From a virus: a stretch of DNA of 64,000 nucleotides. The notes below the pieces were generated by a model that saw only the letters and a list, made by a program, of their open reading frames with translations, searched no databases and had not been told where the DNA came from. Position 1 is the first letter of the stretch. Each line of letters opens with the position of its first letter. The stretch is taken from the IMG/VR virus record IMGVR_UViG_3300044797_000094, positions 1 to 64,000 of that record. One strand, given 5' to 3'. Shown one piece after another: positions 1-64,000 of the stretch. Made by a program: the position numbers and the translations under genes.

Positions 1-624
1 ATCGCGTCAGGCGCGTCCAGCAATCTTCTGGCGATTCAAGTGGGCGGCTCAAATCTCTTCACTGTATCGACAGCCGGAAACGTCGCCGCCAGCAATCTCA
101 GCCTTGGGGGAACGTTGACGACGGCTGCGGCCGCGACTCTTTCCGGCGCGTATTCATTCACAGGTACGCTTACCGCCGCGACGAGCGTTACATTTCCAAC
201 CAGCGGAACGCTTCTCACAAGCGCATCCGCAGCCGTGACAAGCGCGGTGGCCATCACCGGCGGAACGATTGACGGCACGACGATTGGCGGAACGACGCCC
301 TGTCAGGCGCAGGTCTATAGTCCAGTCAATGCACAAACAGGGACGACGTACACCTTCGCGTTGAGCGACAACGGGACCACGGTCTACGGGAGCAACTCGT
401 CGGCACAGACGTACACCATTCCAAAGCATACGACGACCGCGCTGCCGGTCGGAGCGGAAATCGTCGTGATGCAATGGGGTAGCGGAAAAATCAGCCCCTC
501 CGGCGCATCGGGCGTGACGCTGAATTTGCCGAGCGGAGTGACCGGATCGAATGGCCAATATACCGCGTTCGTGCTCAAGCAAATGACCACTGATACCTGG
601 GTCGCTTTCGGAAACATGGCATGA
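1..624 (+). CDS. Tail fibre / virion fibre protein, C-terminal part (5' end lies outside the window)
   Basis: Frame is open from base 1. Thr/Gly/Ser-rich, with a 'AITGGTIDGTTIG' repeat and a C-terminal 'NAQTGTTYT...D.G...GAEI.V.Q.G.G...W..FG' module typical of phage fibre tips. Confidence 0.7.
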   Translation: MASGASSNLLAIQVGGSNLFTVSTAGNVAASNLSLGGTLTTAAAATLSGAYSFTGTLTAATSVTFPTSGTLLTSASAAVTSAVAITGGTIDGTTIGGTTPCQAQVYSPVNAQTGTTYTFALSDNGTTVYGSNSSAQTYTIPKHTTTALPVGAEIVVMQWGSGKISPSGASGVTLNLPSGVTGSNGQYTAFVLKQMTTDTWVAFGNMA

Positions 625-1271
625 CGGTCGCTGGAATCATAGGAGCGCTGGTAAAGTCGGGCGGGGGCGGTCCTCCGTCGCCAAACGTCTACACGAGCGG
701 GACCGGCACCGTCACATCGAGCTGGACTGGTACCGTCACGATTGAGGGTTATGGCCCTGGCGGCGGCGGTGCGGGGGGCGACAGTTCAAACCCGGCTGGC
801 GGTTCCGGCGGTGGCGGCGGCGGCTACTTCAAGATTGTGCTGTCGGTGACAAGCGGGCAGCAATTCGTCTATACAGTCGGCACATTGGGGACGGGCGGCA
901 CGACGGCTCCGACGAACGGCGTGGCGGGGACGGCGACGACCGTTGTCAACGGCGTAACAACATACACGGCTAACGGCGGAGGCGGAGGGACAACGGATAA
1001 CGGCGGGGGTGGGGCGGGCGGCACCGCGAGTGGCGGCAGCACGAACACAACAGGGACAGCGGGAAGTGTCAACAATGGATCGAGTAATTCTGGGGGGGCT
1101 GGTGGCGCTGGGGCCGGACCGCTAGGGGGGGCCGGAGGCGCGGGAGTGGCGTCTGGAACTTCCGGGAACAATGGGTCTAGCTATGGCGGTGGCGGTGGTG
1201 GCGCGGGAAAGAACGCCCTGGGCGGAGGCGGATCGTCAGGCACCGGGGCTGCGATCTTCACCTGGTCATGA
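621..1271 (+). CDS. Glycine-rich virion (fibre-associated) protein
   Basis: GGGGAGG repeats; ATGA overlap with the preceding fibre gene. Confidence 0.65.
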   Translation: MTVAGIIGALVKSGGGGPPSPNVYTSGTGTVTSSWTGTVTIEGYGPGGGGAGGDSSNPAGGSGGGGGGYFKIVLSVTSGQQFVYTVGTLGTGGTTAPTNGVAGTATTVVNGVTTYTANGGGGGTTDNGGGGAGGTASGGSTNTTGTAGSVNNGSSNSGGAGGAGAGPLGGAGGAGVASGTSGNNGSSYGGGGGGAGKNALGGGGSSGTGAAIFTWS

Positions 1272-1323
1272 TCTGATTGTGTATTTGGACCGTTGAGGGT
1301 ATGGAGCAATCACATGGCATTGA

Positions 1324-1360
1324 AAACTGTTGACAAATAGTATCGAATGTCGATCAGAAT
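1324..1360 (+). promoter_or_regulatory. Sigma70-like promoter overlapping a degenerate copy of the 16-bp operator
   Basis: AAACTGTTGACAAATA (1324-1339) contains TTGACA (1330-1335). Candidate -10 CAGAAT (1355-1360) has a long 19-nt spacer. Confidence 0.45.
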
Positions 1361-1364
1361 TTAC

Positions 1365-1494
1365 GTTCCCTCGGCTTGAGGGATCATGCCTGTGGACGGC
1401 TCGACAATCCTGAAACCGGCAATGGAATCGGGGCGGAGTCGGTTGAAGCAGGAGCTAAACCGTGTCCACTTTTAGGCACATTTTAGAGAGCAGG
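1365..1494 (+). ncRNA. Orphan IS607/TnpB-type omega-RNA (reRNA) scaffold
   Basis: Hallmark order hairpin-GCCTGTGGA...TGAAGCAGGA-CTAAACCGTG hairpin-TTTAGAGAGCAGG. Stems pair: TCCCTC/GAGGGA, CCTG/CAGG, CGGCTC/GAGTCG, a GCAA tetraloop, CTAAA/TTTAG. Loop GCTT can pair with the 3' GAGC as a pseudoknot. Confidence 0.6.
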
Positions 1495-1504
1495 ACGACG
1501 AATT

Positions 1505-1732
1505 ATGAAAGAAATCTACATCGTGACAATTGGTCTGGCGGCGTGCCTGTTATTCGTTGCCACGATAACACGGCAGCCTGAAGAGATCTGGAGCGACGAT
1601 AAGGAATCGTTTCGCCGCGAATGGGTGGCGAGAGAGGGAAGTCTGGACGAATTCGGTCGACATATCAATCCGGACGGAACGCTCGTGGATCAAGAGGTGA
1701 CTCGAAAGGAACCTGGCGATGACGCCGCTTGA
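1505..1732 (+). CDS. Small protein with N-terminal membrane/signal segment
   Basis: Hydrophobic N-terminus IYIVTIGLAACLLFVATI. Confidence 0.55.
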   Translation: MKEIYIVTIGLAACLLFVATITRQPEEIWSDDKESFRREWVAREGSLDEFGRHINPDGTLVDQEVTRKEPGDDAA

Positions 1733-2339
1733 AGCCGCCAATATCGCGAAAGCCGCCTACAATGCGGGCGACTTCACTGTCGTCGGGAATGTCCTGTCAT
1801 TTCGCGGAAGCGACGATCTTGGCGACTGGATTAAAGACCTGGAACTCTACGAGATTAAACAGCATGTGGAATATCCCGGTCTCGTTCATGATGGATTCGC
1901 CACGCGGCTTGCGTTGCTGTGGCCACGAATAATCTCAAAAATACCACAAAATGGCGATCTCGTTATTGTCGGCCATTCTCTTGGCGGGGCGCTCGCCACA
2001 CTCGCTTCCGTCAGGTTAAAGGATGCCGGTTACGCCACGACAGTCTTCACATTTGGCAGTCCGCGCGTCGGAAACTCCGTGTTCTCGGCGGCTTACAAAT
2101 GCGACCACTTCCGTTTCGTCAATCGGGCCGACATCGTGCCGCACTTGCCGCCATTTAAAGTGATCGGCGAACAGTACTTGCACGTTAATACCTTGAAGTG
2201 GATCGATTTCAATGGTCGATTAGCCTTGGAAAACGAACACTATCTGTTGGAAGCGATCGAATCTCGTGACATGGTGATCGAGGACCACTACATTGAGAAC
2301 TACATCGCGGCCATTGCCAAACTGGGCGTGCAGAGTTGA
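1719..2339 (+). CDS. Lipase, class 3 (alpha/beta hydrolase)
   Basis: FRGS oxyanion motif, VHDGF, nucleophile elbow GHSLGGA, TFGSPRVG, DIVPHLP and a C-terminal DH. Confidence 0.92.
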   Translation: MTPLEAANIAKAAYNAGDFTVVGNVLSFRGSDDLGDWIKDLELYEIKQHVEYPGLVHDGFATRLALLWPRIISKIPQNGDLVIVGHSLGGALATLASVRLKDAGYATTVFTFGSPRVGNSVFSAAYKCDHFRFVNRADIVPHLPPFKVIGEQYLHVNTLKWIDFNGRLALENEHYLLEAIESRDMVIEDHYIENYIAAIAKLGVQS

Positions 2340-2418
2340 TTGCCAAAATGACGCATGATGGATAGCATTTGCATCGCTCGTGCTCGGAACTCATTTCCAC
2401 ACGGAGAGGCGGTGATCC

Positions 2419-2853
2419 TTGTCAAATCTCAGCGACTGGCAGGCGTGGGTCGCAAGCTGGGTCAACTGGCTCAAGGCAAAAGACGACGCCTATGATGCGG
2501 AAGACGCATCTCTTGAATCACGAATCGCGACACTCGAAACAAATTTGGGGGCAATCATGACCGGACAAGCGGATATCCTTGCGGCCGAAACAGCGGCGGC
2601 GGCGGCAATTGACACGGCGACACAGCTTCTGACCTCTCTTGTAAGTGTTGCGACGTCATTGCAAAACACGGTAACGTCTCTGCAATCGACGGTAGCGGCA
2701 TTGCAGGCGGCCGCTGCGCCGGAAGATGCGGCCCTTGAAGCGGCCTCCCTGGATCTCAGCACGCACCTTGGAACGCTGAACACGGCAATCTCGACGGCAC
2801 AATCGGCGTTGGCGGCGTTGAACCCGGCCTCATCCGCATCTTCCTCAAGCTGA
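2419..2853 (+). CDS. Coiled-coil protein ending in a poly-Ser tail
   Basis: Heptad-rich Ala/Thr/Leu sequence; C-terminus ASSASSSS. Confidence 0.6.
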   Translation: MSNLSDWQAWVASWVNWLKAKDDAYDAEDASLESRIATLETNLGAIMTGQADILAAETAAAAAIDTATQLLTSLVSVATSLQNTVTSLQSTVAALQAAAAPEDAALEAASLDLSTHLGTLNTAISTAQSALAALNPASSASSSS

Positions 2854-2883
2854 ATCACCACGAAAGATCATGATGATCTTCGG

Positions 2884-2918
2884 CTCGCGCCGGGCGCTCC
2901 AATCCCGGCCGAGTTTTT
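2884..2918 (+). terminator. Rho-independent terminator
   Basis: CTCG-c-GCCGGG / CCCGGC-CGAG stem followed by TTTTT. Confidence 0.7.
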
Positions 2919-2937
2919 AATACTCGCGGGTTGTCAC

Positions 2938-3252
2938 ATGTCAATTATCGTCGATCTGAGTGCTCGTCCATTAAATTTCTCCTTCGATGATAATGGAGAA
3001 AGGGAATTTCTCTGGCCTGACAGACCCGATCTGACGCTCGGCGCGGCATTCGCCAAGTTCATACTCGCCGAAGCGACAGATGGCCCGGCGGTCAAATATG
3101 TTATGTGGTGTTACGCTCTCGGCGAGAATCGGCCGATTGAGTTAAACGACAAGGAATACGATCTCCTTTACGACCTAGCGGACAAATCCAAGATCGCTGC
3201 GATTCTGCGAGGTCAGATTCTGATTGCAATGGAAGAGGCCAAAAAATCCTGA
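2938..3252 (+). CDS. Hypothetical phage protein
   Basis: Clean ORF in operon context. Confidence 0.55.
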   Translation: MSIIVDLSARPLNFSFDDNGEREFLWPDRPDLTLGAAFAKFILAEATDGPAVKYVMWCYALGENRPIELNDKEYDLLYDLADKSKIAAILRGQILIAMEEAKKS

Positions 3253-3264
3253 CGGAGTCGCTTC

Positions 3265-4041
3265 GTGGCCAGTAAAATTATTCAAGGCGACATCCCACCC
3301 GGCGGCACGATCACCGGAAAAGTGTTCGATCGAAACACGGGGGCATTGATCAGCACATCTGGAGATTTGTCATTCTCGCAAACCGGAGCGAATCCGCTTT
3401 TCAACCAAGCGACGATGACTGATGCGGCGATCGGAACACAGGTCATTGTCCTGTATAGAAATGGATCTGCGTTCGCGGATTATCTGATCGACTTTCCACA
3501 AACTGAGACGGCGGGGAGCTACGATTTTCAGGATTCTCCTACAGTGGCCGATATTGCCGCCGGAATTGTCGATCTTGACATTAAGATCGTCGTCGCAATT
3601 CCTCCAGCGGTGGCGACCGGAAGCCTTACACCAGGCCAGATCACATGCACTCGCGGCGACACATTGGCCGTGACTAACGGGACGACTGTCGCGCTTTTGG
3701 GAAATATTTCGGCCAGAACGAAGCTGAGTTTCACGGCGAAACTGCCTTGGGCCGTTCAGAATTCAGCGAATACCGATTCTCAGGCAATCATTCAGGTGGT
3801 GGAGGGAATCGGCCTCACAATTCTGAATGGCGCTCCAGCGTCAAATTCAGCTTATGGAAGCCTGGTCGTGACAGACGCCTCAACGGGCGTCTTTACTCTC
3901 ACAATCGCCGCACAAGCCACGGCGGCGATTCCAATTGAGGATCTGCTGTGGGATGTGCAAGTCGAATTCGCATCCAACATTTCGACGCCGATCAACGGGA
4001 CATTCTCGATCGCGCCTGATGTGACGCAGGCGACGAATTAA
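3265..4041 (+). CDS. Virion structural protein with a C-terminal Ig-like/BppU-like domain
   Basis: 'RGDTL...FTAK...G.FTLTI....TA.....LLWDVQV...GTF.I..DVT' pattern. Confidence 0.6.
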   Translation: MASKIIQGDIPPGGTITGKVFDRNTGALISTSGDLSFSQTGANPLFNQATMTDAAIGTQVIVLYRNGSAFADYLIDFPQTETAGSYDFQDSPTVADIAAGIVDLDIKIVVAIPPAVATGSLTPGQITCTRGDTLAVTNGTTVALLGNISARTKLSFTAKLPWAVQNSANTDSQAIIQVVEGIGLTILNGAPASNSAYGSLVVTDASTGVFTLTIAAQATAAIPIEDLLWDVQVEFASNISTPINGTFSIAPDVTQATN

Positions 4042-4053
4042 TGGGCAATCAAA

Positions 4054-4422
4054 ATGGCATCGCAGTTGACCCGGAGAAATCGAACAGGTTGGAGGAAAAT
4101 GCCAGACGAAAGCCTTCGTCTCGTGACTCGTTGCGATGTATTTTATAAAGTCACCGACGAAAGCATCGCAATTCTCTTGTGTTATTGCGGTTACGAATGC
4201 GAAGCGATTGTGTTTGGAGCGTTTAGAATGCAGTTGACGATCAGAAGGGAATCTGTAAGAGCGAAGATTGCTGAAATGGACGAGCGACTTCGAAAATGCG
4301 GCGTGTTCGGAATCGTGGAAAAAGAGTCATTCAGGCCGCAAAAAAACAAGAGAAAGCCGAGACCGACGCATGAAATCATCGGAAACGCTCCTGATTGGTC
4401 CGTAAAAATGATCGCGGACTGA
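4054..4422 (+). CDS. Hypothetical protein
   Basis: ORF in operon context. Confidence 0.45.
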   Translation: MASQLTRRNRTGWRKMPDESLRLVTRCDVFYKVTDESIAILLCYCGYECEAIVFGAFRMQLTIRRESVRAKIAEMDERLRKCGVFGIVEKESFRPQKNKRKPRPTHEIIGNAPDWSVKMIAD

Positions 4423-4427
4423 AAACG

Positions 4428-4754
4428 ATGCGAAATGCCGAGCGAAAGCTGCTTCACAATCTACACGGCGGAATCTGCTTTTGGTGTCATCGTCGAACAA
4501 GGCTGAAACGCCCGAGGCCGAGCGACGGCCAGCTTGATCCACTCGCATCAACGATCGATCATCTGATCAATAAATTGGATCGGCCCCACAAACTCGAAGC
4601 CGTCACCGTCAACTCGTGCCATCAATGCAACCAAAGGCGTGGCCAGGAAACAAATGTCGCCAAGCCAGAGGATCGGCGAAAGAGGATGGAAATCGACGTC
4701 GAAGAATATTTGAAATGGCATGCGGCAATCCGTCGAGATGGAATCCTGTCTTGA
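4428..4754 (+). CDS. HNH endonuclease, terminase-adjacent
   Basis: CFWC...STIDH...SCHQCNQRRG. Confidence 0.8.
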   Translation: MRNAERKLLHNLHGGICFWCHRRTRLKRPRPSDGQLDPLASTIDHLINKLDRPHKLEAVTVNSCHQCNQRRGQETNVAKPEDRRKRMEIDVEEYLKWHAAIRRDGILS

Positions 4755-4901
4755 CGGACGCGACGAGCCATTCGTAAATTGGAGGCCTTGAGTTCATTGG
4801 ACGGAGGAGTCGACGACGCAAAATCGTTGGCCGCCGATTCGATGGTCCGGTTCCAGAACTCGGCAAGCTAAAAAGACGCCGAATAAATTGGAAGGCAATC
4901 A

Positions 4902-5597
4902 ATGCCGGGAAAGAGGACAAGAAAACGAGATCGAATTTGGAAAGAACGCGAACGCGAAGCGAAGCGAGTGGAAGCCGAAAATCAAGCGGCGCCAATTCGG
5001 CCAGAAGAAATAACGACTGCTGATTTAGTCGCCGAAAAGACTGGAAAAAGCGGCGTCACGTATATTCCAGAGATCGTTTCTGGCATGGATGATGGGGAAG
5101 GGGGAAAAGTAATTCGCCCCGCCGAAATCGCGATTGCGAGGCGGGCGATTCGGGAAGACTGGCCGCTCGAACCGGAGAAGCGAAATCAGCTCATGGAAGA
5201 GTTATACAAAGTCGCGATGACGAAGCCGAAAATTGTGGCCGGCGCACCTGATCCAGGTCGGGCAATCCGGGTTTCATCGACGACCCGCGTCCTTGCGATG
5301 CGAACGCTCGTGATGGCCGATGGAATCAACGCCAAACGAGAGCAAATCGACGTAACCGCCGCCAGAGCGAATCTTGGCGTCAAAGTCAACGTAAACGTCG
5401 GCGTCAGCGTGTCTCAGCATGTTCAGGCCGCTGTCGCGGCGGAGCCGGAATATTTGGAGTGGTTGCGTGAGCGAGCCTACCCCGCAGATCGAGACGCCGA
5501 TGCTTTGGGCCGCGACGATCTCAAAACGGAAATTCTTACTGCCGACGCATGTCAGGGTGATGGACAAGGCGGTGACGGACACGATTCAGGGAATTGA
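4902..5597 (+). CDS. terS: Probable terminase small subunit
   Basis: Lies immediately upstream of and overlaps TerL; helical protein with a 'VNVNVGV' C-terminal strand. Confidence 0.55.
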   Translation: MPGKRTRKRDRIWKEREREAKRVEAENQAAPIRPEEITTADLVAEKTGKSGVTYIPEIVSGMDDGEGGKVIRPAEIAIARRAIREDWPLEPEKRNQLMEELYKVAMTKPKIVAGAPDPGRAIRVSSTTRVLAMRTLVMADGINAKREQIDVTAARANLGVKVNVNVGVSVSQHVQAAVAAEPEYLEWLRERAYPADRDADALGRDDLKTEILTADACQGDGQGGDGHDSGN

Positions 5598-6951
5598 CGG
5601 CATTCGGCGGTTGATGATTTGCATGCCGCCTCGGCACGGCAAAAGTTCGTACGCCTCTCAATATTTCCCGTCCTGGTTTCTCGGTACGTTCCCAGACAAG
5701 CGTGTGATCCTCACGAGTTATGAAGCGTCATTCGCGGCCACATGGGGACGGAAGGCTAGAAACCTTTTGGAAGAACACGGTGGACTCTTTGGCGTTCGCG
5801 TCGCATCGTCGCCCAGTGCCGCCGATCAATGGGACATCGAAGGAAATACGGGCGGGATGGTGACGGCTGGGGTCGGCGGCCCAATTACTGGCCGCGGCGC
5901 GGACTGTGCAATTATCGACGACGCCTTAAAAAACTTTGAGGAAGCGTCATCGCAACTTATTCGGGATAAGATTTGGGACTGGTGGCAGTCGACGTTGTAT
6001 ACTCGCCTTGAGCCTAACGCCGTGGTCGTGATGGTAATGACTCGGTGGCATGAAGACGACCTCTGCGGACGAATCATCGCAAGCGTCAAGTCCGGCGAAA
6101 GTGAACGCTGGCGAATGCTTCGCCTTCCAGCGATAAACAGTCAGAATCTCGCGCTATGGCCAGAGCGATATTCATTGAAGGATCTTCATCAGATTCGTCG
6201 ATCAGTCGGCCCGCATCATTGGGAAGCCCTCTACCAGCAAAATCCGACGGCGAGGGAGGGTTCTTTCTTCAAGGTCAACAAGTTCAATTATGCGCCTTCG
6301 GAACCAATTGGGCTTCGGACTGTCCGAGCGTGGGACTTGGCCGCGACGGAAGGCGACGGCGACTACACGGCGGGAGTGAGGATCGGCATCGACAATGAAG
6401 GGCGAGTTTACGTCTGCCATGTCCAACGCGGCCAATGGGCGACGGACGAACGGGACCGATGGTTGAAATCGACGGCGGTTGAAGACGGCTATGGAACGAT
6501 GATTCATTTGGCGGAAGACCCAGGCCAGGCGTCGAAATCGCAGATGCTGACGCTTTCCCGTCTACTGAACGGATTCAGCGTCAAAAGCCTTCGTGTGACC
6601 GGCAAGAAAACCACGCGGGCCGACTCGTTCAGTTCTCAAGTGAATATGGGAAACGTCTGGCTTGTGAAGGGAAGCTGGAACGGTCCCTACATCGAAGAAT
6701 TGAGGCAATTCGACAAAGGTAAAAATGATGATCAAATCGACGCATCGGCCGACGCCTACAATGAATTGACGCAAACCACAAATCAATATTACGTCGCGAC
6801 CGGAGGCGACAGAGACGACCGAGAAATTGAGCATCATCCCTATGGCGGCATGGTGGAAAAAGACGACGATTTAGAAGAAACTCCGCCTCCAAAAATAGAC
6901 AAGCCCGTTTCGTATCCGTATCACGTGGGCGGCACAGATCGAGTCTACTGA
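5419..6951 (+). CDS. terL: Terminase large subunit (true start probably about 5467-5500)
   Basis: Walker A MPPRHGKS, Walker B CAIIDD, MTRWHEDDL motif, nuclease motifs AWDLA and NDDQIDA. Confidence 0.95.
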   Translation: MFRPLSRRSRNIWSGCVSEPTPQIETPMLWAATISKRKFLLPTHVRVMDKAVTDTIQGIDGIRRLMICMPPRHGKSSYASQYFPSWFLGTFPDKRVILTSYEASFAATWGRKARNLLEEHGGLFGVRVASSPSAADQWDIEGNTGGMVTAGVGGPITGRGADCAIIDDALKNFEEASSQLIRDKIWDWWQSTLYTRLEPNAVVVMVMTRWHEDDLCGRIIASVKSGESERWRMLRLPAINSQNLALWPERYSLKDLHQIRRSVGPHHWEALYQQNPTAREGSFFKVNKFNYAPSEPIGLRTVRAWDLAATEGDGDYTAGVRIGIDNEGRVYVCHVQRGQWATDERDRWLKSTAVEDGYGTMIHLAEDPGQASKSQMLTLSRLLNGFSVKSLRVTGKKTTRADSFSSQVNMGNVWLVKGSWNGPYIEELRQFDKGKNDDQIDASADAYNELTQTTNQYYVATGGDRDDREIEHHPYGGMVEKDDDLEETPPPKIDKPVSYPYHVGGTDRVY

Positions 6952-6990
6952 AAGACAAAGTCAAATGAGAATAAAACGCGACGGACGTTC

Positions 6991-7131
6991 ATGGAAATCG
7001 GCGTTCTCGATGCGCTGAAAAGCGAGCCCATTCCATGTCCGAACTGCTCCAAGCCACGATCCATCGGCATCCGTTTCTGCTCCGCAAGATGCTCGAGTGA
7101 ATTCAGAAGAAAGGCTAAGGCGAATAAATGA
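6991..7131 (+). CDS. 46-aa zinc-finger protein (below the ORF-track cutoff)
   Basis: Translated by hand as MEIGVLDALKSEPIPCPNCSKPRSIGIRFCSARCSSEFRRKAKANK; ATGA overlap with the next gene. Confidence 0.6.
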   Translation: MEIGVLDALKSEPIPCPNCSKPRSIGIRFCSARCSSEFRRKAKANK

Positions 7132-7604
7132 ATGATGATTTATCGATGGATGCCATGCGAGATGTCATAATTCCGTTGTATAAGGAAGCGAAACCGAGTG
7201 GTCCACGTGGAATCAAGCCGTGTCCAAAATGCAAGAATCCACAAGTGATGATGTTCTACTGGAAGGACAACCTGATGTCCTGCGGGCGGTGCGAGCATGA
7301 GGAGGTGATGTCGGGAGTTCCAGCTGCCTTCGATATCGGAAAGTTCTTGTCGGAAGCAAAGCCATGCGCATCGGCCGTCAACGGAACGAAGGATTCTGTC
7401 GTGTTTCTCACGCTCCCTGAATCCGTGCGCCTTGATAAAGATCACGCGAACCGTATCGCTGAATCGGTCCAGGAATCATTCAAAGGAACGTCTCTCGAGG
7501 GGGTGAAGTGTTTAGTGTTCGGTTCGGGAGCGAAAATCACGATTTGTCAGAGCGAAGACGAGGCCGCGATCGAGCGTGCGAAAAGACTGCGGGAAGGCAG
7601 ATGA
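7128..7604 (+). CDS. Zn-ribbon hypothetical protein
   Basis: CPKC...CGRC. Confidence 0.55.
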   Translation: MNDDLSMDAMRDVIIPLYKEAKPSGPRGIKPCPKCKNPQVMMFYWKDNLMSCGRCEHEEVMSGVPAAFDIGKFLSEAKPCASAVNGTKDSVVFLTLPESVRLDKDHANRIAESVQESFKGTSLEGVKCLVFGSGAKITICQSEDEAAIERAKRLREGR

Positions 7605-7915
7605 GTGAACCGAAAACGCTTCTCGGGCTGCCGATCGAATACATCGAGAATCTTGGCGTTCCAAAAGTTGGCTATTTGGAACTGATGCCGGAATTGTTCG
7701 CTGAGATCTGCAAGATCCAAAAGGACGGTCCACCAGGTTTTCTGAAAGTCATCACAAATCCGCTGCCTGATGATGCCGAAGTTGTTGGAATTGAGCGAGC
7801 GGATAACGGCAACCTGAGGATGGCAATCAAATCACGCAGTTACAATGACGGCCAGGTGATCAATCCTCCGCTGCTCTGCCGAGTATTTCAGGGCGACCAA
7901 CCGAAAAGTCATTGA
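7601..7915 (+). CDS. Hypothetical protein
   Basis: ATGA-coupled start at 7601. Confidence 0.55.
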   Translation: MSEPKTLLGLPIEYIENLGVPKVGYLELMPELFAEICKIQKDGPPGFLKVITNPLPDDAEVVGIERADNGNLRMAIKSRSYNDGQVINPPLLCRVFQGDQPKSH

Positions 7916-8272
7916 ATGAACGATCCGCTTCTCTATGCGATCATTGGGCACCTCGTCGGTGACTTTATGGTCCAAAACGACTGGCAGGCAGCTAACAAAA
8001 AGACATCATCGATCGCGTGCGGGATTCATGCGTTCCTTTGGACAATGTGTGTGCTCGCTTCATCGATGTGGTGGAACCCGATAATCGCAGCATGGTTATT
8101 CGTGACTCATTTCGGGATTGATCGAACGAACTTCGTCAAACGGTGGATGGAGTTTAATGGTCAATCGCAATTCATGACTGGCCCGCTGTCTCCTTGGTCG
8201 ATTGTGGTCGTCGACAATATCTGGCATATTCTCACAATCGTCGCCTGCGACAGGTATTTGGCTTGGAGTTGA
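7916..8272 (+). CDS. DUF3307-like membrane protein
   Basis: GHLVGDF.VQ...H...THFGID...DNIWH His/Asp motif set. Confidence 0.8.
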   Translation: MNDPLLYAIIGHLVGDFMVQNDWQAANKKTSSIACGIHAFLWTMCVLASSMWWNPIIAAWLFVTHFGIDRTNFVKRWMEFNGQSQFMTGPLSPWSIVVVDNIWHILTIVACDRYLAWS

Positions 8273-8274
8273 GA

Positions 8275-8505
8275 ATGGCGCAATCCAAAACAGAATTCGA
8301 CTTGCGAGTAGCGAGATTATTCAAGGCGTCTCAAAGGCTGCTTGGTTCTGATTTGACTGACAGAAATAAAAGGGCGTTTGCGGAAGACTTATTCGAGGTC
8401 TGCAAGAGCATCCTCAATCATGACTTCGTGGGGGGCGGAGATATTTCGATGAAATCGCTTCCGGCAAATTCGGAGGCAATTGTGAGCCCGGGCGATGAGC
8501 TATAA
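8275..8505 (+). CDS. Hypothetical protein
   Basis: ORF in operon context. Confidence 0.45.
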   Translation: MAQSKTEFDLRVARLFKASQRLLGSDLTDRNKRAFAEDLFEVCKSILNHDFVGGGDISMKSLPANSEAIVSPGDEL

Positions 8506-8887
8506 AGACGTCAAGATCAGTATTCCCCTCAGGGAAATCATAGCCATGAACGAATCCGTAAAAGCCACGCCGGAAATACGTCGGCGAATCAAACTGAAAT
8601 CAATCCTTGATCGCTGGTCGACCTGCACAATCAGCGTGGAAGACGCGGAAACAGAATTGAGCGATCTTCTGGCGTCGAAGGAACTCGGCCCGCTCGACGT
8701 CCAAAGCGGAAAACTGAAGATCACCTCCGAGCGTGGCATGGCGTTCGATACCATGGTTGAAATCAATGGCCAATCATTCGACTGGGGCGAAAAACTGACG
8801 CTGATCATTGAGGCCGGGATGAAAAATCGTATCCTGATCGAAGGATGCCCGGTTAATTTTGACGGTCCGAAAAAGGAACAATCGTGA
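8495..8887 (+). CDS. Hypothetical protein sharing a W[ST]xCTISxED motif with the ClpN protein
   Basis: LKSILDRWSTCTISVEDAETEL versus LRSLLTKWTACTISLEDFNTEM. Confidence 0.55.
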   Translation: MSYKDVKISIPLREIIAMNESVKATPEIRRRIKLKSILDRWSTCTISVEDAETELSDLLASKELGPLDVQSGKLKITSERGMAFDTMVEINGQSFDWGEKLTLIIEAGMKNRILIEGCPVNFDGPKKEQS

Positions 8888-10680
8888 GTGCCACGACGCC
8901 ATATCCGTTCATCGAACCAACGGGCGTCTACGGCTGGCCAACACAATTCATGCCGGCGTCGACCGCAGTACTCGACTGGAACTACCTTGACGATTTTAAC
9001 CCGTCAACAATCGCGGCGGTTCCGGCTCAAGGGTCTGGTTCCTCCATTTTCTCATCGCCGGATGAATATGAACCGGCATCGTTTGTCATCGTGGCGGCGT
9101 CTCAGATGGATGACGTTGTGGTCTCTGTCTCTGATCTCGGCAATGGCGGTGATACAATCCCGTCCGAGAATGTCACGATTCGTCGCGTCGTACGAACTCC
9201 GATGCGGAATCTCTACACTGATGCGGCCCATCTGACGACGGTTGGGCGATTTTTGCCCACATGGTCGGCTCTCACGATTCCCGCTGGTGAGTTTCGCCAG
9301 GTATGGCTGACTGTCCACGTGCCGCCGGGAACGAAGGCTGCAACCTACGCCGGGACGGTCAGGATCAGTTCGTCTCAGGGCTCGATCAATTGGCCGCTGT
9401 CCGTTGAAGTCCTGCCGATTCAACTTCTCAGCGATCCGGGCAAGACGCTCGGAATGCAATACAACCTGCAACAGCGATTGGCCGATGTCAGAACGGGCGC
9501 GGCGACGACGGAATTGATAACGCAGGAAATTGCCGATCTTGCGGCGCATGGCGTGACGTCGATCGTGCCGAGCCTGCAGATCGATTTCTTCAAGAATTCT
9601 TCCGGCGAGCCTTATTACGATCTCACGAACTTCGTGACGGGAATGAATCTCCTGCTAGACGTGGGGATCGAATGGACTGCGATCGTTGTCCTGCCGAACC
9701 TGAACGAATTGGCTCTGTTGTTAGGTCATACCGACGTGTTCGATCCGACGGCGGGAACAATAGGGGACGGCGCTTCGTTGGCGGCGGATGCGACGTTCCA
9801 AATGATTGCGAAGGCGGCGATCCAGGCTTTGCACGGAACAATCAGCGGCCTGAAGCTCTCGTCGAAACAGACATTCGAGGTGATCTATAAGAATCTGGAC
9901 GAGATCTTCGACGACCAATTCGACGGTTCGCAGGCCCCTTTATACGTTCAGTACGCCAAAACATGTCAAAATGTACCGGGATTGACGCTTGGAACGACGC
10001 TTTCCACCAGGAACGCCACAGAGATTTCGGAACTAACGACTGTCGCTCCCTACGTCGCCGTGCCGATCAATCAGGGCTTTACATTTGAATGGTATCTTGC
10101 CACGCCAGGAAGCTCGGTGCAGACGTATCTCAACTTCCTGAAAGCCATGAAGCAGACGGCGTGGTTCTACCATAACGAACGCGGGGCGTATCATACGCCT
10201 GCATGGAAGCGGATCATCAACGGCGTCTACTTCTGGTCGATGCCGTTCGCGTGCCATATTCCGTGGTGCTATCAATACGACGAAGTCGCGAACCCCTTCG
10301 ACGCGAGCGCCGGTGACAAATTCAATGACTTCGGGTTCTCGTTTTCCAATGCGCCAGGGTCGACGACGTTCGTGCCGACGCGAAGCTGGGAAGCCATGCG
10401 TGAAGGATGGGACGACGTCCGGTATTTCCACACGCTTCAACAAGCGATGGCGACGCCGGGAATTTCAGCGGAGAGCCTTGCGTCCGCGCATCAGTTTTTC
10501 TCCAGACTCCAGGCGTTAATCGAGAGTGTAGACCTGGCAGGATACGAGCCGGAGGCGGGACTCGCGAAGGAATCGCCAATCATATCGTGGCTCGCAAGCA
10601 GGATGACGGGGGCTGATTGGCAGTTACTGAGAAAAGAGGCGGCATATTTGATCGTCGAAATACAAGGGTCCGGGACATGA
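8884..10680 (+). CDS. Glycoside hydrolase-like protein (GH123/DUF4091-like architecture)
   Basis: EYEPASF N-domain, 'QVWLTVHVP....ATYAGTV', and C-terminal 'PTRSWEAMREGWDDVRY'. Confidence 0.7.
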   Translation: MSATTPYPFIEPTGVYGWPTQFMPASTAVLDWNYLDDFNPSTIAAVPAQGSGSSIFSSPDEYEPASFVIVAASQMDDVVVSVSDLGNGGDTIPSENVTIRRVVRTPMRNLYTDAAHLTTVGRFLPTWSALTIPAGEFRQVWLTVHVPPGTKAATYAGTVRISSSQGSINWPLSVEVLPIQLLSDPGKTLGMQYNLQQRLADVRTGAATTELITQEIADLAAHGVTSIVPSLQIDFFKNSSGEPYYDLTNFVTGMNLLLDVGIEWTAIVVLPNLNELALLLGHTDVFDPTAGTIGDGASLAADATFQMIAKAAIQALHGTISGLKLSSKQTFEVIYKNLDEIFDDQFDGSQAPLYVQYAKTCQNVPGLTLGTTLSTRNATEISELTTVAPYVAVPINQGFTFEWYLATPGSSVQTYLNFLKAMKQTAWFYHNERGAYHTPAWKRIINGVYFWSMPFACHIPWCYQYDEVANPFDASAGDKFNDFGFSFSNAPGSTTFVPTRSWEAMREGWDDVRYFHTLQQAMATPGISAESLASAHQFFSRLQALIESVDLAGYEPEAGLAKESPIISWLASRMTGADWQLLRKEAAYLIVEIQGSGT

Positions 10681-10882
10681 TGGAACGTAAAGTCGGACCG
10701 ATGAGGATGCGGTGCAAAAGCCACGTTCTCCGCGATTTCCAGATGAAGCGGGCTTTGCCCAACGCCCCCCCCTGTTTCCCCTGATCTGAATTCACCGCGC
10801 TCGACTAGCTTTCGGCTTGCGATTGAGATTCAATCAGCGACAATGAAAACCGCCGCCGACTGGAACCGGCGACATCAATATT

Positions 10883-11179
10883 ATGAAGAGAACCGCGATG
10901 GTCGAACATATCCTAAAAATCAATGTGTCCGAATTGCAGGTCGTAAGACTGACATGCCGCCAGTGCAAGGCTACCGCTGAGATGAAGATCGATGCCCTGA
11001 CCGACCGGACGACGAAATGCACGTGCCCATTTTGCCAGAAGCCGTATTTGTACGGCGGAGATCGGGCAGGAGGGACGCCGTTTGAGGAATTGAGGCAGTC
11101 TCTGAAAAGTGTGCGAGAAGCTAATAACCTGGATATGGAGTTCGTGATTCCGACCGGTCAGGGCAAGAGCGAATCGTGA
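10883..11179 (+). CDS. Zn-ribbon protein
   Basis: CRQC...CPFC. Confidence 0.6.
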   Translation: MKRTAMVEHILKINVSELQVVRLTCRQCKATAEMKIDALTDRTTKCTCPFCQKPYLYGGDRAGGTPFEELRQSLKSVREANNLDMEFVIPTGQGKSES

Positions 11180-11440
11180 AAACGTTTCTGCCTCAAAACT
11201 ACCCCGGTTGCCTAAAAAGTCAGGGTTTGGAAGAGGTTTTAAGGCAAAGCCCGATCGTCAACCTGTGCAAGCCGCGATCAAGAACGCGCTAATGAAAAAC
11301 CGATGTCCATTAAATCTCGATGATACAAAAAAGGAATAATCATGTGCGGAATGGGATATTGGAACGGGGAAGGATTCAAGCCGGCTGAGGCACGAGCGAA
11401 AATCGCCTTTCTCGCGTTTCATGATGAAAAAGGGTCGACC

Positions 11441-12190
11441 ATGTATGAGAGCTGGACCGACAGATCCCGTAAAGTTATGCAATTGGCGAATCAAGAAGCC
11501 CGGCGATTCAACCACGAGTACATTGGCACCGAGCACATCTTGCTTGGCCTGGTCAAGGAAGGATGCGGCGTCGGGGCGAAGATTCTGGAAGGCCTTGGCG
11601 TCGATATGCAAAAGGTCCGATTTCAAACCGAGAAGATCGTCGGCTCGGCGCCTGATCACATAATCATTGGAAATCTTCCGTTTAATGAAGACGCGATGAC
11701 GGTGATTGATCAATCCGGAAGGCAAGCTTATGTCTTGAATCACAAATACGTCGGAACGGAACACATCCTTTTAGCTATCTCGTCGTGTCCGAGTTCGATC
11801 GCTTATAAGATCCTTGTGGCTCTCGGAGTGGTCGGAGAAACAATCCAGCGTAGCATCGGAGAGATCATGGAGGCAACTCCGGCGATGCCAGGCGAAATGA
11901 CAATCAAACTTCCCGAGTATTTTTCTACCATCCTGTCAAAAACAGAGCCCGTCGCAGTCGGAATCGCCGAACCGAGCGCGAAGAAAGCGTACGAATACGC
12001 AATGAAAGCGTGGAAACAAAAGCGGCTTCAAGATCTTCGCTCTCTTCTTACAAAATGGACCGCTTGCACAATCTCGCTTGAAGATTTCAATACCGAGATG
12101 GAAAAGCTGTACGAATGGATAGACATGGATGCGGCAATCAAGCTGCCGCAGAGCGTCGCTCCGCAATCTGACGTTACGAAAATCGACTGA
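11441..12190 (+). CDS. Stand-alone ClpC N-terminal (Clp repeat) domain protein, no AAA+ modules
   Basis: MYESWTDRSRKVMQLANQEARRFNHEYIGTEHILLGL and a second repeat HKYVGTEHILLA. Confidence 0.9.
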   Translation: MYESWTDRSRKVMQLANQEARRFNHEYIGTEHILLGLVKEGCGVGAKILEGLGVDMQKVRFQTEKIVGSAPDHIIIGNLPFNEDAMTVIDQSGRQAYVLNHKYVGTEHILLAISSCPSSIAYKILVALGVVGETIQRSIGEIMEATPAMPGEMTIKLPEYFSTILSKTEPVAVGIAEPSAKKAYEYAMKAWKQKRLQDLRSLLTKWTACTISLEDFNTEMEKLYEWIDMDAAIKLPQSVAPQSDVTKID

Positions 12191-12232
12191 ACTGATTATC
12201 GTCCGTGTCAACCCCGAAATCCGGAGAGAGAC

Positions 12233-15200
12233 ATGGGCAAGCGAGGTCGCAGGTTCCGTAAATCCAGGCAGCAGAACGACGAACGAGAAATCGTCGCGGA
12301 AGTTCCATCGATTCAGAAGTCCTATCACGTCGCGACTTCATCGACGAGCGCCGCTTTGGGGCCTGCCTTGGCGGGTGCCTATGTCGGTGGCGGCTGGATA
12401 AGTGACCACCGTGAAGAGGTGCGTCACTTCCGGCATTTCTCGTACGTCGCAATCCACCAGATCGCGCAGCAGTTGTCGTCAGCGACAGTGACGGCGTTCG
12501 CGGACGAAGATAATCAATGGGACAATCAGTCGCGTAGAAAGTCTCTGCGGGTGAAATTCGGCAGTCTCGATCGATATAAATCCATCTACGGAAAAGAGGA
12601 CGACACATCAACCAAGGCGTTAAATTCCAGTCATGCATTGATGAAGCTGCTGGCCAAGCCGAACCCGTGGGAGTCCGGATACGACTTTCGATATCGGCAA
12701 ACAATCCAAATCAGGCTCACTGGCGCATGCTACATTTGGAACGTGCCAAGTCAATTGCGAACGCCTGACGCTCCGAATGGCGTGCCGTGCCAGCGATTCG
12801 TCATCCCAACGGCGGCCGTCACGCCGATGATGCCAACGGCGGAGTTGCCCTATGGCGGATTTCTCGTTCAGCCGTATTGCTCTCGGTACGCTCCGATCGA
12901 CGAGGACAGCGGATATGTCCGTGGCTCACCTGGCTGGATGCGGCTTCTTGGCCGAGTCGTCGATGCCCGAGAAATCCAGAAGATCGGCTATCCTCATCCT
13001 TTGTGGCTCGATGACTGGCAGAGTCCAATTGCGGCCGGTGATGCGTGGGTCGATATGGAAGAGGCCGTAAATCGAGCGAGGACGGCAAGTACACTGAATG
13101 GCGTTGACCCGTCATTGGTCTGGGAGCTGCCGCCAAACATCAAATTGTCGCCAGACATGATGGACAGGACGCAATCGGCAATCCAGAAAAAGTATGGCGG
13201 TCCATATAATCAGAGTCGAGTTTTGGTGACGGAAAGCGGAACGAAAGTCACGCCAACTTCCGGCGTCCCGAAGGACATGTGCTATCCAGAGGGATTCCAG
13301 GACGTCAAAACGGCGATTCTCTCGCTTCATGGGACGCCGCCAGTCGCGGTCGCGATGCAAGAACCTGGGGCGTACGCGTCGTACATCGCGTCCCTGAAAG
13401 CGTGGAACCACGCGACGATTAATCCACTCTGCGAGAAATTTGGAGAATCCGACACGGCTCATCTCGCTCCATTCTTCGGGGAAGGTTTGACTGTTGAATA
13501 CGAACCAAAAAGTATCCAAGATCCGGACAACGATCTAAAGCTTTTGACGATCCTGGCATCCACTAAAAAGGTCATCAGAGTCAACGAGCTTCGCGCCAAA
13601 TGCGACATGGAGCCGCTGGAAGGACCGGAAGGCGATGCATTCGTCAATGACGACCCGGTTCCAGGAATGCCGCAAGCGAAGCCAAATGGCGTGAATTTGG
13701 GCCGTCCGGACGCGGAAGCGTTGAAGCCGATAGTCAAGCCCGCTGAACCGACCACGCCATTCGAACGCGACGACGGGAACAAGTCACTTTTGGCGGCATT
13801 GGAAGGATTCCGCGAAGAGGACGAGGAATTCGTCCAGCGAAAACTCGGATCGCTGATCGAGAAAGCGGTTGCGGCGAAGCTGAAATCGCTGGAGCCCGGC
13901 GAAGAACCGCGAAAGTACGCGTCGACTCAATTCAATCTGCCGGACGAACTGGCCGATCAAGTACGGAAAATGGGCCAGAGAATCGACCTTGACGACTTGG
14001 CGGAAGACGGACTGGAGGATGAGCCTCACGTGACAATCCTTTATGGACTCACGGAATCCAGCCCCCAATCCGTCAAGCGAGCGTTGTCGGGCTTCCCTGC
14101 TGGTCGGATAGAACTTGGAATGTCGTCTCTGTTCGCGGCGAACGGAACGGAAGCGAGTCGAGGCGGTCCACAATTCGACGTCCTGAAGCTAGACGTTGGC
14201 GGCGATTACATCCATCGAATCCACGATCGACTCGCCGACAAATGCGACTACGAAGTCAGTTGGCCGCTCTACGTGCCACACGTCACGATCGGATACCTAA
14301 GGCCCGGACGAGGCAGAAAATACGTCGGCATGACGGACGTCGAAGGCGAAACATTCCTTGCCGACAAAATGACGTTCTCGAATCAGCAAAAAGACGTGTC
14401 GGTGATTCGGCTGCAACCCCCAGTCAAATCCCGCCAGTCCATCATCGAGCGTCAATTGGCTCATTCCAACGGCAACGGACGAACGAATGAATGGCACGGA
14501 AAAGCGTACGATCCATCGGAGGCGAGGGATGAAAGCGGAGAATGGACGGGGGGGGCTTCGCAACCTGATTCTAAGAAGCCCAATAAGCCGTCAAAAAACG
14601 CTGCGATCTGCCAGATGACCGGGCTGCCGTTCGAAGGTCGCGGGAAGAACCATCCAAAGCTGCGAGAAGTGCTTGACGACGCGATGAAGGATGGCGCCAG
14701 GAATCAGGTGATTGAAGCGATTAAGGACGCTAAAAACCGTGGAACGAACAACATTGAGGATTTTGTCCGCATCGCCAACGAGGCGATTGGAAAAGGCAAG
14801 GAAGATCGACGTCAGGATCGCCGCGAGCAAGTCGAATTGGAGGATGATAGGCGTCGCGAATCACGGGAACGCGACGATCTAAATCGCAAACTACGCGCCG
14901 CTGGATATCGTTGGTCGAAAGAGGGAAATCAAAATTGGCGTGAAACGCCGGAGCAAACTCCGGAATCCCACTTCGAATCCAAATGGGTGCTTCGTAATCA
15001 TCAAGGGGATGTCGTTTCGCTTGATGATGCCAAAAAAGAAATAGCATCCAACGAAAAGTCACTCGGCATGTCAACAGGCGTCGGCGACGACGGCGGCTTC
15101 GCGGTCAAGCCGGAACTGCCGGGCGAACCAAGCAACGAACAGCTCAGAACCCTCTACGGAAACTGTCCGTTCTGTTCTGGCGAAGTCACAGGTCGCGATT

Positions 15201-16597
15201 CCGATCGAATGACTGACACGTGCGATCAAGGTCACTCCTATCCATCGAAGCTGTCAATATTCGATCGACCGTCCGAAGGCGACGTCGCAACAAGCGCTGT
15301 GAATGACGGTCCAATGGGGAACCTGAATGGATTCGCCGATCCATCTGAGAAATCCAACGATCTGATCGACAATACGGAATTCGGGGCGTGCCCTCTGTGC
15401 GGCCAAGACGCGATCATGAGGGAGCGGCGATGGTACGGAAATGTGCCGTATGACTCGTGTTGCAACGGGCACGAGTTCCCGGCTGGAGTCATCGCGACTG
15501 GTGTTCCAAAAGAAAAAACAGCCAAGGCGCATCTTCAGGCTTCACGCAAGTCCTCCGCCTCTGGAGGTCAGTGGATTACACTCAAGCCCCATGGTGGTAA
15601 TGAAGGCGGCTATCTGCATGTCATGATCGATGAGAGTGGCGAGATCCAATCCGGCCCGAAGGAAATGAGAGACAAGAAGCCGAACCAGATTGAATCGCAC
15701 CGTGAGGTCAAGCAGAAACAGAAGTCTCCGCAGAGTCCGCAAGTTGGCACTCCCGATAGCCAAACGGTATCTCAGTCGGAGCAAACAAAAAAAGAATACC
15801 ACGATAGGCTGAGCAATTTGGCATCATCGCCGGTGAAAAGCAGCAAGCCGCTCAGCGGTCATCGAAATCTCAACGAAACACACATCGTGGCGCTGAAAAA
15901 CGGTGACAAGGGAGTTTGGAAACCGGCGTCAGGAGAAACATCATTCGATCACAACGGAGAGCCGATTAGACCCAACATCCCCGCTGGAACACAGCATAAG
16001 AGGGAAGCGGCCGCCAGCGCCGTTGCCGACGCTATTGGACTTCATGATCTAGTCCCAGCCACAACGCTCCGGACGATGGAAAAGGGCGAGAAGAAAGAAA
16101 TCGGATCGCTGCAACATTTCTCCGAACATGGCATTCCGGCGCACGCGACCGCTCGTGACGCGAAATATGATGGCGATCGCGATCTGGCGAGAGCCGCCGC
16201 ATTCGATATTCTGACGTCGAACACCGATCGTCATTTGGGAAACTGGATGGTCACGCACGGGCTAAGTGCACCGAACGATCTGTCATCGGAAAATAAAAAA
16301 TACAATATTGACAAGGAGCATAAGCTCGTTTTGATTGATCACGGGCTGGCATTCCCAGAAAGCGGCGGGAATGGCCGCAGTGGATTAGTCAATATGGCTG
16401 AGCACAAAAAGCTTCCGGTGCCGAATGAAGTTCTAAAATGGGATTCAGCTTCGATCGACGAGGCAATGAAAAAAAACGGCATTGAACCGCGGGCCAGGAG
16501 ACTGGCTCTTGATCGCCTGTCGCAACTCCAGTCTCTTGCGAAAGATGGCAAGACATTCGCGGATGGTTTCAATCAGGACGTGATTCACAGCTATTGA
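12233..16597 (+). CDS. Portal polyprotein: HK97-like portal + 2H phosphoesterase + two Zn-ribbons + HipA/PI3-4K-like kinase
   Basis: Portal (aa ~1-480: LLAKPNP, IRVNELR), HxT motifs PHVTILYG and PHVTIGYL, two CPxC..C..GH motifs, kinase motifs VWKP, REAAA, DRHLGN, LIDHG. Confidence 0.9.
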   Translation: MGKRGRRFRKSRQQNDEREIVAEVPSIQKSYHVATSSTSAALGPALAGAYVGGGWISDHREEVRHFRHFSYVAIHQIAQQLSSATVTAFADEDNQWDNQSRRKSLRVKFGSLDRYKSIYGKEDDTSTKALNSSHALMKLLAKPNPWESGYDFRYRQTIQIRLTGACYIWNVPSQLRTPDAPNGVPCQRFVIPTAAVTPMMPTAELPYGGFLVQPYCSRYAPIDEDSGYVRGSPGWMRLLGRVVDAREIQKIGYPHPLWLDDWQSPIAAGDAWVDMEEAVNRARTASTLNGVDPSLVWELPPNIKLSPDMMDRTQSAIQKKYGGPYNQSRVLVTESGTKVTPTSGVPKDMCYPEGFQDVKTAILSLHGTPPVAVAMQEPGAYASYIASLKAWNHATINPLCEKFGESDTAHLAPFFGEGLTVEYEPKSIQDPDNDLKLLTILASTKKVIRVNELRAKCDMEPLEGPEGDAFVNDDPVPGMPQAKPNGVNLGRPDAEALKPIVKPAEPTTPFERDDGNKSLLAALEGFREEDEEFVQRKLGSLIEKAVAAKLKSLEPGEEPRKYASTQFNLPDELADQVRKMGQRIDLDDLAEDGLEDEPHVTILYGLTESSPQSVKRALSGFPAGRIELGMSSLFAANGTEASRGGPQFDVLKLDVGGDYIHRIHDRLADKCDYEVSWPLYVPHVTIGYLRPGRGRKYVGMTDVEGETFLADKMTFSNQQKDVSVIRLQPPVKSRQSIIERQLAHSNGNGRTNEWHGKAYDPSEARDESGEWTGGASQPDSKKPNKPSKNAAICQMTGLPFEGRGKNHPKLREVLDDAMKDGARNQVIEAIKDAKNRGTNNIEDFVRIANEAIGKGKEDRRQDRREQVELEDDRRRESRERDDLNRKLRAAGYRWSKEGNQNWRETPEQTPESHFESKWVLRNHQGDVVSLDDAKKEIASNEKSLGMSTGVGDDGGFAVKPELPGEPSNEQLRTLYGNCPFCSGEVTGRDSDRMTDTCDQGHSYPSKLSIFDRPSEGDVATSAVNDGPMGNLNGFADPSEKSNDLIDNTEFGACPLCGQDAIMRERRWYGNVPYDSCCNGHEFPAGVIATGVPKEKTAKAHLQASRKSSASGGQWITLKPHGGNEGGYLHVMIDESGEIQSGPKEMRDKKPNQIESHREVKQKQKSPQSPQVGTPDSQTVSQSEQTKKEYHDRLSNLASSPVKSSKPLSGHRNLNETHIVALKNGDKGVWKPASGETSFDHNGEPIRPNIPAGTQHKREAAASAVADAIGLHDLVPATTLRTMEKGEKKEIGSLQHFSEHGIPAHATARDAKYDGDRDLARAAAFDILTSNTDRHLGNWMVTHGLSAPNDLSSENKKYNIDKEHKLVLIDHGLAFPESGGNGRSGLVNMAEHKKLPVPNEVLKWDSASIDEAMKKNGIEPRARRLALDRLSQLQSLAKDGKTFADGFNQDVIHSY

Positions 16598-16617
16598 TCT
16601 GATGCATCGGGAATCAA

Positions 16618-18198
16618 ATGCAAATAATTCGAGTGTCAGGAAACATCGATGGCGAAGACGTCGATTTCGGCGACGTGTGCCTTGACGACGGCCGACTGCA
16701 CTGTCGCTCGTCGTCAGGTCTTGGCCGACGAGTTATGCAAAGCATTCTTGACGAGCCCGTCTACAGCCCTCGAGGCGACGTTACAGCAATTGAAAATCCC
16801 GAAGAATTCTTTCTGCGGCTGCCGACAACCTACCGATCGTACGCGTTGCGGGCTTACCCAATCGATGACGGCTCGGCAGATGCCGCCGAGAAGGCGTTAA
16901 AGAGGGACGTCACAGGAGAGGCAAGAGATCAAACTGGTGAATGGACCTCGGGAGGCGCTTCGACAAAGCCAAGCGTAACGGGAACTCCACGCGTTCCGAA
17001 GCCTCCGACATCGAAGCCATCAAAGAAACCAAATGCCCCGAAGATTGATGAGGATGACGAAGAATCCGGCGGTCGATTCGCAAAGCCTCCCACGCAACGC
17101 GGAGAGATGGTCTATGCCAAGCGAGTCGGCACTGGCAAGAACGTGAAGATCGTTTTGTCCGACGGATCGACTGCGCCGGAGCACATGCAAAAACTGGCCG
17201 GAAGTATTCCGCCGGACTGGAGTGAAGTCAAGATCGCAAAAGATCCGTCAATGGACGTGCTCGTTACAGCAAGAGACCCAAACGGCAATTCGAAGTTGGT
17301 TTACAACGACGCCTACGAAAAACGGAATGAGGCGATTAAGTTTGTGCGTGCGGCGGATATGGTCGCGAATCATGATGTGATTTTGAAAGAGTTCGCCGAA
17401 GATCGACTCAAGTCGGAAACGAGAGAACAAGCGGACTGTGCTCGATTAATGTTGGCCCAGGCGACGAGACCCGGCAGCGAATCTGACAACAAGGGCGTCA
17501 GCAAATACTTCGGCAAATCATTGACTCCAGATGATGTTGTTCTAACGAAAAGCGACAATCCCAAAATCGCAATCATCGGCAAGCAAACCGACGCGCAAAA
17601 GAAAGCGGCCGCCAGCGGTAAAGATGTCGTCGCAATCAATGTCAATGGATCGCTCGTCGTCATCAAGGATAAGAAAACGAAGGCGGAATTATTGAAACGA
17701 GCCAACGAAGGCGGCGACTTGCACGACTCGACGTACTGGCTGAAATCGCACGGCGCGACGACGCTGGAGGGACGACATGTCGTTGAAGCTCCGGATGGGA
17801 CGCGGCTTAAATTTGTCGGAAAAGAAGGCGTCTTCCACGATCACCTGGTCAAAGATCCGGAAGTCGCGAAGATGCTTTTGGAACGCAAAGCGAAATCCGG
17901 CGACACAGGACAGTTATTCAACACGAACGAGATCAAGCTGCGAGATTACGTCAAGACAAAAGACGGCGGCGACTTCCTCTCGAAAGATCTGCGGACCGCT
18001 CGGGCGAACATGATTGCGATCGACGAAATCAATAAGATTCCGGCCCCGAAAACAGACAAGGAATACAAAGCCAAGCGTGATCTTGTGGGGCAGCGGGTGG
18101 CGCATGTGCTCGGAAACGAAATCGCACAGAGCCTAAAGTCATACATTTCGCCGGAATTGTTCTCAGATTGGAGAATCAACGCGGGCGTGCAGGGATGA
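16618..18198 (+). CDS. DNA topoisomerase IB (bacterial/poxviral type) with an N-terminal extension
   Basis: IPPDW N-domain; catalytic set R (ATRPG), GATTL, K (FVGK), R (KDLRT), N (LGN), Y (KSYI). Confidence 0.9.
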   Translation: MQIIRVSGNIDGEDVDFGDVCLDDGRLHCRSSSGLGRRVMQSILDEPVYSPRGDVTAIENPEEFFLRLPTTYRSYALRAYPIDDGSADAAEKALKRDVTGEARDQTGEWTSGGASTKPSVTGTPRVPKPPTSKPSKKPNAPKIDEDDEESGGRFAKPPTQRGEMVYAKRVGTGKNVKIVLSDGSTAPEHMQKLAGSIPPDWSEVKIAKDPSMDVLVTARDPNGNSKLVYNDAYEKRNEAIKFVRAADMVANHDVILKEFAEDRLKSETREQADCARLMLAQATRPGSESDNKGVSKYFGKSLTPDDVVLTKSDNPKIAIIGKQTDAQKKAAASGKDVVAINVNGSLVVIKDKKTKAELLKRANEGGDLHDSTYWLKSHGATTLEGRHVVEAPDGTRLKFVGKEGVFHDHLVKDPEVAKMLLERKAKSGDTGQLFNTNEIKLRDYVKTKDGGDFLSKDLRTARANMIAIDEINKIPAPKTDKEYKAKRDLVGQRVAHVLGNEIAQSLKSYISPELFSDWRINAGVQG

Positions 18199-18960
18199 AT
18201 AGCCTGTCTGTGGGCCATTTCCTTTCAAGACGGTGATGGAGCGTGCTGTAGGAAATATTATGAATCTCGCACCATTCAATGAGCGTTTTAGATTCTCCGT
18301 TGATCGTAATTGAATCATGTGTTCGAAATAACCTTCGCTTGGTTGACAATGTTTTTTCAACAGACCATCCACGGCGCAGGCGAAGGGAAATAGTTTTCGC
18401 TGTTGTGCCGAGCACTTCGGCCCACTCAGCAATGCAGAGCGATTTACCGGCATGTTTGAGAATGTGATTTGTGCGGCAGTTTCACGCCTGTTGAAGATCT
18501 GTGGCCCAGCGGACATTACCAGGCTCGTAGTTGCCACGCTGATCCGGAAATCTATCAAGAGAATGCTTCGGTGATGGCGCGCGTCCCATGTCATCCAGGA
18601 AATTCTGGAACGAATTATTCCAGTGCCCGCAAACAATAATGCCGTCCGCGCCATAACCTTTCATTGTTTTGTCTTTGCATCGTCGTCGCATCGCCAACCA
18701 GCACCTATATTCGAAGCGGTGCGTGTATCCGAGACGCCGCCGAGAGACTGCCGCTCTGCGTGAGCCGCACTTCAGGCAGCCGGAGGTCTTTCCTGATGTT
18801 AAATTGCCGGAGAACACCTCTTTCGCGGTACCGCAGGGCAGGCGCATTTGCAGTTCCAATATTTGAGGTATTTACGTCGCCCGAAAAACGATTCAACTGT
18901 CCAATTGCCAAATACTTTGCCAATTAAATTCGTATTGAATAAAGCCGGGTCAGATTTCAT
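18176..18960 (-). pseudogene. Disrupted HNH homing endonuclease
   Basis: One continuous protein can be rebuilt from three ORF fragments. A 5-bp CCTGC duplication near 18832-18842 shifts the frame, and an in-frame TGA at 18482-18484 lies in 'QQA*NCRTN'. Motifs SLDR, NYEPGNVRWAT. Confidence 0.85.
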
Positions 18961-19142
18961 CACGGCGACTTCCTTCAGTGCTTGGGAATGCGAAAATGGT
19001 CTCCCAGAAGTATAACAAAAATAAGACAGTCTTACATAAATCCAGAGCTGTTCTCGTCGTGGTTGACCGCCGTCACTCATTCCTGATCGACGATTGATTT
19101 AGTCGCCCCGCATCATTTCCGAATAAATTCTCAAAATTCTGT

Positions 19143-19189
19143 AAATCGTCATCAATTTCCGTTGACAACAATCCGATATCTGATATCAT
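19143..19189 (+). promoter_or_regulatory. 16-bp operator plus sigma70 promoter
   Basis: AAATCGTCATCAATTT (19143-19158), TTGACA (19162-19167), TATCAT (19184-19189). Confidence 0.7.
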
Positions 19190-19232
19190 GTCATCAGCAT
19201 GGTCGGCACGGCCCACAAAAAGGAACAAGAAA

Positions 19233-19481
19233 ATGGCGACAATCACCAGCGCACCAGAAAACGAACTAGATCTAGCCATCACTCGCGTTGAAGCGGGTAG
19301 TTACACAATCGTCTCCGCTGGGGGCGGCGCCGCGATCTATCTAATGCGCGGCGGACGGCAGATAGAGTTCTCTCGCGTGATTGACACTGATTGTGGCGTG
19401 ACATTTATCGTGCCACAACACGTCAACGAATATTGGAGTGGGATCTCTGATATGTCAGTTGAGAGGTCTGGCGGAGATTGA
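19233..19481 (+). CDS. Hypothetical protein
   Basis: AGGA RBS, first gene after the promoter. Confidence 0.55.
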   Translation: MATITSAPENELDLAITRVEAGSYTIVSAGGGAAIYLMRGGRQIEFSRVIDTDCGVTFIVPQHVNEYWSGISDMSVERSGGD

Positions 19482-19542
19482 CTTTTTAGCTATTTTTTTA
19501 CTTTCCCCCCTCGGCCAACACTGAGCACGAGTCGGCCGAGGA

Positions 19543-19941
19543 ATGGTACGATACTTTCCGTGCCCTCTTTGCCATACCGAGTGGCGCGTCGCCGACATGG
19601 TGCGGCGAGCTGACGCTGCGTATCAGGAAGATATGCGACGCGCTGGACATGACGCACTCCTGGAGTGCGATGGAGCGACGTTTGAGGGCCTCGCGGACGC
19701 GGAAGCTACTCGCATCGAGGGCATCATCCGTCGCGGCGAGCGGCCAAACTGCACATGCGTGATCGTGTGCGGTCAGCGCCATTACGGCGATGCTGACGAG
19801 CGTATGACGGTCCGACGCCGCGCTATCACAGTACTGCGCAGACTCGCAAGCGATGGACATTCATCGCTCGACAAGTGTTCCGATGAGCAATTACTCGCTG
19901 AGATCACGCGACGCGGATTAATGCCGATGGCTGATGTGTAA
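19543..19941 (+). CDS. Hypothetical protein (CPLC motif)
   Basis: ORF preceded by a GC hairpin. Confidence 0.5.
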   Translation: MVRYFPCPLCHTEWRVADMVRRADAAYQEDMRRAGHDALLECDGATFEGLADAEATRIEGIIRRGERPNCTCVIVCGQRHYGDADERMTVRRRAITVLRRLASDGHSSLDKCSDEQLLAEITRRGLMPMADV

Positions 19942-20078
19942 CAGTGAATACCACCCAACTCGAAAACGGAGAGAGAGAATGAGCGATGCGACACCTACGT
20001 GTCGCCGGACGGGGGGTTAACTTTCATGGGCCGAGAGCCCGATGGCGAAAAACGCGAAGGTTCGCGAGGGGAATTTAT

Positions 20079-20546
20079 ATGAAAATTTATTGTGTAAAAT
20101 GTAACGGCGTGAATAATAACGGATCACTCCACTGCGATGAGGCGACGTCCACCGATGGATGGCATCCATCGTTGCCGCAGGCAATCCGGGATCTTGTAGA
20201 GACCGCAGAGCTGTGCGGCAGTGATTCGGATCAACTACTCTCTCTCGTCTGCCGCGATGTGTCGCTCGGCGTGCTTGACGACGTGGAGGGGCAGGATTTT
20301 GCGGCACTGCTGCGGATTCAGGACGAGATTCTCAAAATCGTTCTCTCATCGGCAACTGTCCCAGATGAATCCGACGACGAACTGTGGTCGGGAACCGGAA
20401 AAGAGGCTGCAAAAATGGAAGTCCTGCATACCGCCTCAGGATATATGCCTGCCTCTGACCCGTCCTCGGACGGGTCCACCGAATATCTCGATAGCGACGA
20501 TGCTTGGGTCGCTGAATTTGAGGCGAATGGCGGCTGTGACAATTAA
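20079..20546 (+). CDS. Acidic hypothetical protein
   Basis: GAGGGG RBS before ATG 20079. Confidence 0.5.
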   Translation: MKIYCVKCNGVNNNGSLHCDEATSTDGWHPSLPQAIRDLVETAELCGSDSDQLLSLVCRDVSLGVLDDVEGQDFAALLRIQDEILKIVLSSATVPDESDDELWSGTGKEAAKMEVLHTASGYMPASDPSSDGSTEYLDSDDAWVAEFEANGGCDN

Positions 20547-20660
20547 TTGCGGCGATCCGGAGAGAGGTTTCGCCGGGGCTTACGCCTGAATTTCGTCTGT
20601 CTGACACGCGGCTGCTTGTGCCCGAAACCAGTGACAGAAATCTAAAACGCGAGCACCGCG

Positions 20661-21122
20661 ATGATTAATCTCGCCAATGCCGTCCGAGATCAGGACTATT
20701 GTTTGATCTCTGAATTTATGCAGGCAGAGTTTAAAGTGTCGCTAAATGCGGACGACATACGCCTAATTCTTGACATCCATTATCCCATCAACACGGAACC
20801 GGACGATTACCGGTTCCGGGATTGGACAAACGGAACGTGGGCCATATTCTTTCGGAATCGATTGAATCAACATGGGCTTCTCATCCTCGAAGCGAACAAA
20901 AAGCCGCGTGATATCCGCGTGGCTTGCGAACTCAGCATCGGCTTCGTGGAGATTGTTGAGACGGAAGAAATGAAACAAAGGCTGCGAAACGAGGCGATCA
21001 TTGAGGACCAAGCAACCCCTCGAACAAAATTGACCGCCAGCAATCCACAGATCGTGAATCCGGTTGATCGGATTGCGCGTCGTGTCACAAAGGCAAGATG
21101 CGAGACTCATGATGACAAATAA
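20661..21122 (+). CDS. Hypothetical protein
   Basis: ORF in operon context. Confidence 0.5.
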   Translation: MINLANAVRDQDYCLISEFMQAEFKVSLNADDIRLILDIHYPINTEPDDYRFRDWTNGTWAIFFRNRLNQHGLLILEANKKPRDIRVACELSIGFVEIVETEEMKQRLRNEAIIEDQATPRTKLTASNPQIVNPVDRIARRVTKARCETHDDK

Positions 21123-21303
21123 AACGCGAGACAGGACTCCAATTCTTCTGCGAATTCCTCCAGAGATCTATGTGCCATTGCGGGAACAGGCTGATCAGAA
21201 TAATGTCAGCATTCAGCAAGAGGCGTTGCAAATCATCGGCGAGAGATTCGGCATTAATGAAATCCCGAAGCGGAAGCCGGGTCGACAGTCGCAGACGGCC
21301 TAA
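21109..21303 (+). CDS. Arc/ribbon-helix-helix DNA-binding protein
   Basis: ILLRIPPEIY..LREQA...NVSIQQEALQII pattern with a basic KRKPGR tail. Confidence 0.7.
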   Translation: MMTNKTRDRTPILLRIPPEIYVPLREQADQNNVSIQQEALQIIGERFGINEIPKRKPGRQSQTA

Positions 21304-21321
21304 ACCAGAAACGGAGCAAAC

Positions 21322-21588
21322 ATGGCCAAAATCGGAGACATGCCGGGCGACGTCTATTTTGGAAGTCCAGATAAACCGCTCCCGAATTGGCGAGAACATA
21401 TCGACGCCAACGAACCCGACGACATTGACGAGTTCACTCCGTTGAGCCCCGAAGCCCGAGAGAGACTCGCGGCAAAGCTCGGTATTAGTCCCGATGACGA
21501 AATCTTTGACGAGCCTGATCCCGGAGAACCGACGTCGCTCTACAGCGGAGACGGCGAGATTCATGAGCAGGGTGACATCCATTCGTGA
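21322..21588 (+). CDS. Small, very acidic protein
   Basis: GGAG RBS; D/E-rich. Confidence 0.6.
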   Translation: MAKIGDMPGDVYFGSPDKPLPNWREHIDANEPDDIDEFTPLSPEARERLAAKLGISPDDEIFDEPDPGEPTSLYSGDGEIHEQGDIHS

Positions 21589-21622
21589 AATTGTTGACGA
21601 ATTGCTTGACACAGGGTAGGAT
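21588..21622 (+). promoter_or_regulatory. 16-bp operator overlapping the -35 box of the RHH gene promoter
   Basis: AAATTGTTGACGAATT (21588-21603); TTGACG-17 nt-TAGGAT. Confidence 0.65.
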
Positions 21623-21656
21623 GCCATCTGGCAGTTAAAATCATCGGAATCCATCA

Positions 21657-21890
21657 ATGAGCGAAGACGCGAAAAACAAAATCATCCATGTCGGCGTCAA
21701 AATGCCGATCAACATCTACGAAGCGGTGATGGCGAAGGCCAAATCGTGCGGCGTCAGTTGTCAGGCGATAATTCTTCGTGTGCTCTCTCGATCGACGAAA
21801 ACGAAATATGAGCCGCCGGTTGTCGGCAGGCCGAAGAAAGTCCCGGAACGAGGTTCAAGCCATGCGAACGAAACAAGCGGCGGAGACTGA
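21657..21890 (+). CDS. Arc/ribbon-helix-helix DNA-binding protein
   Basis: VGVKMPINIYEAVMAKA...GVSCQAIILRVL with a GRPKK tail. Confidence 0.7.
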   Translation: MSEDAKNKIIHVGVKMPINIYEAVMAKAKSCGVSCQAIILRVLSRSTKTKYEPPVVGRPKKVPERGSSHANETSGGD

Positions 21891-22359
21891 TTGCCAGATT
21901 CGTTGGATGATTCTTCGAGACATGCCAAATATTCTGGCGATTGAAAAACGTGCGTTCGACTTTCCGTGGGATGAAGCCGACTTCAAAACAGCCCTCAAGC
22001 GGCGGTCATGTATCGGGATGGTCGCGGAGGAACACGAAGCGATCGTCGGTTATTTCGTTTACGATTTGTGTGATGGATTTATTCACGTGCTCAATCTGGC
22101 TGTCGATCCGACTCATGCTCGGCGTGGAATCGGAACAAAACTCATCACTCGGTTGATTGAAAAGATCTCGCAGCAACGGCGAACGCGGATTTGCATGGAA
22201 GTTCGAGAGAGCAATCTTGGCGCTCAGTTGTTCTTGAAAAATCAAGGATTCGTCGCTCAATGCATCGTGAAGAATCATTATTGCGACACAGGCGAAGAAT
22301 CCTACAGATTTGAGTACGAGCTGCCAGAATGCGGGATTCCGACGTTTGTTAAACGGTAA
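21862..22359 (+). CDS. rimI: RimI-like GNAT N-acetyltransferase
   Basis: IRWM..RDM...IEK..F.FPW; VLNLAV.P...RRGIG; EVRESNLGAQLF. Confidence 0.85.
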   Translation: MRTKQAAETDCQIRWMILRDMPNILAIEKRAFDFPWDEADFKTALKRRSCIGMVAEEHEAIVGYFVYDLCDGFIHVLNLAVDPTHARRGIGTKLITRLIEKISQQRRTRICMEVRESNLGAQLFLKNQGFVAQCIVKNHYCDTGEESYRFEYELPECGIPTFVKR

Positions 22360-22413
22360 TTATTTGGTCCGAGATCGAGCGAAGCGGCGTGACTTGTGGG
22401 ACGTCCCTGCATA

Positions 22414-23319
22414 ATGGCTGAGTTGCCAAATAGATCCGATCTCGAAGCCCGATTCGCGAAACGGTTCGGCAGAATCGCTAGACGGCACATGCGTGAATTC
22501 CGCCAGCTTCTCGGCGACCCCCCGAACATTGACAACGTTCCTGAAGCCTTCTACGAAAAGATGCAGCGTGAAGTGGACGCGGAAACCTACGCGATTCTGC
22601 TGCTGATCTTCGACGATTCGGCGTTGCTTCACGGATGGAGCGGTCCTGATCAAGCAATGGCGTCATACGGCTGGGCGAAACAGAGAGCCGATGCGTTCTC
22701 TCAATCGTGGGCCGAGTCGACGCGAACGAAGTTGGAAAAAGGCTTTGAGAGACTGGAGGGACCAATTGCTCAACGCGAAGAAACCACAGAAGAGGCTAGA
22801 GAGTCGAATCGCACGATCCCCGCCGAACGAAAACCAGTCACTCAAAAAGAGGTCGATGAACTAATCGATTCGACATGGTCCCCGAAAACGATCGAAAGAT
22901 GGGCGGTCGACGAGACGACGACGGCGCAACACGCCGGCGGTGAAGCTGGCATTGAAGCGACGGTCGGCCTGAACGAAAACGACATTTGGCGTTGCGATTG
23001 GCGGCATGACAACGTGTGCGAGGAATGCTCGCCGCTTGACGAAAAGCCACGTTCTGTTTGGTCGGCAAAGTTCCCAGACGGTCCGCCGTCTCCACATTTT
23101 TTTTGCCGATGCTGGATTCAATATGCCCCAATTGGTGCGAATAAAAGCGCGGCGAGGAAAAGTCTTGAATCAAAAGCATTCGTCGATGCCTGGCACCGCA
23201 CAATCCCCGAAGCCGCCGAATGGCGTGCATATTGCCGAGAGAACGGCGTTGATGTCGAGAATCAAGCGAAATTCAAAGCATTCAATGTCAGCGAACCTCG
23301 GGCTTCAGATGGCGAATAG
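22414..23319 (+). CDS. MuF-like minor head (head morphogenesis) protein
   Basis: W...D.VCEEC..LD...PP.PHFFCRC motif; located between portal and protease. Confidence 0.75.
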   Translation: MAELPNRSDLEARFAKRFGRIARRHMREFRQLLGDPPNIDNVPEAFYEKMQREVDAETYAILLLIFDDSALLHGWSGPDQAMASYGWAKQRADAFSQSWAESTRTKLEKGFERLEGPIAQREETTEEARESNRTIPAERKPVTQKEVDELIDSTWSPKTIERWAVDETTTAQHAGGEAGIEATVGLNENDIWRCDWRHDNVCEECSPLDEKPRSVWSAKFPDGPPSPHFFCRCWIQYAPIGANKSAARKSLESKAFVDAWHRTIPEAAEWRAYCRENGVDVENQAKFKAFNVSEPRASDGE

Positions 23320-23323
23320 ATCG

Positions 23324-23369
23324 AAATTGTTGACGATTTATTGACATTGAGCCTTCAATCTGCTAAGAT
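23324..23369 (+). promoter_or_regulatory. 16-bp operator plus sigma70 promoter heading the sugar/type IV operon
   Basis: AAATTGTTGACGATTT (23324-23339), TTGACA-17 nt-TAAGAT. Confidence 0.75.
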
Positions 23370-23414
23370 GAGGTCCGTCAATCACGAAGCCATTAACAAA
23401 ATAAGGAAGCGACG

Positions 23415-23831
23415 ATGTCTAAAGAATTTGGGATCGCAAGAAACACTGCGTCTGCTCAAGCGTGGCTTGATCAATGCGATGCGGTGTCGATCGTCGAAGA
23501 ACTGAACGATGAGTGGTTGGAATTTGCCTTCGATCCGTCAATCGAAGTATTCGCGGTTCCCGATCATCTCGTATGGTTTGATCAAGGGGCGGCTCCCGCC
23601 GAAGCGACTGAGATATTGAATGCTCGTCACAATACGAGCGATGACGAGGAATGGTTGAAAAGGCTTTTGTGTCGCATCGCGAGCGGTGACCAGGATATGG
23701 TCGCTGCGGAATTCCAAAAGATACCTTGTCTTGATAATGGATGGGACTGGGGAGACGTCTTGAATAAATTGCAAACTGGGGAAATCACCAGGGAAGATAT
23801 TGAGTATGCAATTCATGCGCCGCTTTGCTGA
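23415..23831 (+). CDS. Hypothetical acidic protein
   Basis: TAAGGAAG RBS. Confidence 0.6.
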   Translation: MSKEFGIARNTASAQAWLDQCDAVSIVEELNDEWLEFAFDPSIEVFAVPDHLVWFDQGAAPAEATEILNARHNTSDDEEWLKRLLCRIASGDQDMVAAEFQKIPCLDNGWDWGDVLNKLQTGEITREDIEYAIHAPLC

Positions 23832-23840
23832 TCGGAGAAG

Positions 23841-24029
23841 GTGATGCTTCTTGGCCGCTTTTACAGATTTCAATGCGATACCTGCGGCAAAACCGTCGAA
23901 TGCACGATCCTTCCAAAGAATTGGGTATGGATTAAAGGCGGACCGGAAGGCTTCAAGAAACACGCCTGCGAAGTCTGCAAATCTACAATTCCGAAAGAGA
24001 TTCGTCGTCCGTCAGGAATTCCGAACTGA
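23841..24029 (+). CDS. Small Zn-binding protein
   Basis: CDTC...CEVC. Confidence 0.55.
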   Translation: MMLLGRFYRFQCDTCGKTVECTILPKNWVWIKGGPEGFKKHACEVCKSTIPKEIRRPSGIPN

Positions 24030-24032
24030 AAG

Positions 24033-24980
24033 ATGCGGCCAATGAAAATCCTCGTCACCGGCGGAGCTGGCTACCTCGGGTCCGTGCTCGTAACGGATCT
24101 GCTGTATTCCGGATACGACGTCACAGTCCTGGATTTGTTCAAAGGCGATTCAAGCCGATCTTTGGTTGAATTGTGCGGATCGAAGGAAGTGCGGTTCACG
24201 CCGATCAAGGGGGATGTCCGCAACTTGACTGACCTCAGCGTCGCAATGGCTCGATGCGACATCCTAATTCCATTGGCGGCTATTGTTGGCGCTCCAGCAT
24301 GCGAGGATGATTGGGGCGCGACCAGCACAAACCTCAGCGCCATCGAACAAATGATTGGATTGCGATCGCAGAGCCAGGCAATCCTTTTTCCATGCACAAA
24401 CAGCGGCTACGGAATCAGCAGGCATCATGAAATCTGCGACGAAGAATCGCCACTGGCACCGATCAGTAAATATGGCAGATTGAAGGTAGCGGCCGAGAGG
24501 ATCGTCTTGAATGACGGAAACAGCGTGACATTCCGCTTCGCCACCCTGTTCGGTTGTTCCCCTCGAATGCGACTGGATTTGCTCGTCAATGACTTCGTTT
24601 ATCGGGCCGTGAAAGACCGGTCGATCATCGTGTTTGAGGGACACGCCAAGCGAAACTACTTGCACGTGCGAGATGCCTCAAGAGCCTTTCTCCACGCAAT
24701 CGAAAACTTCGAAGCGATGGAAGGCCGCCCGTACAATGTGGGCCTGTCAGACGCGAACCTGTCCAAGCTGGAGTTGTGCGAGCGAATCAAGCGACATGTG
24801 CCGGAACTGTTTTACAGCGAATCGCCGATTGGAGAAGATCCAGACAAGCGGGACTACGTCGTGTCGAACAAGCGAATTGAAGCGACTGGCTTCAAACCGA
24901 AGTATTCGCTGGACGATGGGATCAGGGAATTGATCAAGGCGTATTTGATGCTGGATGCCGCGAGATACAGGAACGCTTGA
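24033..24980 (+). CDS. NAD-dependent NDP-sugar epimerase/dehydratase (extended SDR)
   Basis: GGAGYLGS, YGRLK catalytic motif, RMRLDLLVN. Confidence 0.92.
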   Translation: MRPMKILVTGGAGYLGSVLVTDLLYSGYDVTVLDLFKGDSSRSLVELCGSKEVRFTPIKGDVRNLTDLSVAMARCDILIPLAAIVGAPACEDDWGATSTNLSAIEQMIGLRSQSQAILFPCTNSGYGISRHHEICDEESPLAPISKYGRLKVAAERIVLNDGNSVTFRFATLFGCSPRMRLDLLVNDFVYRAVKDRSIIVFEGHAKRNYLHVRDASRAFLHAIENFEAMEGRPYNVGLSDANLSKLELCERIKRHVPELFYSESPIGEDPDKRDYVVSNKRIEATGFKPKYSLDDGIRELIKAYLMLDAARYRNA

Positions 24981-25156
24981 TGGAACGCTTCAATGAGCGA
25001 GCGATCTGGGTTGCAGCGTGCGGCATTCTCATCGTCTGCAATCTCTTGCTTCGTGCCGATCTCGGAAACACTCAACATGATTTACGGATGGCGATTGAGC
25101 GTGAGCGAACATTGAATCGAATGTTGGACGTCATGATAGACAAGGACAATCGGTGA
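24980..25156 (+). CDS. 58-aa membrane protein (below the ORF-track cutoff)
   Basis: MERFNERAIWVAACGILIVCNLLL...; overlaps both neighbours. Confidence 0.55.
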   Translation: MERFNERAIWVAACGILIVCNLLLRADLGNTQHDLRMAIERERTLNRMLDVMIDKDNR

Positions 25157-26373
25157 GCCTTACAAACTGCCGCATATGCGATTCCACAAAACTGGATTTA
25201 ATCCTCGATCTCGGCATGCAACCCTGGGCAAATCACTTTCTCAAGAAAGAGGAGTGTGGCACAGAACCGAAATATCCGCTTCGATTGGTTCGTTGCGACG
25301 AATGTTCGCTCGCTCAATTGGATTTCACCGTGCCGAAAGAAACGATGTTCGTCGATCACACGTATCTGAGCGGCACGACGAAATCTCTCGGCACCCATTT
25401 CAAGAAAGTTGCGGATGATGTGGTTGATCGATTCTTCGGACCGTACCCGCGAAATCGATCTGTTCTTGACATTGGATCGAACGACGGGACACAGCTCAGG
25501 AATTACAAGGAGAAGGGATGGCGAGTCCTGGGATGCGAACCGTGCAATAGCGCGGCGAAGATGGCGAACGATTCAGGAATTCCCACATTGATCAATTTTT
25601 TCAGGGCCGGTTTTTCGGAGGCATGTGGGACATTTGACGTCATCAATGCTTCTGGCGTCCTGTTCCATTTGGAGGATCTTCATTCTGTCATGGAGGAAAT
25701 TCGCCGAGCATTGAAGCCGCAGGGGATCTTCGTCGCCCAATTCCTCTACATGCCCAGCATCGTCGAAAACTGCGCCTTCGATCAAATCTATCACGAACAC
25801 TTGCTTTACTACACGATGAAGACGTTTTGCGACCTGATTGAACGACACGGACTACACTGCTTCGATGCTTATTTTTCGCCGATCCACGGAGGGTCAATCG
25901 TCGCGTTCTGTGAGCACAAAAGCATCGACAATCTGACATCGTATCGGCTCGATCAATTGCGGGGCGGAGAAGAAGAAATTGGAGCGAACATGAAAGAGAC
26001 GTACGAAGGGTTCGCCAGGTCAGTGTTTGCGAAGCGACTTGAACAGAGGAAGCAATTAAACGGCTGGCGGATGCTGGACAAAAAGGTGTTCGGATTAGGC
26101 GCTCCGGTTAAAGGCAACACATTGCTGAATTACTGCCGAGTCGGGCCTGAATTGATCGAGTGTCTCGTCGAACGCAATTCGCTCCGTCGCGGACTCTGTG
26201 CCCCCGGCTCGCATATTCCTGTCGTGATGGAGGACGAACTGACGGAAGATCCAGACGTCTATTATGTTCTGGCGTGGAATTACAAGGGTGAGATTCTGGA
26301 ACGGTACGAGGATAAGATCGAAGCGGGCGTCGAGTTTTACTTTCCGATCAATCCGAAAGGTGTCGCATCGTGA
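25153..26373 (+). CDS. NDP-sugar C3-methyltransferase (Zn-binding N-domain + class I SAM MTase + C-MT C-domain)
   Basis: CRIC..LDLGMQP.AN, C..C.LAQL, DIGSNDG, FDQIYHEH, GAPVKGNTLLNY, LAWNY. Confidence 0.92.
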   Translation: MSLTNCRICDSTKLDLILDLGMQPWANHFLKKEECGTEPKYPLRLVRCDECSLAQLDFTVPKETMFVDHTYLSGTTKSLGTHFKKVADDVVDRFFGPYPRNRSVLDIGSNDGTQLRNYKEKGWRVLGCEPCNSAAKMANDSGIPTLINFFRAGFSEACGTFDVINASGVLFHLEDLHSVMEEIRRALKPQGIFVAQFLYMPSIVENCAFDQIYHEHLLYYTMKTFCDLIERHGLHCFDAYFSPIHGGSIVAFCEHKSIDNLTSYRLDQLRGGEEEIGANMKETYEGFARSVFAKRLEQRKQLNGWRMLDKKVFGLGAPVKGNTLLNYCRVGPELIECLVERNSLRRGLCAPGSHIPVVMEDELTEDPDVYYVLAWNYKGEILERYEDKIEAGVEFYFPINPKGVAS

Positions 26374-26651
26374 GAACAGCATTCAAGAGACCGTGGCCGA
26401 GCGATGCGGTCATCATCGTTTGCGCGTCGCCGGAAGACGCGAATCGAAGCAACATGTCGTCGATCCAGTCCGGAAAGTGTCGAGACTGCGGCGATGACAT
26501 CCTGGTCGATGGAAAATCGATCGACTCGGGGATGCGGATGAATGAGCGATGTGGAAGACCGGTCGAATTCCTGTGTGTGGATTGCGCCGTTGAATACGAC
26601 ATGCATACGATCGAGAAACTGGTTGACCATCGAAAGAAATCCGGAACATGA
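26370..26651 (+). CDS. Small Zn-binding protein
   Basis: CRDC...CVDC; coupled overlaps. Confidence 0.55.
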   Translation: MRTAFKRPWPSDAVIIVCASPEDANRSNMSSIQSGKCRDCGDDILVDGKSIDSGMRMNERCGRPVEFLCVDCAVEYDMHTIEKLVDHRKKSGT

Positions 26652-27577
26652 ACATCTTCGTCACCGGCGCAACGGGCTTCCTTGGTCGTCATCTTTGCAG
26701 GCGATTAAGCAAGGACGGTCATCGAGTCGCCGAAATCGACTCTCATCAATGCGACCTCACAAAACCGATCGAGCAACAAATCAGACTTGGCTTCGACGTC
26801 GATGTGATCTTCCATCTGGCCGCGTGGACGCAGGCCGGGGACTTTTGCTTGCATCATCCCGGAGAACAATGGCTGATCAACCAAAAGATCAACACGAACG
26901 TCCTGGACTGGTGGCGTCAGGAAAATCCAGAGGCGAAACTGATCTCGATCGGCAGCAGTTGCGCCTACGATCCAGATGGCGACATGCGTGAGGAAAACTA
27001 TCTTCGAGGAACGCCGCACCACGACCTTTTCGCCTACGCGACGGCCAAACGAATGCTCCATGTAGGGCAACTCGCGATGGAGATCCAATACGGGATGAAA
27101 TCCCTGACGCTCGCCCCGGCGACGCTCTACGGCGTCGCTTATCACACGGACGAACGTCAGCCGCATTTTATCTTCGATATCGTCCGAAAGATTCTTAGAG
27201 GAAAACAGAATGCGGAACCTGTCATCCTCTGGGGCTCGGGCTTCCAAAAGCGGGACGCGATTCATGTGGGCGACTTCGTGGAAATCGCCGTCCAATGTCT
27301 TGGGACCTCGCCGTGCGGAATTTTGAACATCGGCCCAGGTTCCGCTTTGACGATCCGCGAATACGCTCGCGTCGTCTGCGATCTTATTGGCTTTGAATCT
27401 GAAATGATTCAGTACGATCACGACGCTTATTCAGGCCAAAAATCAAAAATTCTGGACGTCGGTCGGCTTCGAAGAACGTTCCCTGGATTTCTTAATACGC
27501 CGCTGAACATTGGACTTCAGCAGGTGATTGATTGGTACAAGGCTAATCCGCAACTCCTCGCGCCGAAAGGTGAGTGA
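26648..27577 (+). CDS. GDP-L-fucose synthase-like epimerase/reductase
   Basis: GATGFLG, HLAA, GSSCAY, YATAK, WGSG.QKRD. Confidence 0.88.
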   Translation: MNIFVTGATGFLGRHLCRRLSKDGHRVAEIDSHQCDLTKPIEQQIRLGFDVDVIFHLAAWTQAGDFCLHHPGEQWLINQKINTNVLDWWRQENPEAKLISIGSSCAYDPDGDMREENYLRGTPHHDLFAYATAKRMLHVGQLAMEIQYGMKSLTLAPATLYGVAYHTDERQPHFIFDIVRKILRGKQNAEPVILWGSGFQKRDAIHVGDFVEIAVQCLGTSPCGILNIGPGSALTIREYARVVCDLIGFESEMIQYDHDAYSGQKSKILDVGRLRRTFPGFLNTPLNIGLQQVIDWYKANPQLLAPKGE

Positions 27578-28227
27578 TGTCAATCATTGGAGCGTCAAGC
27601 CTACTCGCGGTAAACGTCGGCGATGATCACTGCTTCTATTGCGGCGACAAGGCTAATCGATCATTGAAAGTCTCCGACACATTTGCCGATGGCTGGTGCG
27701 TCGCGTATCCGCAGTCGAAAATGATGTGCTGCGGCTGTGAGATGAGCCTTGACGAAAAGATCGCGATTGCAGGCAAGGAAAAGCCACAAAAGTTCCGCAA
27801 TTATTCGTGGCATATAAGCCGATCAAAGGCAACCCCCATGACTAAGGCCAACAAGCGGGAGATGACGGGGCTGTTACTTGAGCCGCCGAGTGAGCCTTGG
27901 GCGTTCGCGATTGCCGAGAGCGGCCAGAAGCATCTCGTTTATCGAACACCAGCGAATCTCGGTGACGGGCCGTTCGTCGTTCGTCTTGAAGATGAACTCG
28001 TTGTGTACTCGCCTCGATCGCTGCGTGACAGAATTGATTTGTGCAGAGCTGTCGTGGCTGTCGTCGGCCATAAGGGCGCCAACGATTTCTCGGTGACGTC
28101 CGTGATCGCTCTCGGTTTAGAATTGGCGCTGCAATGGGAAGCGGTCTATCGAGAGCCATTAACACGCCTGGCGTTATTCGTAACGCCTGGGAAATCCGAG
28201 TGTGAAGAAATTGAGGATGACTTATGA
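27574..28227 (+). CDS. csf1: Type IV CRISPR large subunit Csf1 (Cas8-like)
   Basis: N-terminal CFYC...C..C Zn site, RNYSW, 'LLEPP.EPWAFAIAESGQKHL.YRTP.N'. Confidence 0.85.
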   Translation: MMSIIGASSLLAVNVGDDHCFYCGDKANRSLKVSDTFADGWCVAYPQSKMMCCGCEMSLDEKIAIAGKEKPQKFRNYSWHISRSKATPMTKANKREMTGLLLEPPSEPWAFAIAESGQKHLVYRTPANLGDGPFVVRLEDELVVYSPRSLRDRIDLCRAVVAVVGHKGANDFSVTSVIALGLELALQWEAVYREPLTRLALFVTPGKSECEEIEDDL

Positions 28228-28706
28228 TCAAGATTCTGGACTGTGCGGAGTATCGACGGCAGCTTGCTGGCCTGGCTGACGTCTCGGGGGGCGAAGATTC
28301 ATTCGCCGACGAATACCGGGAGATGACGAGCGAATGCGTGTTGCTACTGGCGATCTGTTTCAATCGACGACAGCTTGAGGCGGTCACGATCTGGAGTCGT
28401 ATCGACGCGGCGATACAGAAGGGCCTCGCTGATTGCGACGGCGAGGACGTCGATCGATTCCTGTCAACGTGTCTGGAGCACGTCCTCGCGAATATCAGCG
28501 TCGTCGCATCACAACCGGACGCGATCAGAATTCAGCAGTCGATCCTGAAGCTGAGCGGCGACGAACGAGTCTATTTCCTCCAGTACCTCGCGAAGCATAG
28601 ATACGTCGCCATCGTGCTCGGTCGAGAAAAGTGGGAGATGCGGAAGGCGGAAATCGCGGCGCAATTAAAGTCGCTCGACACGACGGAAACGGCGGTGTCC
28701 GAATGA
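28224..28706 (+). CDS. cas11: Type IV-B small subunit (Cas11-like), all-helical
   Basis: 160-aa helical protein between csf1 and csf2, ATGA-coupled on both sides. Confidence 0.65.
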   Translation: MIKILDCAEYRRQLAGLADVSGGEDSFADEYREMTSECVLLLAICFNRRQLEAVTIWSRIDAAIQKGLADCDGEDVDRFLSTCLEHVLANISVVASQPDAIRIQQSILKLSGDERVYFLQYLAKHRYVAIVLGREKWEMRKAEIAAQLKSLDTTETAVSE

Positions 28707-29557
28707 AGGTGTTCTGCGCATCGACAAACATTAGTCCGGTCAGTCATCAACTCGGAACCGTTGGCAACGAATCGATCGTGAATGTCGAGGACGTCCGAAC
28801 GCCGCTGGGTTCGAGAAAAGTTCCGGTCCTCAGCGGGAACGCGATTCGGCATCGGATGATCAGGGCTCCCGGCGCGGATTATCTCATTGACGCCCTGGGC
28901 CTTCATGGAAAGCTGTCGCGGGACGTTCTTAATCTTCTTTATCACGGAGGAATCAAACGAGAAAAAGGGAAAAGCCCATCGCTGGCGAGAATCGCGGATA
29001 TGCATCGGTTGTTTCCGCTGCTGCGATTACTCGGTGCTTGCCTGCCGGAAGCGATCGTCGCCGGTGAACTCACGGCGCATCGAGCCATGCTGGCGTGCCG
29101 AGAGAATCAGTCGCGGATCAATGCCATCGCTCCGAAAGGCTGGGAATTTGAAGGACACCTCGCGCCTGCGACGTCGTTCATCGAGAGGTGGCAATACGTG
29201 CGAGGCGTGATGAAGCATTCACTCGCGCATTCGGCCACTGACACGACCGACAAGGATGAATCGACAATGATGCCCTTCGCGGGAACGTGCGTGATTCCCG
29301 GAGCGGTCTGGGTTCATGGGTTCTCGATGTCGATATGTTCGCAAATTGAGTTCGGTTGCCTTTTGCATTGTCTGCGGAAATGGGATGCGGACGGTGCGAC
29401 GATCGGCGGACAATCATCGCGAGGGCATGGTATTCTGCAATTGTCGATTTGGACAGACGCCGAGTTTGATCACGATGAATCGATATCAGCATACGAAGAG
29501 CACGTCGATGACAATAAGGGCGATTGCGTGGAATTTCTTCGAGGTTGCTATTCATGA
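28703..29557 (+). CDS. csf2: Type IV CRISPR backbone subunit Csf2 (Cas7 RAMP)
   Basis: SPVSH, VPVLSGNAIRHRMIR, LYHGG, FPLLRLLG, IPGA, Gly loop IGGQSSRGHG; start 28703 by ATGA coupling. Confidence 0.92.
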   Translation: MKVFCASTNISPVSHQLGTVGNESIVNVEDVRTPLGSRKVPVLSGNAIRHRMIRAPGADYLIDALGLHGKLSRDVLNLLYHGGIKREKGKSPSLARIADMHRLFPLLRLLGACLPEAIVAGELTAHRAMLACRENQSRINAIAPKGWEFEGHLAPATSFIERWQYVRGVMKHSLAHSATDTTDKDESTMMPFAGTCVIPGAVWVHGFSMSICSQIEFGCLLHCLRKWDADGATIGGQSSRGHGILQLSIWTDAEFDHDESISAYEEHVDDNKGDCVEFLRGCYS

Positions 29558-30279
29558 GCCTGATTAAGTCGCCAAAGCACACGGCTTCGGACTTGACTGT
29601 CTGGCGCGAATTGGAATACGCGGATCGAGTCCATGCCAGGCATGGAGCGCTGCGAAGAAAATGGGACAGGTGCTTAAGTCTCGCGAAAGAATTCGCCGAT
29701 GGTGGACCTTGTCACTGCTCGACGAGCTGGGGAAAGGACTCCGTGGTGACGGCATTCGCGGTAATGACTGTCGCTCCGAAAACTCCGCTGTGCTGGATCA
29801 GGGTAGAACCCGTCAAGTCGCCAGAATGCGTTCTTGTGCGAGACGTTTTTCTGAGGAGATTCCCGAAATGCGATTACCACGAGACCGAGGTCGTCTGCGA
29901 GAAAGATGAGGATGGATGGCATGCGACGGGAACGCTCGAAAAAGGAATCAAGATTCTTGATGAGCGATTCGGCCCGCGAACGATCCTCGGTATTCGAGCC
30001 GAAGAATCGTCTCACCGTTTCCTGAGTATCGCATCAAGCGGTTGCAACACGAAGAATAAATCGAGGCCGTGCGGATCGCTGACAGAGAAAGACGTCTTCG
30101 GATTGCTGAGCATGCACGATCTGCCGATCCATCCCGCATATGCGATGACCGGCGGCGGAAGGTGGCCCCGAGAACACTTACGGGTCGCGTCGCTCGGCGG
30201 AAAGCGTGGGCAGGGCTTCGGGCGGCTGGAATGGGAGCGTGAATATTACGCAGACGAACTTCGGAGGATTGGAGAATGA
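29554..30279 (+). CDS. cysH: CysH/PAPS-reductase-like PP-loop protein of type IV-B
   Basis: STSWGKDS PP-loop, LGIRAEES..R, LPIHPAY. Confidence 0.88.
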   Translation: MSLIKSPKHTASDLTVWRELEYADRVHARHGALRRKWDRCLSLAKEFADGGPCHCSTSWGKDSVVTAFAVMTVAPKTPLCWIRVEPVKSPECVLVRDVFLRRFPKCDYHETEVVCEKDEDGWHATGTLEKGIKILDERFGPRTILGIRAEESSHRFLSIASSGCNTKNKSRPCGSLTEKDVFGLLSMHDLPIHPAYAMTGGGRWPREHLRVASLGGKRGQGFGRLEWEREYYADELRRIGE

Positions 30280-30989
30280 AGACGCGATTCGTCAAGGTGA
30301 CGGCGCACCTGATATCGCCAGTCGCGTTGTCACCGGAAGGCGAAGCCCCGCATCTGGACGCGATTTGTGAACTTGTTCTCGCTCAGCACACGAGATCGAT
30401 CGCGGCATCCTCCAACGGAAATCGGCATCTTCTCGACGTCGCCAAGATTCGTGGACAGGAAGTGTCAGCTCAGGGGCAATTGCCGATACCGATCGTGCGT
30501 GAGAAGGTCGATGGCATCCCGGTTCCGCGATGTTCGTTCGGCATCATGGAAAAGACTCAAGAAACCGCCGAGCATTACCACTGCGCGTTCCCGATTGAAC
30601 GGGCGATTGAGGTCAGCGAGAAGGAGCGGATTCAGATCAGGACGACGGGCGGCGTCTACAAATCGGTCAGGTTGCCGCTGCGATTGTCGACGACATCGCG
30701 GATTGTCTGGTTCGCCGAACTGCGAGAATCCCCATGCAAATTGCGAAAACTCGTCAATCAAATAGAAACGCTCGGAAAGAAATCGGTGTACGGTTATGGG
30801 CGAGTTTCGGAATGGACCGTGGAAGAAACCGATATCGACGCAAGTTGGTTTCATGGCGGCGTGTTGATGCGTGCTCTCCCGATTTCAGTCGTGTCCGACG
30901 ACATTCAGGGGAAGCGACGATCATACGGAGCTGTCGCAGGCCCGTATTGGCAGCGATCATTTTTTGTCGATCGATACGTCCCGTATTAA
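30276..30989 (+). CDS. csf3: Type IV CRISPR Csf3 (Cas5 RAMP)
   Basis: KVTAHL.SP, HLDAI, LPIP, LGKKSVYGYGRVSEWTVE, LMRALP, PYW. Confidence 0.9.
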   Translation: MKTRFVKVTAHLISPVALSPEGEAPHLDAICELVLAQHTRSIAASSNGNRHLLDVAKIRGQEVSAQGQLPIPIVREKVDGIPVPRCSFGIMEKTQETAEHYHCAFPIERAIEVSEKERIQIRTTGGVYKSVRLPLRLSTTSRIVWFAELRESPCKLRKLVNQIETLGKKSVYGYGRVSEWTVEETDIDASWFHGGVLMRALPISVVSDDIQGKRRSYGAVAGPYWQRSFFVDRYVPY

Positions 30990-31988
30990 CTAAGCCCGAT
31001 AAATAATCTCGCTTCCTTTTGCGTTGATACGTATCGGAACTTCGGGGCAGCCCGGCAAAGCCGCGACGACGGACGCTCGTTTCTCGGGCGGAACGATGAA
31101 CAAAAGGAAGCCGCCGCCTCCGGCCCCGAGAAGCTTTCCGCCCCATGCTCCGTGGCGAATCGCCGTTTCATAGAATTCGTCGATCTTTCCGCTTGAGATC
31201 CCGTCATCAAGCGTTTTCTTGCGAATCCATGTTTGATGCATGAGTGTTCCGAATTGATAAAACTCGCCGCCACGTAAAGCCGCCGCTCCGACGTCGACAC
31301 ATTCGTAAAGCTCTCGCAGAGTTGAAAGATTGTCGCCGATCTTGTCAATCTGCTTCGCGGCGATATCGCTCGCCCGCCTTCGGACGCCGGTGTAAACAAA
31401 AAGCAGATGCGACTCAAAATTGCGGATCAAATCGTCCGACAGATTCAGTGGATGAATGGAAAACTGTTCATGACCGCCAAATCGGACGACATTCAGTCCG
31501 CCGTGCGATGCGGTAATCTGATCCTGATAGCCGACAGATTCACGGAGCGTCGTTCGCTCCACGTCAATCGCACATTCGGCAAGTCGATGATTGCCGCCGA
31601 CAATTCCGAGAAGGCCCCAAATCGTTCTCAGGAGCCCAACGACGAAGCTGGATGATGATCCAGTCCCGGAGAAGCTCGGCAAGTCGGCATGAAGGCTAAA
31701 TTCGAGCCCGGACCGCAATCCGTGGAACTTGAGGATCTCGCGAAATGGCGTGTGTTCCATTTCCTCAAGTTCCTTCACGAGTTCGACCTTGGAATAGGCG
31801 ATGCGAAGCTTGTAGTCGAAAAGTTCCGGATTGAATCGACTCGCGGAAATGAAAATCGATTTGTCAATCGCCGTGGCGAGAACAGCGCCAGGTCCGTACT
31901 TCTCGAAATATTCCGGATAATCCGTTCCTCCGCCAAAAAAGCTGATCCGAAATGGAGTGCGAGAGATGATCACGAAGGCTGCTTCCAA
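30990..31988 (-). CDS. hddA: GHMP sugar kinase (HddA-like heptose-7-phosphate kinase)
   Basis: TPFRISFFGGGTD, P.FSGTGSSSS, GYQDQ, GGKLLGAGGGGF. Confidence 0.9.
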   Translation of the reverse strand: MEAAFVIISRTPFRISFFGGGTDYPEYFEKYGPGAVLATAIDKSIFISASRFNPELFDYKLRIAYSKVELVKELEEMEHTPFREILKFHGLRSGLEFSLHADLPSFSGTGSSSSFVVGLLRTIWGLLGIVGGNHRLAECAIDVERTTLRESVGYQDQITASHGGLNVVRFGGHEQFSIHPLNLSDDLIRNFESHLLFVYTGVRRRASDIAAKQIDKIGDNLSTLRELYECVDVGAAALRGGEFYQFGTLMHQTWIRKKTLDDGISSGKIDEFYETAIRHGAWGGKLLGAGGGGFLLFIVPPEKRASVVAALPGCPEVPIRINAKGSEIIYRA

Positions 31989-32731
31989 TGCTTCCAGTGC
32001 TTTGCAGTGAACTCGTCTGCGATTGCCAGAGATTCCGGCGTACCAATATCGATGAAATCGCCTTTGACGGGAATGACGCGAATCCGCGTTCCTAGAATCA
32101 GGCAGTTCGGAATCACAACTTCCTCAAAACTGACAGGAGACTCGAGAACACCTTTGCAGATCGGCAGTCCATCCGGAATGAATTCGAACATTTCCGGTTT
32201 GATGAAATAAATTCCAGCGTTGATATAGCCGGGCGTCGATTCATTCTTTCGAATCGATCGCAACATCAGTTCCGCATTGAAGAGCAGCTTGCCAAATCGC
32301 GAACAATCCTCTTGCCAAGCGGCGAGCATCGAGATCCAGGCGTCGGACTGTTTTGGGATCGAGACGGCATATGGCAAGTCGTCGCTGATCAGGAGTGAGT
32401 CTCCGTTGAAGACGATCGCTGAATGATCCTTGTATTGCTCCCAAGCGTTGCGGATCGCTCCGGCCGTCCCTCGCGGGGACCGCTCTTCGGCGACGTTCGT
32501 GAGCGGTGGCAAATCGAGCGTGTTCAAAATCTCGAACGCCTTTTCCCGTTGATAGCCGGTTGCAATCGCGGTTCTCTGAATTCCGAGCGACTTGATCTGC
32601 CAGAGCACACGCTGGATGAACGGATGGCCAGCGACTTCGATGAACGGCTTGGGGATGGTTGGATGCAAATGAGCGATGCGAGTACCTTTTCCGCCCGCAA
32701 GGACGATTGCGACGGGCTCATTCGAATCCAT
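31970..32731 (-). CDS. hddC: Sugar-1-phosphate nucleotidyltransferase (HddC-like)
   Basis: LAGGKGTR...PKP, GTAGA, NGDS, INAGIY, FIDIGTPE. Confidence 0.88.
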   Translation of the reverse strand: MDSNEPVAIVLAGGKGTRIAHLHPTIPKPFIEVAGHPFIQRVLWQIKSLGIQRTAIATGYQREKAFEILNTLDLPPLTNVAEERSPRGTAGAIRNAWEQYKDHSAIVFNGDSLLISDDLPYAVSIPKQSDAWISMLAAWQEDCSRFGKLLFNAELMLRSIRKNESTPGYINAGIYFIKPEMFEFIPDGLPICKGVLESPVSFEEVVIPNCLILGTRIRVIPVKGDFIDIGTPESLAIADEFTAKHWKHWKQPS

Positions 32732-32768
32732 AAATCAGCGACTTTCGGAATAATTGTCGATTTGGAAT

Positions 32769-32816
32769 AAATTGATGACGATTTCCATTGACTGCTGATG
32801 AAAAGATAATTAGAAT
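32769..32816 (+). promoter_or_regulatory. 16-bp operator plus sigma70 promoter in the divergent hddC/DUF932 gap
   Basis: AAATTGATGACGATTT (32769-32784), the exact reverse complement of the 19143 site; TTGACT-17 nt-TAGAAT. Confidence 0.75.
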
Positions 32817-32881
32817 CTCTTTTAACGCATCGCAACGAAATCGTGGTGACGGATGCGGATTCTAAACAAAGGAGAGACGAA

Positions 32882-33628
32882 GTGGCAACAACGCAGTTAA
32901 TCGCTCATCGCGGTTCACGGATCGTGGAACGATCGGAAGTAGACGCTGTTGAACCGGTCGAAGGGACTGACACATGGGTGCCGACACCTCATGGGTTTGT
33001 TTTGGAAACTGTCGAAACAATTTTGATGAACGCCGGATTCGGCATCGCGAAATCGCGGTATGCTTTGTCGAAAGATGACGCCAGGTTCTTCGGAACGCTT
33101 GATCTGACAAGTCCGATTTCGGAAGGCGTCTCTCTCGCTGTCGGAGTAAGGAACTCGATCGACAAGACGTTTCCGATTGGTCTTGTGGCAGGCTCAAGAG
33201 TCTTCGTATGCGACAATCTGGCCTTTAACAGCGATATCTACGTCAGCAAGAAGCACACACGATTTGGCAAGGAACGATTCGATGAAGGAATATCAAAAGC
33301 GTTGGTCGCATTGAGCCACTTCAAGACATTGGAGTCTCGACGGATCGAACATTATCGCAATTTCGAACTGACCGAGACGCAAGCGGCAGCGACTCTGCTT
33401 CATGGATTCGAGAACGGAATTCTGAGCACGCAACTACTGCCGATCGCACTCGAGGAATGGCGGAATTCGAAGCATGAGGAATTTAGGCCAAGAACCGCAT
33501 GGAGCTTATTTAATAGCCTCACGGAAGCGGCGAAAGCGCGTGCCTTGAATCCGCAGAAGTTCGCGGCCATTACAATGAAAATGTATGGTCTAATCGATTC
33601 CGTGTGCGGCTTCAATGTCGCGGTCTGA
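32882..33628 (+). CDS. DUF932-family protein
   Basis: W.P.PH, GVRNS.DK, AG.RVFVCDNLAF, KHT, TAWSLFN..TE; AAGGAG RBS before GTG. Confidence 0.85.
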   Translation: MATTQLIAHRGSRIVERSEVDAVEPVEGTDTWVPTPHGFVLETVETILMNAGFGIAKSRYALSKDDARFFGTLDLTSPISEGVSLAVGVRNSIDKTFPIGLVAGSRVFVCDNLAFNSDIYVSKKHTRFGKERFDEGISKALVALSHFKTLESRRIEHYRNFELTETQAAATLLHGFENGILSTQLLPIALEEWRNSKHEEFRPRTAWSLFNSLTEAAKARALNPQKFAAITMKMYGLIDSVCGFNVAV

Positions 33629-33697
33629 AGTCAATTCAACGTGGCCTCGTGTGATGTGAGGCCGCTCTTTCTGGTTGAAAACATTTTGGAGAATTCG

Positions 33698-34474
33698 ATG
33701 ACTATGAGAATTGAAAATGGCTTTGTAATCGACGAACGAAACAATCGAGCAAGCATTCCTCAGTATGAATCGGAAGATGCCGCGAAAGCGGCTCTTGAAA
33801 GCTGCTCTGACTGCTCTGACTGCTCTGACTGCTCTGACTGCTATGGCTGCTCTCGCTGCTCTCGCTGCTCTCGCTGCTATGGCTGCTCTGACTGCTCTGG
33901 CTGCTCTGGCTGCTCTCGCTGCTCTCGCTGCTATGGCTGCTCTGGCTGCTCTGGCTGCTCTGACTGCTCTGACTGCTCTGACTGCTCTGGCTGCTCTGGC
34001 TGCTCTGACTGCTCTGGCTGCTCTGGCTGCTCTCGCTGCTCTCGCTGCTCTCGCTGCTCTCGCTGCTATGGCTGCTCTGACTGCTCTGGCTGCTCTGACT
34101 GCTCTGGCTGCTCTGACTGCTCTGACTGCTCTGACTGCTATGGCTGCTCTGACTGCTCTCGCTGCTCTCCAAAACAAATGTCCGAAGAGGCCCCAGTTAT
34201 CGAAAAAATCCACAAAAAGATTTACGAAGCTGCGTCAGCTCCAGGTGCGTTTTGCATGAACGATTGGCATAAATGCAAAACAACACATTGCCGAGCCGGA
34301 TGGACAGTGGAGCTCGCCGGTGAGGCCGGTAAGAAATTGGAAGAGCGAACATCGACGCTGTTCGCGGCAATGCAAATCTACAAGGCATCTGGATATCTGA
34401 TATCTCCATGTCGATTCTTCGACAGCGACGAGAAGGCAATGGAAGACATGAAACGGCTGGCCGAACAATCCTGA
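33698..34474 (+). CDS. Cys-x-x repeat protein with a C-terminal 'WH.C.TTHCRAGW' domain
   Basis: GGAG RBS; non-repetitive N- and C-terminal domains are in this frame. Confidence 0.75.
   Translation: MTMRIENGFVIDERNNRASIPQYESEDAAKAALESCSDCSDCSDCSDCYGCSRCSRCSRCYGCSDCSGCSGCSRCSRCYGCSGCSGCSDCSDCSDCSGCSGCSDCSGCSGCSRCSRCSRCSRCYGCSDCSGCSDCSGCSDCSDCSDCYGCSDCSRCSPKQMSEEAPVIEKIHKKIYEAASAPGAFCMNDWHKCKTTHCRAGWTVELAGEAGKKLEERTSTLFAAMQIYKASGYLISPCRFFDSDEKAMEDMKRLAEQS
33803..34168 (+). repeat. 40 tandem 9-bp units plus a partial unit (TGCTCTGAC / TGCTCTGGC / TGCTCTCGC / TGCTATGGC)
   Basis: Read directly from the sequence; only four unit types occur. Confidence 0.97.
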
Positions 34475-34559
34475 AAGGAAACCGGAATATGGACGCTCAT
34501 CATTACTTCTGCGGAACACTGGTCGTGTTCACGCTTGGTTATTTGTTGTGGCTGTTTGA

Positions 34560-34916
34560 TTGTGTGTGACAGGCAAAATAATGATTCATCACAGAAAATG
34601 CTGGGCCTGCGGAAATATCGCGGAGCATACGGACAATGTCGTTCCGGCGGTTCTCTGTAAGAAATGCGGATCTCAAGACACGCGACCGCTCCGGAACTTT
34701 CGCGATGAGAAGCCAGAAGTGTTAAAGAACGACGGCCTGCAAAATCTAGCACTGCTCCTCAATGAGCAAATCCAAAAACTGAGAAGTCTGCAACGAGTGG
34801 ACGTCGGTTGTTGGGGCGACGGAGGAATCGACGTCAATGAACGTGGCAATGGCGAATACGTCCACTACCTGGACCTGGATTCGGTCATTCAGGAAATGGA
34901 AGAGAGGGCGAAGTGA
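34560..34916 (+). CDS. Zn-ribbon hypothetical protein
   Basis: CWAC...CKKC. Confidence 0.5.
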   Translation: MCVTGKIMIHHRKCWACGNIAEHTDNVVPAVLCKKCGSQDTRPLRNFRDEKPEVLKNDGLQNLALLLNEQIQKLRSLQRVDVGCWGDGGIDVNERGNGEYVHYLDLDSVIQEMEERAK

Positions 34917-35143
34917 GCAGTCCATGCGTCGTCGAATTCCGAGGCCAACAAGCCAAAATCGACTTCCACTGGGTCTTTCCATATCCCTGGCCAAGATGGC
35001 TGGAAGACATCGAAGTTGAATGGAACTTCAGCGAGATCGGAATGGAGAAGTCCGAGTTGAATGTGACGCCCGAGGAAGACTTGGCAATCAAATCGGCATG
35101 TATGGAACATGCGTACGATCAATCTTTAACGAATGCGTGGTGA
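34913..35143 (+). CDS. Hypothetical protein
   Basis: Coupled overlap. Confidence 0.5.
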   Translation: MSSPCVVEFRGQQAKIDFHWVFPYPWPRWLEDIEVEWNFSEIGMEKSELNVTPEEDLAIKSACMEHAYDQSLTNAW

Positions 35144-35324
35144 ACCTGTGCCACTTTCAAAAGAACAATTGGAAACGCGTCTAGATTGGATCGAAGGCCT
35201 GATCACAAAAGAGCGGGACGAAAAGAATCTGCCATATCTCAACGCGACCTATCAAAAGCTGATGGACAAACTCGTCCAGATCGATCTTGCGGAAGAAGAC
35301 AGACGAAAGGCCATCCCTAAATGA
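35133..35324 (+). CDS. Hypothetical protein
   Basis: Coupled overlap. Confidence 0.45.
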   Translation: MRGEPVPLSKEQLETRLDWIEGLITKERDEKNLPYLNATYQKLMDKLVQIDLAEEDRRKAIPK

Positions 35325-36004
35325 AGAAAACATTCGCCATATTCTCGAATGTTCGAACGACTCGCTTCATGCAAGCGGCGAACGTTTTCGAGAAGTTCAA
35401 GGTCATCGGCATCCATGCGGTTCTGACGTTCGACGACGGAATAGATCCGGCCGACTCATCACGAAAGCTGTTCGACAAATGCAAAGGCCAGCCATTTCAA
35501 CTGGTCGCGTGCTTCGACTTCGATGAAATCTACTTCCGCGACGAGACAGTCAAGGCCGTCAGCGATGGCGATCGATGGGAAACGCTCGAAGATTTGATTG
35601 AACGGAAGCAGTCGGCGAATCCGCTGAGAATAGAAAAAGAAAGCGTGCCTAAACGCGATGCGAGTGATGATTCACGGGACGGTTGTCGATTATCAACTGT
35701 AAGCACGTTTTCGAAAGGCAATGGCATGAAATTCAGAAAATGGGACGTGACGATTGAACGCGGAAAATACATCGACGGAAACAGGATGTGCTTGACACTC
35801 CTCGACGAGAATACCGGCGAGAAAATCGCGGTGGCAACCGTGAATCTGCCGGATCAACCCCTGAAGGAAAATGAAGTCTTCATCAATGACTACAGCGAAA
35901 ACCACGGAATGCTGGAATTCCTGGAATCCAACGGCATCGTCAAATCGACTGGAGAATTCATCAAGTCTGGATACGTCATGATTCCGAAGTGCGTGCTGCT
36001 ATGA
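35321..36004 (+). CDS. Two-part protein with a DUF4313-like C-terminal half
   Basis: IAVATVNLP...NEVFI.DYSEN.GMLEFL..NGIV; the internal MKFRKW could be an independent start. Confidence 0.6.
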   Translation: MKKTFAIFSNVRTTRFMQAANVFEKFKVIGIHAVLTFDDGIDPADSSRKLFDKCKGQPFQLVACFDFDEIYFRDETVKAVSDGDRWETLEDLIERKQSANPLRIEKESVPKRDASDDSRDGCRLSTVSTFSKGNGMKFRKWDVTIERGKYIDGNRMCLTLLDENTGEKIAVATVNLPDQPLKENEVFINDYSENHGMLEFLESNGIVKSTGEFIKSGYVMIPKCVLL

Positions 36005-36026
36005 AATGATCTGCGACATTCAGTCG

Positions 36027-36064
36027 AGCCTTCCTGATTCATGGTTGGGAAGGCTTTTTCTTTT
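36027..36064 (+). terminator. Rho-independent terminator ending the accessory operon
   Basis: AGCCTTCC / GGAAGGCT stem followed by TTTTCTTTT. Confidence 0.8.
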
Positions 36065-36132
36065 GGCGTTGTCGAAAAATTAGAAATCTCGGATAACCTC
36101 TCTCGCAATGACTTTCAATGCGAGGAGCGTAA

Positions 36133-36366
36133 ATGTTGATCAAGAAAAAAGGGATGGAAGGCCAAAGGGCGAAACGTTCCTACGTGCCGTGGTACCTTCT
36201 CGAAGTCCCCGCTCCACGCTGTCCAATTCATGGCTGCATCTGCCAAGTCGATCACACTGAAAACCGATCTGACGGCAGCGTGATTCAGTACCGCTATTGC
36301 GTCCATGAGGATTGCCCGACCTCGATGAAGACGGTGATCCCCGCTCCGACGTCTGTGATCAAATAG
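36133..36366 (+). CDS. Ogr/Delta-like zinc-finger, possible late activator
   Basis: CPIH...YRYC....C..SMKT; lies immediately before the head operon. Confidence 0.55.
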   Translation: MLIKKKGMEGQRAKRSYVPWYLLEVPAPRCPIHGCICQVDHTENRSDGSVIQYRYCVHEDCPTSMKTVIPAPTSVIK

Positions 36367-36458
36367 CGATCGACTCTATTGTCACAATTCCAATCAATTG
36401 GAAAACTCCCTCCCATTGCCGTATCGGCATTTTATCTCAATCCGTCTAATCAGACCGC

Positions 36459-37895
36459 ATGAGTGCGGGCCAATCTTTACCGAGACGTAGAACGGCAGGT
36501 TGGCTGTACTCCATCAAGGCGGAAGGCATCTCGCCGAATTCCTTGATGCTCGACCATGTGGATTCAGTTCCGCCTTACGTCGATCAACAGAAAATGAGCG
36601 TTCGGGCCAGAATCTCGAACGCGGCGATTGATCGAGTCGGCGACGTGCTGGTTCCACGTGGATGCCAGGTCGAAAATTACAGACTCAATCCTGTCGTACT
36701 GTGGAACCACGGACTCGATCCATCGCTCACCAAACCGCTCGGAATGTCTGAAGACGAAGATGGCAATCTTTCTATTGAGATTACTGACGACGACGTATTT
36801 GCAACGTGCTTTTTTAGCCAAAAAGACGCCGATGCCGCTCAGTTTTTCTCTCTCATCGCAGAAAAAATCATCAGGGCCACAAGCGTTCGGGAAACGCCCG
36901 TGGAAGGGTTTTCGAAAGACGTTTGGCGGAATGGTCAACGCGTTAAGCAGGTTGGTCGGTGGGATCTCGAAGAGTGGTCGTTTTGTTCTGTTGGGGTCAA
37001 TCCAGAGGCTATCGCGAAATGCCTTTCTCGTAATCGACTTGACGGAAGGCGAATCTCGGAACCGATTTACAAATCTCTTTCAGCGGTCGCTCCCAAGCCA
37101 CAAAAACCCGGCATCGGCTTTGATTTGAAGGAAACGCCAATGGTCGAAAAACTTCGCATGCCGAACGACATGGACGACGACGGGGAAGAGAAGGATGTCA
37201 CAAAAATGAACGGCCCAACCGACGACAACGACAAAAAAGACCCCGGAGAAGTTCCCGCCGACCAAGCACGTGGAACCGACGTGGAAGACGATTCGGACGA
37301 TGACGAGGACACGACGCAAATCGCTCCTGAGCCCGAGCCCGGCGGAGACCCGAGCAAGCAACCGTATGGCTCGCAAGTCATCAAATGCCTCCACGGTGCC
37401 CTCAAGTCCGCCTGCAAGGCGACGAATGAATGCCTCGGACCGCAATTGGAACACCAAGGCGTCAAAGACGACGTCGGAGCGGTCAATGATGTAATGAAGG
37501 GCCAGATGAAAGCGTTGGAAGGTTCCCACCTGAAGCACTATCCAGCAATGAAATGCGACCTGAAGTCCGACGACATGGATGGCGACGATGACGAAGAATC
37601 CGGCGAAGACTCGACCGGCGATTCCGACATGAAGGCGTTTCTGGCCGGAGCGACAGGACGTCAACATCAGATCTTCGGTGTGGCTCATCGCCTGAAAGAA
37701 CTGTCGAAGTCAAAATCATTGACAGTCGCCGAACGCCGAATGCTCAAGTCCGACATCGAACATCTTGATTGGTTGATGGACCAAGCCAAATCCCAGGCCA
37801 AGGCAATCGCCAAAGCGGCGAGAAAGAAGCCGAGCACGAACGAGGCTCAACGCCTCAAAGCCCTCGAAGACCGATTGAACAAAGCCCTGTCCTGA
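36459..37895 (+). CDS. HK97-type prohead protease with a long acidic/scaffold-like C-terminal extension
   Basis: DRVGDVL, NPVVLWNH, ATSV, LEEWSFCSVGVNPEA. Confidence 0.9.
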   Translation: MSAGQSLPRRRTAGWLYSIKAEGISPNSLMLDHVDSVPPYVDQQKMSVRARISNAAIDRVGDVLVPRGCQVENYRLNPVVLWNHGLDPSLTKPLGMSEDEDGNLSIEITDDDVFATCFFSQKDADAAQFFSLIAEKIIRATSVRETPVEGFSKDVWRNGQRVKQVGRWDLEEWSFCSVGVNPEAIAKCLSRNRLDGRRISEPIYKSLSAVAPKPQKPGIGFDLKETPMVEKLRMPNDMDDDGEEKDVTKMNGPTDDNDKKDPGEVPADQARGTDVEDDSDDDEDTTQIAPEPEPGGDPSKQPYGSQVIKCLHGALKSACKATNECLGPQLEHQGVKDDVGAVNDVMKGQMKALEGSHLKHYPAMKCDLKSDDMDGDDDEESGEDSTGDSDMKAFLAGATGRQHQIFGVAHRLKELSKSKSLTVAERRMLKSDIEHLDWLMDQAKSQAKAIAKAARKKPSTNEAQRLKALEDRLNKALS

Positions 37896-37952
37896 CCCGT
37901 GGCCGATTGAAGGCCCAGGTTTCACGACCACGATCAAAAGGAATGAATCAAC

Positions 37953-39338
37953 ATGGCTGATCTCGCAACCCTCGAAACTCGCGTCGAAGACCTCGTCAAG
38001 AAGAACGAGGCATTGGCGTCGGAAAATAAGTCCTTTAAGTCGCAAATCGATAAGCTTGCGGAAACTCCAAATCATGCCGGAATCCATGCGGCCCCCGGCG
38101 TCACATCGTCCTTCGACGACAACGACGTCGAATCCGCCACGCTCGTCTACGATTTCACGTCGTCGTATCGCGGGAATATGGCGACCCAGACCGGCGGACA
38201 AACTCGATCAGACCGGCATACGGCGATGAAGTCGATCTGGAAAACTCTGAAATCCAGTGGATATCAGCGATGCGGCGCGACGGGATCAGGCTTCAAGAGC
38301 TTTAAGGATTTCGTGCTCCAGGGACTCGAAGACAACGGGCGCACTCAGGGCTTCCGCGACAACTACAAAAAGCACATGGATCCTGTCTTCAAGACAATTC
38401 AGGGGATGTCCGAATCCATCGGCACTGACGGTGGATTTGGCGTGATTCCTGAATTCAACCTGAAGATCCATGAGCACGTCTACGCAAATAATCTTTTCGC
38501 CCGCACTGACGGCTATACCGTTTCCGGCAACAACATGACGTTTCTGGCGAATGCTGAAACGAGCCGAAAAACGGGCTTCCGGGCTGGCGGCCTGCAAGCC
38601 TATTGGACGGGTGAAGGTTCTTCGATCACCCCGAGCAAGCCGACGATCCGCGAAATCCAGATGAAGCTGCAAAAGCTGGCCGTCGTGGTCTATCTGACGG
38701 ATGAGCTTCTCAAGGACAATGCGATTGCCCTGGAGCAATACGTCACCCGCAAGGTGTCGGACGAATTCGCGTGGATGATGGGCAACAGCCTGTTCAACGG
38801 AACCGGCGCTGGTCAGCCGCTCGGAATCATCAACTGCCCGAGTCTCCTGGTCATCGCGGCGGTCGGAGGCCAATCAACGCTCACGATCGTCAGCGGCAAC
38901 ATCATCACGATGCAAAACCGCCTGTTCGCTCCCTATATGGAAAATGCAAGCTGGTTCGTGAATCAAGACACGATTCAACAGTTGATGCAACTCACGTTGG
39001 CTACTGGAACGTATTCCGGTCAATTGGTCTACATGCCGCCGACAGGGTTGGCGGGATTGCCTTACGGAACGCTGGGTGGTCGGCCTGTCGAGCCGATCGA
39101 ATTCGCGGCGAGCCTCACGACTCAGGGCGATATCACATTGGCTGATTTGGGTCAAATCATCTCGATCACGAAAGGTGGAATTCAGCAGGCGGTTTCCATG
39201 CATGTGGAATTCCTGACCGATCAGATGGCGCTGAGATTCACGATGCGACTCAATGCTCAACCGTGGGAGAACAGCCCGATCACTCCGGCAAACGGCACGA
39301 ACACTCAGTCCAGCTTCATTCAATTGGCTTCGCGATAA
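37953..39338 (+). CDS. Major capsid protein (HK97 fold)
   Basis: GTDGGF.IPE, W.GEG, KL.....TDELL.D, G.G.GQPLGI, F.TDQ.A.R...R. Confidence 0.95.
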   Translation: MADLATLETRVEDLVKKNEALASENKSFKSQIDKLAETPNHAGIHAAPGVTSSFDDNDVESATLVYDFTSSYRGNMATQTGGQTRSDRHTAMKSIWKTLKSSGYQRCGATGSGFKSFKDFVLQGLEDNGRTQGFRDNYKKHMDPVFKTIQGMSESIGTDGGFGVIPEFNLKIHEHVYANNLFARTDGYTVSGNNMTFLANAETSRKTGFRAGGLQAYWTGEGSSITPSKPTIREIQMKLQKLAVVVYLTDELLKDNAIALEQYVTRKVSDEFAWMMGNSLFNGTGAGQPLGIINCPSLLVIAAVGGQSTLTIVSGNIITMQNRLFAPYMENASWFVNQDTIQQLMQLTLATGTYSGQLVYMPPTGLAGLPYGTLGGRPVEPIEFAASLTTQGDITLADLGQIISITKGGIQQAVSMHVEFLTDQMALRFTMRLNAQPWENSPITPANGTNTQSSFIQLASR

Positions 39339-39403
39339 TCCTCGCGGTTTCGATGGTTTTTGACTCGGATCACAAAACGCGGCGAGTCCGCAAAGGATGA
39401 AAC

Positions 39404-39922
39404 ATGTCCGATTTCAATCATGAGTTCAGCGAAATCGCGGATATCATTCCGGCGTTTGTCCCTGTCAATCTGTCGACGGGCAGCAATGCCGGACAATGGG
39501 TCAACATGAGCAAGATCCAGCGCCTTGTCATCGTGTTTTTTAAGGGGGCTGGCATCACCGGCGACGATCCGCAGATTCAGGTCTCACAAGCGACGAACAA
39601 CGCTGGAGCGAACGCCAAGGCACTGAACTTCAATCGAATCCGCACAAAACAGGGCGGAATAAGTTCGAATTCCCAGTACACGTTGACGACATGGACGCAG
39701 GGCTCAAGCAGTTCGACCCAAACCGGAGCGGCGGGAGCGCCTGATTTGGCGGTCATTGAGGTCCAAGCGTCCGACCTTGACGGCAACAACACGACGGTCG
39801 GACCGTACAACCACGTCCTCATGACCGTGGGCCAGACGAATTCGACTCAGTACGGTTGCGGCTTCTACATCGCCTATGGATACCGATATCCGCAATCAAT
39901 CCTGCCGTCGAATATCAGCTAA
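39404..39922 (+). CDS. Probable capsid decoration/cement protein
   Basis: Follows the MCP; beta-rich sequence. Confidence 0.6.
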   Translation: MSDFNHEFSEIADIIPAFVPVNLSTGSNAGQWVNMSKIQRLVIVFFKGAGITGDDPQIQVSQATNNAGANAKALNFNRIRTKQGGISSNSQYTLTTWTQGSSSSTQTGAAGAPDLAVIEVQASDLDGNNTTVGPYNHVLMTVGQTNSTQYGCGFYIAYGYRYPQSILPSNIS

Positions 39923-39978
39923 TCGAATCGGGGCGGCAATGTGCTCGCCCAATCGTTGTTCTTGCGTGAGTTGAAATC

Positions 39979-40494
39979 ATGGCCGAAGACAAAAACAATT
40001 CCGAACGAGTCCGACTGGCCCGTGAAACCTACATCGCGATGCTCGCCCACGGTGGCGGCCACGCGAATCCGACCGATCTGGCGACGCGGTGCTTCCATTA
40101 TGCCGATGCGTTCATGGAAGTCGAACTTCGGGACGCCTGCGGCGAACTTTCCGGACCGGAAGATTTGAATCCGCTCGACGATGCGTTTGCCCCGAACGTC
40201 CCGAACGCCTTGAAGCATCCCGTGAACATGATCTCGAAAGCGGCAATGAGAGCGGGAGAGACCCCTGAGACCGTGGTCAATCGGGTCGCGAAGCATTGGG
40301 AAAACGTCAAGAATCTTCGCCGAGAACAGTTTAGCGACATGCCGCGTGATGCCGTGGTCTATGCCGAATTGGACTGGCGGCTTGAGCAACTGACGCAGGC
40401 CCAATCGATCTGGCCGGCATTCCTGGCGAAAGCCGAGAAGCTCCAACAGAAGGCGAAGGACCGCAAAGGCGTGGCGAAAACCCTGGCCAAATGA
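39979..40494 (+). CDS. Hypothetical head-module protein
   Basis: ORF in operon context. Confidence 0.55.
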   Translation: MAEDKNNSERVRLARETYIAMLAHGGGHANPTDLATRCFHYADAFMEVELRDACGELSGPEDLNPLDDAFAPNVPNALKHPVNMISKAAMRAGETPETVVNRVAKHWENVKNLRREQFSDMPRDAVVYAELDWRLEQLTQAQSIWPAFLAKAEKLQQKAKDRKGVAKTLAK

Positions 40495-40501
40495 GGATTG
40501 A

Positions 40502-40720
40502 ATGACCCCCGGACAAATCTCCTACGAAGCCTGGTGCGCCGTTCATGACGTGAATGAGCCATATCCGCATCCATCATGGGATAAAGTCCCCGCGAAAGCA
40601 CGGGCGGCATGGGAAGCGGTGGCGTTGGCAAATCAGTCGACGTCCGATGCATCCGTCGTCGCGCAAGTCGACGCGACCGTTGAAAAGGCTGTCGACGCGG
40701 CATTGAAGGCGAAGAAATAA
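40502..40720 (+). CDS. Small phage protein (TPGQI.YEA...W...W motif)
   Basis: A related motif occurs at 63494..63787. Confidence 0.55.
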   Translation: MTPGQISYEAWCAVHDVNEPYPHPSWDKVPAKARAAWEAVALANQSTSDASVVAQVDATVEKAVDAALKAKK

Positions 40721-40732
40721 TGAGGCGATGCC

Positions 40733-41386
40733 GTGGCACTGACGAATCGCAACTCAGTGAAAAAGCAGGCGAATATCTCGCCTCAAGACACGTCGCTCGA
40801 CCTTCAGATTGACGCCTTCATAGCTGGCGTATCGGGCCGAATCAAACGCCAGTTCAATCGCAACATCGAAACGCAAACGCTGACGGAATACTATTCAGGC
40901 GACAATTCGCCGATCCTGTTTCTGAAGCAGTTTCCGATCATTTCGGTGGCCTCTGTGATCATTGACGATACATTCTGGTTCGGCCAAGGGCCAGGTTCAA
41001 CGCCGCAGGTTCTCGTCCAAGGAACCGATTATACGATCATGGCCGGATACTACGGAATTGGCTCAAGCGGAGCGTTGCGGCGGATCAACGGAATGTGGTA
41101 CGCATGGGATTCGAGACGCTGGGGGCTTGTCTCAAAACAGCCGCCTTTGCCGAACGGCAACATTCAGGTTGTCTATACGGCCGGGCTTTCGCCTGTTCCT
41201 CCGGAAATCGAGATGGCCGTGAATTTGGCGGTCATGAAGATGATTCAAATGAGCCAGACTGGAACCGCGATCGCGAGCAATAATTATCAAGACGCGGCGG
41301 AATCGTATTTCAGCCCCGAGCTTCAATCGCAGGTATTTGGCTCGATCGAGAATTGTTTGGCTCCGTTTACGATGCCGGTGATTTGA
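40733..41386 (+). CDS. Head-tail connector/adaptor (gp6-like)
   Basis: VK......D..L...I...S..I......R; LKQFPIISV; NIQVVYTAG...PPEI..A. Confidence 0.8.
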   Translation: MALTNRNSVKKQANISPQDTSLDLQIDAFIAGVSGRIKRQFNRNIETQTLTEYYSGDNSPILFLKQFPIISVASVIIDDTFWFGQGPGSTPQVLVQGTDYTIMAGYYGIGSSGALRRINGMWYAWDSRRWGLVSKQPPLPNGNIQVVYTAGLSPVPPEIEMAVNLAVMKMIQMSQTGTAIASNNYQDAAESYFSPELQSQVFGSIENCLAPFTMPVI

Positions 41387-41757
41387 TGATTTCCGCGGAA
41401 TCTATCGATTGCAGAGTGTTTAATTCGCGTGAGGAATGCGAGTCTCATGGGAAAGACGCGATTCGTTACTATTATGCGGAACACGGCGATCTGAGCTTTC
41501 CCGAAGATGTCACGCACGTATTGATTATGATGCCCGTGACATATGACCAAGCATACGCTGGAAAAGAAATCGTCGCGGAGTTCATTGGAAAGTTCGTGGA
41601 AGTTGGGTGGGCCGTGAGGCATCGCGAGAACGATGGCCAAAGAAACCAATGGGAACTGTCCGGAACGAGAGAGAAGCCGACGCTTTCGCCGAGTCTGTTC
41701 TGGCTTCCTGATGTCTGGCACGGATTTCTGAGAAACGGTCGATTGGAAAGCTGCTGA
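41386..41757 (+). CDS. DUF6527-like small protein
   Basis: W.LSG..EKPTLSPSL.....WHGFLRNG. Confidence 0.6.
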   Translation: MISAESIDCRVFNSREECESHGKDAIRYYYAEHGDLSFPEDVTHVLIMMPVTYDQAYAGKEIVAEFIGKFVEVGWAVRHRENDGQRNQWELSGTREKPTLSPSLFWLPDVWHGFLRNGRLESC

Positions 41758-41758
41758 A

Positions 41759-42376
41759 ATGCTGACTCAACGCCAAGCCCGAAGCCATATCCGCCTCGTT
41801 CCAGGTCGCGGAGCGGCGACTGTGACGCTTAACCCGGACTTCATGGCCGTTCCGCAGGCAGGCACGATTTCAGCGTCAGGAAGCACGATCACAGGAGTTG
41901 GAACGGCATTCAAAAGCGGGCCCGTGCCGATCCTGATCGGAAGCGTTTTGGTCGCGAATTCGACGAGCGGCAACCAAAACTACATCTCTGGAGGAACTAA
42001 CGTCGTCACGAATGGAACGCTGTTGAACGTCACGGCCGTTTCGTCGGACACAATCATCACCGTCTCGCAGACCGGGCTTTCCTTCAGCGATGCAAGCTTC
42101 TTCGCCAACAATTCAACAATCGTCCAATGCTACAATGCATGGGAAAAACCAATCAGCAGCAGACTCGCGGACTATGGTCGACTCAAGCTTCAAGGCGACG
42201 AAACGTTAATCAACGTTCCCGATTCCGAACTGAATCCGATTCAAAACGGTCGAGAAATCAGGGCCGAAGACTGGATTCAGTGGAATGGCGTGACATATAT
42301 TGTGACCGACGCGGGAACGACGGAAAAGACCCTGCATACGGACTGGCAGTGCGTGTGCCGAAAATTAATGTCATGA
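41759..42376 (+). CDS. Head-closure/stopper-like protein with an inserted fibre-type beta domain
   Basis: Position in the neck module; internal GTISASGSTITGVGTAF...TIITV insert. Confidence 0.55.
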   Translation: MLTQRQARSHIRLVPGRGAATVTLNPDFMAVPQAGTISASGSTITGVGTAFKSGPVPILIGSVLVANSTSGNQNYISGGTNVVTNGTLLNVTAVSSDTIITVSQTGLSFSDASFFANNSTIVQCYNAWEKPISSRLADYGRLKLQGDETLINVPDSELNPIQNGREIRAEDWIQWNGVTYIVTDAGTTEKTLHTDWQCVCRKLMS

Positions 42377-42486
42377 GCGGACGAGTCAAAAATCACGACG
42401 ATGAGCCAGAATCTCTTTCATCGCTCATTGCCGCTTTCGTTATAGTGGTTGCCCTGTATTTCCTCTTGAAACACTGAAGGAAGTCT

Positions 42487-42963
42487 GTGCCCGGAATCTC
42501 CAACCACTTCGATACGATCACAGTCATCCAGGCCACGATTCAGGCGCTGAACCTGACCGGGTTGAATGGCGGCGTCATTGTGCAGGAGGTCTCAAATTAT
42601 CAGGACGGGCAGTCCGTACTGCCGTTCGTCTCGATCTGCCCATACGGCCCGGAGGTCATGGGCGATGAGCTGAATGACCGAGACGGCGTTTACTACGGAA
42701 CGGCCGTGTTCATTATCGCACAACCACAGGTGACGTCTCTTGAGCAACGTTTGGGCTGGCGTCAATCGATTCGCAGAAATCTGCACAATCAAGCGATTAG
42801 CGACCTGATCGCGAAATATTCTCTGCCGAATCCGGCAATGCCGATGAATTATCAACTCCTCGTCGAACCGGGAGCGGTCGTCGAACCGAAAGCGTGGCTT
42901 GAACGGAAGGCGTTTGTGAGCGGCATGATCATTCGGGCGAAGTTCCAGGAGCCACGGCAATGA
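42487..42963 (+). CDS. Probable tail terminator/completion protein
   Basis: Position and size; LPFVSI motif. Confidence 0.55.
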   Translation: MPGISNHFDTITVIQATIQALNLTGLNGGVIVQEVSNYQDGQSVLPFVSICPYGPEVMGDELNDRDGVYYGTAVFIIAQPQVTSLEQRLGWRQSIRRNLHNQAISDLIAKYSLPNPAMPMNYQLLVEPGAVVEPKAWLERKAFVSGMIIRAKFQEPRQ

Positions 42964-43400
42964 TCCAAGAATCGCAAGCCATCCTCGTCGAACTCGAATC
43001 GCAAGTCCGCAATATGGACTATTTCGACGTCCTGACGGCATTTCAGGAAACCATCGCGGAAGGCGAAGCGGAAGCGTTTCACGAAGAAAGAGAGCCTGGC
43101 GGAAGCCCGTGGGCTCCGTTGGCTCCGTCGACTGTTAAGAAAAAGGGCCACAACATTATTCTGTTCGAAACAGGGACGTTATTGGGATCTCTGGTGACGG
43201 TTGGCGGACCTGGAAACGTGAGTGCTGTCTCGTCTCGCGGATCGATTTTCGGCACCGACGTTCCCTACGCGATTTTCCACGATCAAGGCACGTCAAAAAT
43301 GCCAGCAAGGCCGCCTGTCGGAATTTCCGAGGAGCGTGTAGACTTACTCGCCGAGCGGATCGCGGACGAAACAGTGAGACAATTGGCCAGCGGGAGATGA
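42960..43400 (+). CDS. Phage virion morphogenesis protein (Mu gpG-like)
   Basis: F..E..P.G.PWAPLAPST, L..TG.L..S, GTDVPYAIFH..GT.KMPARP. Confidence 0.88.
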   Translation: MIQESQAILVELESQVRNMDYFDVLTAFQETIAEGEAEAFHEEREPGGSPWAPLAPSTVKKKGHNIILFETGTLLGSLVTVGGPGNVSAVSSRGSIFGTDVPYAIFHDQGTSKMPARPPVGISEERVDLLAERIADETVRQLASGR

Positions 43401-43403
43401 TCG

Positions 43404-43931
43404 ATGCATATCAATGCGTGTCACCTGATCCACAAGGTCAATGCGGATGGAGTCGAGGGATTTGAGGTTACCGTCTTTCGCTGGGTCGGTCACAGCGACA
43501 ATACGCAAGTGGCCCCGTCGCATCTTGAGAAAGTCGCGAAAGGGCCGTTCTATTCGATTCCCGAGGCGAAGCGCTACGCGAAGTCATGGAAGGATGCGAA
43601 GTCGCCCCCTCCAATGGAAGTCCATCCAACGCTGACGGTCAACGGATGCCTGGTGGAAACGAAGGAAGATGAACGAGCGATTGATGGGGTCGTGACGATT
43701 GTGTCACGCTCGGTGGAAGTGCCTAGCGAAGCGAATGCGGACAATCCGAATCCCGGGCCGACGACGATGAAGGTTGAGCGTGGATTATTTGAGCGGATGA
43801 AAGACGCGGTTGACTTCGCCCATTCATGGAGCGACATTGAAACCCCTCCTCCAATGCCGGCTGAAGGAATTCTTTCAGAACCCGTCGTCGAGGAAGCATC
43901 AAGCTCCGCGGAAGAATCGAAGGTGGCCTGA
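43404..43931 (+). CDS. Hypothetical protein with an internal duplication
   Basis: KGPFYSIPEAKRYAKSW...PPPM versus RGLFERMKDAVDFAHSW...PPPM. Confidence 0.55.
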   Translation: MHINACHLIHKVNADGVEGFEVTVFRWVGHSDNTQVAPSHLEKVAKGPFYSIPEAKRYAKSWKDAKSPPPMEVHPTLTVNGCLVETKEDERAIDGVVTIVSRSVEVPSEANADNPNPGPTTMKVERGLFERMKDAVDFAHSWSDIETPPPMPAEGILSEPVVEEASSSAEESKVA

Positions 43932-44386
43932 TGTCCTTCAAAAATCTCCGACTACCAATGATTGAAGATGGTCGCACGGTTCTGCGAACGAAAGCGGAAT
44001 TGAAGGCCGACCAACCGACAGTCGGCGGAATGGATGGCTTTGATTCGGCAAAAATCCAAGCGTCAAAAGAAGCATGGGACGCGACAAAACGAGCGAACAA
44101 GCTGACATTGCGAGCCACGGCTGGAACCGGCAAAATTGCGGCGAGATCGAAAGACATCAAAGGGCAGCCGATGACTCAAGGATCGGCGCTGGGGCTTGAT
44201 GACGCCGCAATGATGCATCTGGAAGCCGCGAATGAGCATGGGGCGTGCGCCGACATGCACGACGATTCAGGAATCAGCGGCGGTGGATCTGCAATGGCGG
44301 AATTGCATGACGATGCGGCGGAAGCTCACAGGGCGGCTCAAGCGGCCCACGAGTTCGCGGCGAAAGCGATGACAGCGAAGAAATGA
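43931..44386 (+). CDS. His/Ala-repeat helical protein
   Basis: H..AA..H repeats in the C-terminal half. Confidence 0.55.
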   Translation: MSFKNLRLPMIEDGRTVLRTKAELKADQPTVGGMDGFDSAKIQASKEAWDATKRANKLTLRATAGTGKIAARSKDIKGQPMTQGSALGLDDAAMMHLEAANEHGACADMHDDSGISGGGSAMAELHDDAAEAHRAAQAAHEFAAKAMTAKK

Positions 44387-44438
44387 GTCGCAAAGCGATG
44401 AAAACATCGCAGAGGGACGTAGGATAAGGAGTTGACTC

Positions 44439-45302
44439 GTGACAGAGCAGATGGGCTACAGATCGAGGATGACTATCGGCGGCACGCTCGTCGAATTCGT
44501 CTCCGAGTCGATCAAGGAAGTCATTGAAATCGTGCAGGACGATGGTTTGCGTGGCACGAGAACACGTCAGATGGAACGGCTCGCTCAGGGTCTTATCCAT
44601 GTCGCCGGTGATATCGTAATGAATCCGACGCCCGTTGAGCTGGAAGCGGTTCTCTGGCCGGCGCTGAACTCCGCAACCGCCACATACACGCTCACTGATT
44701 CGCTTTCGGATCTTACCGTCGTCGTCGACAACGGAACGGCGACATACACGTATGTGCTTCGCGTCAATGTGATGACGTACGAAGGTGCTCCCGGCGAGAA
44801 AATGAAGTTGACGCTCAGTTGCGTCGGCAAGACTCTGGCGATCACTTCTGGCGGGTCTCTATCGGGCGCTCCGGATGTCACGAATCGCGAATTCATGTTC
44901 TCGGATCTCGGTTCAGGCGTAACGATTGGCGGCACAGCGTACTCAATCGACCGTTTCATCTTGCGATTCGACAACAAGATCATTCCGACATACATGCAAG
45001 GCCAATCGGCGACGGACCTGGAGCCCACAGACCGAGTCATCACGCTCGGACTGCAAACAAAATACACGTCAACCGAAGCGGGTCTCTTGACGGCGAATCG
45101 AAGCCAGCCGGCGATAGGAAGCGCCATTACTGGGAGCCTTGCGTTCACGAACGGATCGGATTCATTGGCGTTTACGATGGCCGCATTGGTCGCGACTTCC
45201 GAAAGCGTTACCGTGCCTGGAAGGCAGCATTTGCGTCTGCCATTAAATTATCAGGTGTTCGGTTTAAGTAGCGTTAAGGAAGTGGTTACGACCATCAATT
45301 GA
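44439..45302 (+). CDS. Major tail tube protein
   Basis: TAAGGAG RBS; beta-rich 287 aa upstream of the chaperone and tape measure genes. Confidence 0.75.
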   Translation: MTEQMGYRSRMTIGGTLVEFVSESIKEVIEIVQDDGLRGTRTRQMERLAQGLIHVAGDIVMNPTPVELEAVLWPALNSATATYTLTDSLSDLTVVVDNGTATYTYVLRVNVMTYEGAPGEKMKLTLSCVGKTLAITSGGSLSGAPDVTNREFMFSDLGSGVTIGGTAYSIDRFILRFDNKIIPTYMQGQSATDLEPTDRVITLGLQTKYTSTEAGLLTANRSQPAIGSAITGSLAFTNGSDSLAFTMAALVATSESVTVPGRQHLRLPLNYQVFGLSSVKEVVTTIN

Positions 45303-45312
45303 TCGACAGTCG

Positions 45313-45549
45313 TTATTGCCTCTTGATATCTTTTTCGAACACGGTCATCGACACCTGTCCGAACTCAAGAGCGTCGACCAATCGATTGTGTGCTATCGCC
45401 AGGTCGAACACACAACTTGCGAGCAGCTTTTCGAGCGTCGTTGAATGCGGATCGTTAAATACGATCTTCGCGTTGTCGAACACGTGCGGATCAACGTGCT
45501 TGCAGCAGGCTTCAAGTTGAAAATGAAGCTTTTCGGAATCGTTGGACAT
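45313..45549 (-). CDS. Small moron gene inserted antisense in the tail operon
   Basis: GGAGG RBS on the minus strand and its own operator/promoter. Confidence 0.6.
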   Translation of the reverse strand: MSNDSEKLHFQLEACCKHVDPHVFDNAKIVFNDPHSTTLEKLLASCVFDLAIAHNRLVDALEFGQVSMTVFEKDIKRQ

Positions 45550-45567
45550 TGTGTGCCTCCGATTCGA

Positions 45568-45596
45568 ATCCTATCAAAACAGTCAACAATTTAGAA
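45568..45596 (-). promoter_or_regulatory. 16-bp operator within the moron promoter
   Basis: AAATTGTTGACTGTTT on the minus strand (45577-45592), with a TAGGAT -10 downstream. Confidence 0.55.
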
Positions 45597-45606
45597 GAAG
45601 GAGCCT

Positions 45607-46032
45607 ATGAACAGCGGATATATCCCAGATGGCTACACGCGGCATGATGGATTCGTGAAGGCGTCCGAGGCGAACGAAGCGGGCCAACGGCTCTGGGGCG
45701 ATCTTGAATTCACCTATCGCCCGGCGGCGAGATCAGAGAATGTCCGGCACGACGCGGAGGTCGCGATTGCGTTGCGGGACGAATTCAAAGATCCGTCCTG
45801 CGCCGAGAAGGCTGAAAAGCTCGCCTGCGAATTCGTGGCCAAGAAAATCGTGACATGGACCATGAAAGACTCATTTGAGCAGCCTGTGGCATGCACTGCG
45901 GCGACGTGCGCGAGGATCAATGCGGGCCTGTTCCATCGCGTCTACTCGATCATTCGCGGAAGCCAGTTGAGCGACGTCAAGCCGGGCCAGGAGACGCCCG
46001 TCGAATCTAAGGAAGAGATGCAAAAAAACTGA
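45607..46032 (+). CDS. Tail assembly chaperone (gpG-like)
   Basis: Lies between tail tube and tape measure; ends ...QKN* on a slippery site. Confidence 0.8.
   Translation: MNSGYIPDGYTRHDGFVKASEANEAGQRLWGDLEFTYRPAARSENVRHDAEVAIALRDEFKDPSCAEKAEKLACEFVAKKIVTWTMKDSFEQPVACTAATCARINAGLFHRVYSIIRGSQLSDVKPGQETPVESKEEMQKN
46023..46029 (+). other. Programmed -1 ribosomal frameshift site A-AAA-AAC
   Basis: The -1 frame is open from the heptamer into the 46050..46385 ORF (KLREGIWLLLRYPK...). Confidence 0.88.
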
Positions 46033-46385
46033 GGGAGGGTATCTGGCTGTTGCTGAGATACCCGAAGGTCGCTACCCGAGATTGTGCCGTTTGTAAGATC
46101 TACGGTTTCGACGAGAATACCGGCCTGATGGAGCTTCTGAGGGATGGTGAGCCAGCGAAGAGGTTGCGGGCGAACCCGGCCCCGTGCGTGACGCGAATTG
46201 GTTGCATGAAAGGGACATGGGAAAGGCCGATCGAACTGAGCGATTCGAATCAACTGTGCTATGAGCATTATTTGGAATGTCGAGCGGTCGGAGTCTTTCC
46301 AGATGATCCGCTCGTAAAAGAAAATGCGGCGGTCATTCGGTCAATTGAGGATCGGCTTGAACGATCAGAGCGGCGAGAGTTCTAA
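46029..46385 (+). CDS. Tail assembly chaperone frameshift extension (gpT-like)
   Basis: Reached by the -1 shift; Cys motifs C..C. Confidence 0.75.
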   Translation: MREGIWLLLRYPKVATRDCAVCKIYGFDENTGLMELLRDGEPAKRLRANPAPCVTRIGCMKGTWERPIELSDSNQLCYEHYLECRAVGVFPDDPLVKENAAVIRSIEDRLERSERREF

Positions 46386-46414
46386 TCGACCATCATCGGA
46401 CTTGCGGGGCTGAG

Positions 46415-48814
46415 ATGACGACGATACGAGAAGTTGTCGTAAAAGTGAATGTGGAGGCGGGGAGTGTGTCTCTCAATGCCGTGCAAGATCACATTCAAGC
46501 TTGCGTCGACGCGGCGCAGAAGCAGTTGTCGGATATTGGATCGTTTCAAAACACATCATCGTTTCCAGGTCCGGTCGTCGGTGGACTGAATTTTGGCGGC
46601 GGTCGGCCACGTCGACGCGGAGTCATGCAATTGACTCATCCGGGCGGTGACAATACCGTCAGCGAATCCGACGAACGCATGATGCGTGGAGAAGCCGTCA
46701 GCATGTTCGAGCGGCAAGATAGAATTGCTTCGCTCCACACGACACGCGACGCGATGAAGCGCGGCGACGAAACAGCGAAGGCACAAGCCAAGGGCGCGAA
46801 AGAGGCGGCGGATGCGACTGAGGCCGCAAATCAGTCAATGATCAAGCTCAGCAAAGGGCTCGCCCAGGTCGCGGCGTCAGCGTCCAGCACAAATGCGGAG
46901 CTTGTCCGATCAATCGTTGTTATTGAGGGGCTGGCGAATGCGGCGGGGGGATCTAAAGCCGGCGTCATCGCATCAATCGGAGCACAGATCGTTCAGATCG
47001 GCGCGGACGTCGCGAACATCTTCAACGATGCATATCTGCGTGAGGAAGAAATCCGGCACGTCCGCAGCAGGAATGTCGCCGCAACGCAGTCGATGATGTC
47101 GCGTCACGCGGAAGCTCAGTACAGCATTGAGTTGCAGCGCCACATGACGATGGCGATGCAACATCCGACGCTGGAGACCGAAAGATATGTCCCGTGGGCG
47201 ATGAAGCAGCGAATCTCCTACGCCGCGATGAAGTCGTCCTTGAACTCTGACGGTGGAAGCTCTCCCGAAACGCGGGGGCATTTGCGCCATACTCTGGAAA
47301 TTGAGCAATCTGGCATCGACGAAATGACGCAACAGGAGGGCCATATTCGCGGGCTCCTGGAGAAGAAATCGCTTCTTGACGCCACGCCGCAAAACTGGGA
47401 TGAGCGTCGTGCGGGCGTCATTGAGAAGCACAAAAAAGAGCGGGAGGAAATCAAGCGGCGAATCAAGGAAATCCACGACATGCCGGACACGGGAGCGCTC
47501 GGCAATTTGGCCGCATGGACATCGTCTACGGCCGTCGGTGCGTATAAGGGCGTCGTTGACACTGGTCCACAGGCGCTCCGGAGTCCACTTCAGACTCTCA
47601 GATTGGGACAAGAAAAGGAAAAGGCGGCAAAAAGCCACTTAGACGAAGAGCGGGAACTCAACAAAATCGAGGAAGAAAAGAAGTCCTATCTGGAACAACA
47701 AGCAAGACTGCACGAAGACATCTTGAATAAGCTGAACAATGAGCACAAAACAGGCATTCAGATCAAGCAAAACTTCGCCGACAATGTGCGGTCGCTCAAG
47801 GACGCGAAGGACAGCATGCTGGCGCATATTGGCGGCATGGCCCCAGGCCAGCAGTTGCAGGCGATGAATGCACTGAAGCTAAATAAGCAACTCGCGCAGG
47901 CATTTAAAGACCGCGATGCCGGTAAGATGGTTCCAATTCCTGGAGCGGCGGCGAGAAACGCCGCGAAGAAAGCGGCCGCCGACAAGGAAGCGAGACTCGC
48001 CAAGGTTGCGGCGGAGAATGCGGCGGCTCGGCCTAAGAAGGAGATGCCAAACGAGAGAAGCGCCCGACTCGATAAGATCAAATCCGATGCCACCGCGAAA
48101 CGGAAAGCGCAAGAAAACGAACGCCTGGATCGCAATGCGATCGCGAAATTTAAAAAGGCGGAGAAGACATTTACGCGTGCGCAATATCTCGCGATCGATA
48201 GAAATTCCGCAGCCATGAATAAGAAAGGCGCCTCGATACACGAGAAGGTCGAGGCTGCTCAAAAACTTTTTCCAGAAGCATTTGCCGTCAAGAATCGCAC
48301 TCCCGCCGACATCATGAACAAGAGCAAAGCGAATGCTCGTGCCAAAAAAGAGCGCGTCGGAGAACACGAGAAGGAACAGGCATCGGCCGAAGCGATCACG
48401 CCGAAGCCAATTGAGTACGAACCGGAAATGCAATTGACGCCTCGTCCGTATGTGGCCCCATTCCAAAAGGAGCGGATTCAGGCCGCTGGCGGTTCTGATG
48501 AATTAAGAAGGTTGAACATAGAAGAGGCTAAGGAAAAGGGAGCCGAGGATTTAATCCCCGAGGAGCACGACAAGGCGATTGAAGACGCGAAGGCCAAAGA
48601 AAAATCCGGTGGAGCATTCATTGACTCTCTCACGGCCGCCGCCGAAAAACTGGCGCCTGAGATTGCGAAGCGGAATGAAAAGATCGCAGGCCAGATTGTC
48701 GAGGTGTTTTCGAAACTGTTCGGCGGAATGGCCGCGATAGACAAGGCTCTTCAGCGAGTTGAACAGCAGAAAATAGACACCGATACCTCCGTCATCATGA
48801 GGCAGAATCAGTAA
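46415..48814 (+). CDS. Tape measure protein
   Basis: 799-aa helical Ala/Lys/Glu-rich ORF directly after the chaperones. Confidence 0.75.
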   Translation: MTTIREVVVKVNVEAGSVSLNAVQDHIQACVDAAQKQLSDIGSFQNTSSFPGPVVGGLNFGGGRPRRRGVMQLTHPGGDNTVSESDERMMRGEAVSMFERQDRIASLHTTRDAMKRGDETAKAQAKGAKEAADATEAANQSMIKLSKGLAQVAASASSTNAELVRSIVVIEGLANAAGGSKAGVIASIGAQIVQIGADVANIFNDAYLREEEIRHVRSRNVAATQSMMSRHAEAQYSIELQRHMTMAMQHPTLETERYVPWAMKQRISYAAMKSSLNSDGGSSPETRGHLRHTLEIEQSGIDEMTQQEGHIRGLLEKKSLLDATPQNWDERRAGVIEKHKKEREEIKRRIKEIHDMPDTGALGNLAAWTSSTAVGAYKGVVDTGPQALRSPLQTLRLGQEKEKAAKSHLDEERELNKIEEEKKSYLEQQARLHEDILNKLNNEHKTGIQIKQNFADNVRSLKDAKDSMLAHIGGMAPGQQLQAMNALKLNKQLAQAFKDRDAGKMVPIPGAAARNAAKKAAADKEARLAKVAAENAAARPKKEMPNERSARLDKIKSDATAKRKAQENERLDRNAIAKFKKAEKTFTRAQYLAIDRNSAAMNKKGASIHEKVEAAQKLFPEAFAVKNRTPADIMNKSKANARAKKERVGEHEKEQASAEAITPKPIEYEPEMQLTPRPYVAPFQKERIQAAGGSDELRRLNIEEAKEKGAEDLIPEEHDKAIEDAKAKEKSGGAFIDSLTAAAEKLAPEIAKRNEKIAGQIVEVFSKLFGGMAAIDKALQRVEQQKIDTDTSVIMRQNQ

Positions 48815-48816
48815 TC

Positions 48817-49533
48817 ATGCAATTTTTCTATGGGGGATTCACGCACGCCGACAATGAGGTCGCCTACGACTCGATTCAGAAGGCGTTCATCCGCGGAGCG
48901 ACTCAGAGAGCCCACTTGCTGCATGTTGTGTGGAATCTGCGTGGAAAGCTGCTCGGCACGCAATCATCGATCTTCTCTCAATACAACACTCTTTTGCTGG
49001 CCTATCAACAGGATGGGTTTAGTGCTGGATTCAATGGAACTCCATTCACGATCAATGGCCAGCAGGCAATCGGCGGGTGCCGAGTCGTGAGTCCGATCAG
49101 TCACGGCGACTTGGGCGGCGCAGAGATGGTGACGTACCTGAAATACACTTTCGCTCTCGAAGCGGATTTCATGTGGGCGTCGCCGACAGATCCACTTTCA
49201 TTTCAGGAGACAACGACGTTCACGGACAACTATGGTTTTCCGATGTATATTGAACTTCTGCCAGTTTCCGGATTGCCGATACTCCAGCAGGTCACGGATT
49301 CATCGTGGTATTTCGGAACGCAATCGGGAAGCCTGACGCAAGCCGGTCCGGGGCCGGTTCCAATGCCACCGCTATTTCCGGGTAATTTGAGGACGTCGGC
49401 AGGCGCGGCCAGAACGCTGAGTTGGGGAAGCCCGAAGATGATCAGAGGAAATCCGATCGAGTATTCCGTGAACTGGCGGTACGAATATATTTCGAGTTTG
49501 CCATTTCAAGCGTACCCGAACCAAGTAGGATAA
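48817..49533 (+). CDS. Distal tail / tail-tip protein
   Basis: Position after the tape measure gene. Confidence 0.55.
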   Translation: MQFFYGGFTHADNEVAYDSIQKAFIRGATQRAHLLHVVWNLRGKLLGTQSSIFSQYNTLLLAYQQDGFSAGFNGTPFTINGQQAIGGCRVVSPISHGDLGGAEMVTYLKYTFALEADFMWASPTDPLSFQETTTFTDNYGFPMYIELLPVSGLPILQQVTDSSWYFGTQSGSLTQAGPGPVPMPPLFPGNLRTSAGAARTLSWGSPKMIRGNPIEYSVNWRYEYISSLPFQAYPNQVG

Positions 49534-49541
49534 TGAGTTAA

Positions 49542-50783
49542 ATGTCAAGCAAGCAATGGGTCGGAAATGCCGCCGCGGTCTTGGACGTCTGGGTCATAAG
49601 TCTCTCAGGCACCGTCACAAGCCAAACCTACAGCGTCACAATCAACAGCAAGTCCATTACGTATGTGGCCGGGAGCGGCGATACGGTGGCGACGATCCTC
49701 GCGGGGCTTGTCACTGCGTGGCAAAACCTTCAGATTCCGCCTCCGGTCGAATTCAGTGAATTGACTCCAGTGGTGTCCGGTACAACGATCGTCGCCACGG
49801 CGAATGCGGCTGGAAATCCATGCGTGATTTCAGTGTCAACGGGCGGTAGTGCGACGTTCACAATCGCGCACACACAATCGGCGACAGGACCGAACGATTT
49901 CGCGAACGCTCAAAACTGGGTTGGGGGCGTCGCACCGGCCAATGGCGACACCCTGATCTTCGACAACGGATCAACAAGCTGCCTGTTCGGACTCTCGACA
50001 TCGCTGACGGGAATCACCGTGAACGTCAATCCGGGATTTTCCGGAAACATCGGGCTGCCGATCATCAACAGCAATAACAGCACTCCGTACGCGGAATATC
50101 GAACTCGGGCATTGACGTTGACCGGTGGGACGGCGGTCATAAATTCCGGTTCACTTTCTCGGTGCAATCTGGCATTCGGATCGACGGCCGCCACGGTGCG
50201 GGCTCAGCAGACGGGCAGGCGAATCGACGCGAATACGCCCGTCGTGTTGATCACGGGTGGAGCGAGCGGAAGTCAACTGGATGTCAGTAAAGGGGATGTC
50301 GGAGTTGCGTTCTATCAGACCGATACAGCGAACTTCCCGACGATCCTGACGACGTATATCAGCAATGCATTGACCGACGTGACGCTCTACTGCGGACCAG
50401 GGGCGACTCTGGGAACGATCACCGCCAATGGCGGGAACATGACGATCAACAGCAATGTGACGACATTGACGATGGGGACCGGAGGCGGAATTCTTCTCAT
50501 CAACGCGGGTGCCGTCACAACACTGACGGCCGACAATGGGACGATCCTATACAACTCGACCGGCACTCTTGGAACATGCATTCTCGCCGGAAACGCGACC
50601 CTTTCATTCGATCAAGATCCGAGAGCCAAGACGTTAACTAATCCTATCGAAGTCTACGGAAACTCCGCGATCGTCGCGGACAACAATAAAGTCGTAAATT
50701 CCGGAACTCTGAGCGTTACGACTTACCTCACGACGGCAATTAATGTTCAGCACGGTGCTGGATCGGCCATGACGTTCACGTGA
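49542..50783 (+). CDS. Tail-associated beta-helix-like protein
   Basis: NW.GG.AP.NGDTL.F motif and T/G/N-rich strands. Confidence 0.6.
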   Translation: MSSKQWVGNAAAVLDVWVISLSGTVTSQTYSVTINSKSITYVAGSGDTVATILAGLVTAWQNLQIPPPVEFSELTPVVSGTTIVATANAAGNPCVISVSTGGSATFTIAHTQSATGPNDFANAQNWVGGVAPANGDTLIFDNGSTSCLFGLSTSLTGITVNVNPGFSGNIGLPIINSNNSTPYAEYRTRALTLTGGTAVINSGSLSRCNLAFGSTAATVRAQQTGRRIDANTPVVLITGGASGSQLDVSKGDVGVAFYQTDTANFPTILTTYISNALTDVTLYCGPGATLGTITANGGNMTINSNVTTLTMGTGGGILLINAGAVTTLTADNGTILYNSTGTLGTCILAGNATLSFDQDPRAKTLTNPIEVYGNSAIVADNNKVVNSGTLSVTTYLTTAINVQHGAGSAMTFT

Positions 50784-50799
50784 TACGATGGCATGAATA

Positions 50800-52680
50800 A
50801 TGACGAGCACGAATAAAGGCGTCTTCTCGTATCCAGGTGTTTCACCGGTCGGCTGGCTGTCGTTCAGCTTCACCGACTGGGCCGGTATCAGCCCAGCCAT
50901 CGGCCTTTTGAAGATGGTGCCGCAACTTGGATTTCCAGATCTCAATGGAAACATTGTTCTCACATACAACAACACGACGGTCGTCCTGCAAAACTGTCAT
51001 ATCGATGCGATCTTTTTCGAACGTGGCAGCGGCGGAAAGATCCTCAACGTCCGTTTCTTCGACGAACGATGGGCCTGGAAGGACCGATCGATCACGGGCA
51101 ACTACAATTTCCTTCTACCGAATGGCTGGGTAGATCCGCTACATGAGGCCGATCCGCAGACCTTGGTGTCACTGTGCTTTCAGGCGCTGGGGGTCCAGAA
51201 TTACGACGTGTCGGCTCTGCCGTTGGATGCGAGGCCGATCGTCGACTGGGACCACGCCAATGCGGCCGAGGCGGCGGCCGACATCTGCGATCAATTGGGC
51301 TGCCGGATCGTACCGCAGAGATCAACGGGAGCGTGGGTCGTCTGCTTCACTGGAGTTGGTAACACCCTGCCGAATAACTGGCCGTATCGAGACCCGGGCG
51401 ACGGAATCGATCCGCAGGAAGTTCCGGATTACATTAAAATCGTGTCGGCTCCGATCGACTATCAGATGGCTGTTCGCCTTGAGGCCGTCGGACGTGACCG
51501 AAATCTTGGATGGCAACGGATTGACTATCTGAAGTACGCGCCAGACCCGCACGGTGATAGCCCCTATGGATTCGATTTGGGCTCTGTCGACTTCGCGTCG
51601 CTTAATCCCAATCGATTTCGGCTACCAGATGGCACGGTGACCAGCGATCGAGAATTGGCGTTGCAGACGATCTGCAAATGTTTCCGGATTCGTGATACAT
51701 ATCCGTTTCAATTCGCGGCGACGCCCACGAAGAAAAACCCGATACCCGATCCAACAAAAGCCACAATCACGGTCCCTGGGTATCCGACAAAGGTCTTTCG
51801 AAAGCAGATGATTCTGAGCAATCGCTTGGTCACGACGTATGTCGACGCATGGAACGAGCAACACACCAGGCCGGCATTTATCAGCGGTCTGTTTTGGAGT
51901 CCAAATGGCATGTCGGCTGGCGGCAACTTTCCATTCGGAAAACGAATCGACTCGCAGGTTAAAAACTACGATCAGATCAGCGAGGAAGACCAGACGACGT
52001 TCAGTCTGTCTCTTGACGAAGTCGATTCAGACCGCTCAATCATCACCCTCTCCCAGGCGCTGCGGTACAACAAGAGCGTGAGCTTCCAGGATGTCGATAT
52101 GGACGTGCCACAATTGTGGTTGACGTGCGCCGTGAATGTCCGCGATCTCTACACGTGGCAACCCGTCCGCAACGAGTTCTTTTATCAAATTGGAAACGGC
52201 ACCGACACGACGTTTTGCCGAACCGTGATCCAGGAAGACGTCAAACCCTATTATGTCACGACGTATCTGCCGGAAGTTGACGCCAACGGCGACTTGAAGT
52301 ATTCCACTGTCGAGGGAAATAGCGGAAAGAACATCCCAGGAACCGTCGACAATAGCGATGAAGTGGCGGCGATGAGCCTCTATTACGCTCAGCAAATCGC
52401 ACAAACCTACATCACGCAAAACACGTCCGAGAAAACGTATCTTGGAATTTTCCCTCTTGATATGGACGGAGCGGTCCAGCAAATCAGCTATTCAATCGGC
52501 GGTACAAATGGAGGAACAACGATGAGGGCGTCCCTGAATACCGAACATGATTGGCGGCTGCCGGGATATGACGAACGCCGACAGCGCGACGGACGGCACA
52601 ATATCATCGAGAAAATGATTCTGCAAAAAGAAATCGGCTATCGACGAGCCCAGAGAGCACGTGGAGGCGTCGACACGTGA
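50800..52680 (+). CDS. Baseplate hub / tail-tip protein
   Basis: Position; D.RWAW, 'P.VDWD....A.A...CD.LGCRIV'. Confidence 0.55.
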   Translation: MTSTNKGVFSYPGVSPVGWLSFSFTDWAGISPAIGLLKMVPQLGFPDLNGNIVLTYNNTTVVLQNCHIDAIFFERGSGGKILNVRFFDERWAWKDRSITGNYNFLLPNGWVDPLHEADPQTLVSLCFQALGVQNYDVSALPLDARPIVDWDHANAAEAAADICDQLGCRIVPQRSTGAWVVCFTGVGNTLPNNWPYRDPGDGIDPQEVPDYIKIVSAPIDYQMAVRLEAVGRDRNLGWQRIDYLKYAPDPHGDSPYGFDLGSVDFASLNPNRFRLPDGTVTSDRELALQTICKCFRIRDTYPFQFAATPTKKNPIPDPTKATITVPGYPTKVFRKQMILSNRLVTTYVDAWNEQHTRPAFISGLFWSPNGMSAGGNFPFGKRIDSQVKNYDQISEEDQTTFSLSLDEVDSDRSIITLSQALRYNKSVSFQDVDMDVPQLWLTCAVNVRDLYTWQPVRNEFFYQIGNGTDTTFCRTVIQEDVKPYYVTTYLPEVDANGDLKYSTVEGNSGKNIPGTVDNSDEVAAMSLYYAQQIAQTYITQNTSEKTYLGIFPLDMDGAVQQISYSIGGTNGGTTMRASLNTEHDWRLPGYDERRQRDGRHNIIEKMILQKEIGYRRAQRARGGVDT

Positions 52681-53747
52681 GCGATCGCGATCCGCAAATC
52701 GGCGTACTCGTACAAAACGATTCCGGCTTGGATATTCCGCCAAGATCGGTCGTCGTGATCGATTGGGTGGAAATCACGCCGACGTACGAGATGAATGAGT
52801 CGATCGCGATTCACCACATCGTGCGGTACACCGGTCAAGCGGGCAATCTTCTCGTTACCAGCAACTCCATACTCAAGGCTGGCCAGACCAGTTCGTCAAG
52901 CAGCATTCAGGCCCCACCGTCGACGGCCTCCGCGTCTGACAGCTCGACGGGAATTGGATGGTGGAACCCCGCGAACTCCTATGGACGAGCCTTCGCGGAT
53001 CAACGCATTTGCGTGGCTCTTGATCCAACCGTCGCGCCTCCATTGCCAGGCGAGGAATGGGGGCCGACTCCGAATCAATGGTACATCACAAGAGGCGGAG
53101 TCGGATTTCAGTCGGATGGGTATCCGACCGGGGATGATGGGTCGGCGAGTTCGTCGACGATTTGGATACCGTCCGGGTCATCGTCGTATTCGAGTTCTGG
53201 TTTCACATTTCCGTATGGGCAGTTCGATGTATTCTTTCGCGGAGCCACGGCATCCGGATCAGGAGGAGGAGGAGGAGGCGGGGGTGCGGGCGCCTATGGC
53301 GGTTGTCCAAACTGCTTTGTCTGTCCTGGGACGCCAACGATTTTTTCATGCGATGCAGCCCCGAGCGGGGCGTATCTTCAATATTTCATTCAGAGCATCG
53401 ATTGGGCGGACCCGTATAGCGTTTTTGCTCCTGATGGAACGATCACTATATGGTACGCGGTGGCCAGCGACTGCGGATCATCGGCAAGTGTTGGAAGTTC
53501 CGCATCAAGCAGCGGAAGCGGATGCATCTGGTACTCATGCCCGATCATTATTTGTCAAACTCCATCAAGCAGCTCGAGCTCGGGAAGCTCCAGTAGTTCG
53601 TCAACTTGCGGGACGTACCAATGGCAGATGGAGATCGTCACTATAACAGACGCATTTGGAAACTCAGTTCCGGCGATGCAGATGGTGCCGTTCTTTCTTT
53701 CCGGGACGGATTGGCTGCCGGACGGATTCTCGGAGACGCTCTCATGA
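52677..53747 (+). CDS. Tail-tip protein with multiple poly-Ser tracts and a Cys-rich C-terminal region
   Basis: 'VQNDSG.DIPP.SVV' N-domain; at least five Ser runs. Confidence 0.65.
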   Translation: MSDRDPQIGVLVQNDSGLDIPPRSVVVIDWVEITPTYEMNESIAIHHIVRYTGQAGNLLVTSNSILKAGQTSSSSSIQAPPSTASASDSSTGIGWWNPANSYGRAFADQRICVALDPTVAPPLPGEEWGPTPNQWYITRGGVGFQSDGYPTGDDGSASSSTIWIPSGSSSYSSSGFTFPYGQFDVFFRGATASGSGGGGGGGGAGAYGGCPNCFVCPGTPTIFSCDAAPSGAYLQYFIQSIDWADPYSVFAPDGTITIWYAVASDCGSSASVGSSASSSGSGCIWYSCPIIICQTPSSSSSSGSSSSSSTCGTYQWQMEIVTITDAFGNSVPAMQMVPFFLSGTDWLPDGFSETLS

Positions 53748-53917
53748 GGGTGCAGTCCCTTCAACCATTCAATCCATTATGTGGATCTAACGTCGTGTTT
53801 TTAAGACGAGAAACGCTGCCACAGCAAATGCCGGTGGCATGCATGACCTGCATCACCCCGTCGACGCCGCCGCCGGCGTCGTCCAGCAGCGACTCTTCAA
53901 GCGGCTCCAGCAGCTAA
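53744..53917 (+). CDS. 57-aa FxPLCxS-family peptide A with a poly-Ser tail
   Basis: ATGA-coupled; MRVQSLQPFNPLCGSN...TLP...CMTCITP...SSSSDSSSGSSS. Confidence 0.75.
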   Translation: MRVQSLQPFNPLCGSNVVFLRRETLPQQMPVACMTCITPSTPPPASSSSDSSSGSSS

Positions 53918-53931
53918 AGCGGCGTCGGAAG

Positions 53932-55017
53932 ATGAAATTCATCAGTACAAAATTATTTGATCCGCTCTGTTCATCGACGTTATCGCTCGTCCGTGCCGAC
54001 ACTTTACCGCCGACAGTTTTAGGCGCTGGCTCAGGATGCATTTTCTGCCTCGGAGCCAATGGATCGCCCCCCTACCAACCATGTCAAGGTGACTCGTTTA
54101 ATGTCAATTGCTGCTGTTCGTGTTTTAACGCTGAATGGCCTGGCGGAGGCGGCGATACGCCGAGCAACGCAGAACCGAGCGTTCCGATTGGTTTTCAGAA
54201 CTCCGTGACGCTTCTCGGCAGCGGACCGCCATACGTGACAGGCAGCACTGTCATAAACGACACGTGTGGTCAATATTACCGGCCCTTCACTTATGCACCG
54301 AACACGCCCTATTGGGGATACACAATCAATCCTGGTGGCATCGGCGATTGCCCATGCGTTTACAATCTTTCTGATGTTCCCACCGGAATGGTCGCAACAT
54401 TGTTTCAACAGCCAGACACGGTAGATTCTGATGGAAATCTCATCTGGGAACTCGGAATCCAATTCGCGACGTGTGGAAGTCTTGAACCCACCTTCTGGCT
54501 GCATTATGCGTGCGACAAATTTTCCTGCAAAAAAGGAGGCGTCTTTATTTTCGATGGGCATCAAAGCGGTACGCTCTATGGCGGCGGAACTATTCCAGAT
54601 CAGGTCACCGTCGTTCCGGCTACGTCATGCAATACGGAGTCATATGACGCGCTCGCGGGCGTCACATCGATCTCATGCACATTCGATTCTACATTTGCCT
54701 CTTCTCCTTTTTATTCTCCGTGCCCAAATCCAATTACGGCTACAGGCGCATTCGGACCTGGTGGGTGGCAGGGGAATTGCGCAGCCAGGTTTGGAATAAC
54801 AATCATCTGTGTTGCTGGTGGCATATACGTTTACGCAGGGTCCAATCCCAGTGGATTCGGGAACGAATTCGCGTATTATTATTCAACAGATGTCTCAAAT
54901 GGCATGACCCTCGACACGTCGAACATTTATCGCGTCCTGGATAACTATTATCCCGACTGCAACACGACGCTGCTGCCGAATACCATTATTCCGTACTCAA
55001 TCCAGTTGAATTGGTAA
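53932..55017 (+). CDS. Cys-rich protein B starting with the FxPLCxS module (putative receptor-binding protein)
   Basis: MKFISTKLFDPLCSST...TLP...CIFCL, followed by about 320 aa of Cys/Gly/aromatic-rich sequence. Confidence 0.75.
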   Translation: MKFISTKLFDPLCSSTLSLVRADTLPPTVLGAGSGCIFCLGANGSPPYQPCQGDSFNVNCCCSCFNAEWPGGGGDTPSNAEPSVPIGFQNSVTLLGSGPPYVTGSTVINDTCGQYYRPFTYAPNTPYWGYTINPGGIGDCPCVYNLSDVPTGMVATLFQQPDTVDSDGNLIWELGIQFATCGSLEPTFWLHYACDKFSCKKGGVFIFDGHQSGTLYGGGTIPDQVTVVPATSCNTESYDALAGVTSISCTFDSTFASSPFYSPCPNPITATGAFGPGGWQGNCAARFGITIICVAGGIYVYAGSNPSGFGNEFAYYYSTDVSNGMTLDTSNIYRVLDNYYPDCNTTLLPNTIIPYSIQLNW

Positions 55018-55020
55018 TCC

Positions 55021-55200
55021 ATGAGAATCGTGTCAGAGTCAGGATTCAGTCCTCTTTGCAACTCGCTCTTGATTGTGCAAGACCGGAGCACATTGCCGAC
55101 GACGCCCTACGGACTAGGCGGACCATTATTTCCCGCCGGATGCTATATTTGTCTTGTTCCCGTTTCCACTTCAAGTAGCTCGGGAAGCAGCAGTTCATGA
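55021..55200 (+). CDS. 59-aa FxPLCxS-family peptide C with a poly-Ser tail (missing from the ORF track)
   Basis: MRIVSESGFSPLCNSLLIVQDRSTLPTTPYGLGGPLFPAGCYICLVPVSTSSSSGSSSS; ATGA-coupled to the GT25 gene. Confidence 0.75.
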   Translation: MRIVSESGFSPLCNSLLIVQDRSTLPTTPYGLGGPLFPAGCYICLVPVSTSSSSGSSSS

Positions 55201-56300
55201 ACCGCTATTTCGATCGCACAGTCGTCATTAATCTTCAGCGGCGTCCAGACAGACGGTCGCAGATTCTTGACGAATTCAAAAAAGGCTGGCCGTTCGCTGA
55301 TCCGACGTTCTTCAACGCGATCGATGGCAGGAAACTTATGTGCCCCGTTGGATTCAACGAAGGAAACTTCGCATGGGCGTGTTTTCAGTCGTTTCGGAGA
55401 GTTGTGGAGTTGGCGGTCAATGATGGAATTGAATCGCTTTTGATCCTTGAAGATGACGCCGTTCTGTGCGAAAACTTCTCTGAAAAAGCCTCGGCGTTCA
55501 TGGCCGACGTTCCCGAAGATTGGGACTTCGTCTGGTTCGGCGGCCATCACATGAACACTCCGAAATTCGTGAAGCCGGGTTACATGCAATCCGTCCACAT
55601 GGATCGCAACCACGGATTCGGTGTGCGCGGCAAAGCATTGAAGGAACTCTATCGCTATTGGCATCAATGGCACGTCGGCCATTGCGACTGGGCGATAAGC
55701 CAATGGGTTTCGAGGTGGCGTTCGTATTGCCCTGAAGGCGACTGGCTCATCGGCCAACGCGGCGGCTGGTCGGACATCAAATTCCAGAACAAGCCGCAGG
55801 AATGGTGGAACGCAAGCGGGTACGTTCCGCCGCCGATTCCGAATCCAATACGAAGCGGAATGCCATTTGTTCCGGGTCGTCGTCAATTTGTTGGCAAAAT
55901 TATTCCAGGGGTTGTGATCATGGAAGGCGTCGGAAGAGAAGTTGAAAAGATCCTGAAATCGTTCGGCGTGGCAATGCCGATATGCGGCGAGTGCAGGCTG
56001 TGGATCGATCGCATGAATAAATGGGGGCCAGATGGCTGCGAACAAAATCGCGAGGAGATCCTCAAGCGGCTCCGTCAACACGCGGTCGCACTGAACATCC
56101 GCGATAAATTGCGTATGGGAATCGGCGCGTTCTATACTGGTTTCTGGCGAAAGGTCCGCTGGTACGATCCCGCTCCCGGAATTCTTGATGAGGCGATTCG
56201 AATTGTGAAAGAACGCGAATCCAAGATTGTGACGGATCAGGACTTCGTTTCGTCCATGCTGACGAAGGCCGGAGTTCCGATAGAACTTGCGGAGAAATGA
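55197..56300 (+). CDS. GT25-family glycosyltransferase with a C-terminal C..C...MN.WG.DGC domain
   Basis: VVINL.RR.DR, AIDG, AC..S, LILEDD, P.DWD...FGG. Confidence 0.88.
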   Translation: MNRYFDRTVVINLQRRPDRRSQILDEFKKGWPFADPTFFNAIDGRKLMCPVGFNEGNFAWACFQSFRRVVELAVNDGIESLLILEDDAVLCENFSEKASAFMADVPEDWDFVWFGGHHMNTPKFVKPGYMQSVHMDRNHGFGVRGKALKELYRYWHQWHVGHCDWAISQWVSRWRSYCPEGDWLIGQRGGWSDIKFQNKPQEWWNASGYVPPPIPNPIRSGMPFVPGRRQFVGKIIPGVVIMEGVGREVEKILKSFGVAMPICGECRLWIDRMNKWGPDGCEQNREEILKRLRQHAVALNIRDKLRMGIGAFYTGFWRKVRWYDPAPGILDEAIRIVKERESKIVTDQDFVSSMLTKAGVPIELAEK

Positions 56301-56835
56301 ACTGGCGTTGATTTTTTACTCACCTTCATTCATCATTCGTCTCGCAAGTCGAATCCAGCGACTTTACAATGAGAACGCACCGGATTTATTTCCGTCGCGG
56401 CCCAAAGTGAACTGCTGGATTCAGTTTGCCGCGGGCTTTTTCTTTTGATGGGCTCGCGTAACTGAGAAAAGAGGCCAGTTATGTTTCAGAGAACTTTGCA
56501 CGTTAAAAGAACTCTGCGGGTTCAGCCCCGAATGGATGCGATTCAAATCTCTCGCAGTAAGCTCCGATCGACGAAAGGTATGTTCCGCATCATGCGGTTT
56601 TCCTGGGAACGGGTTGGTAGTTGATCCAACACAAGAGCGACGTCCAGGTCCATATCCGAAAGAAACAAAAACGACCACATTAAGTTGACCGAAGCTTTTT
56701 ACCATAGCACGCCTCTGATTGTGCGAGATCCTTTCTGGACGTTGGCGAAAGCCTTATTCGGAGGGGATGCTCTTTTGACTTGAGGCGAATCGCATGCAAC
56801 AATCCTGACCGACATTTACTCATGAGGAGCTTGAT

Positions 56836-58479
56836 TTGGCTGATCTTCTGAATACTTTCCAGCGTGTTGTCGTCATCAATCTTTCCCGCCGCATCGACCG
56901 TAAGGAATCGGTCACGAAAGAACTGGCGAACTGGCCCTTTAAGCAGCCGATCTTCCAAGTCGGCGTCGACGGAGAAATGGTCACCGCTCCTGATGGATTC
57001 CGAGAAGGCAACAATGTCTGGGGTTGTCTGCAAAGCCACAGGCACGCCTTGGAAGACGCTCTGAACAACGATTGCGACTCATTGCTCGTCCTGGAGGACG
57101 ACGTCGTCCTATGCCCCGATTTCAACGCCATGGCGGAACAGTTCATTTCTGAAATGCCGGAAGACTGGGAAATCTGCTTTCTTGGCGGCCACCATATGGT
57201 TTCTCCGATGGATCTGTCGGAAAACGTCGTCCGATGTGTTCAGATGGACCGCTGTCACGCTTATGCGCTGAAGGGACGCGGACTTCGGGAACTTTACCGA
57301 TATTGGCACCAATGGCATCCAGGCCATTGTGACCACGCAATTTCGAAATGGGTCGCGGACTACAAAGCCTATGCGCCGAAAAGCTGGCTGATCGGCCAAA
57401 AAGGCGGCTACAGCGACATTCTGCGGGACAACGACGAGCAACTGTTGAAGGGCGAGGAATGGTGGAATCCGGGAACGCCAATTCCGTTAGACCGAGTCGC
57501 TCGATCGATCAACGATCTGCCCTGCAAATTTCGCGGAGAATTCGCTGGCGTTCGCGACGTTTATACGCCGATGTGGAAATGCTCCGAAGAATCGAACAAA
57601 CTCGGCCTGACGACGTTCTGGCAGTACAAACTGGATCAGCCGGAATTCAATTGTTCGAGTTGCGATAAGCGACCGAGAACACCAGAGGAAATCCGGTTCG
57701 ACGAAATCAAAATTGCATGGAAGAATCGCAAGGAAGTCAAAACATCGGAGAAGCCGATCCTGACGGCCGCTTTGCCCACAAGGGGCAGGGGCGAGCAATG
57801 CAAGAAATCAATCCAATCGTTCTACGAAACAACCAGGGGCCACGATCGGGAATGCGTCGTGGTAAGTCATCCAGACTCCGCCGTGCCGATTCTACGCGAA
57901 ATGGAACTCCGTCAAGACCTGTATCCGGGACTGCGGGTGTTTGTTGAAGACACAGACGCGATCTCGGCATGGAACATCGCGTTCAAGCATTCGCGTGGGT
58001 TTTTCATTTCGATCTCGGACGATGACCTTGAATACGCATTTGGATGGTTTGAAGCACTATTAAAGAAGTGGGAAGGATACGGCGGACCGGAGGTTGCGCT
58101 TCTGGGCCTGTGGGATCCAGACGCGCGCGTTCAACGCGGGGAATTGTTCACGAGGTCCGTCCTGACGAGGCCGTTTTGCATGACGGTCATGGGGGGCGTT
58201 CTTTGCGTGCCGTATGTCAAAAGGTGGTGGAACGATAACAGCACCACTCTCCTCGCGCGGAAGGCCAATTGTGCGTATCCGTGTTTTGAGGCGGTGATCA
58301 AGCATCATCAAGCGGCGCTCGGGCTTAGTGTCTGGGATGAAACAGCGGAGATCGGAAAACAACGCGGCATCAACGACCAGAGACTGTTTGAGGAATGGAA
58401 GGCGCGTGGAGCGAAGATTGAATGGAAGTCTATATTCGATGAAGCAAATCAAACACAGTTGACGGGAGCCGAGCGCTGA
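56836..58479 (+). CDS. GT25 + Cys linker + GT2-like (GT-A) double glycosyltransferase
   Basis: VVINLSRRIDR, GCLQSH, LVLEDD; second domain ALPTRGR, AWN, SDDD, WWND. Confidence 0.85.
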   Translation: MADLLNTFQRVVVINLSRRIDRKESVTKELANWPFKQPIFQVGVDGEMVTAPDGFREGNNVWGCLQSHRHALEDALNNDCDSLLVLEDDVVLCPDFNAMAEQFISEMPEDWEICFLGGHHMVSPMDLSENVVRCVQMDRCHAYALKGRGLRELYRYWHQWHPGHCDHAISKWVADYKAYAPKSWLIGQKGGYSDILRDNDEQLLKGEEWWNPGTPIPLDRVARSINDLPCKFRGEFAGVRDVYTPMWKCSEESNKLGLTTFWQYKLDQPEFNCSSCDKRPRTPEEIRFDEIKIAWKNRKEVKTSEKPILTAALPTRGRGEQCKKSIQSFYETTRGHDRECVVVSHPDSAVPILREMELRQDLYPGLRVFVEDTDAISAWNIAFKHSRGFFISISDDDLEYAFGWFEALLKKWEGYGGPEVALLGLWDPDARVQRGELFTRSVLTRPFCMTVMGGVLCVPYVKRWWNDNSTTLLARKANCAYPCFEAVIKHHQAALGLSVWDETAEIGKQRGINDQRLFEEWKARGAKIEWKSIFDEANQTQLTGAER

Positions 58480-58778
58480 CGACAACCTTCTGCCTCGATT
58501 TCGACAATACATATACGAAAGACCCGATCATTTGGATGCTGTTCGTTCAGCGAGCGCAGCTCTTCGGTCATCGCGTAATTTGCATCACGAGCCGGACAAA
58601 TCCGAACAAGAGCCTTGTCACAGATGAATTGCCGTCCGGGGTCGATGCTTATTTTGCATTGAATGTTCCAAAGAAACAATTCGCCGAAACTCTTGGAATC
58701 AAAGTCGACGTCTGGATCGACGACGATCCAAAAACAATCGATCCGGCGAGTTATGAAGGGAGAATTGAAAATTCTTGA
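58476..58778 (+). CDS. Small HAD-family phosphatase (probable CTG start)
   Basis: FCLDFDNT (motif I), CITSR, VWIDDDP; CTGA overlap with the GT stop and a GGGAG RBS. Confidence 0.7.
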   Translation: MTTTFCLDFDNTYTKDPIIWMLFVQRAQLFGHRVICITSRTNPNKSLVTDELPSGVDAYFALNVPKKQFAETLGIKVDVWIDDDPKTIDPASYEGRIENS

Positions 58779-58980
58779 AGTCATCGCCTGTGGTGAAAAG
58801 GTCTCGATCGGAGCCGATGGCCTAATTACCGGCACGATCACAGCATTCAGTTGCCGCTTCGGCAGGATTCAATACGAGGTCACGTGGTGGAGCGGAGCGG
58901 ATCATAAAACCGAATGGCTTGAAGAATGTGAAGTCATCCCACAAACCCATGTCACAACGCGAATCGGCTTCAAGAGATGA
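58753..58980 (+). CDS. Small SH3/KOW-like hypothetical protein
   Basis: GEKV.I...ITGTI......QYEV.WW. Confidence 0.5.
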   Translation: MKGELKILEVIACGEKVSIGADGLITGTITAFSCRFGRIQYEVTWWSGADHKTEWLEECEVIPQTHVTTRIGFKR

Positions 58981-59327
58981 TCGGAAGTTAATGAGAGGTC
59001 TAATTTTCGTATTCGGATGTTTGCTATTCTGGACGTGCGTCGGATGGTGCATCGAAGGGACTCTTGGCGGCGCTGTCGGCGGATTCACGTTTGGACTCGG
59101 AGTTATGCTATTATTCGTCTTCTGCTTCGCCGGAAAGTGAAATCCGATGTCCGCCAAGATGGCTCAGTCGCCGCCATGCAAAACATGCGGGAAGCTACCG
59201 AAAATGAATTGGAAATGGGACAACCGGATTTGCGAGTATCTGCCAGCGCCGATCAAATGCGCGTGCTACGATAAGCCAACCGAAAACAGCCCGCGGACGA
59301 CGTCGCCAGCGTTACCGAAGTGATTCG

Positions 59328-60443
59328 ATGCGTAAAAAGCTGCTCTTCATTTCGCGATACGTCCTTGACGAGCCGTGCGCAACCGGGCGAACGATCATTG
59401 ACTTAATCCAATATTGCCAATCACTCAGCTTCAACGTCACCTTCCTGAATCTCGCAAGCTCGCCGTCATTCGATCTTGAGGCCGCGCTCACTTGCAATGT
59501 GATTTCCGCTGGACTGGGGACAAGATTTTACGACTCTCCATCGACAGACACGGAACGCGATTTCGTTCGCGACACATTTCAGCGGATCGAACCGTCGATT
59601 GTGATCACGGACTATGCATGGACGGCGGGTAACTTTGATCTGCTGCCTGGATTTGTCGAAAAGATGATTCTCGTTCACGATCTCAGAACGCGGATTGTTT
59701 CTGGCCTTGAATCGCACGGACATTCGCACGCTCATCATCCGTGGAACAAATCGACCGAGAGCTTTTATCTTCAGAAGGCCGACGCGATTATCGTCCTGAA
59801 TGAGGAAGATGCCGACGAATGCCGGGAAATGGCACAATTCGCGAACGTCCTTCAAATCGGACTGTCATCTGATTTGCGTTTCTCTGGTGGCTCCTCAGTC
59901 GTTCCGGGTCGCGTTCTTTACGTGGCGTCGAGCTTCGGAGCAAATAAGGAAGCGATCGAACGGTTCGTTATCGACTGCTGGCCAACGATTCGGAATCGCA
60001 TTCCAAACGCGACCCTCCACATCTGCGGCGGGGTGTCTGACAGAGTAAATGGCGAGATCGCGAGTGAGAGCAACGGCGTCTTTTTGAGAGGCCGTGTCGA
60101 CGACATTGACACGGAACACATCGAAGCCGCGGTCTGCATTGTGCCAATTCGTCACGTCGGCACGAAACGCAAATTTGCGGATGCGTTGGCACACGGAAAA
60201 GCTGTCGTCTCAACGAAAGTCGGCATCGATGGATTTCCGGAAGCGTATGAAAAATGTGCCTTAATCGCTGACGATATCGGCGAACAGTTTGCGGATCATG
60301 TGGCCAATGTGTTATCGTCCGACGAACTTCGGCACTCATTGGAAAACGAAGCGAGAGCATTGGCGGAGAAGCGGCTTCCGCCTGAAAATGCCTACAGGAA
60401 CCTCGTCGAACATTTCAAAATGAAAAGCCTTTTGGAAACATAG
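59328..60443 (+). CDS. GT4-family (GT-B) glycosyltransferase
   Basis: LVHDL, ADAII, LHICG, GRVDD, CIVP...GTK.K..DALAHGKAVVST. Confidence 0.88.
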   Translation: MRKKLLFISRYVLDEPCATGRTIIDLIQYCQSLSFNVTFLNLASSPSFDLEAALTCNVISAGLGTRFYDSPSTDTERDFVRDTFQRIEPSIVITDYAWTAGNFDLLPGFVEKMILVHDLRTRIVSGLESHGHSHAHHPWNKSTESFYLQKADAIIVLNEEDADECREMAQFANVLQIGLSSDLRFSGGSSVVPGRVLYVASSFGANKEAIERFVIDCWPTIRNRIPNATLHICGGVSDRVNGEIASESNGVFLRGRVDDIDTEHIEAAVCIVPIRHVGTKRKFADALAHGKAVVSTKVGIDGFPEAYEKCALIADDIGEQFADHVANVLSSDELRHSLENEARALAEKRLPPENAYRNLVEHFKMKSLLET

Positions 60444-60444
60444 A

Positions 60445-61551
60445 ATGCCTAAATCGGTCATGTTCGTCTCCCGCTATCTCGCTGAATCAAACAACGGAAG
60501 CGGCGAAATGAACCTCGGCTTTATTCGCTACCTCAAGCGAATTGGATTCGACGTCACCTTTCTGCTTCTCGGCGGTTCCCGCGCGGTCGGGGAGGAATTG
60601 AAGTCGCTCTGCACGATGATGGCCGGAAACCAAGACGCTCCCTATTACGATTCGCCGGTCACGGACGGAGAAAGGCGAGTCATCCGGTGGGCCGTCGAAA
60701 AGATCAATCCGCAGATCGTGGTCGCCGATTATTCGTGGATTGCCGGATGCCTTGACGAAGTTCCGTCGACCGTTGAAAAGATGATCCTCGTTCACGATCT
60801 TCGAACCCGCATCATCGCCGACTTTGAAAAGGAAGGTTTCTTTCACTGCCATCATCCGTGGGACGAGCGGCAGGAATCGGAGTGCCTCCGAAAAGCCTCA
60901 ACGATCATCGCGATTCAGGACAAGGACGCGGATGAGTGCCGCAGGATGGCTCCTGAGGCGAAGATCATCCAGATCAACCTGTCTGCGGAACTGAAGTTCT
61001 CCGACGAATCGTTAGTCGTTCAAGGTCGAGTGTTCTATGTGGCTTCTGGAGTCGACGAAAACAAAATTGCGATTGAGCGATTCATTGACAACTGTTGGCC
61101 GAAAATTCGGAGTGAGGCCACGAACGCAAGCCTTCATATCGCCGGCGGTGTCTGCGGGCGACTTCAGATCGCTCACGATTCAGGGATCTCGCTTCTCGGA
61201 TATGTGCCGGATCTCGATCAAGAATACGCCGAAGCAGCGGTGTGCATCGTGCCAGTCTTTCACGGAGGAGGAACGAAACTGAAGTTCATCGGCGGACTCT
61301 CGCACGGAAAGGCGATGGTCGGGAACAGTTTCGCAATCGACGGTTTCCCGACGGCGGAGCAGTGCCTGTGTGTGTGCGACGGCATCGCGGAGGAATTCGC
61401 CAATTCAGTGATCATGCTGCTTCAAATGCCAGACATACGAGAAGCGGCGCGGGTCTTCGCGCAACACATCGCCAGCGAGACTCTTCCGATGGAAATCGCC
61501 TACAAAAATCTGACCGACCATTTCCAGTCAAAAGGCTTCGCCGATGCGTGA
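60445..61551 (+). CDS. GT4-family glycosyltransferase (tandem paralogue)
   Basis: Same motif set as the previous gene; GGTKLK...LSHGKA. Confidence 0.88.
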   Translation: MPKSVMFVSRYLAESNNGSGEMNLGFIRYLKRIGFDVTFLLLGGSRAVGEELKSLCTMMAGNQDAPYYDSPVTDGERRVIRWAVEKINPQIVVADYSWIAGCLDEVPSTVEKMILVHDLRTRIIADFEKEGFFHCHHPWDERQESECLRKASTIIAIQDKDADECRRMAPEAKIIQINLSAELKFSDESLVVQGRVFYVASGVDENKIAIERFIDNCWPKIRSEATNASLHIAGGVCGRLQIAHDSGISLLGYVPDLDQEYAEAAVCIVPVFHGGGTKLKFIGGLSHGKAMVGNSFAIDGFPTAEQCLCVCDGIAEEFANSVIMLLQMPDIREAARVFAQHIASETLPMEIAYKNLTDHFQSKGFADA

Positions 61552-62374
61552 GAAAATCATCATCGCCGGCGCATCTGGGTATATCGGCGAGTTCTTAAGC
61601 CGTCGATTGTCGCAAGATGGGCATAAAATAAAACCTCTGGACAGGACCCACGGATGCGACATCAGAAACAAGCAAAACGTCGCGAATCTATTCGCTGATT
61701 TCATGCCAACTGTCGTTATTGATTGCTTGGATTTCGGAACACTGAAAGAGGTGCAAGAAAACCAAGAAAAGGCATCGTCCGTAATAGTCGGCGGCGCAAA
61801 TACTTTGGCGGGGCTCGCGAAGATCCACGATGCGTACATCATTCAAATGTCGACGTCCTATGTATTCGCGGGGAACGGCATCAAACACAATGAATTTGAC
61901 ACGCCGAAACCATTCAACGCCTACGCGGCACTCAAGCTCATCGCGGAATCGGCGTGTCACAAATCCGGCCTGATTCTCCGCATGAGCGGCGTCTACGGCT
62001 ATAAGCGAGAAAAAAGCGACAATCTTGATTTATGGGCAATCTCCGAATGGAAAAAAGGAAGCATCATCAAGGCGTTTGAACTCTACTATTCGACGCCGAC
62101 ATTCATAGGCGATTTGGCGGATGTGGTTTCCAACGCCATCAAGTCGCGTGCAACTGATCTTTATCATGTCGCCGGACCGGACCGTATGAACCGCTACGAT
62201 TTCTTCCTCAAACTCGCCGAACGAATGGGTCACGACTGGACATGCGTCGTTCCGAGCCGCGAAATTGACGGCTTGCGGCCATTGGACGGCTCGCTTGACT
62301 CAAGTCTCGTCCAGCGGGAACTTGGCGTAGAAATGCACGATGTCAGGGACGGGATGCTGCTGGCGGATTACTGA
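61544..62374 (+). CDS. RmlD-like NDP-4-keto-sugar reductase
   Basis: GASGYIG, STSYVF.G, P.NAYAALK, LR.SGVYG, PTF..DLA, RP.D.SLD. Confidence 0.85.
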   Translation: MREKIIIAGASGYIGEFLSRRLSQDGHKIKPLDRTHGCDIRNKQNVANLFADFMPTVVIDCLDFGTLKEVQENQEKASSVIVGGANTLAGLAKIHDAYIIQMSTSYVFAGNGIKHNEFDTPKPFNAYAALKLIAESACHKSGLILRMSGVYGYKREKSDNLDLWAISEWKKGSIIKAFELYYSTPTFIGDLADVVSNAIKSRATDLYHVAGPDRMNRYDFFLKLAERMGHDWTCVVPSREIDGLRPLDGSLDSSLVQRELGVEMHDVRDGMLLADY

Positions 62375-62464
62375 CTGGGATGTGCATGCACACGCCTAGC
62401 ACTATCCATCCAAGCCAATCGCAGATGTTACGCAGGTGCTGCGACAAATTGCAAAAAAGCATGA

Positions 62465-62509
62465 AAATGGTTGACGATTATTGACAGGTCGCCGAACCGA
62501 TCGTATAAA
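62465..62509 (+). promoter_or_regulatory. 16-bp operator plus sigma70 promoter
   Basis: AAATGGTTGACGATTA (62465-62480), TTGACA-17 nt-TATAAA. Confidence 0.75.
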
Positions 62510-62541
62510 GCTTCTGTCGACAATTGCGAAAAGGAAGCACA

Positions 62542-62946
62542 ATGGAAACCAGCACGCTCTTGGAAATCCCTGAATCTCTCAAGAATCAGCCGAGCAAAAA
62601 AGTTCCTCAACTACGCAACCGCTGGTTCGCCGAAGCCTCCCATTTTTGGATTCAGTGTGTTAGGTCTGGCGAAGATCCCCACGCGGCCGGGAAACGCATC
62701 GGAGTCTGTCGCGATGCTGTCGGACGCTGGATCAGAGATCGAAGGGCCGACGCTTCCCCGAGACGCTCGCTCGTCGTCAAACGTGCGATGATTTCCGCGA
62801 AGCCGCCTGCCGAGTCAGTCGATAATCTTTGGGAGCGATATTTCGCGTCTGCGCCCGGTTCTGTGGAAGCGGCTAATTTGATGCGTAAGATCCGAGAATC
62901 TAGTCCGTCAATCGACGCGACTGAGGATGATGAGGCCGACGAATGA
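62542..62946 (+). CDS. Putative HTH protein
   Basis: AAGKRIGVCRDAVGRW resembles a helix-turn-helix; AAGGAAG RBS. Confidence 0.55.
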   Translation: METSTLLEIPESLKNQPSKKVPQLRNRWFAEASHFWIQCVRSGEDPHAAGKRIGVCRDAVGRWIRDRRADASPRRSLVVKRAMISAKPPAESVDNLWERYFASAPGSVEAANLMRKIRESSPSIDATEDDEADE

Positions 62947-63497
62947 AGCGACAGGACGCCAAACGACGGCGAAGCCAAAAAAAGAAAAGGGTTGTGGACC
63001 ATTCCGTCGCTGAAGAGTGCATGGAATATCGCAAGCAGTTTAGCGAATTCGTCTGCGAAACGTGTGAGTTTCTTCGAAAACATCCACCAGCGAGAGAATG
63101 GATCGAAGTGCGAAAGGCGGCGCAATTTACCCTTCGAACGGAGGTTCATCACATTTTCCGGCGTGGGAAGGCCCCAGAATTGGGATGGTTCTGCTGTCTT
63201 GTATTGATCTGTCCCGCATGCCACGGCTACGGCCATGATGTCAATGAGTCCCATTTGAAATTGTGCTCATTGATGGCAAAAATTGAACGGCATAAACGAC
63301 ATGAGGAACTTCAGTTGATTGGATTGGAGCCAGCGGAAACACCTCCAGAACGACTGCACAAGAACGTCTCGGCGTGGAACAAGGTCTGCGGAAGCCCAAC
63401 TCTGATAGGCCGAATTGAAGCGTTGCTTTTGCCGAAGATCGATGGAACGGTATTTGAGTCGATGTGCTGTGATTTATTGAAGGAAATTTCGCGATGA
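62943..63497 (+). CDS. HNH-like nuclease
   Basis: CETC...EVHHI...LICPACH. Confidence 0.7.
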   Translation: MKRQDAKRRRSQKKKRVVDHSVAEECMEYRKQFSEFVCETCEFLRKHPPAREWIEVRKAAQFTLRTEVHHIFRRGKAPELGWFCCLVLICPACHGYGHDVNESHLKLCSLMAKIERHKRHEELQLIGLEPAETPPERLHKNVSAWNKVCGSPTLIGRIEALLLPKIDGTVFESMCCDLLKEISR

Positions 63498-63787
63498 CCG
63501 AGAAAGATAAATCGCCAGGGCAAATCAATTACGAAGCTGTCTTCGCTCCAAAGAATGGTGTGATTGATGTGGTTGTTCCTCCCGCTATTTATATTTGGGA
63601 GGAAACGGCAGACGAGATTCGGCAGCGGTTTGAATCAGCGGCGCAACAAGTCCGCCAGCCTTTACTGAAAATCATTCGACAGATGCGGGAGGAGCTGCGT
63701 TATCTCGCAATTCTGTCTCGCCAGCAGAAACGAGGTCGCGTCGTAGAGGTCTTAGACAGAGCCGATGCCGAACTGGAGAGGTGGTGA
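63494..63787 (+). CDS. Hypothetical protein (SPGQINYEA motif)
   Basis: Coupled overlap. Confidence 0.55.
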   Translation: MTEKDKSPGQINYEAVFAPKNGVIDVVVPPAIYIWEETADEIRQRFESAAQQVRQPLLKIIRQMREELRYLAILSRQQKRGRVVEVLDRADAELERW

Positions 63788-63996
63788 AACGGCAAGACAG
63801 CGATCTGAGATACGAAGAACTCCGCAAAATGTTTTGCCGACGAGGCGAGTTCTGCCAAATGCTGATTGCCCAGCAAGATTGCCTTTTGGGTGCCGTCAAG
63901 TTCATTCTGCCGTTCGTGGACGACGCAATGAAAAATTATCTTAGAAACGCGATCGAACGCATTGAATCTCTTGAAGCGACTTACAAGGAAAGGTAA
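63781..63996 (+). CDS. Hypothetical protein
   Basis: ORF in operon context. Confidence 0.45.
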   Translation: MVKRQDSDLRYEELRKMFCRRGEFCQMLIAQQDCLLGAVKFILPFVDDAMKNYLRNAIERIESLEATYKER

Positions 63997-64000
63997 GAAA

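Follow-up and report, generated by a model that had tools for sequence, protein, structure and literature searches.

A probable truncated IS607 right end with a TnpB-type omega-RNA scaffold in the leader of a phage gene

Does a short structured stretch between two genes of a virus from peat encode a guide RNA that works without a nuclease of its own, or is it what remains of a transposon? The locus lies near the start of the window, by which we mean the whole stretch of 64,000 nucleotides that was analyzed (the first 64 kb of the 76,387-base IMG/VR virus record IMGVR_UViG_3300044797_000094, which was estimated to be 72% complete). The phage sequence originated from peat metagenomes, and the stretch was found as contigs in two peat DNA runs, one of them possibly the source of the record; the second run had no contig over positions 1298-1543. 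No RNA run with the sequence was found among the sequencing runs listed. The structured element sits in a 233-nt gap (1272-1504), and the genes around this gap are all on the same strand. Upstream are a tail-fibre-like gene (1-624) that matched minor tail and tail fibre PHROGs and a Gly-rich fibre-assembly-like gene (621-1271). The same-strand cassette downstream contains a gene for a 75-aa protein whose N terminus carries a hydrophobic segment (a membrane protein; 1505-1732, + strand) and a class-3 lipase gene (1719-2339, + strand); the large terminase gene (5419-6951) is located further downstream. A tRNA scan found no tRNA. The sequence-only reading had interpreted the locus as a TnpB-type omega-RNA that was kept without its nuclease, placed under its own promoter, and used in trans as a guide or decoy.

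The structured unit was present with all of the pairings that had been proposed for it. Specifically, the spacer between the stop codon of the fibre-assembly-like gene and the putative transposon stump (1272-1345, + strand) contains an operator-like 16-mer (1324-1339) and a TTGACA sequence (1330-1335). Hairpin H1 (1367-1383, + strand) is formed by TCCCTC (1367-1372) and GAGGGA (1378-1383) around the loop GGCTT (1373-1377), and this loop provides the 5' strand of a pseudoknot in which GCTT (1374-1377) faces GAGC (1488-1491) on the + strand. The core equivalent to RAGATH-18 (1388-1454, + strand) consists of GCCTGTGGA, P1, P2, an inner hairpin, and TGAAGCAGGA. Within this core, P1 pairs CCTGT (1389-1393) with GCAGG (1448-1452), P2 pairs CGGCTC (1397-1402) with GAGTCG (1436-1441), and the inner hairpin (1408-1433) has the stem CCG/TGG and a GCAA cap (1419-1422), all on the + strand. 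Hairpin P3 (1455-1486, + strand) pairs CTAAA (1455-1459) with TTTAG (1482-1486) around GTGTC (1462-1466) and GGCAC (1475-1479); its folding energy was -8.1 kcal/mol, with 10 pairs and a z-score of -1.7. The predicted transposon right end (1488-1494, + strand) closes with the terminal AGCAGG (1489-1494). When the window sequence was folded alone, the z-scores were -0.7 to -1.5 on the + strand, which was within chance. The minimum-energy fold also contained a long-range helix (GCCUGUGGAC with GUCCAC..AGGC), which was rejected because CCUGU pairs with GCAGG across the family.

The series GCCTGTGGA...TGAAGCAGGA...AGCAGG had been put forward as the mark of IS607/IS605 right ends. A search for these three parts, spaced as in the window (25 letters searched), supported this idea; it retrieved 26 viral loci in IMG/VR and at least 120 metagenome loci, and most of these loci were directly 3' of IS607-type tnpB. 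By our own rough estimate, well below one chance match was expected in the viral collection. The end of a TnpB homologue fell within -80 to +96 nt of GCCTGTGGA in about 70% of the 146 matches listed. The Pfam domains HTH_OrfB_IS605, OrfB_IS605, and TNB were found in all four of the upstream ORFs tested, and the ORFs located just upstream of tnpB encoded a MerR-HTH serine recombinase (IS607 TnpA) in six of nine cases and a Y1 transposase in one of nine. The matches listed shared more than the searched letters, namely, an upstream hairpin with the loop GGCUN, a downstream hairpin, and the tail N-AGC-AGG, and their P2 sequences were variable yet always paired. Two copies in one phage contig (L169 and L182) had flanks that differed immediately past AGCAGG, and the right boundary of the element was therefore fixed at this point.

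We examined pairing across the family, starting with 59 TnpB-linked representatives among the matches listed. RNAalifold recovered H1, P1 (CCUGU/GCAGG), and the base of P2 in this set. When the model alignment of 98 sequences was scored, 96% of the cells were paired, compared to 68% after shuffling and 39-54% with slid partners, and 343 cells had changed on both sides. Covariation was strong in H1 and the P2 base, and P1 was invariant among the matches listed; H1 contained five covarying pairs, and 92% of its cells were paired. The H1 loop also covaried with the four bases ahead of the terminal AGG, as expected for the loop-to-3'-end pseudoknot that had been proposed. The combinations found among the matches listed were GCUA:UAGC (22), GUUC:GAGC (14), GCUU:AAGC (6), and GCUU:GAGC (4), and the window pseudoknot belongs to the last of these classes. 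A P3 hairpin was present in most members, with a median z-score of -2.7 over 109 members listed. The comparison of related sequences was decisive in favor of a real scaffold, despite the unremarkable fold of the single sequence.

To place the window RNA in a family, we built a covariance model (R1) from 55 TnpB-linked RNAs among the matches listed, with the window excluded. R1 matched 1359-1494 of the window over its full length (model positions 1-142 of 142) with 75.8 bits and an E value of 3e-14. This score has to be read with care, as searching for the relatives by a pattern taken from the window made 25 of the model positions invariant; H1, P2, and P3 do not depend on this pattern. The window score was in the middle of the family range (38.6-110 bits). 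This element was the only R1 match in the 76-kb record, indicating a single copy, and three loci suspected to be chance pattern matches (L206, L239, and L246) were unmatched by R1. In contrast, the Rfam model of RAGATH-18 (RF03064, gathering threshold of 44.9 bits) produced no match in the window and none at an E value of up to 10 when it was applied to 1200-1700. Thus, the two covariance models gave different answers for the window: the published RAGATH-18 model missed it and the model made from TnpB-linked relatives matched it. RF03064 scored 57-69 bits on the gut-phage relatives L162, L183, L290, and L168 but just 26-27 bits on L273, L208, and L180, and it had no match on the TnpB-linked loci L194, L286, and L229. 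Because RF03064 missed several TnpB-linked members, the Rfam model is narrower than the family. The signature loci, the Pfam TnpB domains, the R1 match, and the RF03064 matches on relatives together backed the assignment to a TnpB-type omega-RNA from an IS607/IS605 right end, and the predicted RNA in the window is a divergent member of the known TnpB guide-RNA family of the RAGATH-18 type.

R1 alone also found second scaffold copies on three of the contigs (L177 at 9562-9709, L230 at 3671-3821, and L235 at 8132-8261). These copies lack the exact signature and have, for example, GTCTGTGG or a terminal AGCAGA.

All of the helices in the window scaffold were intact (H1, P1, P2, the inner hairpin, P3, and the pseudoknot). 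The H1 core, CCCTCGGCTTGAGGG, is identical to that of the TnpB-linked loci L194, L197, and L235b, and the P3 sequence is similar to those of L194 and L235. When the invariant single-stranded letters of the family (GGA and UGAAGCAGGAA) were compared, the window agreed in 27 of the 28 columns that were conserved in at least 80% of members. It has G1454 after GCAGGA, where all 97 other members among the matches listed have A, and the interior of its P2 resembles none of the interior motifs that recur in the family.

The A-to-G change at 1454 creates AGGAG 7 nt 5' of a GTG at 1462. This GTG opens a 39-aa frame (1462-1581) that overlaps the start of the 75-aa gene; the layout of Shine-Dalgarno sequence and start codon is perfect and is probably meaningless.

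A further question was whether any of the tnpB gene had survived. The seven + strand codons at 1346-1366 (AAT GTC GAT CAG AAT TTA CGT) read N V D Q N L R, and those at 1346-1363 are a relic of the TnpB motif N-A-A-x-N-[LI]. In the window, 22 nt separate the start of this motif from H1, and the offset is identical in ten relatives (including L197, L194, L286, L273, L259, L220, and L258). Nine of the 11 conserved bases of the motif matched, for which we estimated by hand a chance of about 1e-4 at a fixed offset. The codons for the D-R-D catalytic residues, expected just 5' of the motif, have been replaced by unrelated sequence, and the left breakpoint is predicted at about 1340-1346 from the nine-of-11 motif match at the fixed offset. 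In the closest relatives listed (L194, L197, L259, L273, and L286), the tnpB frame crosses H1, P1, and P2, and its stop codon falls within P3. The window frame, similarly, is open from 1334 to a TAG at 1484-1486 and reads ...NVDQNLRSLGLRDHACGR...VEAGAKPCPLLGTF, and an in-frame TGA at 1331-1333 closes it upstream. The last ~47 tnpB codons therefore remain (1346-1486), and the 36-aa ORF predicted at 1376-1486 is the putative tail of tnpB and not a gene. When TnpB C termini were used as tblastn queries, the E values across 1345-1483 were 1.6e-4 to 2.9e-5, a similarity that is mostly imposed by conservation at the RNA level.

A longer tnpB relic reaching to 1300 (EQSHGIENC*QIVS) was rejected; 71 tblastn queries yielded E values of just 0.006-0.008. 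A broad TnpB C-terminal profile found nothing at the locus, and the nucleotide similarity of 1272-1363 to tnpB 3' regions was at chance level (best score of 22 against a null mean of 20.5, with 82 of 300 shuffles scoring as high). The predicted homologous block is 1346-1494, or 149 nt. The claim that no tnpB remnant lies upstream was thus contradicted by a stub of ~47 codons with NAAxNL at the family's 22-nt spacing.

No intact nuclease or transposase gene accompanied this stub. No tnpB, Y1 tnpA, or serine recombinase gene was detected in the 76-kb record, which is 72% complete, and no TnpB domain or ORF was found across those 76 kb, so the description of a guide-type RNA without a nuclease held for the available record. 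The situation is common in the family. We scored the state of tnpB in 58 distinct members among the matches listed that had at least 1.3 kb of upstream sequence; tnpB was intact in 31, broken or truncated in 17, and not detectable in 10. Members without an intact tnpB therefore accounted for 27 of 58 (~47%) among the matches listed.

The position of the element relative to the next gene was also typical. The start of the following ORF (at least 50 aa) was 4-13 nt past AGCAGG in 46 of 107 distinct members listed (43%), compared to 63 of 444 control positions, and in the window the start codon is 10 nt past the end of the element. The terminal AGG and the A that follows it make AGGA, 9 nt before the ATG of the 75-aa gene. 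Shine-Dalgarno-like 4-mers precede 51% of the large ORFs of this phage, compared to a background of 15%. The published target-adjacent motif (TAM) of an IS607 TnpB is AGGAG or GAGGG (PMC11061315). The landing site fits a TAM that looks like a Shine-Dalgarno sequence, and the elements appear to separate the ribosome-binding site from the start codon on insertion and to bring in a new AGG.

Two other groups of copies were observed. Four gene-less loci (L198, L212, L243, and L285) have AGGAG, a common left part of ~53 nt (A(A)GCTACC.GAGAAA...), the scaffold, and a start codon 6-9 nt further on, and they look like mobilised mini-IS607 elements; the gene downstream of L285 begins with MNLILLGAPGAG and resembles adenylate kinase. 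In addition, one Planctomycetota genome (G050) carries 12 copies of a divergent scaffold (GTCTGCGGA...GTTGAAACAGAAA) behind a tnpB-like coding sequence (L312 and L314-L324). This scaffold variant looks like an active IS family in that genome.

We also asked what a TnpB would read as the guide. The stretch beyond the predicted right end (1495-1514, + strand; ACGACGAATTATGAAAGAAA) is the leader plus the first codons of the 75-aa gene. The proposed guide, from about 1495, is thus simply the flank and start codon of this gene, and ACGACGAATTATGAAAG had no second target in the phage genome beyond chance. The features of a TldR guide RNA were likewise absent, as there was no TnpB-like ORF in the 76 kb and no second match to the guide beyond chance.

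The proposal of a dedicated promoter within an accessory regulon was not supported. No -10 box lies 16-18 nt from the TTGACA at 1330-1335, and a promoter scan found no + strand promoter there; a CAGAAT lies 19 nt away. The site at 1324 matches the operator sequence described below at 12 of 16 positions, a grade that the window reaches at 15 sites (several intragenic), compared to about four in shuffles (up to four mismatches). With all neighboring genes in one orientation and no terminator detected around the locus, transcription of the scaffold by read-through of the operon would be the simpler expectation.

The operator sequence itself, the 16-bp quasi-palindrome AAATTGTTGACGATTT, occurs with zero to two mismatches directly ahead of TTGACA-N16/17-TAnnAT promoters elsewhere in the window (19143, 21588, 23324, 32769, 45577 on the - strand, and 62465). 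A phage regulator probably uses the dispersed copies as its operator.

The relatives of the surrounding genes were examined for clues to the host. GenBank phages produced no blastn match, and searches of IMG/VR with the 75-aa protein, the lipase, or a 598-aa ORF (8884-10680) identified no close relatives. The closest lipase homologues (P0002-P0008; 51-56% identity) came only from ENA/Logan, and loci found with a lipase profile in IMG/VR and GTDB were at most 47% identical and had nothing resembling the spacer beside them. Every named relative of a ClpC-N-domain protein (11342-12190) was in Planctomycetota (Pirellulales, Gemmataceae, Planctomyces, and Phycisphaerae), and the best GTDB relative of the lipase (1719-2339) was a Gemmataceae metagenome-assembled genome. 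Because these relatives all belong to that phylum, the phage host is probably a planctomycete. R1 was applied to 151 sampled Planctomycetota genomes; two had matches, one of them with 12 copies, and these copies were 51-58% identical to the window scaffold.

How does the predicted RNA compare with known guide RNAs? RAGATH-18 (RF03064) has been identified as the reRNA of IS607 TnpB from ISFba1 (Cell Res 2024, PMC11061315), and 64% of 16,029 RAGATH-18 RNAs adjoin an IS607 TnpB gene, whereas 36% do not (PMC11061315). The ISFba1 scaffold is 187 nt long and has two pseudoknots, and its 5'-most bases form PK2, which is important for complex formation (PMC11061315). Like the ISFba1 reRNA, the window RNA has P1 (CCUGU/GCAGG), the GGA bulge, P2, and the UGAAGCAGGA strand, it has hairpins on both sides of the core and a pseudoknotted fold, and its scaffold ends at the transposon right boundary, beyond which flanking DNA would serve as the guide. 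Unlike the RAGATH-18 consensus, its P2 interior lacks the E-loop/k-turn letters, and G1454 takes the place of the last conserved A. It also differs from ISFba1 in that no tnpB gene lies in front of it and the homologous part is 149 nt long rather than 187 nt. In the window's subgroup, moreover, the RNA overlaps the 3' end of tnpB, whereas the ISFba1-type reRNA is separate from the coding sequence (PMC11061315). According to the account in PMC10691335, which cites Altae-Tran 2021, standalone omega-RNAs without an effector have been published and are reported to act in trans. The window scaffold is like those described there in having no adjacent nuclease or transposase gene. As that account presents them, however, the standalone omega-RNAs are copies that have been mobilised and occur in genomes that also carry effector loci, whereas the window has one copy and no effector in 76 kb, and, unlike them, the window scaffold bears a tnpB codon relic that marks a truncation.

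Taken together, the results make it probable that 1346-1494, which now lies in the leader of the 75-aa gene, represents an IS607 right end after truncation, with the last ~47 codons of tnpB and an omega-RNA scaffold of the RAGATH-18 type. An IS607 element would first have landed in front of the 75-aa gene, parting its start codon from its Shine-Dalgarno sequence, as is usual for insertions of the family; the site before insertion would have read as the Shine-Dalgarno sequence followed directly by ACGACGAATTATG. A later deletion or recombination junction would then have removed tnpA and nearly all of tnpB, up to ~1340-1346. The remnant would since have been carried in the leader of the downstream operon and transcribed with it, and its terminal AGG(A) would now occupy the position of the ribosome-binding site of the 75-aa gene. 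If the element is such a remnant, the "guide" is a mere flank of the kind common to every such insertion, and the stump, without TnpB, has no activity of its own. With its helices intact and its R1 score mid-range, the element may have been truncated recently, or the RNA may still be under selection.

The main competing idea was that the scaffold still works as a guide. It would be a functional standalone omega-RNA that is loaded in trans by a compatible IS607 TnpB from the host or from the unseen 28% of the phage, and it would cut ACGACGAATTATGAAAG... flanked by AGGAG/GAGGG in relatives with an uninterrupted site, leading to homing of the insert or exclusion of competing phages. We regarded this as rather unlikely. 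The intact helices and pseudoknot, the mid-range R1 score, and the trans activity reported for standalone omega-RNAs in the PMC10691335 account of Altae-Tran 2021 are what such a guide would lead one to expect, and the family is present in the probable host phylum (two of 151 genomes, one with 12 copies). The Planctomycetota copies, however, are just 51-58% identical to the window scaffold, and no TnpB was found within the 76-kb record. Several features of the locus itself also argue against guide function: the invariant A is mutated (G1454), the P2 interior is divergent and matches no conserved motif, the guide has no second target, and only 149 nt are homologous, compared to the 187 nt needed by ISFba1, whose 5'-most bases form PK2 (PMC11061315). 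A more specific version, in which the stump loads a TnpB from the planctomycete host or the unseen part of the phage and drives itself by targeting the uninterrupted junction of Shine-Dalgarno sequence and ATG in related phages, seemed quite unlikely to us.

Two other explanations do without guide activity. The scaffold could be an exapted cis-regulatory leader that tunes how well the mRNA for the 75-aa protein and lipase is translated, or how stable it is, independently of TnpB. It does lie immediately 5' of the ribosome-binding site (AGGA-N9-ATG), with its Shine-Dalgarno-like AGG tail adjoining the pseudoknot strand; this same geometry, however, follows from the insertion preference of the family with no need for selection. 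The helices have been retained though the nuclease gene was lost, but the fold of the single sequence is unexceptional, and we considered a regulatory role very improbable. Least probable of all was a complete gene-less mini-IS607 element (PATE/MITE-like) with both ends present that TnpA could mobilise in trans. Its left end would be near GAGGG (1295-1299) or GGAG (1303-1306), one of which would be the target-adjacent motif. Such units are known in the family (L198, L212, L243, and L285), and the distance from GGAG at 1303-1306 to the start of the guide is ~188 nt, near the 187 nt of the ISFba1 scaffold. The window element, however, has no similarity to the left part of those four elements, is present as a single copy in the genome, and shows no repeats, terminal or subterminal, that would link 1272-1366 to the right end, and the tnpB codon relic at 1346-1363 points to truncation inside a gene and not to a clean left end. 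Both candidate motifs were rejected as the target motif of a complete mini-element since there was neither a shared left part nor end repeats.

If the scaffold did act as a guide in trans, this would be a rare phage with a guide but no nuclease, and a guide-only drive, if real, would mean that an insert spreads by homing, or has its competitors cut, without a nuclease of its own. As a truncated IS607 right end, the finding is an ordinary one. Elements of this kind are already known, and the window element is one more, rather degraded, gutted IS607 copy in a family in which tnpB is no longer intact in nearly half of the members sampled. For the family, the broader model R1 recovers TnpB guide RNAs beyond the single subgroup seen by the RAGATH-18 model. 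In one subgroup the RNA overlaps the tnpB frame, so that short "ORFs" in such spacers are tnpB tails. Finally, the position of the right ends 4-13 nt ahead of a start codon in 43% of cases, which fits a TAM resembling a ribosome-binding site, explains why these scaffolds turn up as "structured leaders" of genes.

Follow-up and report, generated by a model that had tools for sequence, protein, structure and literature searches.

A portal-anchored polyvalent phage protein with a swappable enzyme tail, a type-II-PI4K-like kinase and a copy of a capsid-protein site

In phage T4, Alt and the internal proteins IPI-III are CTS-targeted and are trimmed by the prohead protease gp21. Fusions of enzymes to the portal, namely portal-2H, portal-InPase (BcepF1.124) and portal-PBECR, were already reported by Iyer, Burroughs, Anand, de Souza and Aravind (2017, J Bacteriol, PMC5512222), who also cited Alt, listed 2H among the phage-type polyvalent cargo, proposed the MPTase peptidase domain as a release device and suggested that portal- or MuF-fused 2H domains are injected and possibly degrade nucleotide immune signals. 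The terms phosphatidylinositol, PI3K and PI4K are absent from the text of that paper, and topoisomerase occurs in one reference title only. A head-morphogenesis anchor followed by a swappable C-terminal effector likewise characterizes the MuF-anchored polymorphic toxins of temperate phages (Jamet et al. 2017, BMC Biol, PMC5576092), in whose text the word kinase is absent.

The protein described here (P0001), encoded in a 64,000-nucleotide window (the whole stretch of DNA analysed) of a 76-kb IMG/VR record of an uncultured peat phage, belongs, with its portal anchor, to the known class of phage polyvalent proteins. As in the class of Iyer et al., the gene lies among head genes and its single product joins a portal N-terminus to several unrelated enzyme domains, and the Pfam domains InPase and LPD1 of that class are present in close relatives of P0001; it differs in having no MPTase domain, the tail containing instead a copy of a capsid maturation junction. 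There are IMG/VR phages in which MuF precedes the same kinase as in P0001, but in P0001 the anchor is the portal itself and at least four modules follow rather than a single toxin. The route proposed below resembles that of the T4 head cargo, in which enzymes enter the prohead, are trimmed by the maturation protease and are ejected with DNA; however, the T4 proteins are separate polypeptides with an N-terminal targeting peptide, whereas in P0001 a covalent link to the portal would take the cargo in, and the candidate cut site is a copy of an HK97-type capsid junction.

The ORF at 12233..16597 (all coordinates given are on the plus strand) starts with ATG preceded by a GGAGAG Shine-Dalgarno-like motif and encodes 1454 amino acids in a continuous frame without internal stop. 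A sequence-only reading had described this ORF as a portal followed by a 2H domain, two zinc ribbons, a WITL motif and a kinase, and the ORF and all the motifs it listed were recovered, with coordinates shifted slightly at most. The portal assignment holds, since Pfam Phage_portal matches aa 124-456 (12602..13600; E 3e-26, 92.7 bits, cut-off 39.1 bits); the homologous region covers approximately aa 1-540, PHROG portal families extend to aa 561, and no other portal is encoded within the 76-kb record. TerL lies 5' of the ORF, and a weak MuF match, a protease-like gene and the capsid gene lie 3' of it. A Pro-rich linker with a conserved helix-like segment (aa 471-554, 13643..13894; conserved columns of alignment A3) leads from the portal to the cargo.

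This portal is common to 13 cluster representatives (E down to 1e-166), in which the junction with the 2H domain is at the same position and the tails differ. The closest IMG/VR portals, 45-57% identical, carry different enzyme tails: InPase and a metallopeptidase-like domain in a relative of 1083 aa, InPase and TopoIB in one of 1214 aa, and 2H, InPase, a zinc ribbon and LPD1 in one of 2235 aa, InPase and LPD1 being Pfam families named after polyvalent proteins. Hence, the cargo tail is swappable on one portal lineage. The ORF itself could be an artefact of assembly, in which modules of co-occurring related phages had been joined via k-mers shared at conserved motifs, the real portal gene then having another, perhaps shorter, tail. 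Logan contigs of the likely source run break at 13927-13952, where the 2H domain opens with the conserved STQFNLPDEL, and leave 15670-15701 uncovered, just 3' of the WITL module; pieces from a second sample span neither interval, and the exact P0001 protein occurs on one contig only. Nevertheless, depth is similar across the three Logan contigs (9.6, 11.2 and 10.8), codon usage is uniform, with all three ORF segments within or above the range of the other genes of the window, and the portal, 2H, zinc-ribbon, kinase and topoisomerase parts each have 100%-identical counterparts, in pieces, in the second peat sample, which comes from another study. With at least 13 independent cluster representatives as well as L007 sharing the exact residue of the portal-2H junction, and with portal-kinase and 2H-kinase fusions common elsewhere, a chimeric origin is highly improbable.

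The first enzyme of the tail is a 2H phosphoesterase domain (aa 555-735, 13895..14437) of about 180 residues, with a conserved N-terminal FSSTQxNLP strand and both expected HxT motifs intact (HVT at aa 599-601, nt 14027-14035, and aa 683-685, nt 14279-14287); all 13 aligned relatives have both pairs unchanged. PF13563 matches the isolated domain with 27.0 bits at a cut-off of 27, and the AlphaFold model (pLDDT 89.9) has the 2H fold. The sequence-only reading had linked this domain to Acb1 (anti-CBASS; phage FBB1/T4; PDB 7T26, 7T27; PF23474), which likewise has a 2H fold with two H-x-T motifs, but this identity is not sustained: PF23474 gives 14.7 bits, below its cut-off of 27, the phage domain is larger than Acb1, and by fold it lies nearest to LigT-type CPDases (Z 14-15), with Acb1 (Z 12.0 over 132/137 residues) and poxvirus cGAMP PDE (Z 11.4) behind, although Acb1 scores lower because it is smaller and the fold does not tell 2H subfamilies apart. 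A serious alternative to an immune-signal degrader, if the somewhat less probable one, is an RNA-end enzyme, either a LigT-type 2',3'-cyclic phosphodiesterase or a Usb1-like RNase, whose role would be to heal or cut RNA following attack by a host anticodon nuclease or toxin; the kinase would in that case serve in general host takeover as a protein kinase of the T7 gp0.7 kind. Besides the fold ranking, this alternative agrees with matches of PF13563 in all 13 relatives compared with Acb1 in 9 of 13, and an RNase-like role was preferred for portal- or MuF-fused 2H domains by Iyer et al. (2017, PMC5512222). Against it, the sequence profile of this clade finds Acb1 first among solved structures (E 1e-3), and no RNA ligase partner is present among the annotated ORFs.

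Beyond the 2H domain, the tail is divided by recurrent punctuation motifs. Motif ii (aa 756-776, 14498..14560), K-A-Y-D-P-S-E-A-R-D-E-S-G-E-W-T-G-G-A-S followed by a Pro/Lys linker, also stands between domains of P0002, P0012, P0016, P0023, P0047, P0053, P0060 and P0125, and its regular expression gave 100 matches as compared to 39 in shuffles. The following segment, aa 791-937 (14603..15043), which the sequence-only reading had listed as a helical domain, has no match in the Pfam search but aligns with the entire 144-aa stand-alone protein P0093 (45% identity, E 3e-35); since P0093 is the same module standing alone, this is an autonomous domain of about 147 aa, of unknown function, and the punctuation motifs flank exactly this module. 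Next come two zinc ribbons, GNCPFC...CDQGHSYP at aa 976-1004 (15158..15244) and GACPLC...CCNGHEFP at aa 1051-1083 (15383..15481), which are homologous to each other (BLASTP E 4e-6), all Pfam zinc-finger matches being under their cut-offs. Motif iii, the WITL module (aa 1105-1150, 15545..15682), has the form RKS...WITL...HVMIDESGEIQSGP...KKP, with WITL / HVMIDESGEIQSGP at aa 1114-1142 (nt 15572-15658); this module of about 40 aa occurs in 19 copies among 13 of 153 related proteins, with at most three per protein; Thermus phage Lalka27b has it too, in a tail-module protein of 1715 aa.

The C-terminal module is a type-II-PI4K-like kinase domain (aa 1199-1454, 15827..16594), as concluded from Pfam, profile and structure. 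Pfam PI3_PI4_kinase scores 35.3 bits (cut-off 27.1), and the profile of the kinase matches type II PI4K in the PDB with E 3.8e-9. Its catalytic motifs are intact, with Lys1230 in VWKP, DRHLGN at aa 1332-1337 (16226-16243) and DHG at aa 1369-1371 (16337-16345); in an alignment of 12 sequences the VWKP Lys is present in at least 90%, and D-R-H-x-x-N and the Asp of LID[HN]G are invariant. A HipA-like kinase, which had also been considered from sequence, is not what the structure indicates: human PI4KIIalpha/beta (PDB 4HND, 4WTV, 9HHM) are the best structural matches by a wide margin, with Z 21.6-23.8 (rmsd 2.7-4.0 A over 232-247 of 265 residues, 18-21% identity) as compared to Z of about 11 for HipA. 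HipA_C reaches 13 bits against a cut-off of 30.5, and a HipA identity was rejected. FAM20 and CtkA (Z about 15), which are protein or sugar kinases, are the next neighbours. The DRHxxN and D-x-G motifs are common to type II PI4K and the phage kinase, but the latter is a minimal domain of 255 aa, unlike type II PI4K. The nearest structural relatives of this kinase are thus eukaryotic lipid kinases; phosphatidylinositol is absent from most bacteria. The same kinase is present at 97 IMG/VR loci, P0002 combines it with Portal_Mu, and of nine sampled phage kinase ORFs seven also contain Phage_portal, Portal_Mu, a lambda-type portal or MuF, which shows its repeated fusion to head anchors.

Between the autonomous domain and the first zinc ribbon, aa 931-963 match aa 136-168 of the phage's own capsid protein (BLASTP E 2e-5), at what is presumably the scaffold/N-arm junction. 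This copy constitutes punctuation motif i (aa 942-963, 15056..15121), KSLGMSTGVGDDGGFAVKPE, clearest as KSLGMS..G.DGGF at aa 942-957, and within the window it is carried only by the portal ORF and by the HK97-fold major capsid protein (P0154; 37953..39338; Pfam Phage_capsid E 2e-40, TIGR01554 E 9e-51), whose junction motif KTIQGMSESIGTDGGFGVIPE lies at nt 38391-38456. Each of the four portal polyproteins examined has one motif i and shuffled sequences have none; in every one of these four phages the copy is similar to the sequence of the phage's own capsid protein, as in G003 (capsid KALGMSEGIASDGGFGV, portal KSLGMSEGIGSDGGFAV) and in G001, where GADGGFTV is present in both proteins. On this similarity, the capsid-site copy is likely a candidate cut site for the prohead protease, and would probably let the head protease free the cargo. 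The K-[S/A/T] dipeptide by itself shows no enrichment (21 observed, 19.4 expected), and therefore the idea of cut sites stands on the longer motifs. The probable prohead protease, judged from its profile matches, is P0155 (36459..37895), which ends in a fused acidic, scaffold-like C-terminal part and matches the NF045541 protease/capsid-fusion model at aa 69-279 (E 3.5e-8) and phrog_617 in its N-terminal part, with no match in the Pfam search.

The sequence-only reading had proposed that the portal ring drags anti-defence enzymes into the prohead for injection. The different enzyme tails of one portal lineage, the kinase behind three portal families and MuF, and the precedent of Iyer et al. 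(2017, PMC5512222) are in favour of this; however, a tail tethered to the portal is not injectable, and therefore release by cleavage, which that reading had omitted, is required. From this arrangement we infer packaging, cleavage and ejection, as well as the substrates and any anti-defence role of the cargo. With a probability of roughly 0.6, P0001 is a functional portal with packaged, protease-released and co-injected effector cargo. About 915 residues of cargo would extend from the C-terminal end of the portal, taken as facing the capsid interior, and twelve copies assembling at the portal vertex would place the tails inside the prohead. There, an HK97-type prohead protease, probably the product of ORF 36459-37895, would cut the conserved punctuation motifs, mainly at KSLGMS..G.DGGF, the copy of the site of presumed capsid scaffold-domain loss, and hence generate four internal head proteins: the LigT/Acb1-like 2H enzyme, the domain of unknown function, the double zinc-ribbon module and the type-II-PI4K-like kinase. 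The freed modules would exit the head along with DNA; inside the newly infected host, the 2H enzyme may hydrolyse 2',3'-cyclic or 2'-5'/3'-5' cyclic-oligonucleotide phosphodiester bonds, in immune signals or damaged RNA ends, and the kinase may phosphorylate some host target.

Alternatively, the tail may remain covalently on the portal with nothing injected, the enzymes being late-expressed, fused by chance and active in the producing cell before assembly, or forming an internal structure at the portal vertex. Cleavage is a prediction, the Pfam search found neither MPTase nor any other dedicated peptidase domain in the ORF, and the capsid-like motif might act as a docking peptide that holds the tail to the shell instead of a cut site, as BLASTP reports similarity only. 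A long extension at the C-terminus of a portal may have a structural role, the P22 barrel being an example. Yet two unrelated enzymes with intact catalytic motifs in a freely swappable set are more in keeping with effectors than with structure, MuF and three unrelated portal families carry the same kinase and 2H domains, and the conserved punctuation motifs delimit modules also found as stand-alone proteins, which makes a permanently attached tail unlikely as compared to released cargo. The cargo probably has a companion in the adjoining topoisomerase-IB-like gene (16618..18198; Pfam Topoisom_I 33.6 bits) 3' of the portal ORF, which contains motif ii at aa 94-117 and whose catalytic part is joined to the portal in the relative L006.

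The open reading frame at 12233..16597 (+) holds 1454 open codons, begins with an ATG with GGAGAG just upstream and encodes a portal polyprotein (P0001), on a linear IMG/VR record of 76,387 bp from peat metagenomes (CheckV completeness 72%), the opening 64 kb of which make up the window. The most far-reaching reading considered here, to which a probability of about 0.4 is given, is a "plug-and-cut" arrangement, in which enzymes inserted behind the portal, hence at 12 copies per virion, would be freed by the prohead protease at a co-evolving copy of the capsid site and at two further motifs, the cargo including a type-II-PI4K-like kinase and a virion topoisomerase IB. All motifs named in an earlier sequence-only reading were recovered, displaced by a few tens of bases at most from the positions it gave: HVT twice (aa 599 and aa 683) in a 2H domain, G.CP.C...C..GH.[YF]P twice (aa 976-1004 and aa 1051-1083) in putative zinc ribbons, WITL and HVMIDESGEIQSGP (aa 1114-1142) in what is called motif iii below, and DRHLGN (aa 1332) and DHG (aa 1369) in a kinase. 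Across 11-19 kb neither strand showed an Rfam match, nor were promoter- or terminator-like sites in excess; among the sequencing runs listed as containing this sequence, none was of RNA. Slippery-type heptamers (-1, in-frame) number 10 in the ORF, close to the figure of about 6 by chance, the latter being a rough estimate and not tool-computed, and no frameshift is proposed; two of them, A AAA AAC (14593-14599) and A AAA AAA (15787-15793), fall in linkers rich in Lys, one behind motif ii and one ahead of the kinase.

The portal domain is matched by Pfam Phage_portal (PF04860) at aa 124-456 with 92.7 bits against a cut-off of 39.1, covering profile positions 27-319 of 321 (96.4 bits in the genome-wide search), while PHROG portal families reach about aa 560, and no second portal match occurs in the 76-kb, 72% complete record. 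Behind it stand a 2H domain, zinc ribbons, a kinase and an additional domain without family match, a content that places the protein among the polyvalent proteins. Class-specific polyvalent domains (LPD, InPase, ART-PolyVal and others) were found nowhere in P0001 itself; InPase and LPD1 are present in the orthologous portal fusions L005-L007, and ART-PolyVal (in P0003) and DUF5661 in the 2H relatives P0003 and P0004. The Pfam entries InPase, LPD1 and ART-PolyVal take their names from the polyvalent-protein class of Iyer et al. 2017 (PMC5512222), who described 2H, PBECR and InPase domains fused to portal or MuF, proposed their packaging and injection, and suggested that such 2H domains could degrade nucleotides from nucleotide-activated defence systems. 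Hence, both the architecture and the proposal of the sequence-only reading, that the portal brings anti-defence enzymes into the head, were already published; its observations of the ORF, motifs and domains hold, and its interpretation holds in part, Acb1 membership falling short of the family cut-off and the label HipA having to be dropped. Judged by domain content, P0001 is a real, well-formed member of this published portal-anchored class.

Variation of the tail is evident from an exhaustive phmmer search with aa 540-1454, in which 4578 cluster representatives reached E<=1e-3, many with lengths of 1000-5000 aa. When the query parts were mapped onto the best 150 of these, 13 proteins were found in which a homologous portal (E as low as 1e-166) passes into the 2H domain at the same residue and the tails differ, with total lengths of 671-2231 aa, and at least 16 among the same 150 have 2H and kinase without a portal. 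The three closest IMG/VR portals (57, 47 and 45% identical) all belong to long ORFs, combining the portal with InPase and a metallopeptidase-like domain (1083 aa), with InPase and topoisomerase IB (1214 aa, L006), or with 2H, InPase, a zinc ribbon and LPD1 (2235 aa). On these sequence comparisons the tail is an exchangeable cargo slot on a conserved portal. An alignment scan with portal plus 2H across 185,579 prokaryote species, one genome each, returned no relative.

The first cargo module, at aa 555-735, is matched by the 2H family PF13563 with 27.0 bits at a cut-off of 27, and both H-x-T motifs are invariant in 13/13 sequences when aligned with 12 short relatives. Its AlphaFold model (pLDDT 89.9) has the 2H fold, and the top VIA-align neighbours are LigT-type cyclic phosphodiesterases (drCPDase Z 15.1, TT0787 15.0, E. 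coli LigT 14.6), followed by Usb1 (13.5), AKAP18 (12.8) and MHV ns2 (12.1); Acb1 (7T26) reaches Z 12.0 over 132 of 137 residues and the penguinpox cGAMP phosphodiesterase 11.4. Foldseek alone gave no ranking among 2H subfamilies. With the sequence profile, Acb1 is the best match among solved structures (9Q2G E 1e-3; 7T26 E 0.046), whereas the Acb1 family PF23474 scores 14.7 bits on P0001, below its cut-off of 27; it matches 9 of the 13 clade members at E<=0.01 and gives 25.6 and 26.6 bits on P0003 and P0004. Thus, the 2H call with both HxT motifs was borne out and its assignment to Acb1 was not, LigT-type enzymes being nearer by fold and Acb1 first by profile. A literature search for Acb1-portal fusions yielded nothing usable. 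By motif and model the domain is a 2H enzyme, filed at superfamily level, without a subfamily and hence without a substrate.

The middle of the tail consists of a domain at aa 791-937 and the two putative zinc ribbons. The former has no family match and is the end-to-end counterpart of a stand-alone 144-aa protein, P0093 (45% identity, E 3e-35), a correspondence that marks it as an autonomous module. The zinc-ribbon units align with each other (E 4e-6), the CPxC plus C-x2-(G)H pattern occurring twice, and Pfam zinc-finger models on them all remained under cut-off. The ESM Atlas, queried with aa 741-960, provided no usable match, and a homologue search with aa 741-1190 restricted to shorter proteins came back empty.

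The C-terminal kinase (aa 1199-1454) is recognized by Pfam PI3_PI4_kinase (PF00454) with 35.3 bits against a cut-off of 27.1. Among 12 aligned kinase sequences D1332-R-H-x-x-N1337 and the aspartate of LID[HN]G (D1369) are invariant, and the VWKP lysine (K1230) is at least 90% conserved. The model (pLDDT 82) superimposes on type II PI4-kinases with Z 21.6-23.8 and rmsd 2.7-4.0 A over 232-247 of 265 residues, PI4KIIbeta being the top match (Z 23.8), and lesser neighbours are FAM20 (15.8), CtkA (15.3), HipT/HipA (10.9-12.7), CotH (10.8) and class I/III PI3K/PI4K (about 10). A HipA-type kinase was considered and rejected, HipA_C and HipA_2 scoring 13.3 and 13.0 bits against 30.5 and 27, and the HipA/HipT Z of 10.9-12.7 comparing with 23.8; from the previous label "HipA/PI3-4K-like" only the PI4K half survives, as type-II-PI4K-like. 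By sequence and model this is a prokaryotic-virus kinase related to the type II PI4-kinases, compact and with its catalytic residues complete.

Relatives of this kinase occur in 97 IMG/VR contigs, usually at the C-terminus of their ORFs, whose median length is about 740 aa (stop to stop; IMG/VR loci). The clade is thus found in contigs of uncultured phages and is absent from the GenBank phages and species genomes searched: tblastn against 50,697 GenBank phage records gave no match and an alignment scan of 185,579 prokaryote species, one genome each, no relative. In seven of nine Pfam-scanned IMG/VR ORFs a head anchor stands beside the kinase, namely Phage_portal with MuF in one, Portal_Mu in two, a weak lambda-type portal below cut-off in one and MuF in three (one below cut-off); of the other two, one is 2H plus kinase and one has no further match. 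Protein P0002 likewise joins Portal_Mu to a kinase of the same type. That unrelated head proteins have been joined to it repeatedly and independently speaks well, on comparative grounds, for the kinase being carried in the head, and makes these kinases candidates for a family that virions deliver to modify the host. The kinases of Iyer et al. 2017 (PMC5512222) are of other kinds, namely a truncated protein-kinase clade and one zeta-type kinase; the paper's text contains no phosphatidylinositol, PI3K or PI4K, and topoisomerase solely in a reference title. A literature search for phage type II PI4K brought nothing usable.

Directly downstream of the portal ORF, a topoisomerase-IB-like gene (16618-18198, +) encodes an unmatched N-terminal part of ~90 aa, motif ii (aa 94-117), a Pro/Lys linker and then the catalytic region, whose homologue in L006 (E 2e-17) is a topoisomerase fused to the portal. 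Since that homologue is fused to a portal, the downstream topoisomerase is probably cargo as well and may be virion-carried.

TerL lies at 5419-6951, and between the terminase and portal genes lies a gene for a 598-aa protein with a GH123 N-terminal-like beta-sandwich domain (8884-10680, +; E 8.5e-9). Directly upstream of the portal gene is a 282-aa protein with two Clp_N repeats (11342-12190, +; E 3e-25), an unusual neighbour for a head module. After a GNAT acetyltransferase gene (21778-22359, +) comes a gene with a weak MuF match (22396-23319, +; PF04233 E 4.9e-4, below cut-off). The head module also includes a nucleotide-sugar pathway, made up of two genes for NAD-dependent sugar epimerases/dehydratases and one for a C-methyltransferase (24033-27577, +), which stand between the portal region and the capsid genes, ahead of the probable prohead protease P0155 (36459-37895, +) and the major capsid gene (37953-39338).

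A long ORF of this kind could arise as an assembly chimera, a reservation already attached to the sequence-only reading, and the reads were examined as Logan contigs. In the probable source run these break at 13927-13952, where the 2H domain has its conserved first strand, and leave 15670-15701 uncovered, just past the WITL module; among the listed pieces from a second peat sample, whose contigs cover 18 of 30 bins, none bridges either place. However, the depths of the source contigs are alike (9.6, 11.2 and 10.8), the second sample, which comes from another study, contains 100%-identical portal, 2H, zinc-ribbon, kinase and topoisomerase pieces at depth 2-4, and the portal-2H joint recurs independently in many relatives. 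Codon usage of three ORF segments correlates with that of the window genes at r 0.86, 0.83 and 0.68, within or above the range of controls (0.50-0.83). Breaks at module boundaries, which may mark weak points of the assembly, would equally arise from phage variants with other tails living side by side in the sample. A chimera is held to be very improbable, the WITL-to-kinase joint being the least secured part of the ORF.

The peptides between the cargo modules bear on how the tail might be released. Motif i (aa 942-963, KSLGMSTGVGDDGGFAVKPE) resembles aa 147-168 of the phage's own major capsid protein (KTIQGMSESIGTDGGFGVIPE), with a BLASTP E of 2e-5 between the two regions, and within the window the pattern is restricted to these two ORFs; aa 838-963 of the portal protein also match, weakly, the HK97 capsid model TIGR01554 (E 0.055). 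HK97-type capsid proteins are trimmed at the boundary between the scaffold-like N-terminal extension and the N-arm, the HK97 cut falling at Lys103|Ser104 (a literature search for this cut site gave nothing usable). In the capsid protein, motif i lies about 50 residues before the start of Pfam Phage_capsid (aa 202) and just within the start of the part that aligns with a solved capsid protein (from aa 150), from which we infer that it marks this boundary and hence the place of HK97-type trimming. One copy of motif i is present per portal polyprotein in 4/4 examined, and it occurs also in P0005, P0006, P0009, P0012 and P0016, as against 0-0.1 times in shuffled sequences. In every one of the four related phages examined it resembles the cognate capsid protein: capsid KALGMSEGIASDGGFGV and portal polyprotein KSLGMSEGIGSDGGFAV in G003, ...GMSEGIGADGGFTV and ...GMSNGVGADGGFTV in G001, and ...GSDGGFAV and ...GSDGGFTV in G002. 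Such a peptide could alternatively serve to dock the tail onto the shell and not mark a cut.

Under the favoured reading of release by cleavage, two further motifs are relevant. Motif ii, K-[SA]-x-D-[PV]-S-x-E-x-R-D-x-x-G-[KRE]-W-T-x-G-G, lies at aa 756-776 of P0001, so that motifs ii and i flank exactly the module known alone as P0093. Motif ii stands between domains in eight relatives, up to three per protein (100 regex matches vs 39 in shuffles), and the product of the downstream topoisomerase gene has it close to its N-terminus; the weak MuF-like protein ends in a shortened motif ii, KAFNVSEPRASDGE, followed by the stop. Motif iii is a ~40-aa module, KS-x-RWITI...G-x-HV-x-ID-x-DG-x-I-x-x-GP...KK, with 19 copies in 13 of 153 proteins. 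Bare K-[SAT] dipeptides were also tried as cut-site marks and were rejected, showing no enrichment. As for the enzyme, P0155 matches the protease part of the prohead-protease/capsid fusion model NF045541 (E 3.5e-8) and phrog_617, and on these NCBIfam and PHROG matches is a probable HK97-type prohead protease; searches against Pfam and PDB sequences gave no match. Beyond the protease-like part it continues into a long acidic, coiled-coil-like region, and a KSLS peptide (aa 205-208) after that part is shared with its G003 homologue L084. The head protease would cut at or near the motif peptides, and the modules would thereby be freed inside the head.

If the tail is cut and ejected, ready-made enzymes would be delivered before any phage gene expression, the stage at which abortive-infection and cyclic-nucleotide defences trigger. 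The principle was published in 2017, and the gain is one of detail and testability, not of kind: the sequences compared add a clear case of tails being exchanged on a single portal lineage, a copy of the capsid junction that is like the cognate capsid in four related phages, and two cargo types, topoisomerase IB and a type-II-PI4K-like kinase, that the 2017 catalogue lacks. The capsid-site copy offers a concrete, testable release rule for portal-fused cargo and could serve to load chosen proteins into HK97-type heads.

One further copy of motif iii lies near the N-terminus of a 1715-aa "putative helicase" of Thermus phage Lalka27b (PQ109077.1, 8767-13914), whose gene is located between tail and baseplate genes and whose product looks like a virion-associated polyvalent protein of a cultured phage, one in which the WITL module could be studied experimentally.

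Follow-up and report, generated by a model that had tools for sequence, protein, structure and literature searches.

In this study, we analyzed 64,000 nucleotides of DNA from an uncultured phage (hereafter, the window), which cover positions 1 to 64,000 of the IMG/VR record IMGVR_UViG_3300044797_000094. A short conserved peptide, referred to here as the tag, was found in three of its proteins: a portal polyprotein, a topoisomerase IB protein and a MuF-like protein. The genes and features that bear on this peptide are as follows:

12,233–16,597, + strand: polyvalent portal protein of 1454 aa, with portal, 2H-like domain, tag and inserted module, Zn ribbons and a PI3/4-kinase-like end
14,501–14,554, + strand: tag copy 1 (portal aa 757–774), full motif with Glu at +7
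14,501–15,055, + strand: inserted cassette (portal aa 757–941), consisting of tag, Pro/Lys linker and helical module
15,056–15,118, + strand: mimic of the presumed capsid maturation region (portal aa 942–962; K942/S943)
15,530–15,583, + strand: possible degenerate tag ahead of the C-terminal cargo (portal aa 1100–1117), weak, from alignment only
16,618–18,198, + strand: topoisomerase IB protein, with a short N-terminal part, tag, Pro/Lys linker and TopoIB catalytic core
16,891–16,956, + strand: tag copy 2 (topoisomerase aa 92–113), DV[ST]G-E-A-R-D variant
22,396–23,319, + strand: MuF-like head protein without cargo (Phage_Mu_F only at E=0.042; homolog alignment)
23,275–23,319, + strand: tag copy 3, truncated, K-A-F-N-V-S-E-P-R-x-x-D-G-E and then TAG at the Trp position
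36,459–37,895, + strand: prohead protease with a K[AS]-rich, scaffold-like extension (protease aa ~51–190)
37,953–39,338, + strand: HK97-fold major capsid protein (Pfam Phage_capsid, E=2.2e-40)

Pfam analysis of the portal polyprotein identified Phage_portal (aa 124–456, E=3.3e-26), PI3_PI4_kinase (aa 1273–1380, E=1.4e-7) and 2_5_RNA_ligase2 (aa 593–690, E=2.4e-4), the last of which fell short of the curated cut-off; PHROG portal profiles also matched. A single ORF therefore joins the portal to at least two unrelated effector-type domains, 2H-like (sub-cut-off) and PI3/4-kinase-like, and genes for TerL, portal, MuF-like protein, protease and HK97-fold capsid protein all lie within the window, an organization and a head context that characterize polyvalent phage proteins. 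The topoisomerase protein contained Topoisom_I (aa 376–501, E=3.3e-8). Four of the 21 homologs of the MuF-like protein, those 43–47% identical to it, had a precomputed PF04233 match, and the family aligned throughout. Pfam gave no match for the window protease; jackhmmer related its aa 51–190 to a domain of seven protease-capsid polyproteins (aa 328–458 in that of locus L015), and the L015 polyprotein has a precomputed PF04586 match and a JGI annotation as HK97-family prohead protease.

An earlier note on this DNA had quoted the three peptides as a shared tag of head-region proteins, and the translations agreed with the quoted letters exactly. Six-frame scanning of the 64-kb window with E[AP]R[DA]x(2-3)GEW gave two matches, the portal and topoisomerase copies, and the looser E[AP]Rx(2-5)GE gave three, the third being the MuF end. 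In the whole virus record of 76,387 nt, a degenerate DNA pattern had two forward and no reverse matches, and its backwards control had none. Copies 1 and 2 contain the full motif, and both run into GGAS and, as had been claimed, a Pro/Lys-rich linker and a further module; copy 3, at the MuF C-terminus, is ended by a stop at the Trp codon. All three are internal or C-terminal within their proteins. Viral loci also contain the variant of copy 2; in L048, for instance, it precedes EARDARGRWT. The claim that every copy follows a K-A dipeptide was true of the portal and MuF copies, which have Lys at −6 and a small residue, Ala, at −5, but not of the topoisomerase copy, in which K-R occupies these positions and K-A is found at −9/−8.

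The tag has the consensus [KR]-x-[FY]-[DN]-P-x-E-[PA]-R-D-x-x-G-[KR]-W-T-x-G-G-G and is invariably N-terminal to variable cargo. The typical leader consists of an amphipathic helix (often present), the core [FY]-[DN]-P-x-E-[PA]-R-D-x-x-G-[KR]-W-T, a flexible Gly-rich linker and the cargo; the linker in the studied phage is Pro/Lys-rich, compared with Gly-rich generally. Such leaders were observed behind portal, MuF and other modules, where free-standing genes adjoining portal genes begin, at the start of cargo joined to protease-capsid polyproteins and in chromosomal toxin-immunity pairs. An AF2 model of the 36-aa tag profile (pLDDT 80.9) contained a helix and an R..W bridge, and the core is predicted to form a tight turn.

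The relatives of the MuF-like protein were informative about copy 3. Its stop, TAG at 23,317–23,319, is one base from TGG, and the other two copies have a Trp codon there. Among 16 aligned MuF homologs, nine had the full motif followed by at least 100 residues of variable cargo; in two of these, P0004 (57% identical) and P0006, tag and cargo occupy the aligned position of the window MuF end, and in the remaining seven the tag comes earlier, directly behind the MuF core. The copy-3 variant of the tag is complete in P0008 and L124, where GNAT cargo follows. With regard to close relatives on viral contigs, a single-protein query found none and an alignment query found three loci. Judging from these sequences, copy 3 is best read as a remnant left by cargo loss, the slot at the MuF end now being empty; the window protein stops inside the tag and thus has no variable C-terminal toxin of the kind that defines MuF polymorphic toxins. 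Two other possibilities were examined and rejected. Read-through of the TAG stop was discarded because the window has no tRNA genes and the in-frame continuation is unlike the T-x-G-G of the tag, and the GNAT gene upstream of MuF, considered as a detached copy of the P0008 GNAT cargo, showed no similarity to it.

Exchange of cargo was also observed in portal proteins. The cassette opened by copy 1 spans 185 aa and is inserted between ERQLAH..NG and an invariant KSLGMS; two related phages lack it in their portals (alignment A6). Its helical module matched no Pfam family at the curated cut-off, and only unnamed clusters in the protein atlas. Further downstream, the same alignment places a G-Q-W of the window portal (aa 1100–1117) against the G-K-W of the tag before the terminal cargo in L124 and against a tag-like peptide before TopoIB in L123. 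Across the portals of the three related phages, the cargo differs behind a constant tag.

The DNA tag pattern detected at least 120 viral loci, 18 of those listed holding 2–4 matches. A codon-reversed control pattern, run over the entire viral collection, had 87 loci, and each of the 80 listed held a single match. After removal of 12 duplicate contexts, the 144 viral matches yielded 132 unique instances. Columns left free by the search pattern were still conserved among these: F/Y at −4 in 92, D/N at −3 in 79, P at −2 in 76, D/N/S at −1 in 106, and G at +11 and +12 in 104 and 99, respectively. Family-like flanks were found for 111 of the 132 viral instances compared with 29 of 120 bacterial-genome matches; 15 of the 132 had flank scores below 4 and did not enter the family-like counts. 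At the protein level, a tag profile matched 2,260 protein-cluster representatives at E≤1e-3, of which 352 reached E≤1e-10. A single protein had as many as eight matched stretches, and the median tag-tag spacing was 253 aa. It should be noted that our first tag regex undercounted, as it missed HPRDxxGKF, QPRD and EDRD variants and found no tag in 40 of the best 150 profile matches, and that alignment A7 excludes P0285, P0287, P0323 and P0347. The tag was conserved across hosts of several phyla. That the three peptides resemble each other by chance or low complexity might be argued from the MuF copy, which by itself is short and incomplete; however, the window scans, the viral pattern compared with its control, the MuF homologs and the spread of the profile all contradict this explanation, which we consider refuted. 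Thus, the shared tag of the earlier note proved to be genuine, leading cargo modules of head-associated proteins in this phage and in thousands of other proteins.

The same note had proposed listing the domains attached to the tag. Domains downstream of the tag include TopoIB, ART-PolyVal, Zeta toxin, GNAT, NUDIX and InPase, those upstream include MuF, several portal families and S78 protease, and leader-type tagged genes adjoin genes for portal, S78 and terminase. The tag is not explained by any Pfam family. NCBIfam had no match on six tag-bearing locus proteins or on the window TopoIB or MuF protein, and its three matches to the portal protein lie outside the tag. In PDB, acetylcholinesterase alone was matched, partially and by chance, and a 57-aa tag segment compared by tblastn with 50,697 phage records (E≤10) had no match. 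In cultured phages, the window TopoIB protein was unmatched and a three-tag polyprotein was matched through its cargo domains only. A text search of the accessible literature found no paper naming the motif.

The earlier note further suggested that the prohead protease cuts at K|A or K|S junctions and thereby exposes the tag. In HK97 maturation, gp5 is cut after Lys103 and before Ser104 by the gp4 protease. The window resembles HK97 in having an HK97-fold capsid protein, an S78-like protease and a Lys-small residue pair at conserved junctions, as well as a portal polyprotein with a capsid-like K-S-L-G-M-S..GGF mimic. In BLASTP, a single pairwise comparison, portal aa 931–962 and capsid protein aa 136–168 were identical at 15 of 33 positions (E=1e-4), and the K-S-L-G-M-S core and G.DGGF.V columns of the mimic are invariant in three phages. 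The maturation region of the capsid protein presumably lies around K147/T148 (nt 38,391–38,456), a cut position suggested by sequence. HK97 was not among the PDB matches of the capsid protein, and therefore the site could not be mapped by alignment. The protease extension was indeed dense in K[AS] (13 compared with 4.8 expected, a number reached by 1 of 2000 shuffles), which agrees with the note. The proposed punctuation of the portal linkers by K[AS] was supported only in part: the portal extension has 11 such dipeptides against 11.0 expected from shuffles, and their surroundings are no less hydrophobic than those of other Lys residues (permutation p=0.29), although three sites (K517, K551 and K942) are conserved in two related phages. 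The portal mimic, the conserved K-S junctions, the Lys before the tag in this lineage and the enrichment in the protease extension speak for cleavage at such junctions, and the lack of enrichment in the portal extension speaks against it; the suggestion is thus partly supported, and the cut sites in the window are candidates read from sequence.

Residues before the tag were also analyzed across the family. All nine tagged MuF relatives have Lys at −6 and a small residue at −5, in line with the window portal and MuF copies. Of 264 tags, 180 have K or R at one of the positions −6 and −5; basic residues account for 30–31% at each of these positions, about twice the ~15% further upstream. Met at −6 was found in 8 of 117 family-like tags. 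Within multi-tag proteins, the class of the pre-tag residue was uniform in 36 of 45 cases compared with 11.3 in shuffles, a uniformity that might stem from the ancestry of the repeats and not from the specificity of a protease. Both the basic bias and this uniformity would be expected if the tag were a recognition element of the prohead protease, that is, the primed side of its cleavage site, with no role after the cut. S78 proteases share polypeptides and neighbourhoods with the tag, and its conservation, far above that of capsid and portal surfaces, would fit a conserved active-site cleft. However, several observations make this explanation fairly unlikely. We examined the best 120 of 1,576 protease-capsid polyprotein matches (98 basic and 22 extended forms): no basic form has the tag, and 11 of the 22 extended forms carry it in their added N-terminal part rather than at a cargo/protease junction that would need a cut. 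In five of these 11 it lies within ~20 residues of the N-terminus, and therefore almost nothing is present upstream to remove; variant tags occur in the added part of six more extended forms. Similarly, 45 of the 132 viral instances are located within 60 residues of an upstream stop, and chromosomal toxins are tagged without nearby head genes. An AF2 model of a natural tag-protease-capsid polyprotein, in which the tag had low confidence (residues 1–40, pLDDT 27–48), did not suggest that the tag docks in cis onto the protease or capsid domains. For tags that are only a recognition element, the N-terminal copies would have to be relics of cassette mobility, or cargo riding on the protease into the procapsid.

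The chromosomal copies bear on the partner of the tag. From the 29 family-like bacterial-genome matches, ten proteins and the neighbours of 16 loci were scanned. Six of the ten proteins end in toxin domains (Tox-REase-5 twice, CDI_toxin_EC869_like three times and Peptidase_M91 once). The neighbours of the 16 loci include Imm52 twice, no phage head family among 25 families listed of 118, and no secretion-system genes. Since these tagged toxins and their immunity genes sit among ordinary chromosomal genes, the partner of the tag need not be a head component. Such pairs are not predicted by a purely capsid-bound account. They could suggest that the tag is a general secretion or trafficking leader of polymorphic toxins, recognized by an export pathway of bacteria or by some factor of the target cell, with phages sharing the cassettes; conservation over several host phyla would also fit a conserved cellular partner. 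Nevertheless, we consider this unlikely: family-like flanks are far more frequent among the viral instances, portal, MuF and prohead protease are the partners most often fused to the tag or encoded nearby, and no secretion-system genes were seen beside the chromosomal copies scanned, which may themselves be remnants of phage cassettes, as proposed for context-free polyvalent proteins by Iyer et al. (PMC5512222). On the other hand, the tag might be a universal 'ticket' that is read by a conserved component of HK97-type heads, so that any bearer, including chromosomal toxins, is loaded and injected. We regard this as rather unlikely; if true, it would imply loading into phage or gene-transfer-agent heads and one natural delivery code common to thousands of phages.

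Hypervariable cargo behind the tag among close relatives, together with the frequent D/N and Pro at −3 and −2, would also be compatible with a mere homology block for recombinational cargo swapping, or with a self-cleaving Asp/Asn-Pro site, neither of which needs a binding partner. Codon analysis argues against this. Third-base identity of the tag is 0.42, compared with 0.35 expected from its composition, which indicates that synonymous sites are largely free and that selection acts at the peptide level. In addition, 'DV[ST][DG]' and 'YSED' variants without Asp/Asn-Pro retain the E-x-R-D-x-x-G-x-W-T core, and a peptide of ~16 residues would hardly catalyse its own cleavage. Both forms of this explanation thus appear very unlikely.

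Taken together, the reading we prefer, and to which we give about an even chance, is that all three peptides represent one portable leader, which signals where exchangeable effector or toxin cassettes begin on their N-terminal side and is exposed by protease cuts for delivery. In its favour are the conservation of columns outside the search pattern, the spread of the tag, its place before polymorphic cargo, its occurrence in the added part of extended protease-capsid polyproteins, the AF2 model of the profile and selection on the peptide; for an upstream cut, the residues before the tag and the capsid-maturation mimic are the evidence. The conserved motif stands before cargo, is widespread and has its cargo swapped; in the studied phage it opens the 185-residue portal insertion, the topoisomerase IB cargo and the empty slot at the MuF end. 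Encapsidation, cleavage and a role in delivery are envisaged as follows: the cargo would enter the procapsid fused to, or alongside, the portal, MuF or protease-capsid precursor; the prohead protease would cut shortly before the tag, in this lineage behind a Lys; the cut would leave the tag as a free N-terminal handle of the released cargo; and this handle may bind a conserved partner for delivery, be it positioning, retention or threading out with the DNA. It was counted against the preferred reading that the tag is not obligatory: most modules of the window's portal polyprotein lack it, and by profile it is missing in 93 of the 99 TopoIB relatives, many of them fused to portal or MuF (17 of the 99 also have a portal or MuF family in precomputed Pfam). 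Counted against it as well were the unenriched K[AS] of the portal extension, the low AF2 confidence of the tag in the polyprotein model and the tagged toxins among ordinary chromosomal genes.

Polyvalent head proteins and MuF toxins are already known from comparative genomics; the tag itself is widespread and unannotated. Packaging and injection have been predicted for polyvalent effectors fused to portal or MuF, and 2H fusions to both have been described (Iyer, Burroughs, Anand, de Souza and Aravind 2017, PMC5512222); the available part of that article mentions no junction or leader motif and has topoisomerase in its reference list only. Nudix fusions to MuF, portal and capsid-processing serine peptidase have likewise been described (PMC9503650). 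As in the MuF polymorphic toxins of Jamet et al. (2017, PMC5576092), a MuF head domain precedes a variable C-terminal region in 9 of 16 window relatives; the window MuF protein differs in being cargo-less with only a truncated tag, and the main text of that article describes no demarcating peptide. Capsid targeting sequences, such as those of T4 IPIII and P1 DarB, are short N-terminal peptides on head-internal, injected proteins, and the P1 peptide is sufficient for loading a reporter into heads. The tag, also a short peptide, may be N-terminal (45 of the 132 viral instances lie close behind an upstream stop), but the three window copies are internal or C-terminal. Those sequences are phage-specific, whereas the tag is one family in thousands of proteins and also occurs internally, repeatedly and on proteins already fused to head components. 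Polymorphic toxins have pre-toxin junction motifs, for example, VENN in CdiA and DPxGL in Rhs. Like these, the tag is a short conserved peptide directly N-terminal to hypervariable cargo and is found on chromosomal toxins with immunity genes; it differs from them in sequence, in the flexible Gly-rich linker behind it and in its frequent location at the very N-terminus of the protein.

Phages probably carry tag-led enzyme and toxin modules in their heads. Present in at least 2,260 protein clusters, the tag provides a handle for predicting module boundaries and a means to list phage-delivered effectors, including the recurrent topoisomerase IB cargo. If it is sufficient for loading, it would offer a general tool for placing proteins in phage heads; if it is insufficient, it would still be a 'punctuation mark' common to polyvalent head proteins and MuF toxins, and the first of its kind.

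The complete record of this uncultured virus comprises 76,387 nt, of which the window covers 64 kb. The genes considered here are as follows.

5419-6951: large terminase
11342-12190: protein of 282 aa containing a pair of Clp_N repeats (E=2.8e-25); the portal gene follows immediately
12233-16597: 1454-aa portal protein (Pfam Phage_portal at aa 124-456, E=3.3e-26), with two further Pfam matches, one 2H-like (aa 593-690, short of the curated cut-off) and one PI3/PI4-kinase-like (aa 1273-1380)
16618-18198: topoisomerase IB (TopoIB) protein (Pfam Topoisom_I at aa 376-501, E=3.3e-8)
within the window: GNAT gene
22396-23319: MuF-like protein (Pfam only at E=0.042; precomputed PF04233 match in four homologs)
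36459-37895: protease with a long extension (jackhmmer: aa 51-190 similar to a domain found in seven protease-capsid polyproteins)
37953-39338: HK97-fold capsid protein (Phage_capsid, E=2.2e-40)

The protease had no Pfam match; one of the seven polyproteins linked to it, at locus L015, carries a precomputed PF04586 match. The C-terminal segment of the Clp_N protein resembled the end of the ORF at 8495-8887 when the translations were compared by eye.

The earlier note had placed a shared tag on three head-region proteins, and the peptides that it quoted were exact in translation. Two of them, in the portal and topoisomerase proteins, are full copies, and the third, in MuF, is truncated. The pattern E[AP]R[DA]x(2-3)GEW had two matches in six frames of the window, both at places named by that note, and the whole 76,387-nt record also gave two matches to the tag pattern, with none on the reverse strand and none with a backwards control. 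The MuF protein ends in K-A-F-N-V-S-E-P-R-A-S-D-G-E followed directly by TAG, so that the stop takes the place of the motif's Trp codon. Recoding at this TAG was rejected because the window had no tRNA gene and the sequence past the stop did not continue the motif. All three window tags have Glu at +7 (14540-14542, 16939-16941 and 23314-23316; columns are counted from the Glu of the E-[PA]-R-D core), a column that is Arg or Lys in the majority of tags. Glu occurred there in 8 of the 132 viral instances and, in the top profile matches, in 28 of 265 tags, and the nearest MuF relatives have Lys; the common Glu may reflect a concerted change within one genome.

Comparison with 16 aligned MuF homologs (43-60% identical in the alignment) placed the truncated copy in context. 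The complete motif was present in nine, each followed by at least 100 residues of unrelated cargo, while one had a degenerate copy and six ended without cargo. In P0004 and P0006 the motif lies at the position aligned with that of the window MuF, and P0008 and locus L124 have its variant, K-A-F-N-V-S-E-P-R-T-E-D-G-K-W-T, followed by GNAT cargo. Thus, the window MuF, with a truncated tag where relatives have cargo behind a full motif, keeps an empty cargo slot. In several relatives (P0007-P0010; L123, 10013-12607) tag and cargo form an insertion that separates the MuF core from a conserved helix at the C-terminus, W-[YF]-R-x-I-P-x-A-A-E-W-R-A-Y, and in others they stand behind this helix; the MuF of L123 has both arrangements and hence two tags.

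The tag was confirmed as a shared element well beyond the window, in viral contigs as well as in a profile search. When viral contigs were scanned with degenerate DNA coding for E-[PA]-R(CGN)-D-x-x-G-x-W-T, at least 120 loci matched, with 144 matches among the loci listed. Columns left free in the pattern were nevertheless strongly conserved in the 132 unique contexts among these matches: F/Y at -4 in 92, D/N at -3 in 79, P at -2 in 76, D/N/S at -1 in 106, R/K at +7 in 108, and G at +11, +12 and +13 in 104, 99 and 76, respectively. Family-like flanks were present in 111 of the 132 contexts. A control with reversed codon order matched 87 loci in the entire viral collection, of which the 80 listed had a single match each, whereas the real pattern had two to four matches in 18 of the loci listed. 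Matches in bacterial genomes are mostly due to chance, and only 29 of the 120 listed there had family-like flanks. A 36-column profile built from 109 instances, a kind of check that the earlier note had proposed for listing attached domains, matched 2,260 of 1.84 billion representatives at E<=1e-3 and 352 at E<=1e-10, with up to eight matched stretches in one protein. In the best 150 profile matches, a regular expression, which misses real variants such as HPRDxxGKF, QPRD and EDRD, yielded 264 usable tags, spread over 110 proteins, and had no match in the other 40; the median tag-to-tag spacing was 253 residues. Other junction peptides occupy the place of the tag in P0179 and P0180 (TopoIB homologs), P0278, P0279, P0257 and P0260, namely W-x-x-Y-x-G-P-R-G-G-x-G-W-K-N and the variant E-x-H-P-R-D-x-x-G-K-F-T-G-G-G, and these may be related to it. 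The tag is covered by no model in Pfam or NCBIfam and by no chain in the PDB. None of the papers searched names it, Iyer 2017 and Jamet 2017 among them; the supplementary alignments of the former might show it. Agreement between loci at four-fold third-codon positions was 42%, compared with 35% expected from tag composition, and such a low value indicates that the peptide, not the DNA, is conserved.

The tag was always N-terminal to variable cargo. In the 340 residues downstream of 124 tags, Pfam identified TopoIB (6), DUF7178 (6), ART-PolyVal (5), Zeta toxin (2), MuF (2) and GNAT (2), together with single cases including InPase, alpha/beta hydrolase, histidine phosphatase, NUDIX, ParB_N and the S78 and XkdF proteases; the majority of these stretches had no Pfam match. 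The 340 residues upstream of 87 tags contained MuF (5), four portal families (8 altogether), DUF7178, DUF2213, InPase, S78, 2H and Acb1. Of 132 tags, 45 lay at most 60 residues from the upstream stop. Some of the N-terminal tags directly followed Met (Met at -6 in 8 of 117), and others came after an amphipathic helix of 15-35 residues. In 20 loci with such leader-type genes, the neighbours included portal genes (13 matches, four portal-related families), S78 proteases (4), terminases, MuF (2) and capsid proteins (2).

Compared with L123 and L124, the loci of two related phages, the portal polyprotein takes on the look of a row of modules. Behind the portal domain, two conserved Lys-Ser/Thr junctions (K517 and K551) flank a conserved helix, and the cargo behind K551 differs, being 2H-like in the window and inorganic-pyrophosphatase-like in L123 and L124 (read by eye). 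A 185-residue insertion, found only in the window among the three phages, starts with tag 1 (K|A-Y-D-P-S-E-A-R-D) and ends right before an invariant block, K-S-L-G-M-S..G.DGGF.V, which resembles the N-arm region of the capsid protein (15/33 identical, E=1e-4 in a single comparison). This copy-like mimic of the capsid N-arm or presumed maturation region (K-S-L-G-M-S..G.DGGF.V.PE; 15056-15118 in the portal gene, 38391-38456 in the capsid gene) is invariant in the two related phages. Among the observations, the match is the strongest pointer to possible action of the prohead protease on the portal polyprotein. The terminal cargo is kinase-like in the window, TopoIB behind a tag-like H-D-V-S-G-E-N-R-D-H-G-K-F in L123, and an HExxH domain behind E-S-R-A-S-D-G-K-W-T in L124. 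The peptide G-G-Q-W-I-T-L-K-P-H-G-G..Y-L-H-V-M-I-D-E-S-G precedes the kinase-like end (15557-15640). In the window, TopoIB has a gene to itself, with a tag of its own. TopoIB is a recurrent head cargo: by Pfam column count, 17 of 99 homologs (P0176-P0273) also had a portal or MuF family, and others had 2H, InPase, NUDIX or Zeta domains. Within Iyer 2017, the word 'topoisomerase' is confined to the reference list. By profile, only 6 of the 99 carried the tag, which is thus optional.

Cleavage at K|A or K|S, as the earlier note had proposed, gained support at some places and not at others. Capsid maturation in HK97 is a precedent for a protease cut after Lys (K/S). All nine tagged MuF relatives had Lys at -6 and a small residue at -5. 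Among the 264 tags, 180 had K/R at -6 or -5, 51 an acidic residue and 33 another residue. Of the 45 proteins with at least three tags, 36 had a uniform pre-tag class, compared with 11.3 in shuffles (0 of 5000 reached 36); repeat ancestry could explain this uniformity. K[AS] dipeptides were indeed dense in the protease extension (13 vs 4.8 expected) and nominally enriched in the capsid delta region (5 vs 2.3); the mature capsid part had none. However, they were not enriched in the portal extension, where their number was at expectation (11 vs 11.0) and the sites did not favour hydrophilic surroundings (p=0.29).

A large family of prohead protease-scaffold-capsid fusions (L015, L062, L089, L083, L084, L009 and L095; P0274-P0393) had 1,576 matches, of which the best 120 were examined. 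The tag was absent from all 98 basic forms shorter than 900 aa, and of the 22 longer forms 11 matched the regular expression and six more had variant tags. These tags lay in added N-terminal cargo, five of the 11 no further than about 20 residues from the N-terminus, and none was found at the cargo/protease junction. As the polyprotein is the capsid subunit itself, a tag is hardly needed there for encapsidation, and at the extreme N-terminus there is almost nothing upstream to cut off; both points argue that the tag works after assembly, or outside the capsid altogether. In an AF2 model of a complete tag-protease-capsid polyprotein (970 residues), pLDDT was 27-48 over the first 40 residues and only the R-D-x-x-G-R core reached at least 50, which would fit a leader that is flexible apart from a small local turn. 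This single-chain model, in which contacts are not readable, gave no sign of tag docking. The 36-residue profile was predicted as a helix (residues 2-14) followed by an extended stretch with an Arg-Trp column bridge (mean pLDDT 80.9, to be taken lightly for a short peptide).

Ten of the 29 family-like tag proteins of bacterial genomes were scanned, mostly from alphaproteobacterial MAGs, and six ended in nuclease or peptidase toxin domains. The neighbours of 16 chromosomal tag loci were ordinary chromosomal genes and two Imm52 immunity proteins. In chromosomal toxin-immunity pairs (L127-L237), the leader N-[FY]-N-P-D-E-P-R-D-x-H-G-R-W-T stands at the N-terminus and the toxin ends are Tox-REase-5, CDI EC869-like or M91. 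The chromosomal proteins could be domesticated phage cassettes or be loaded in trans into some particle, or the tag could serve a more general delivery route. The delivery interpretation of the earlier note is borne out in part, in that the tag precedes head-protein cargo, but its absence from most TopoIB homologs speaks against it. We give about even chances to the tag being a portable leader of delivered cargo cassettes that is exposed by protease cuts in polyproteins. Among the rival readings, a pure protease-recognition element is unlikely, a general toxin-trafficking leader slightly more so, and a recombination or self-cleavage block improbable. The tag falls within a known field, that of polyvalent head proteins, MuF toxins and capsid-targeting peptides.
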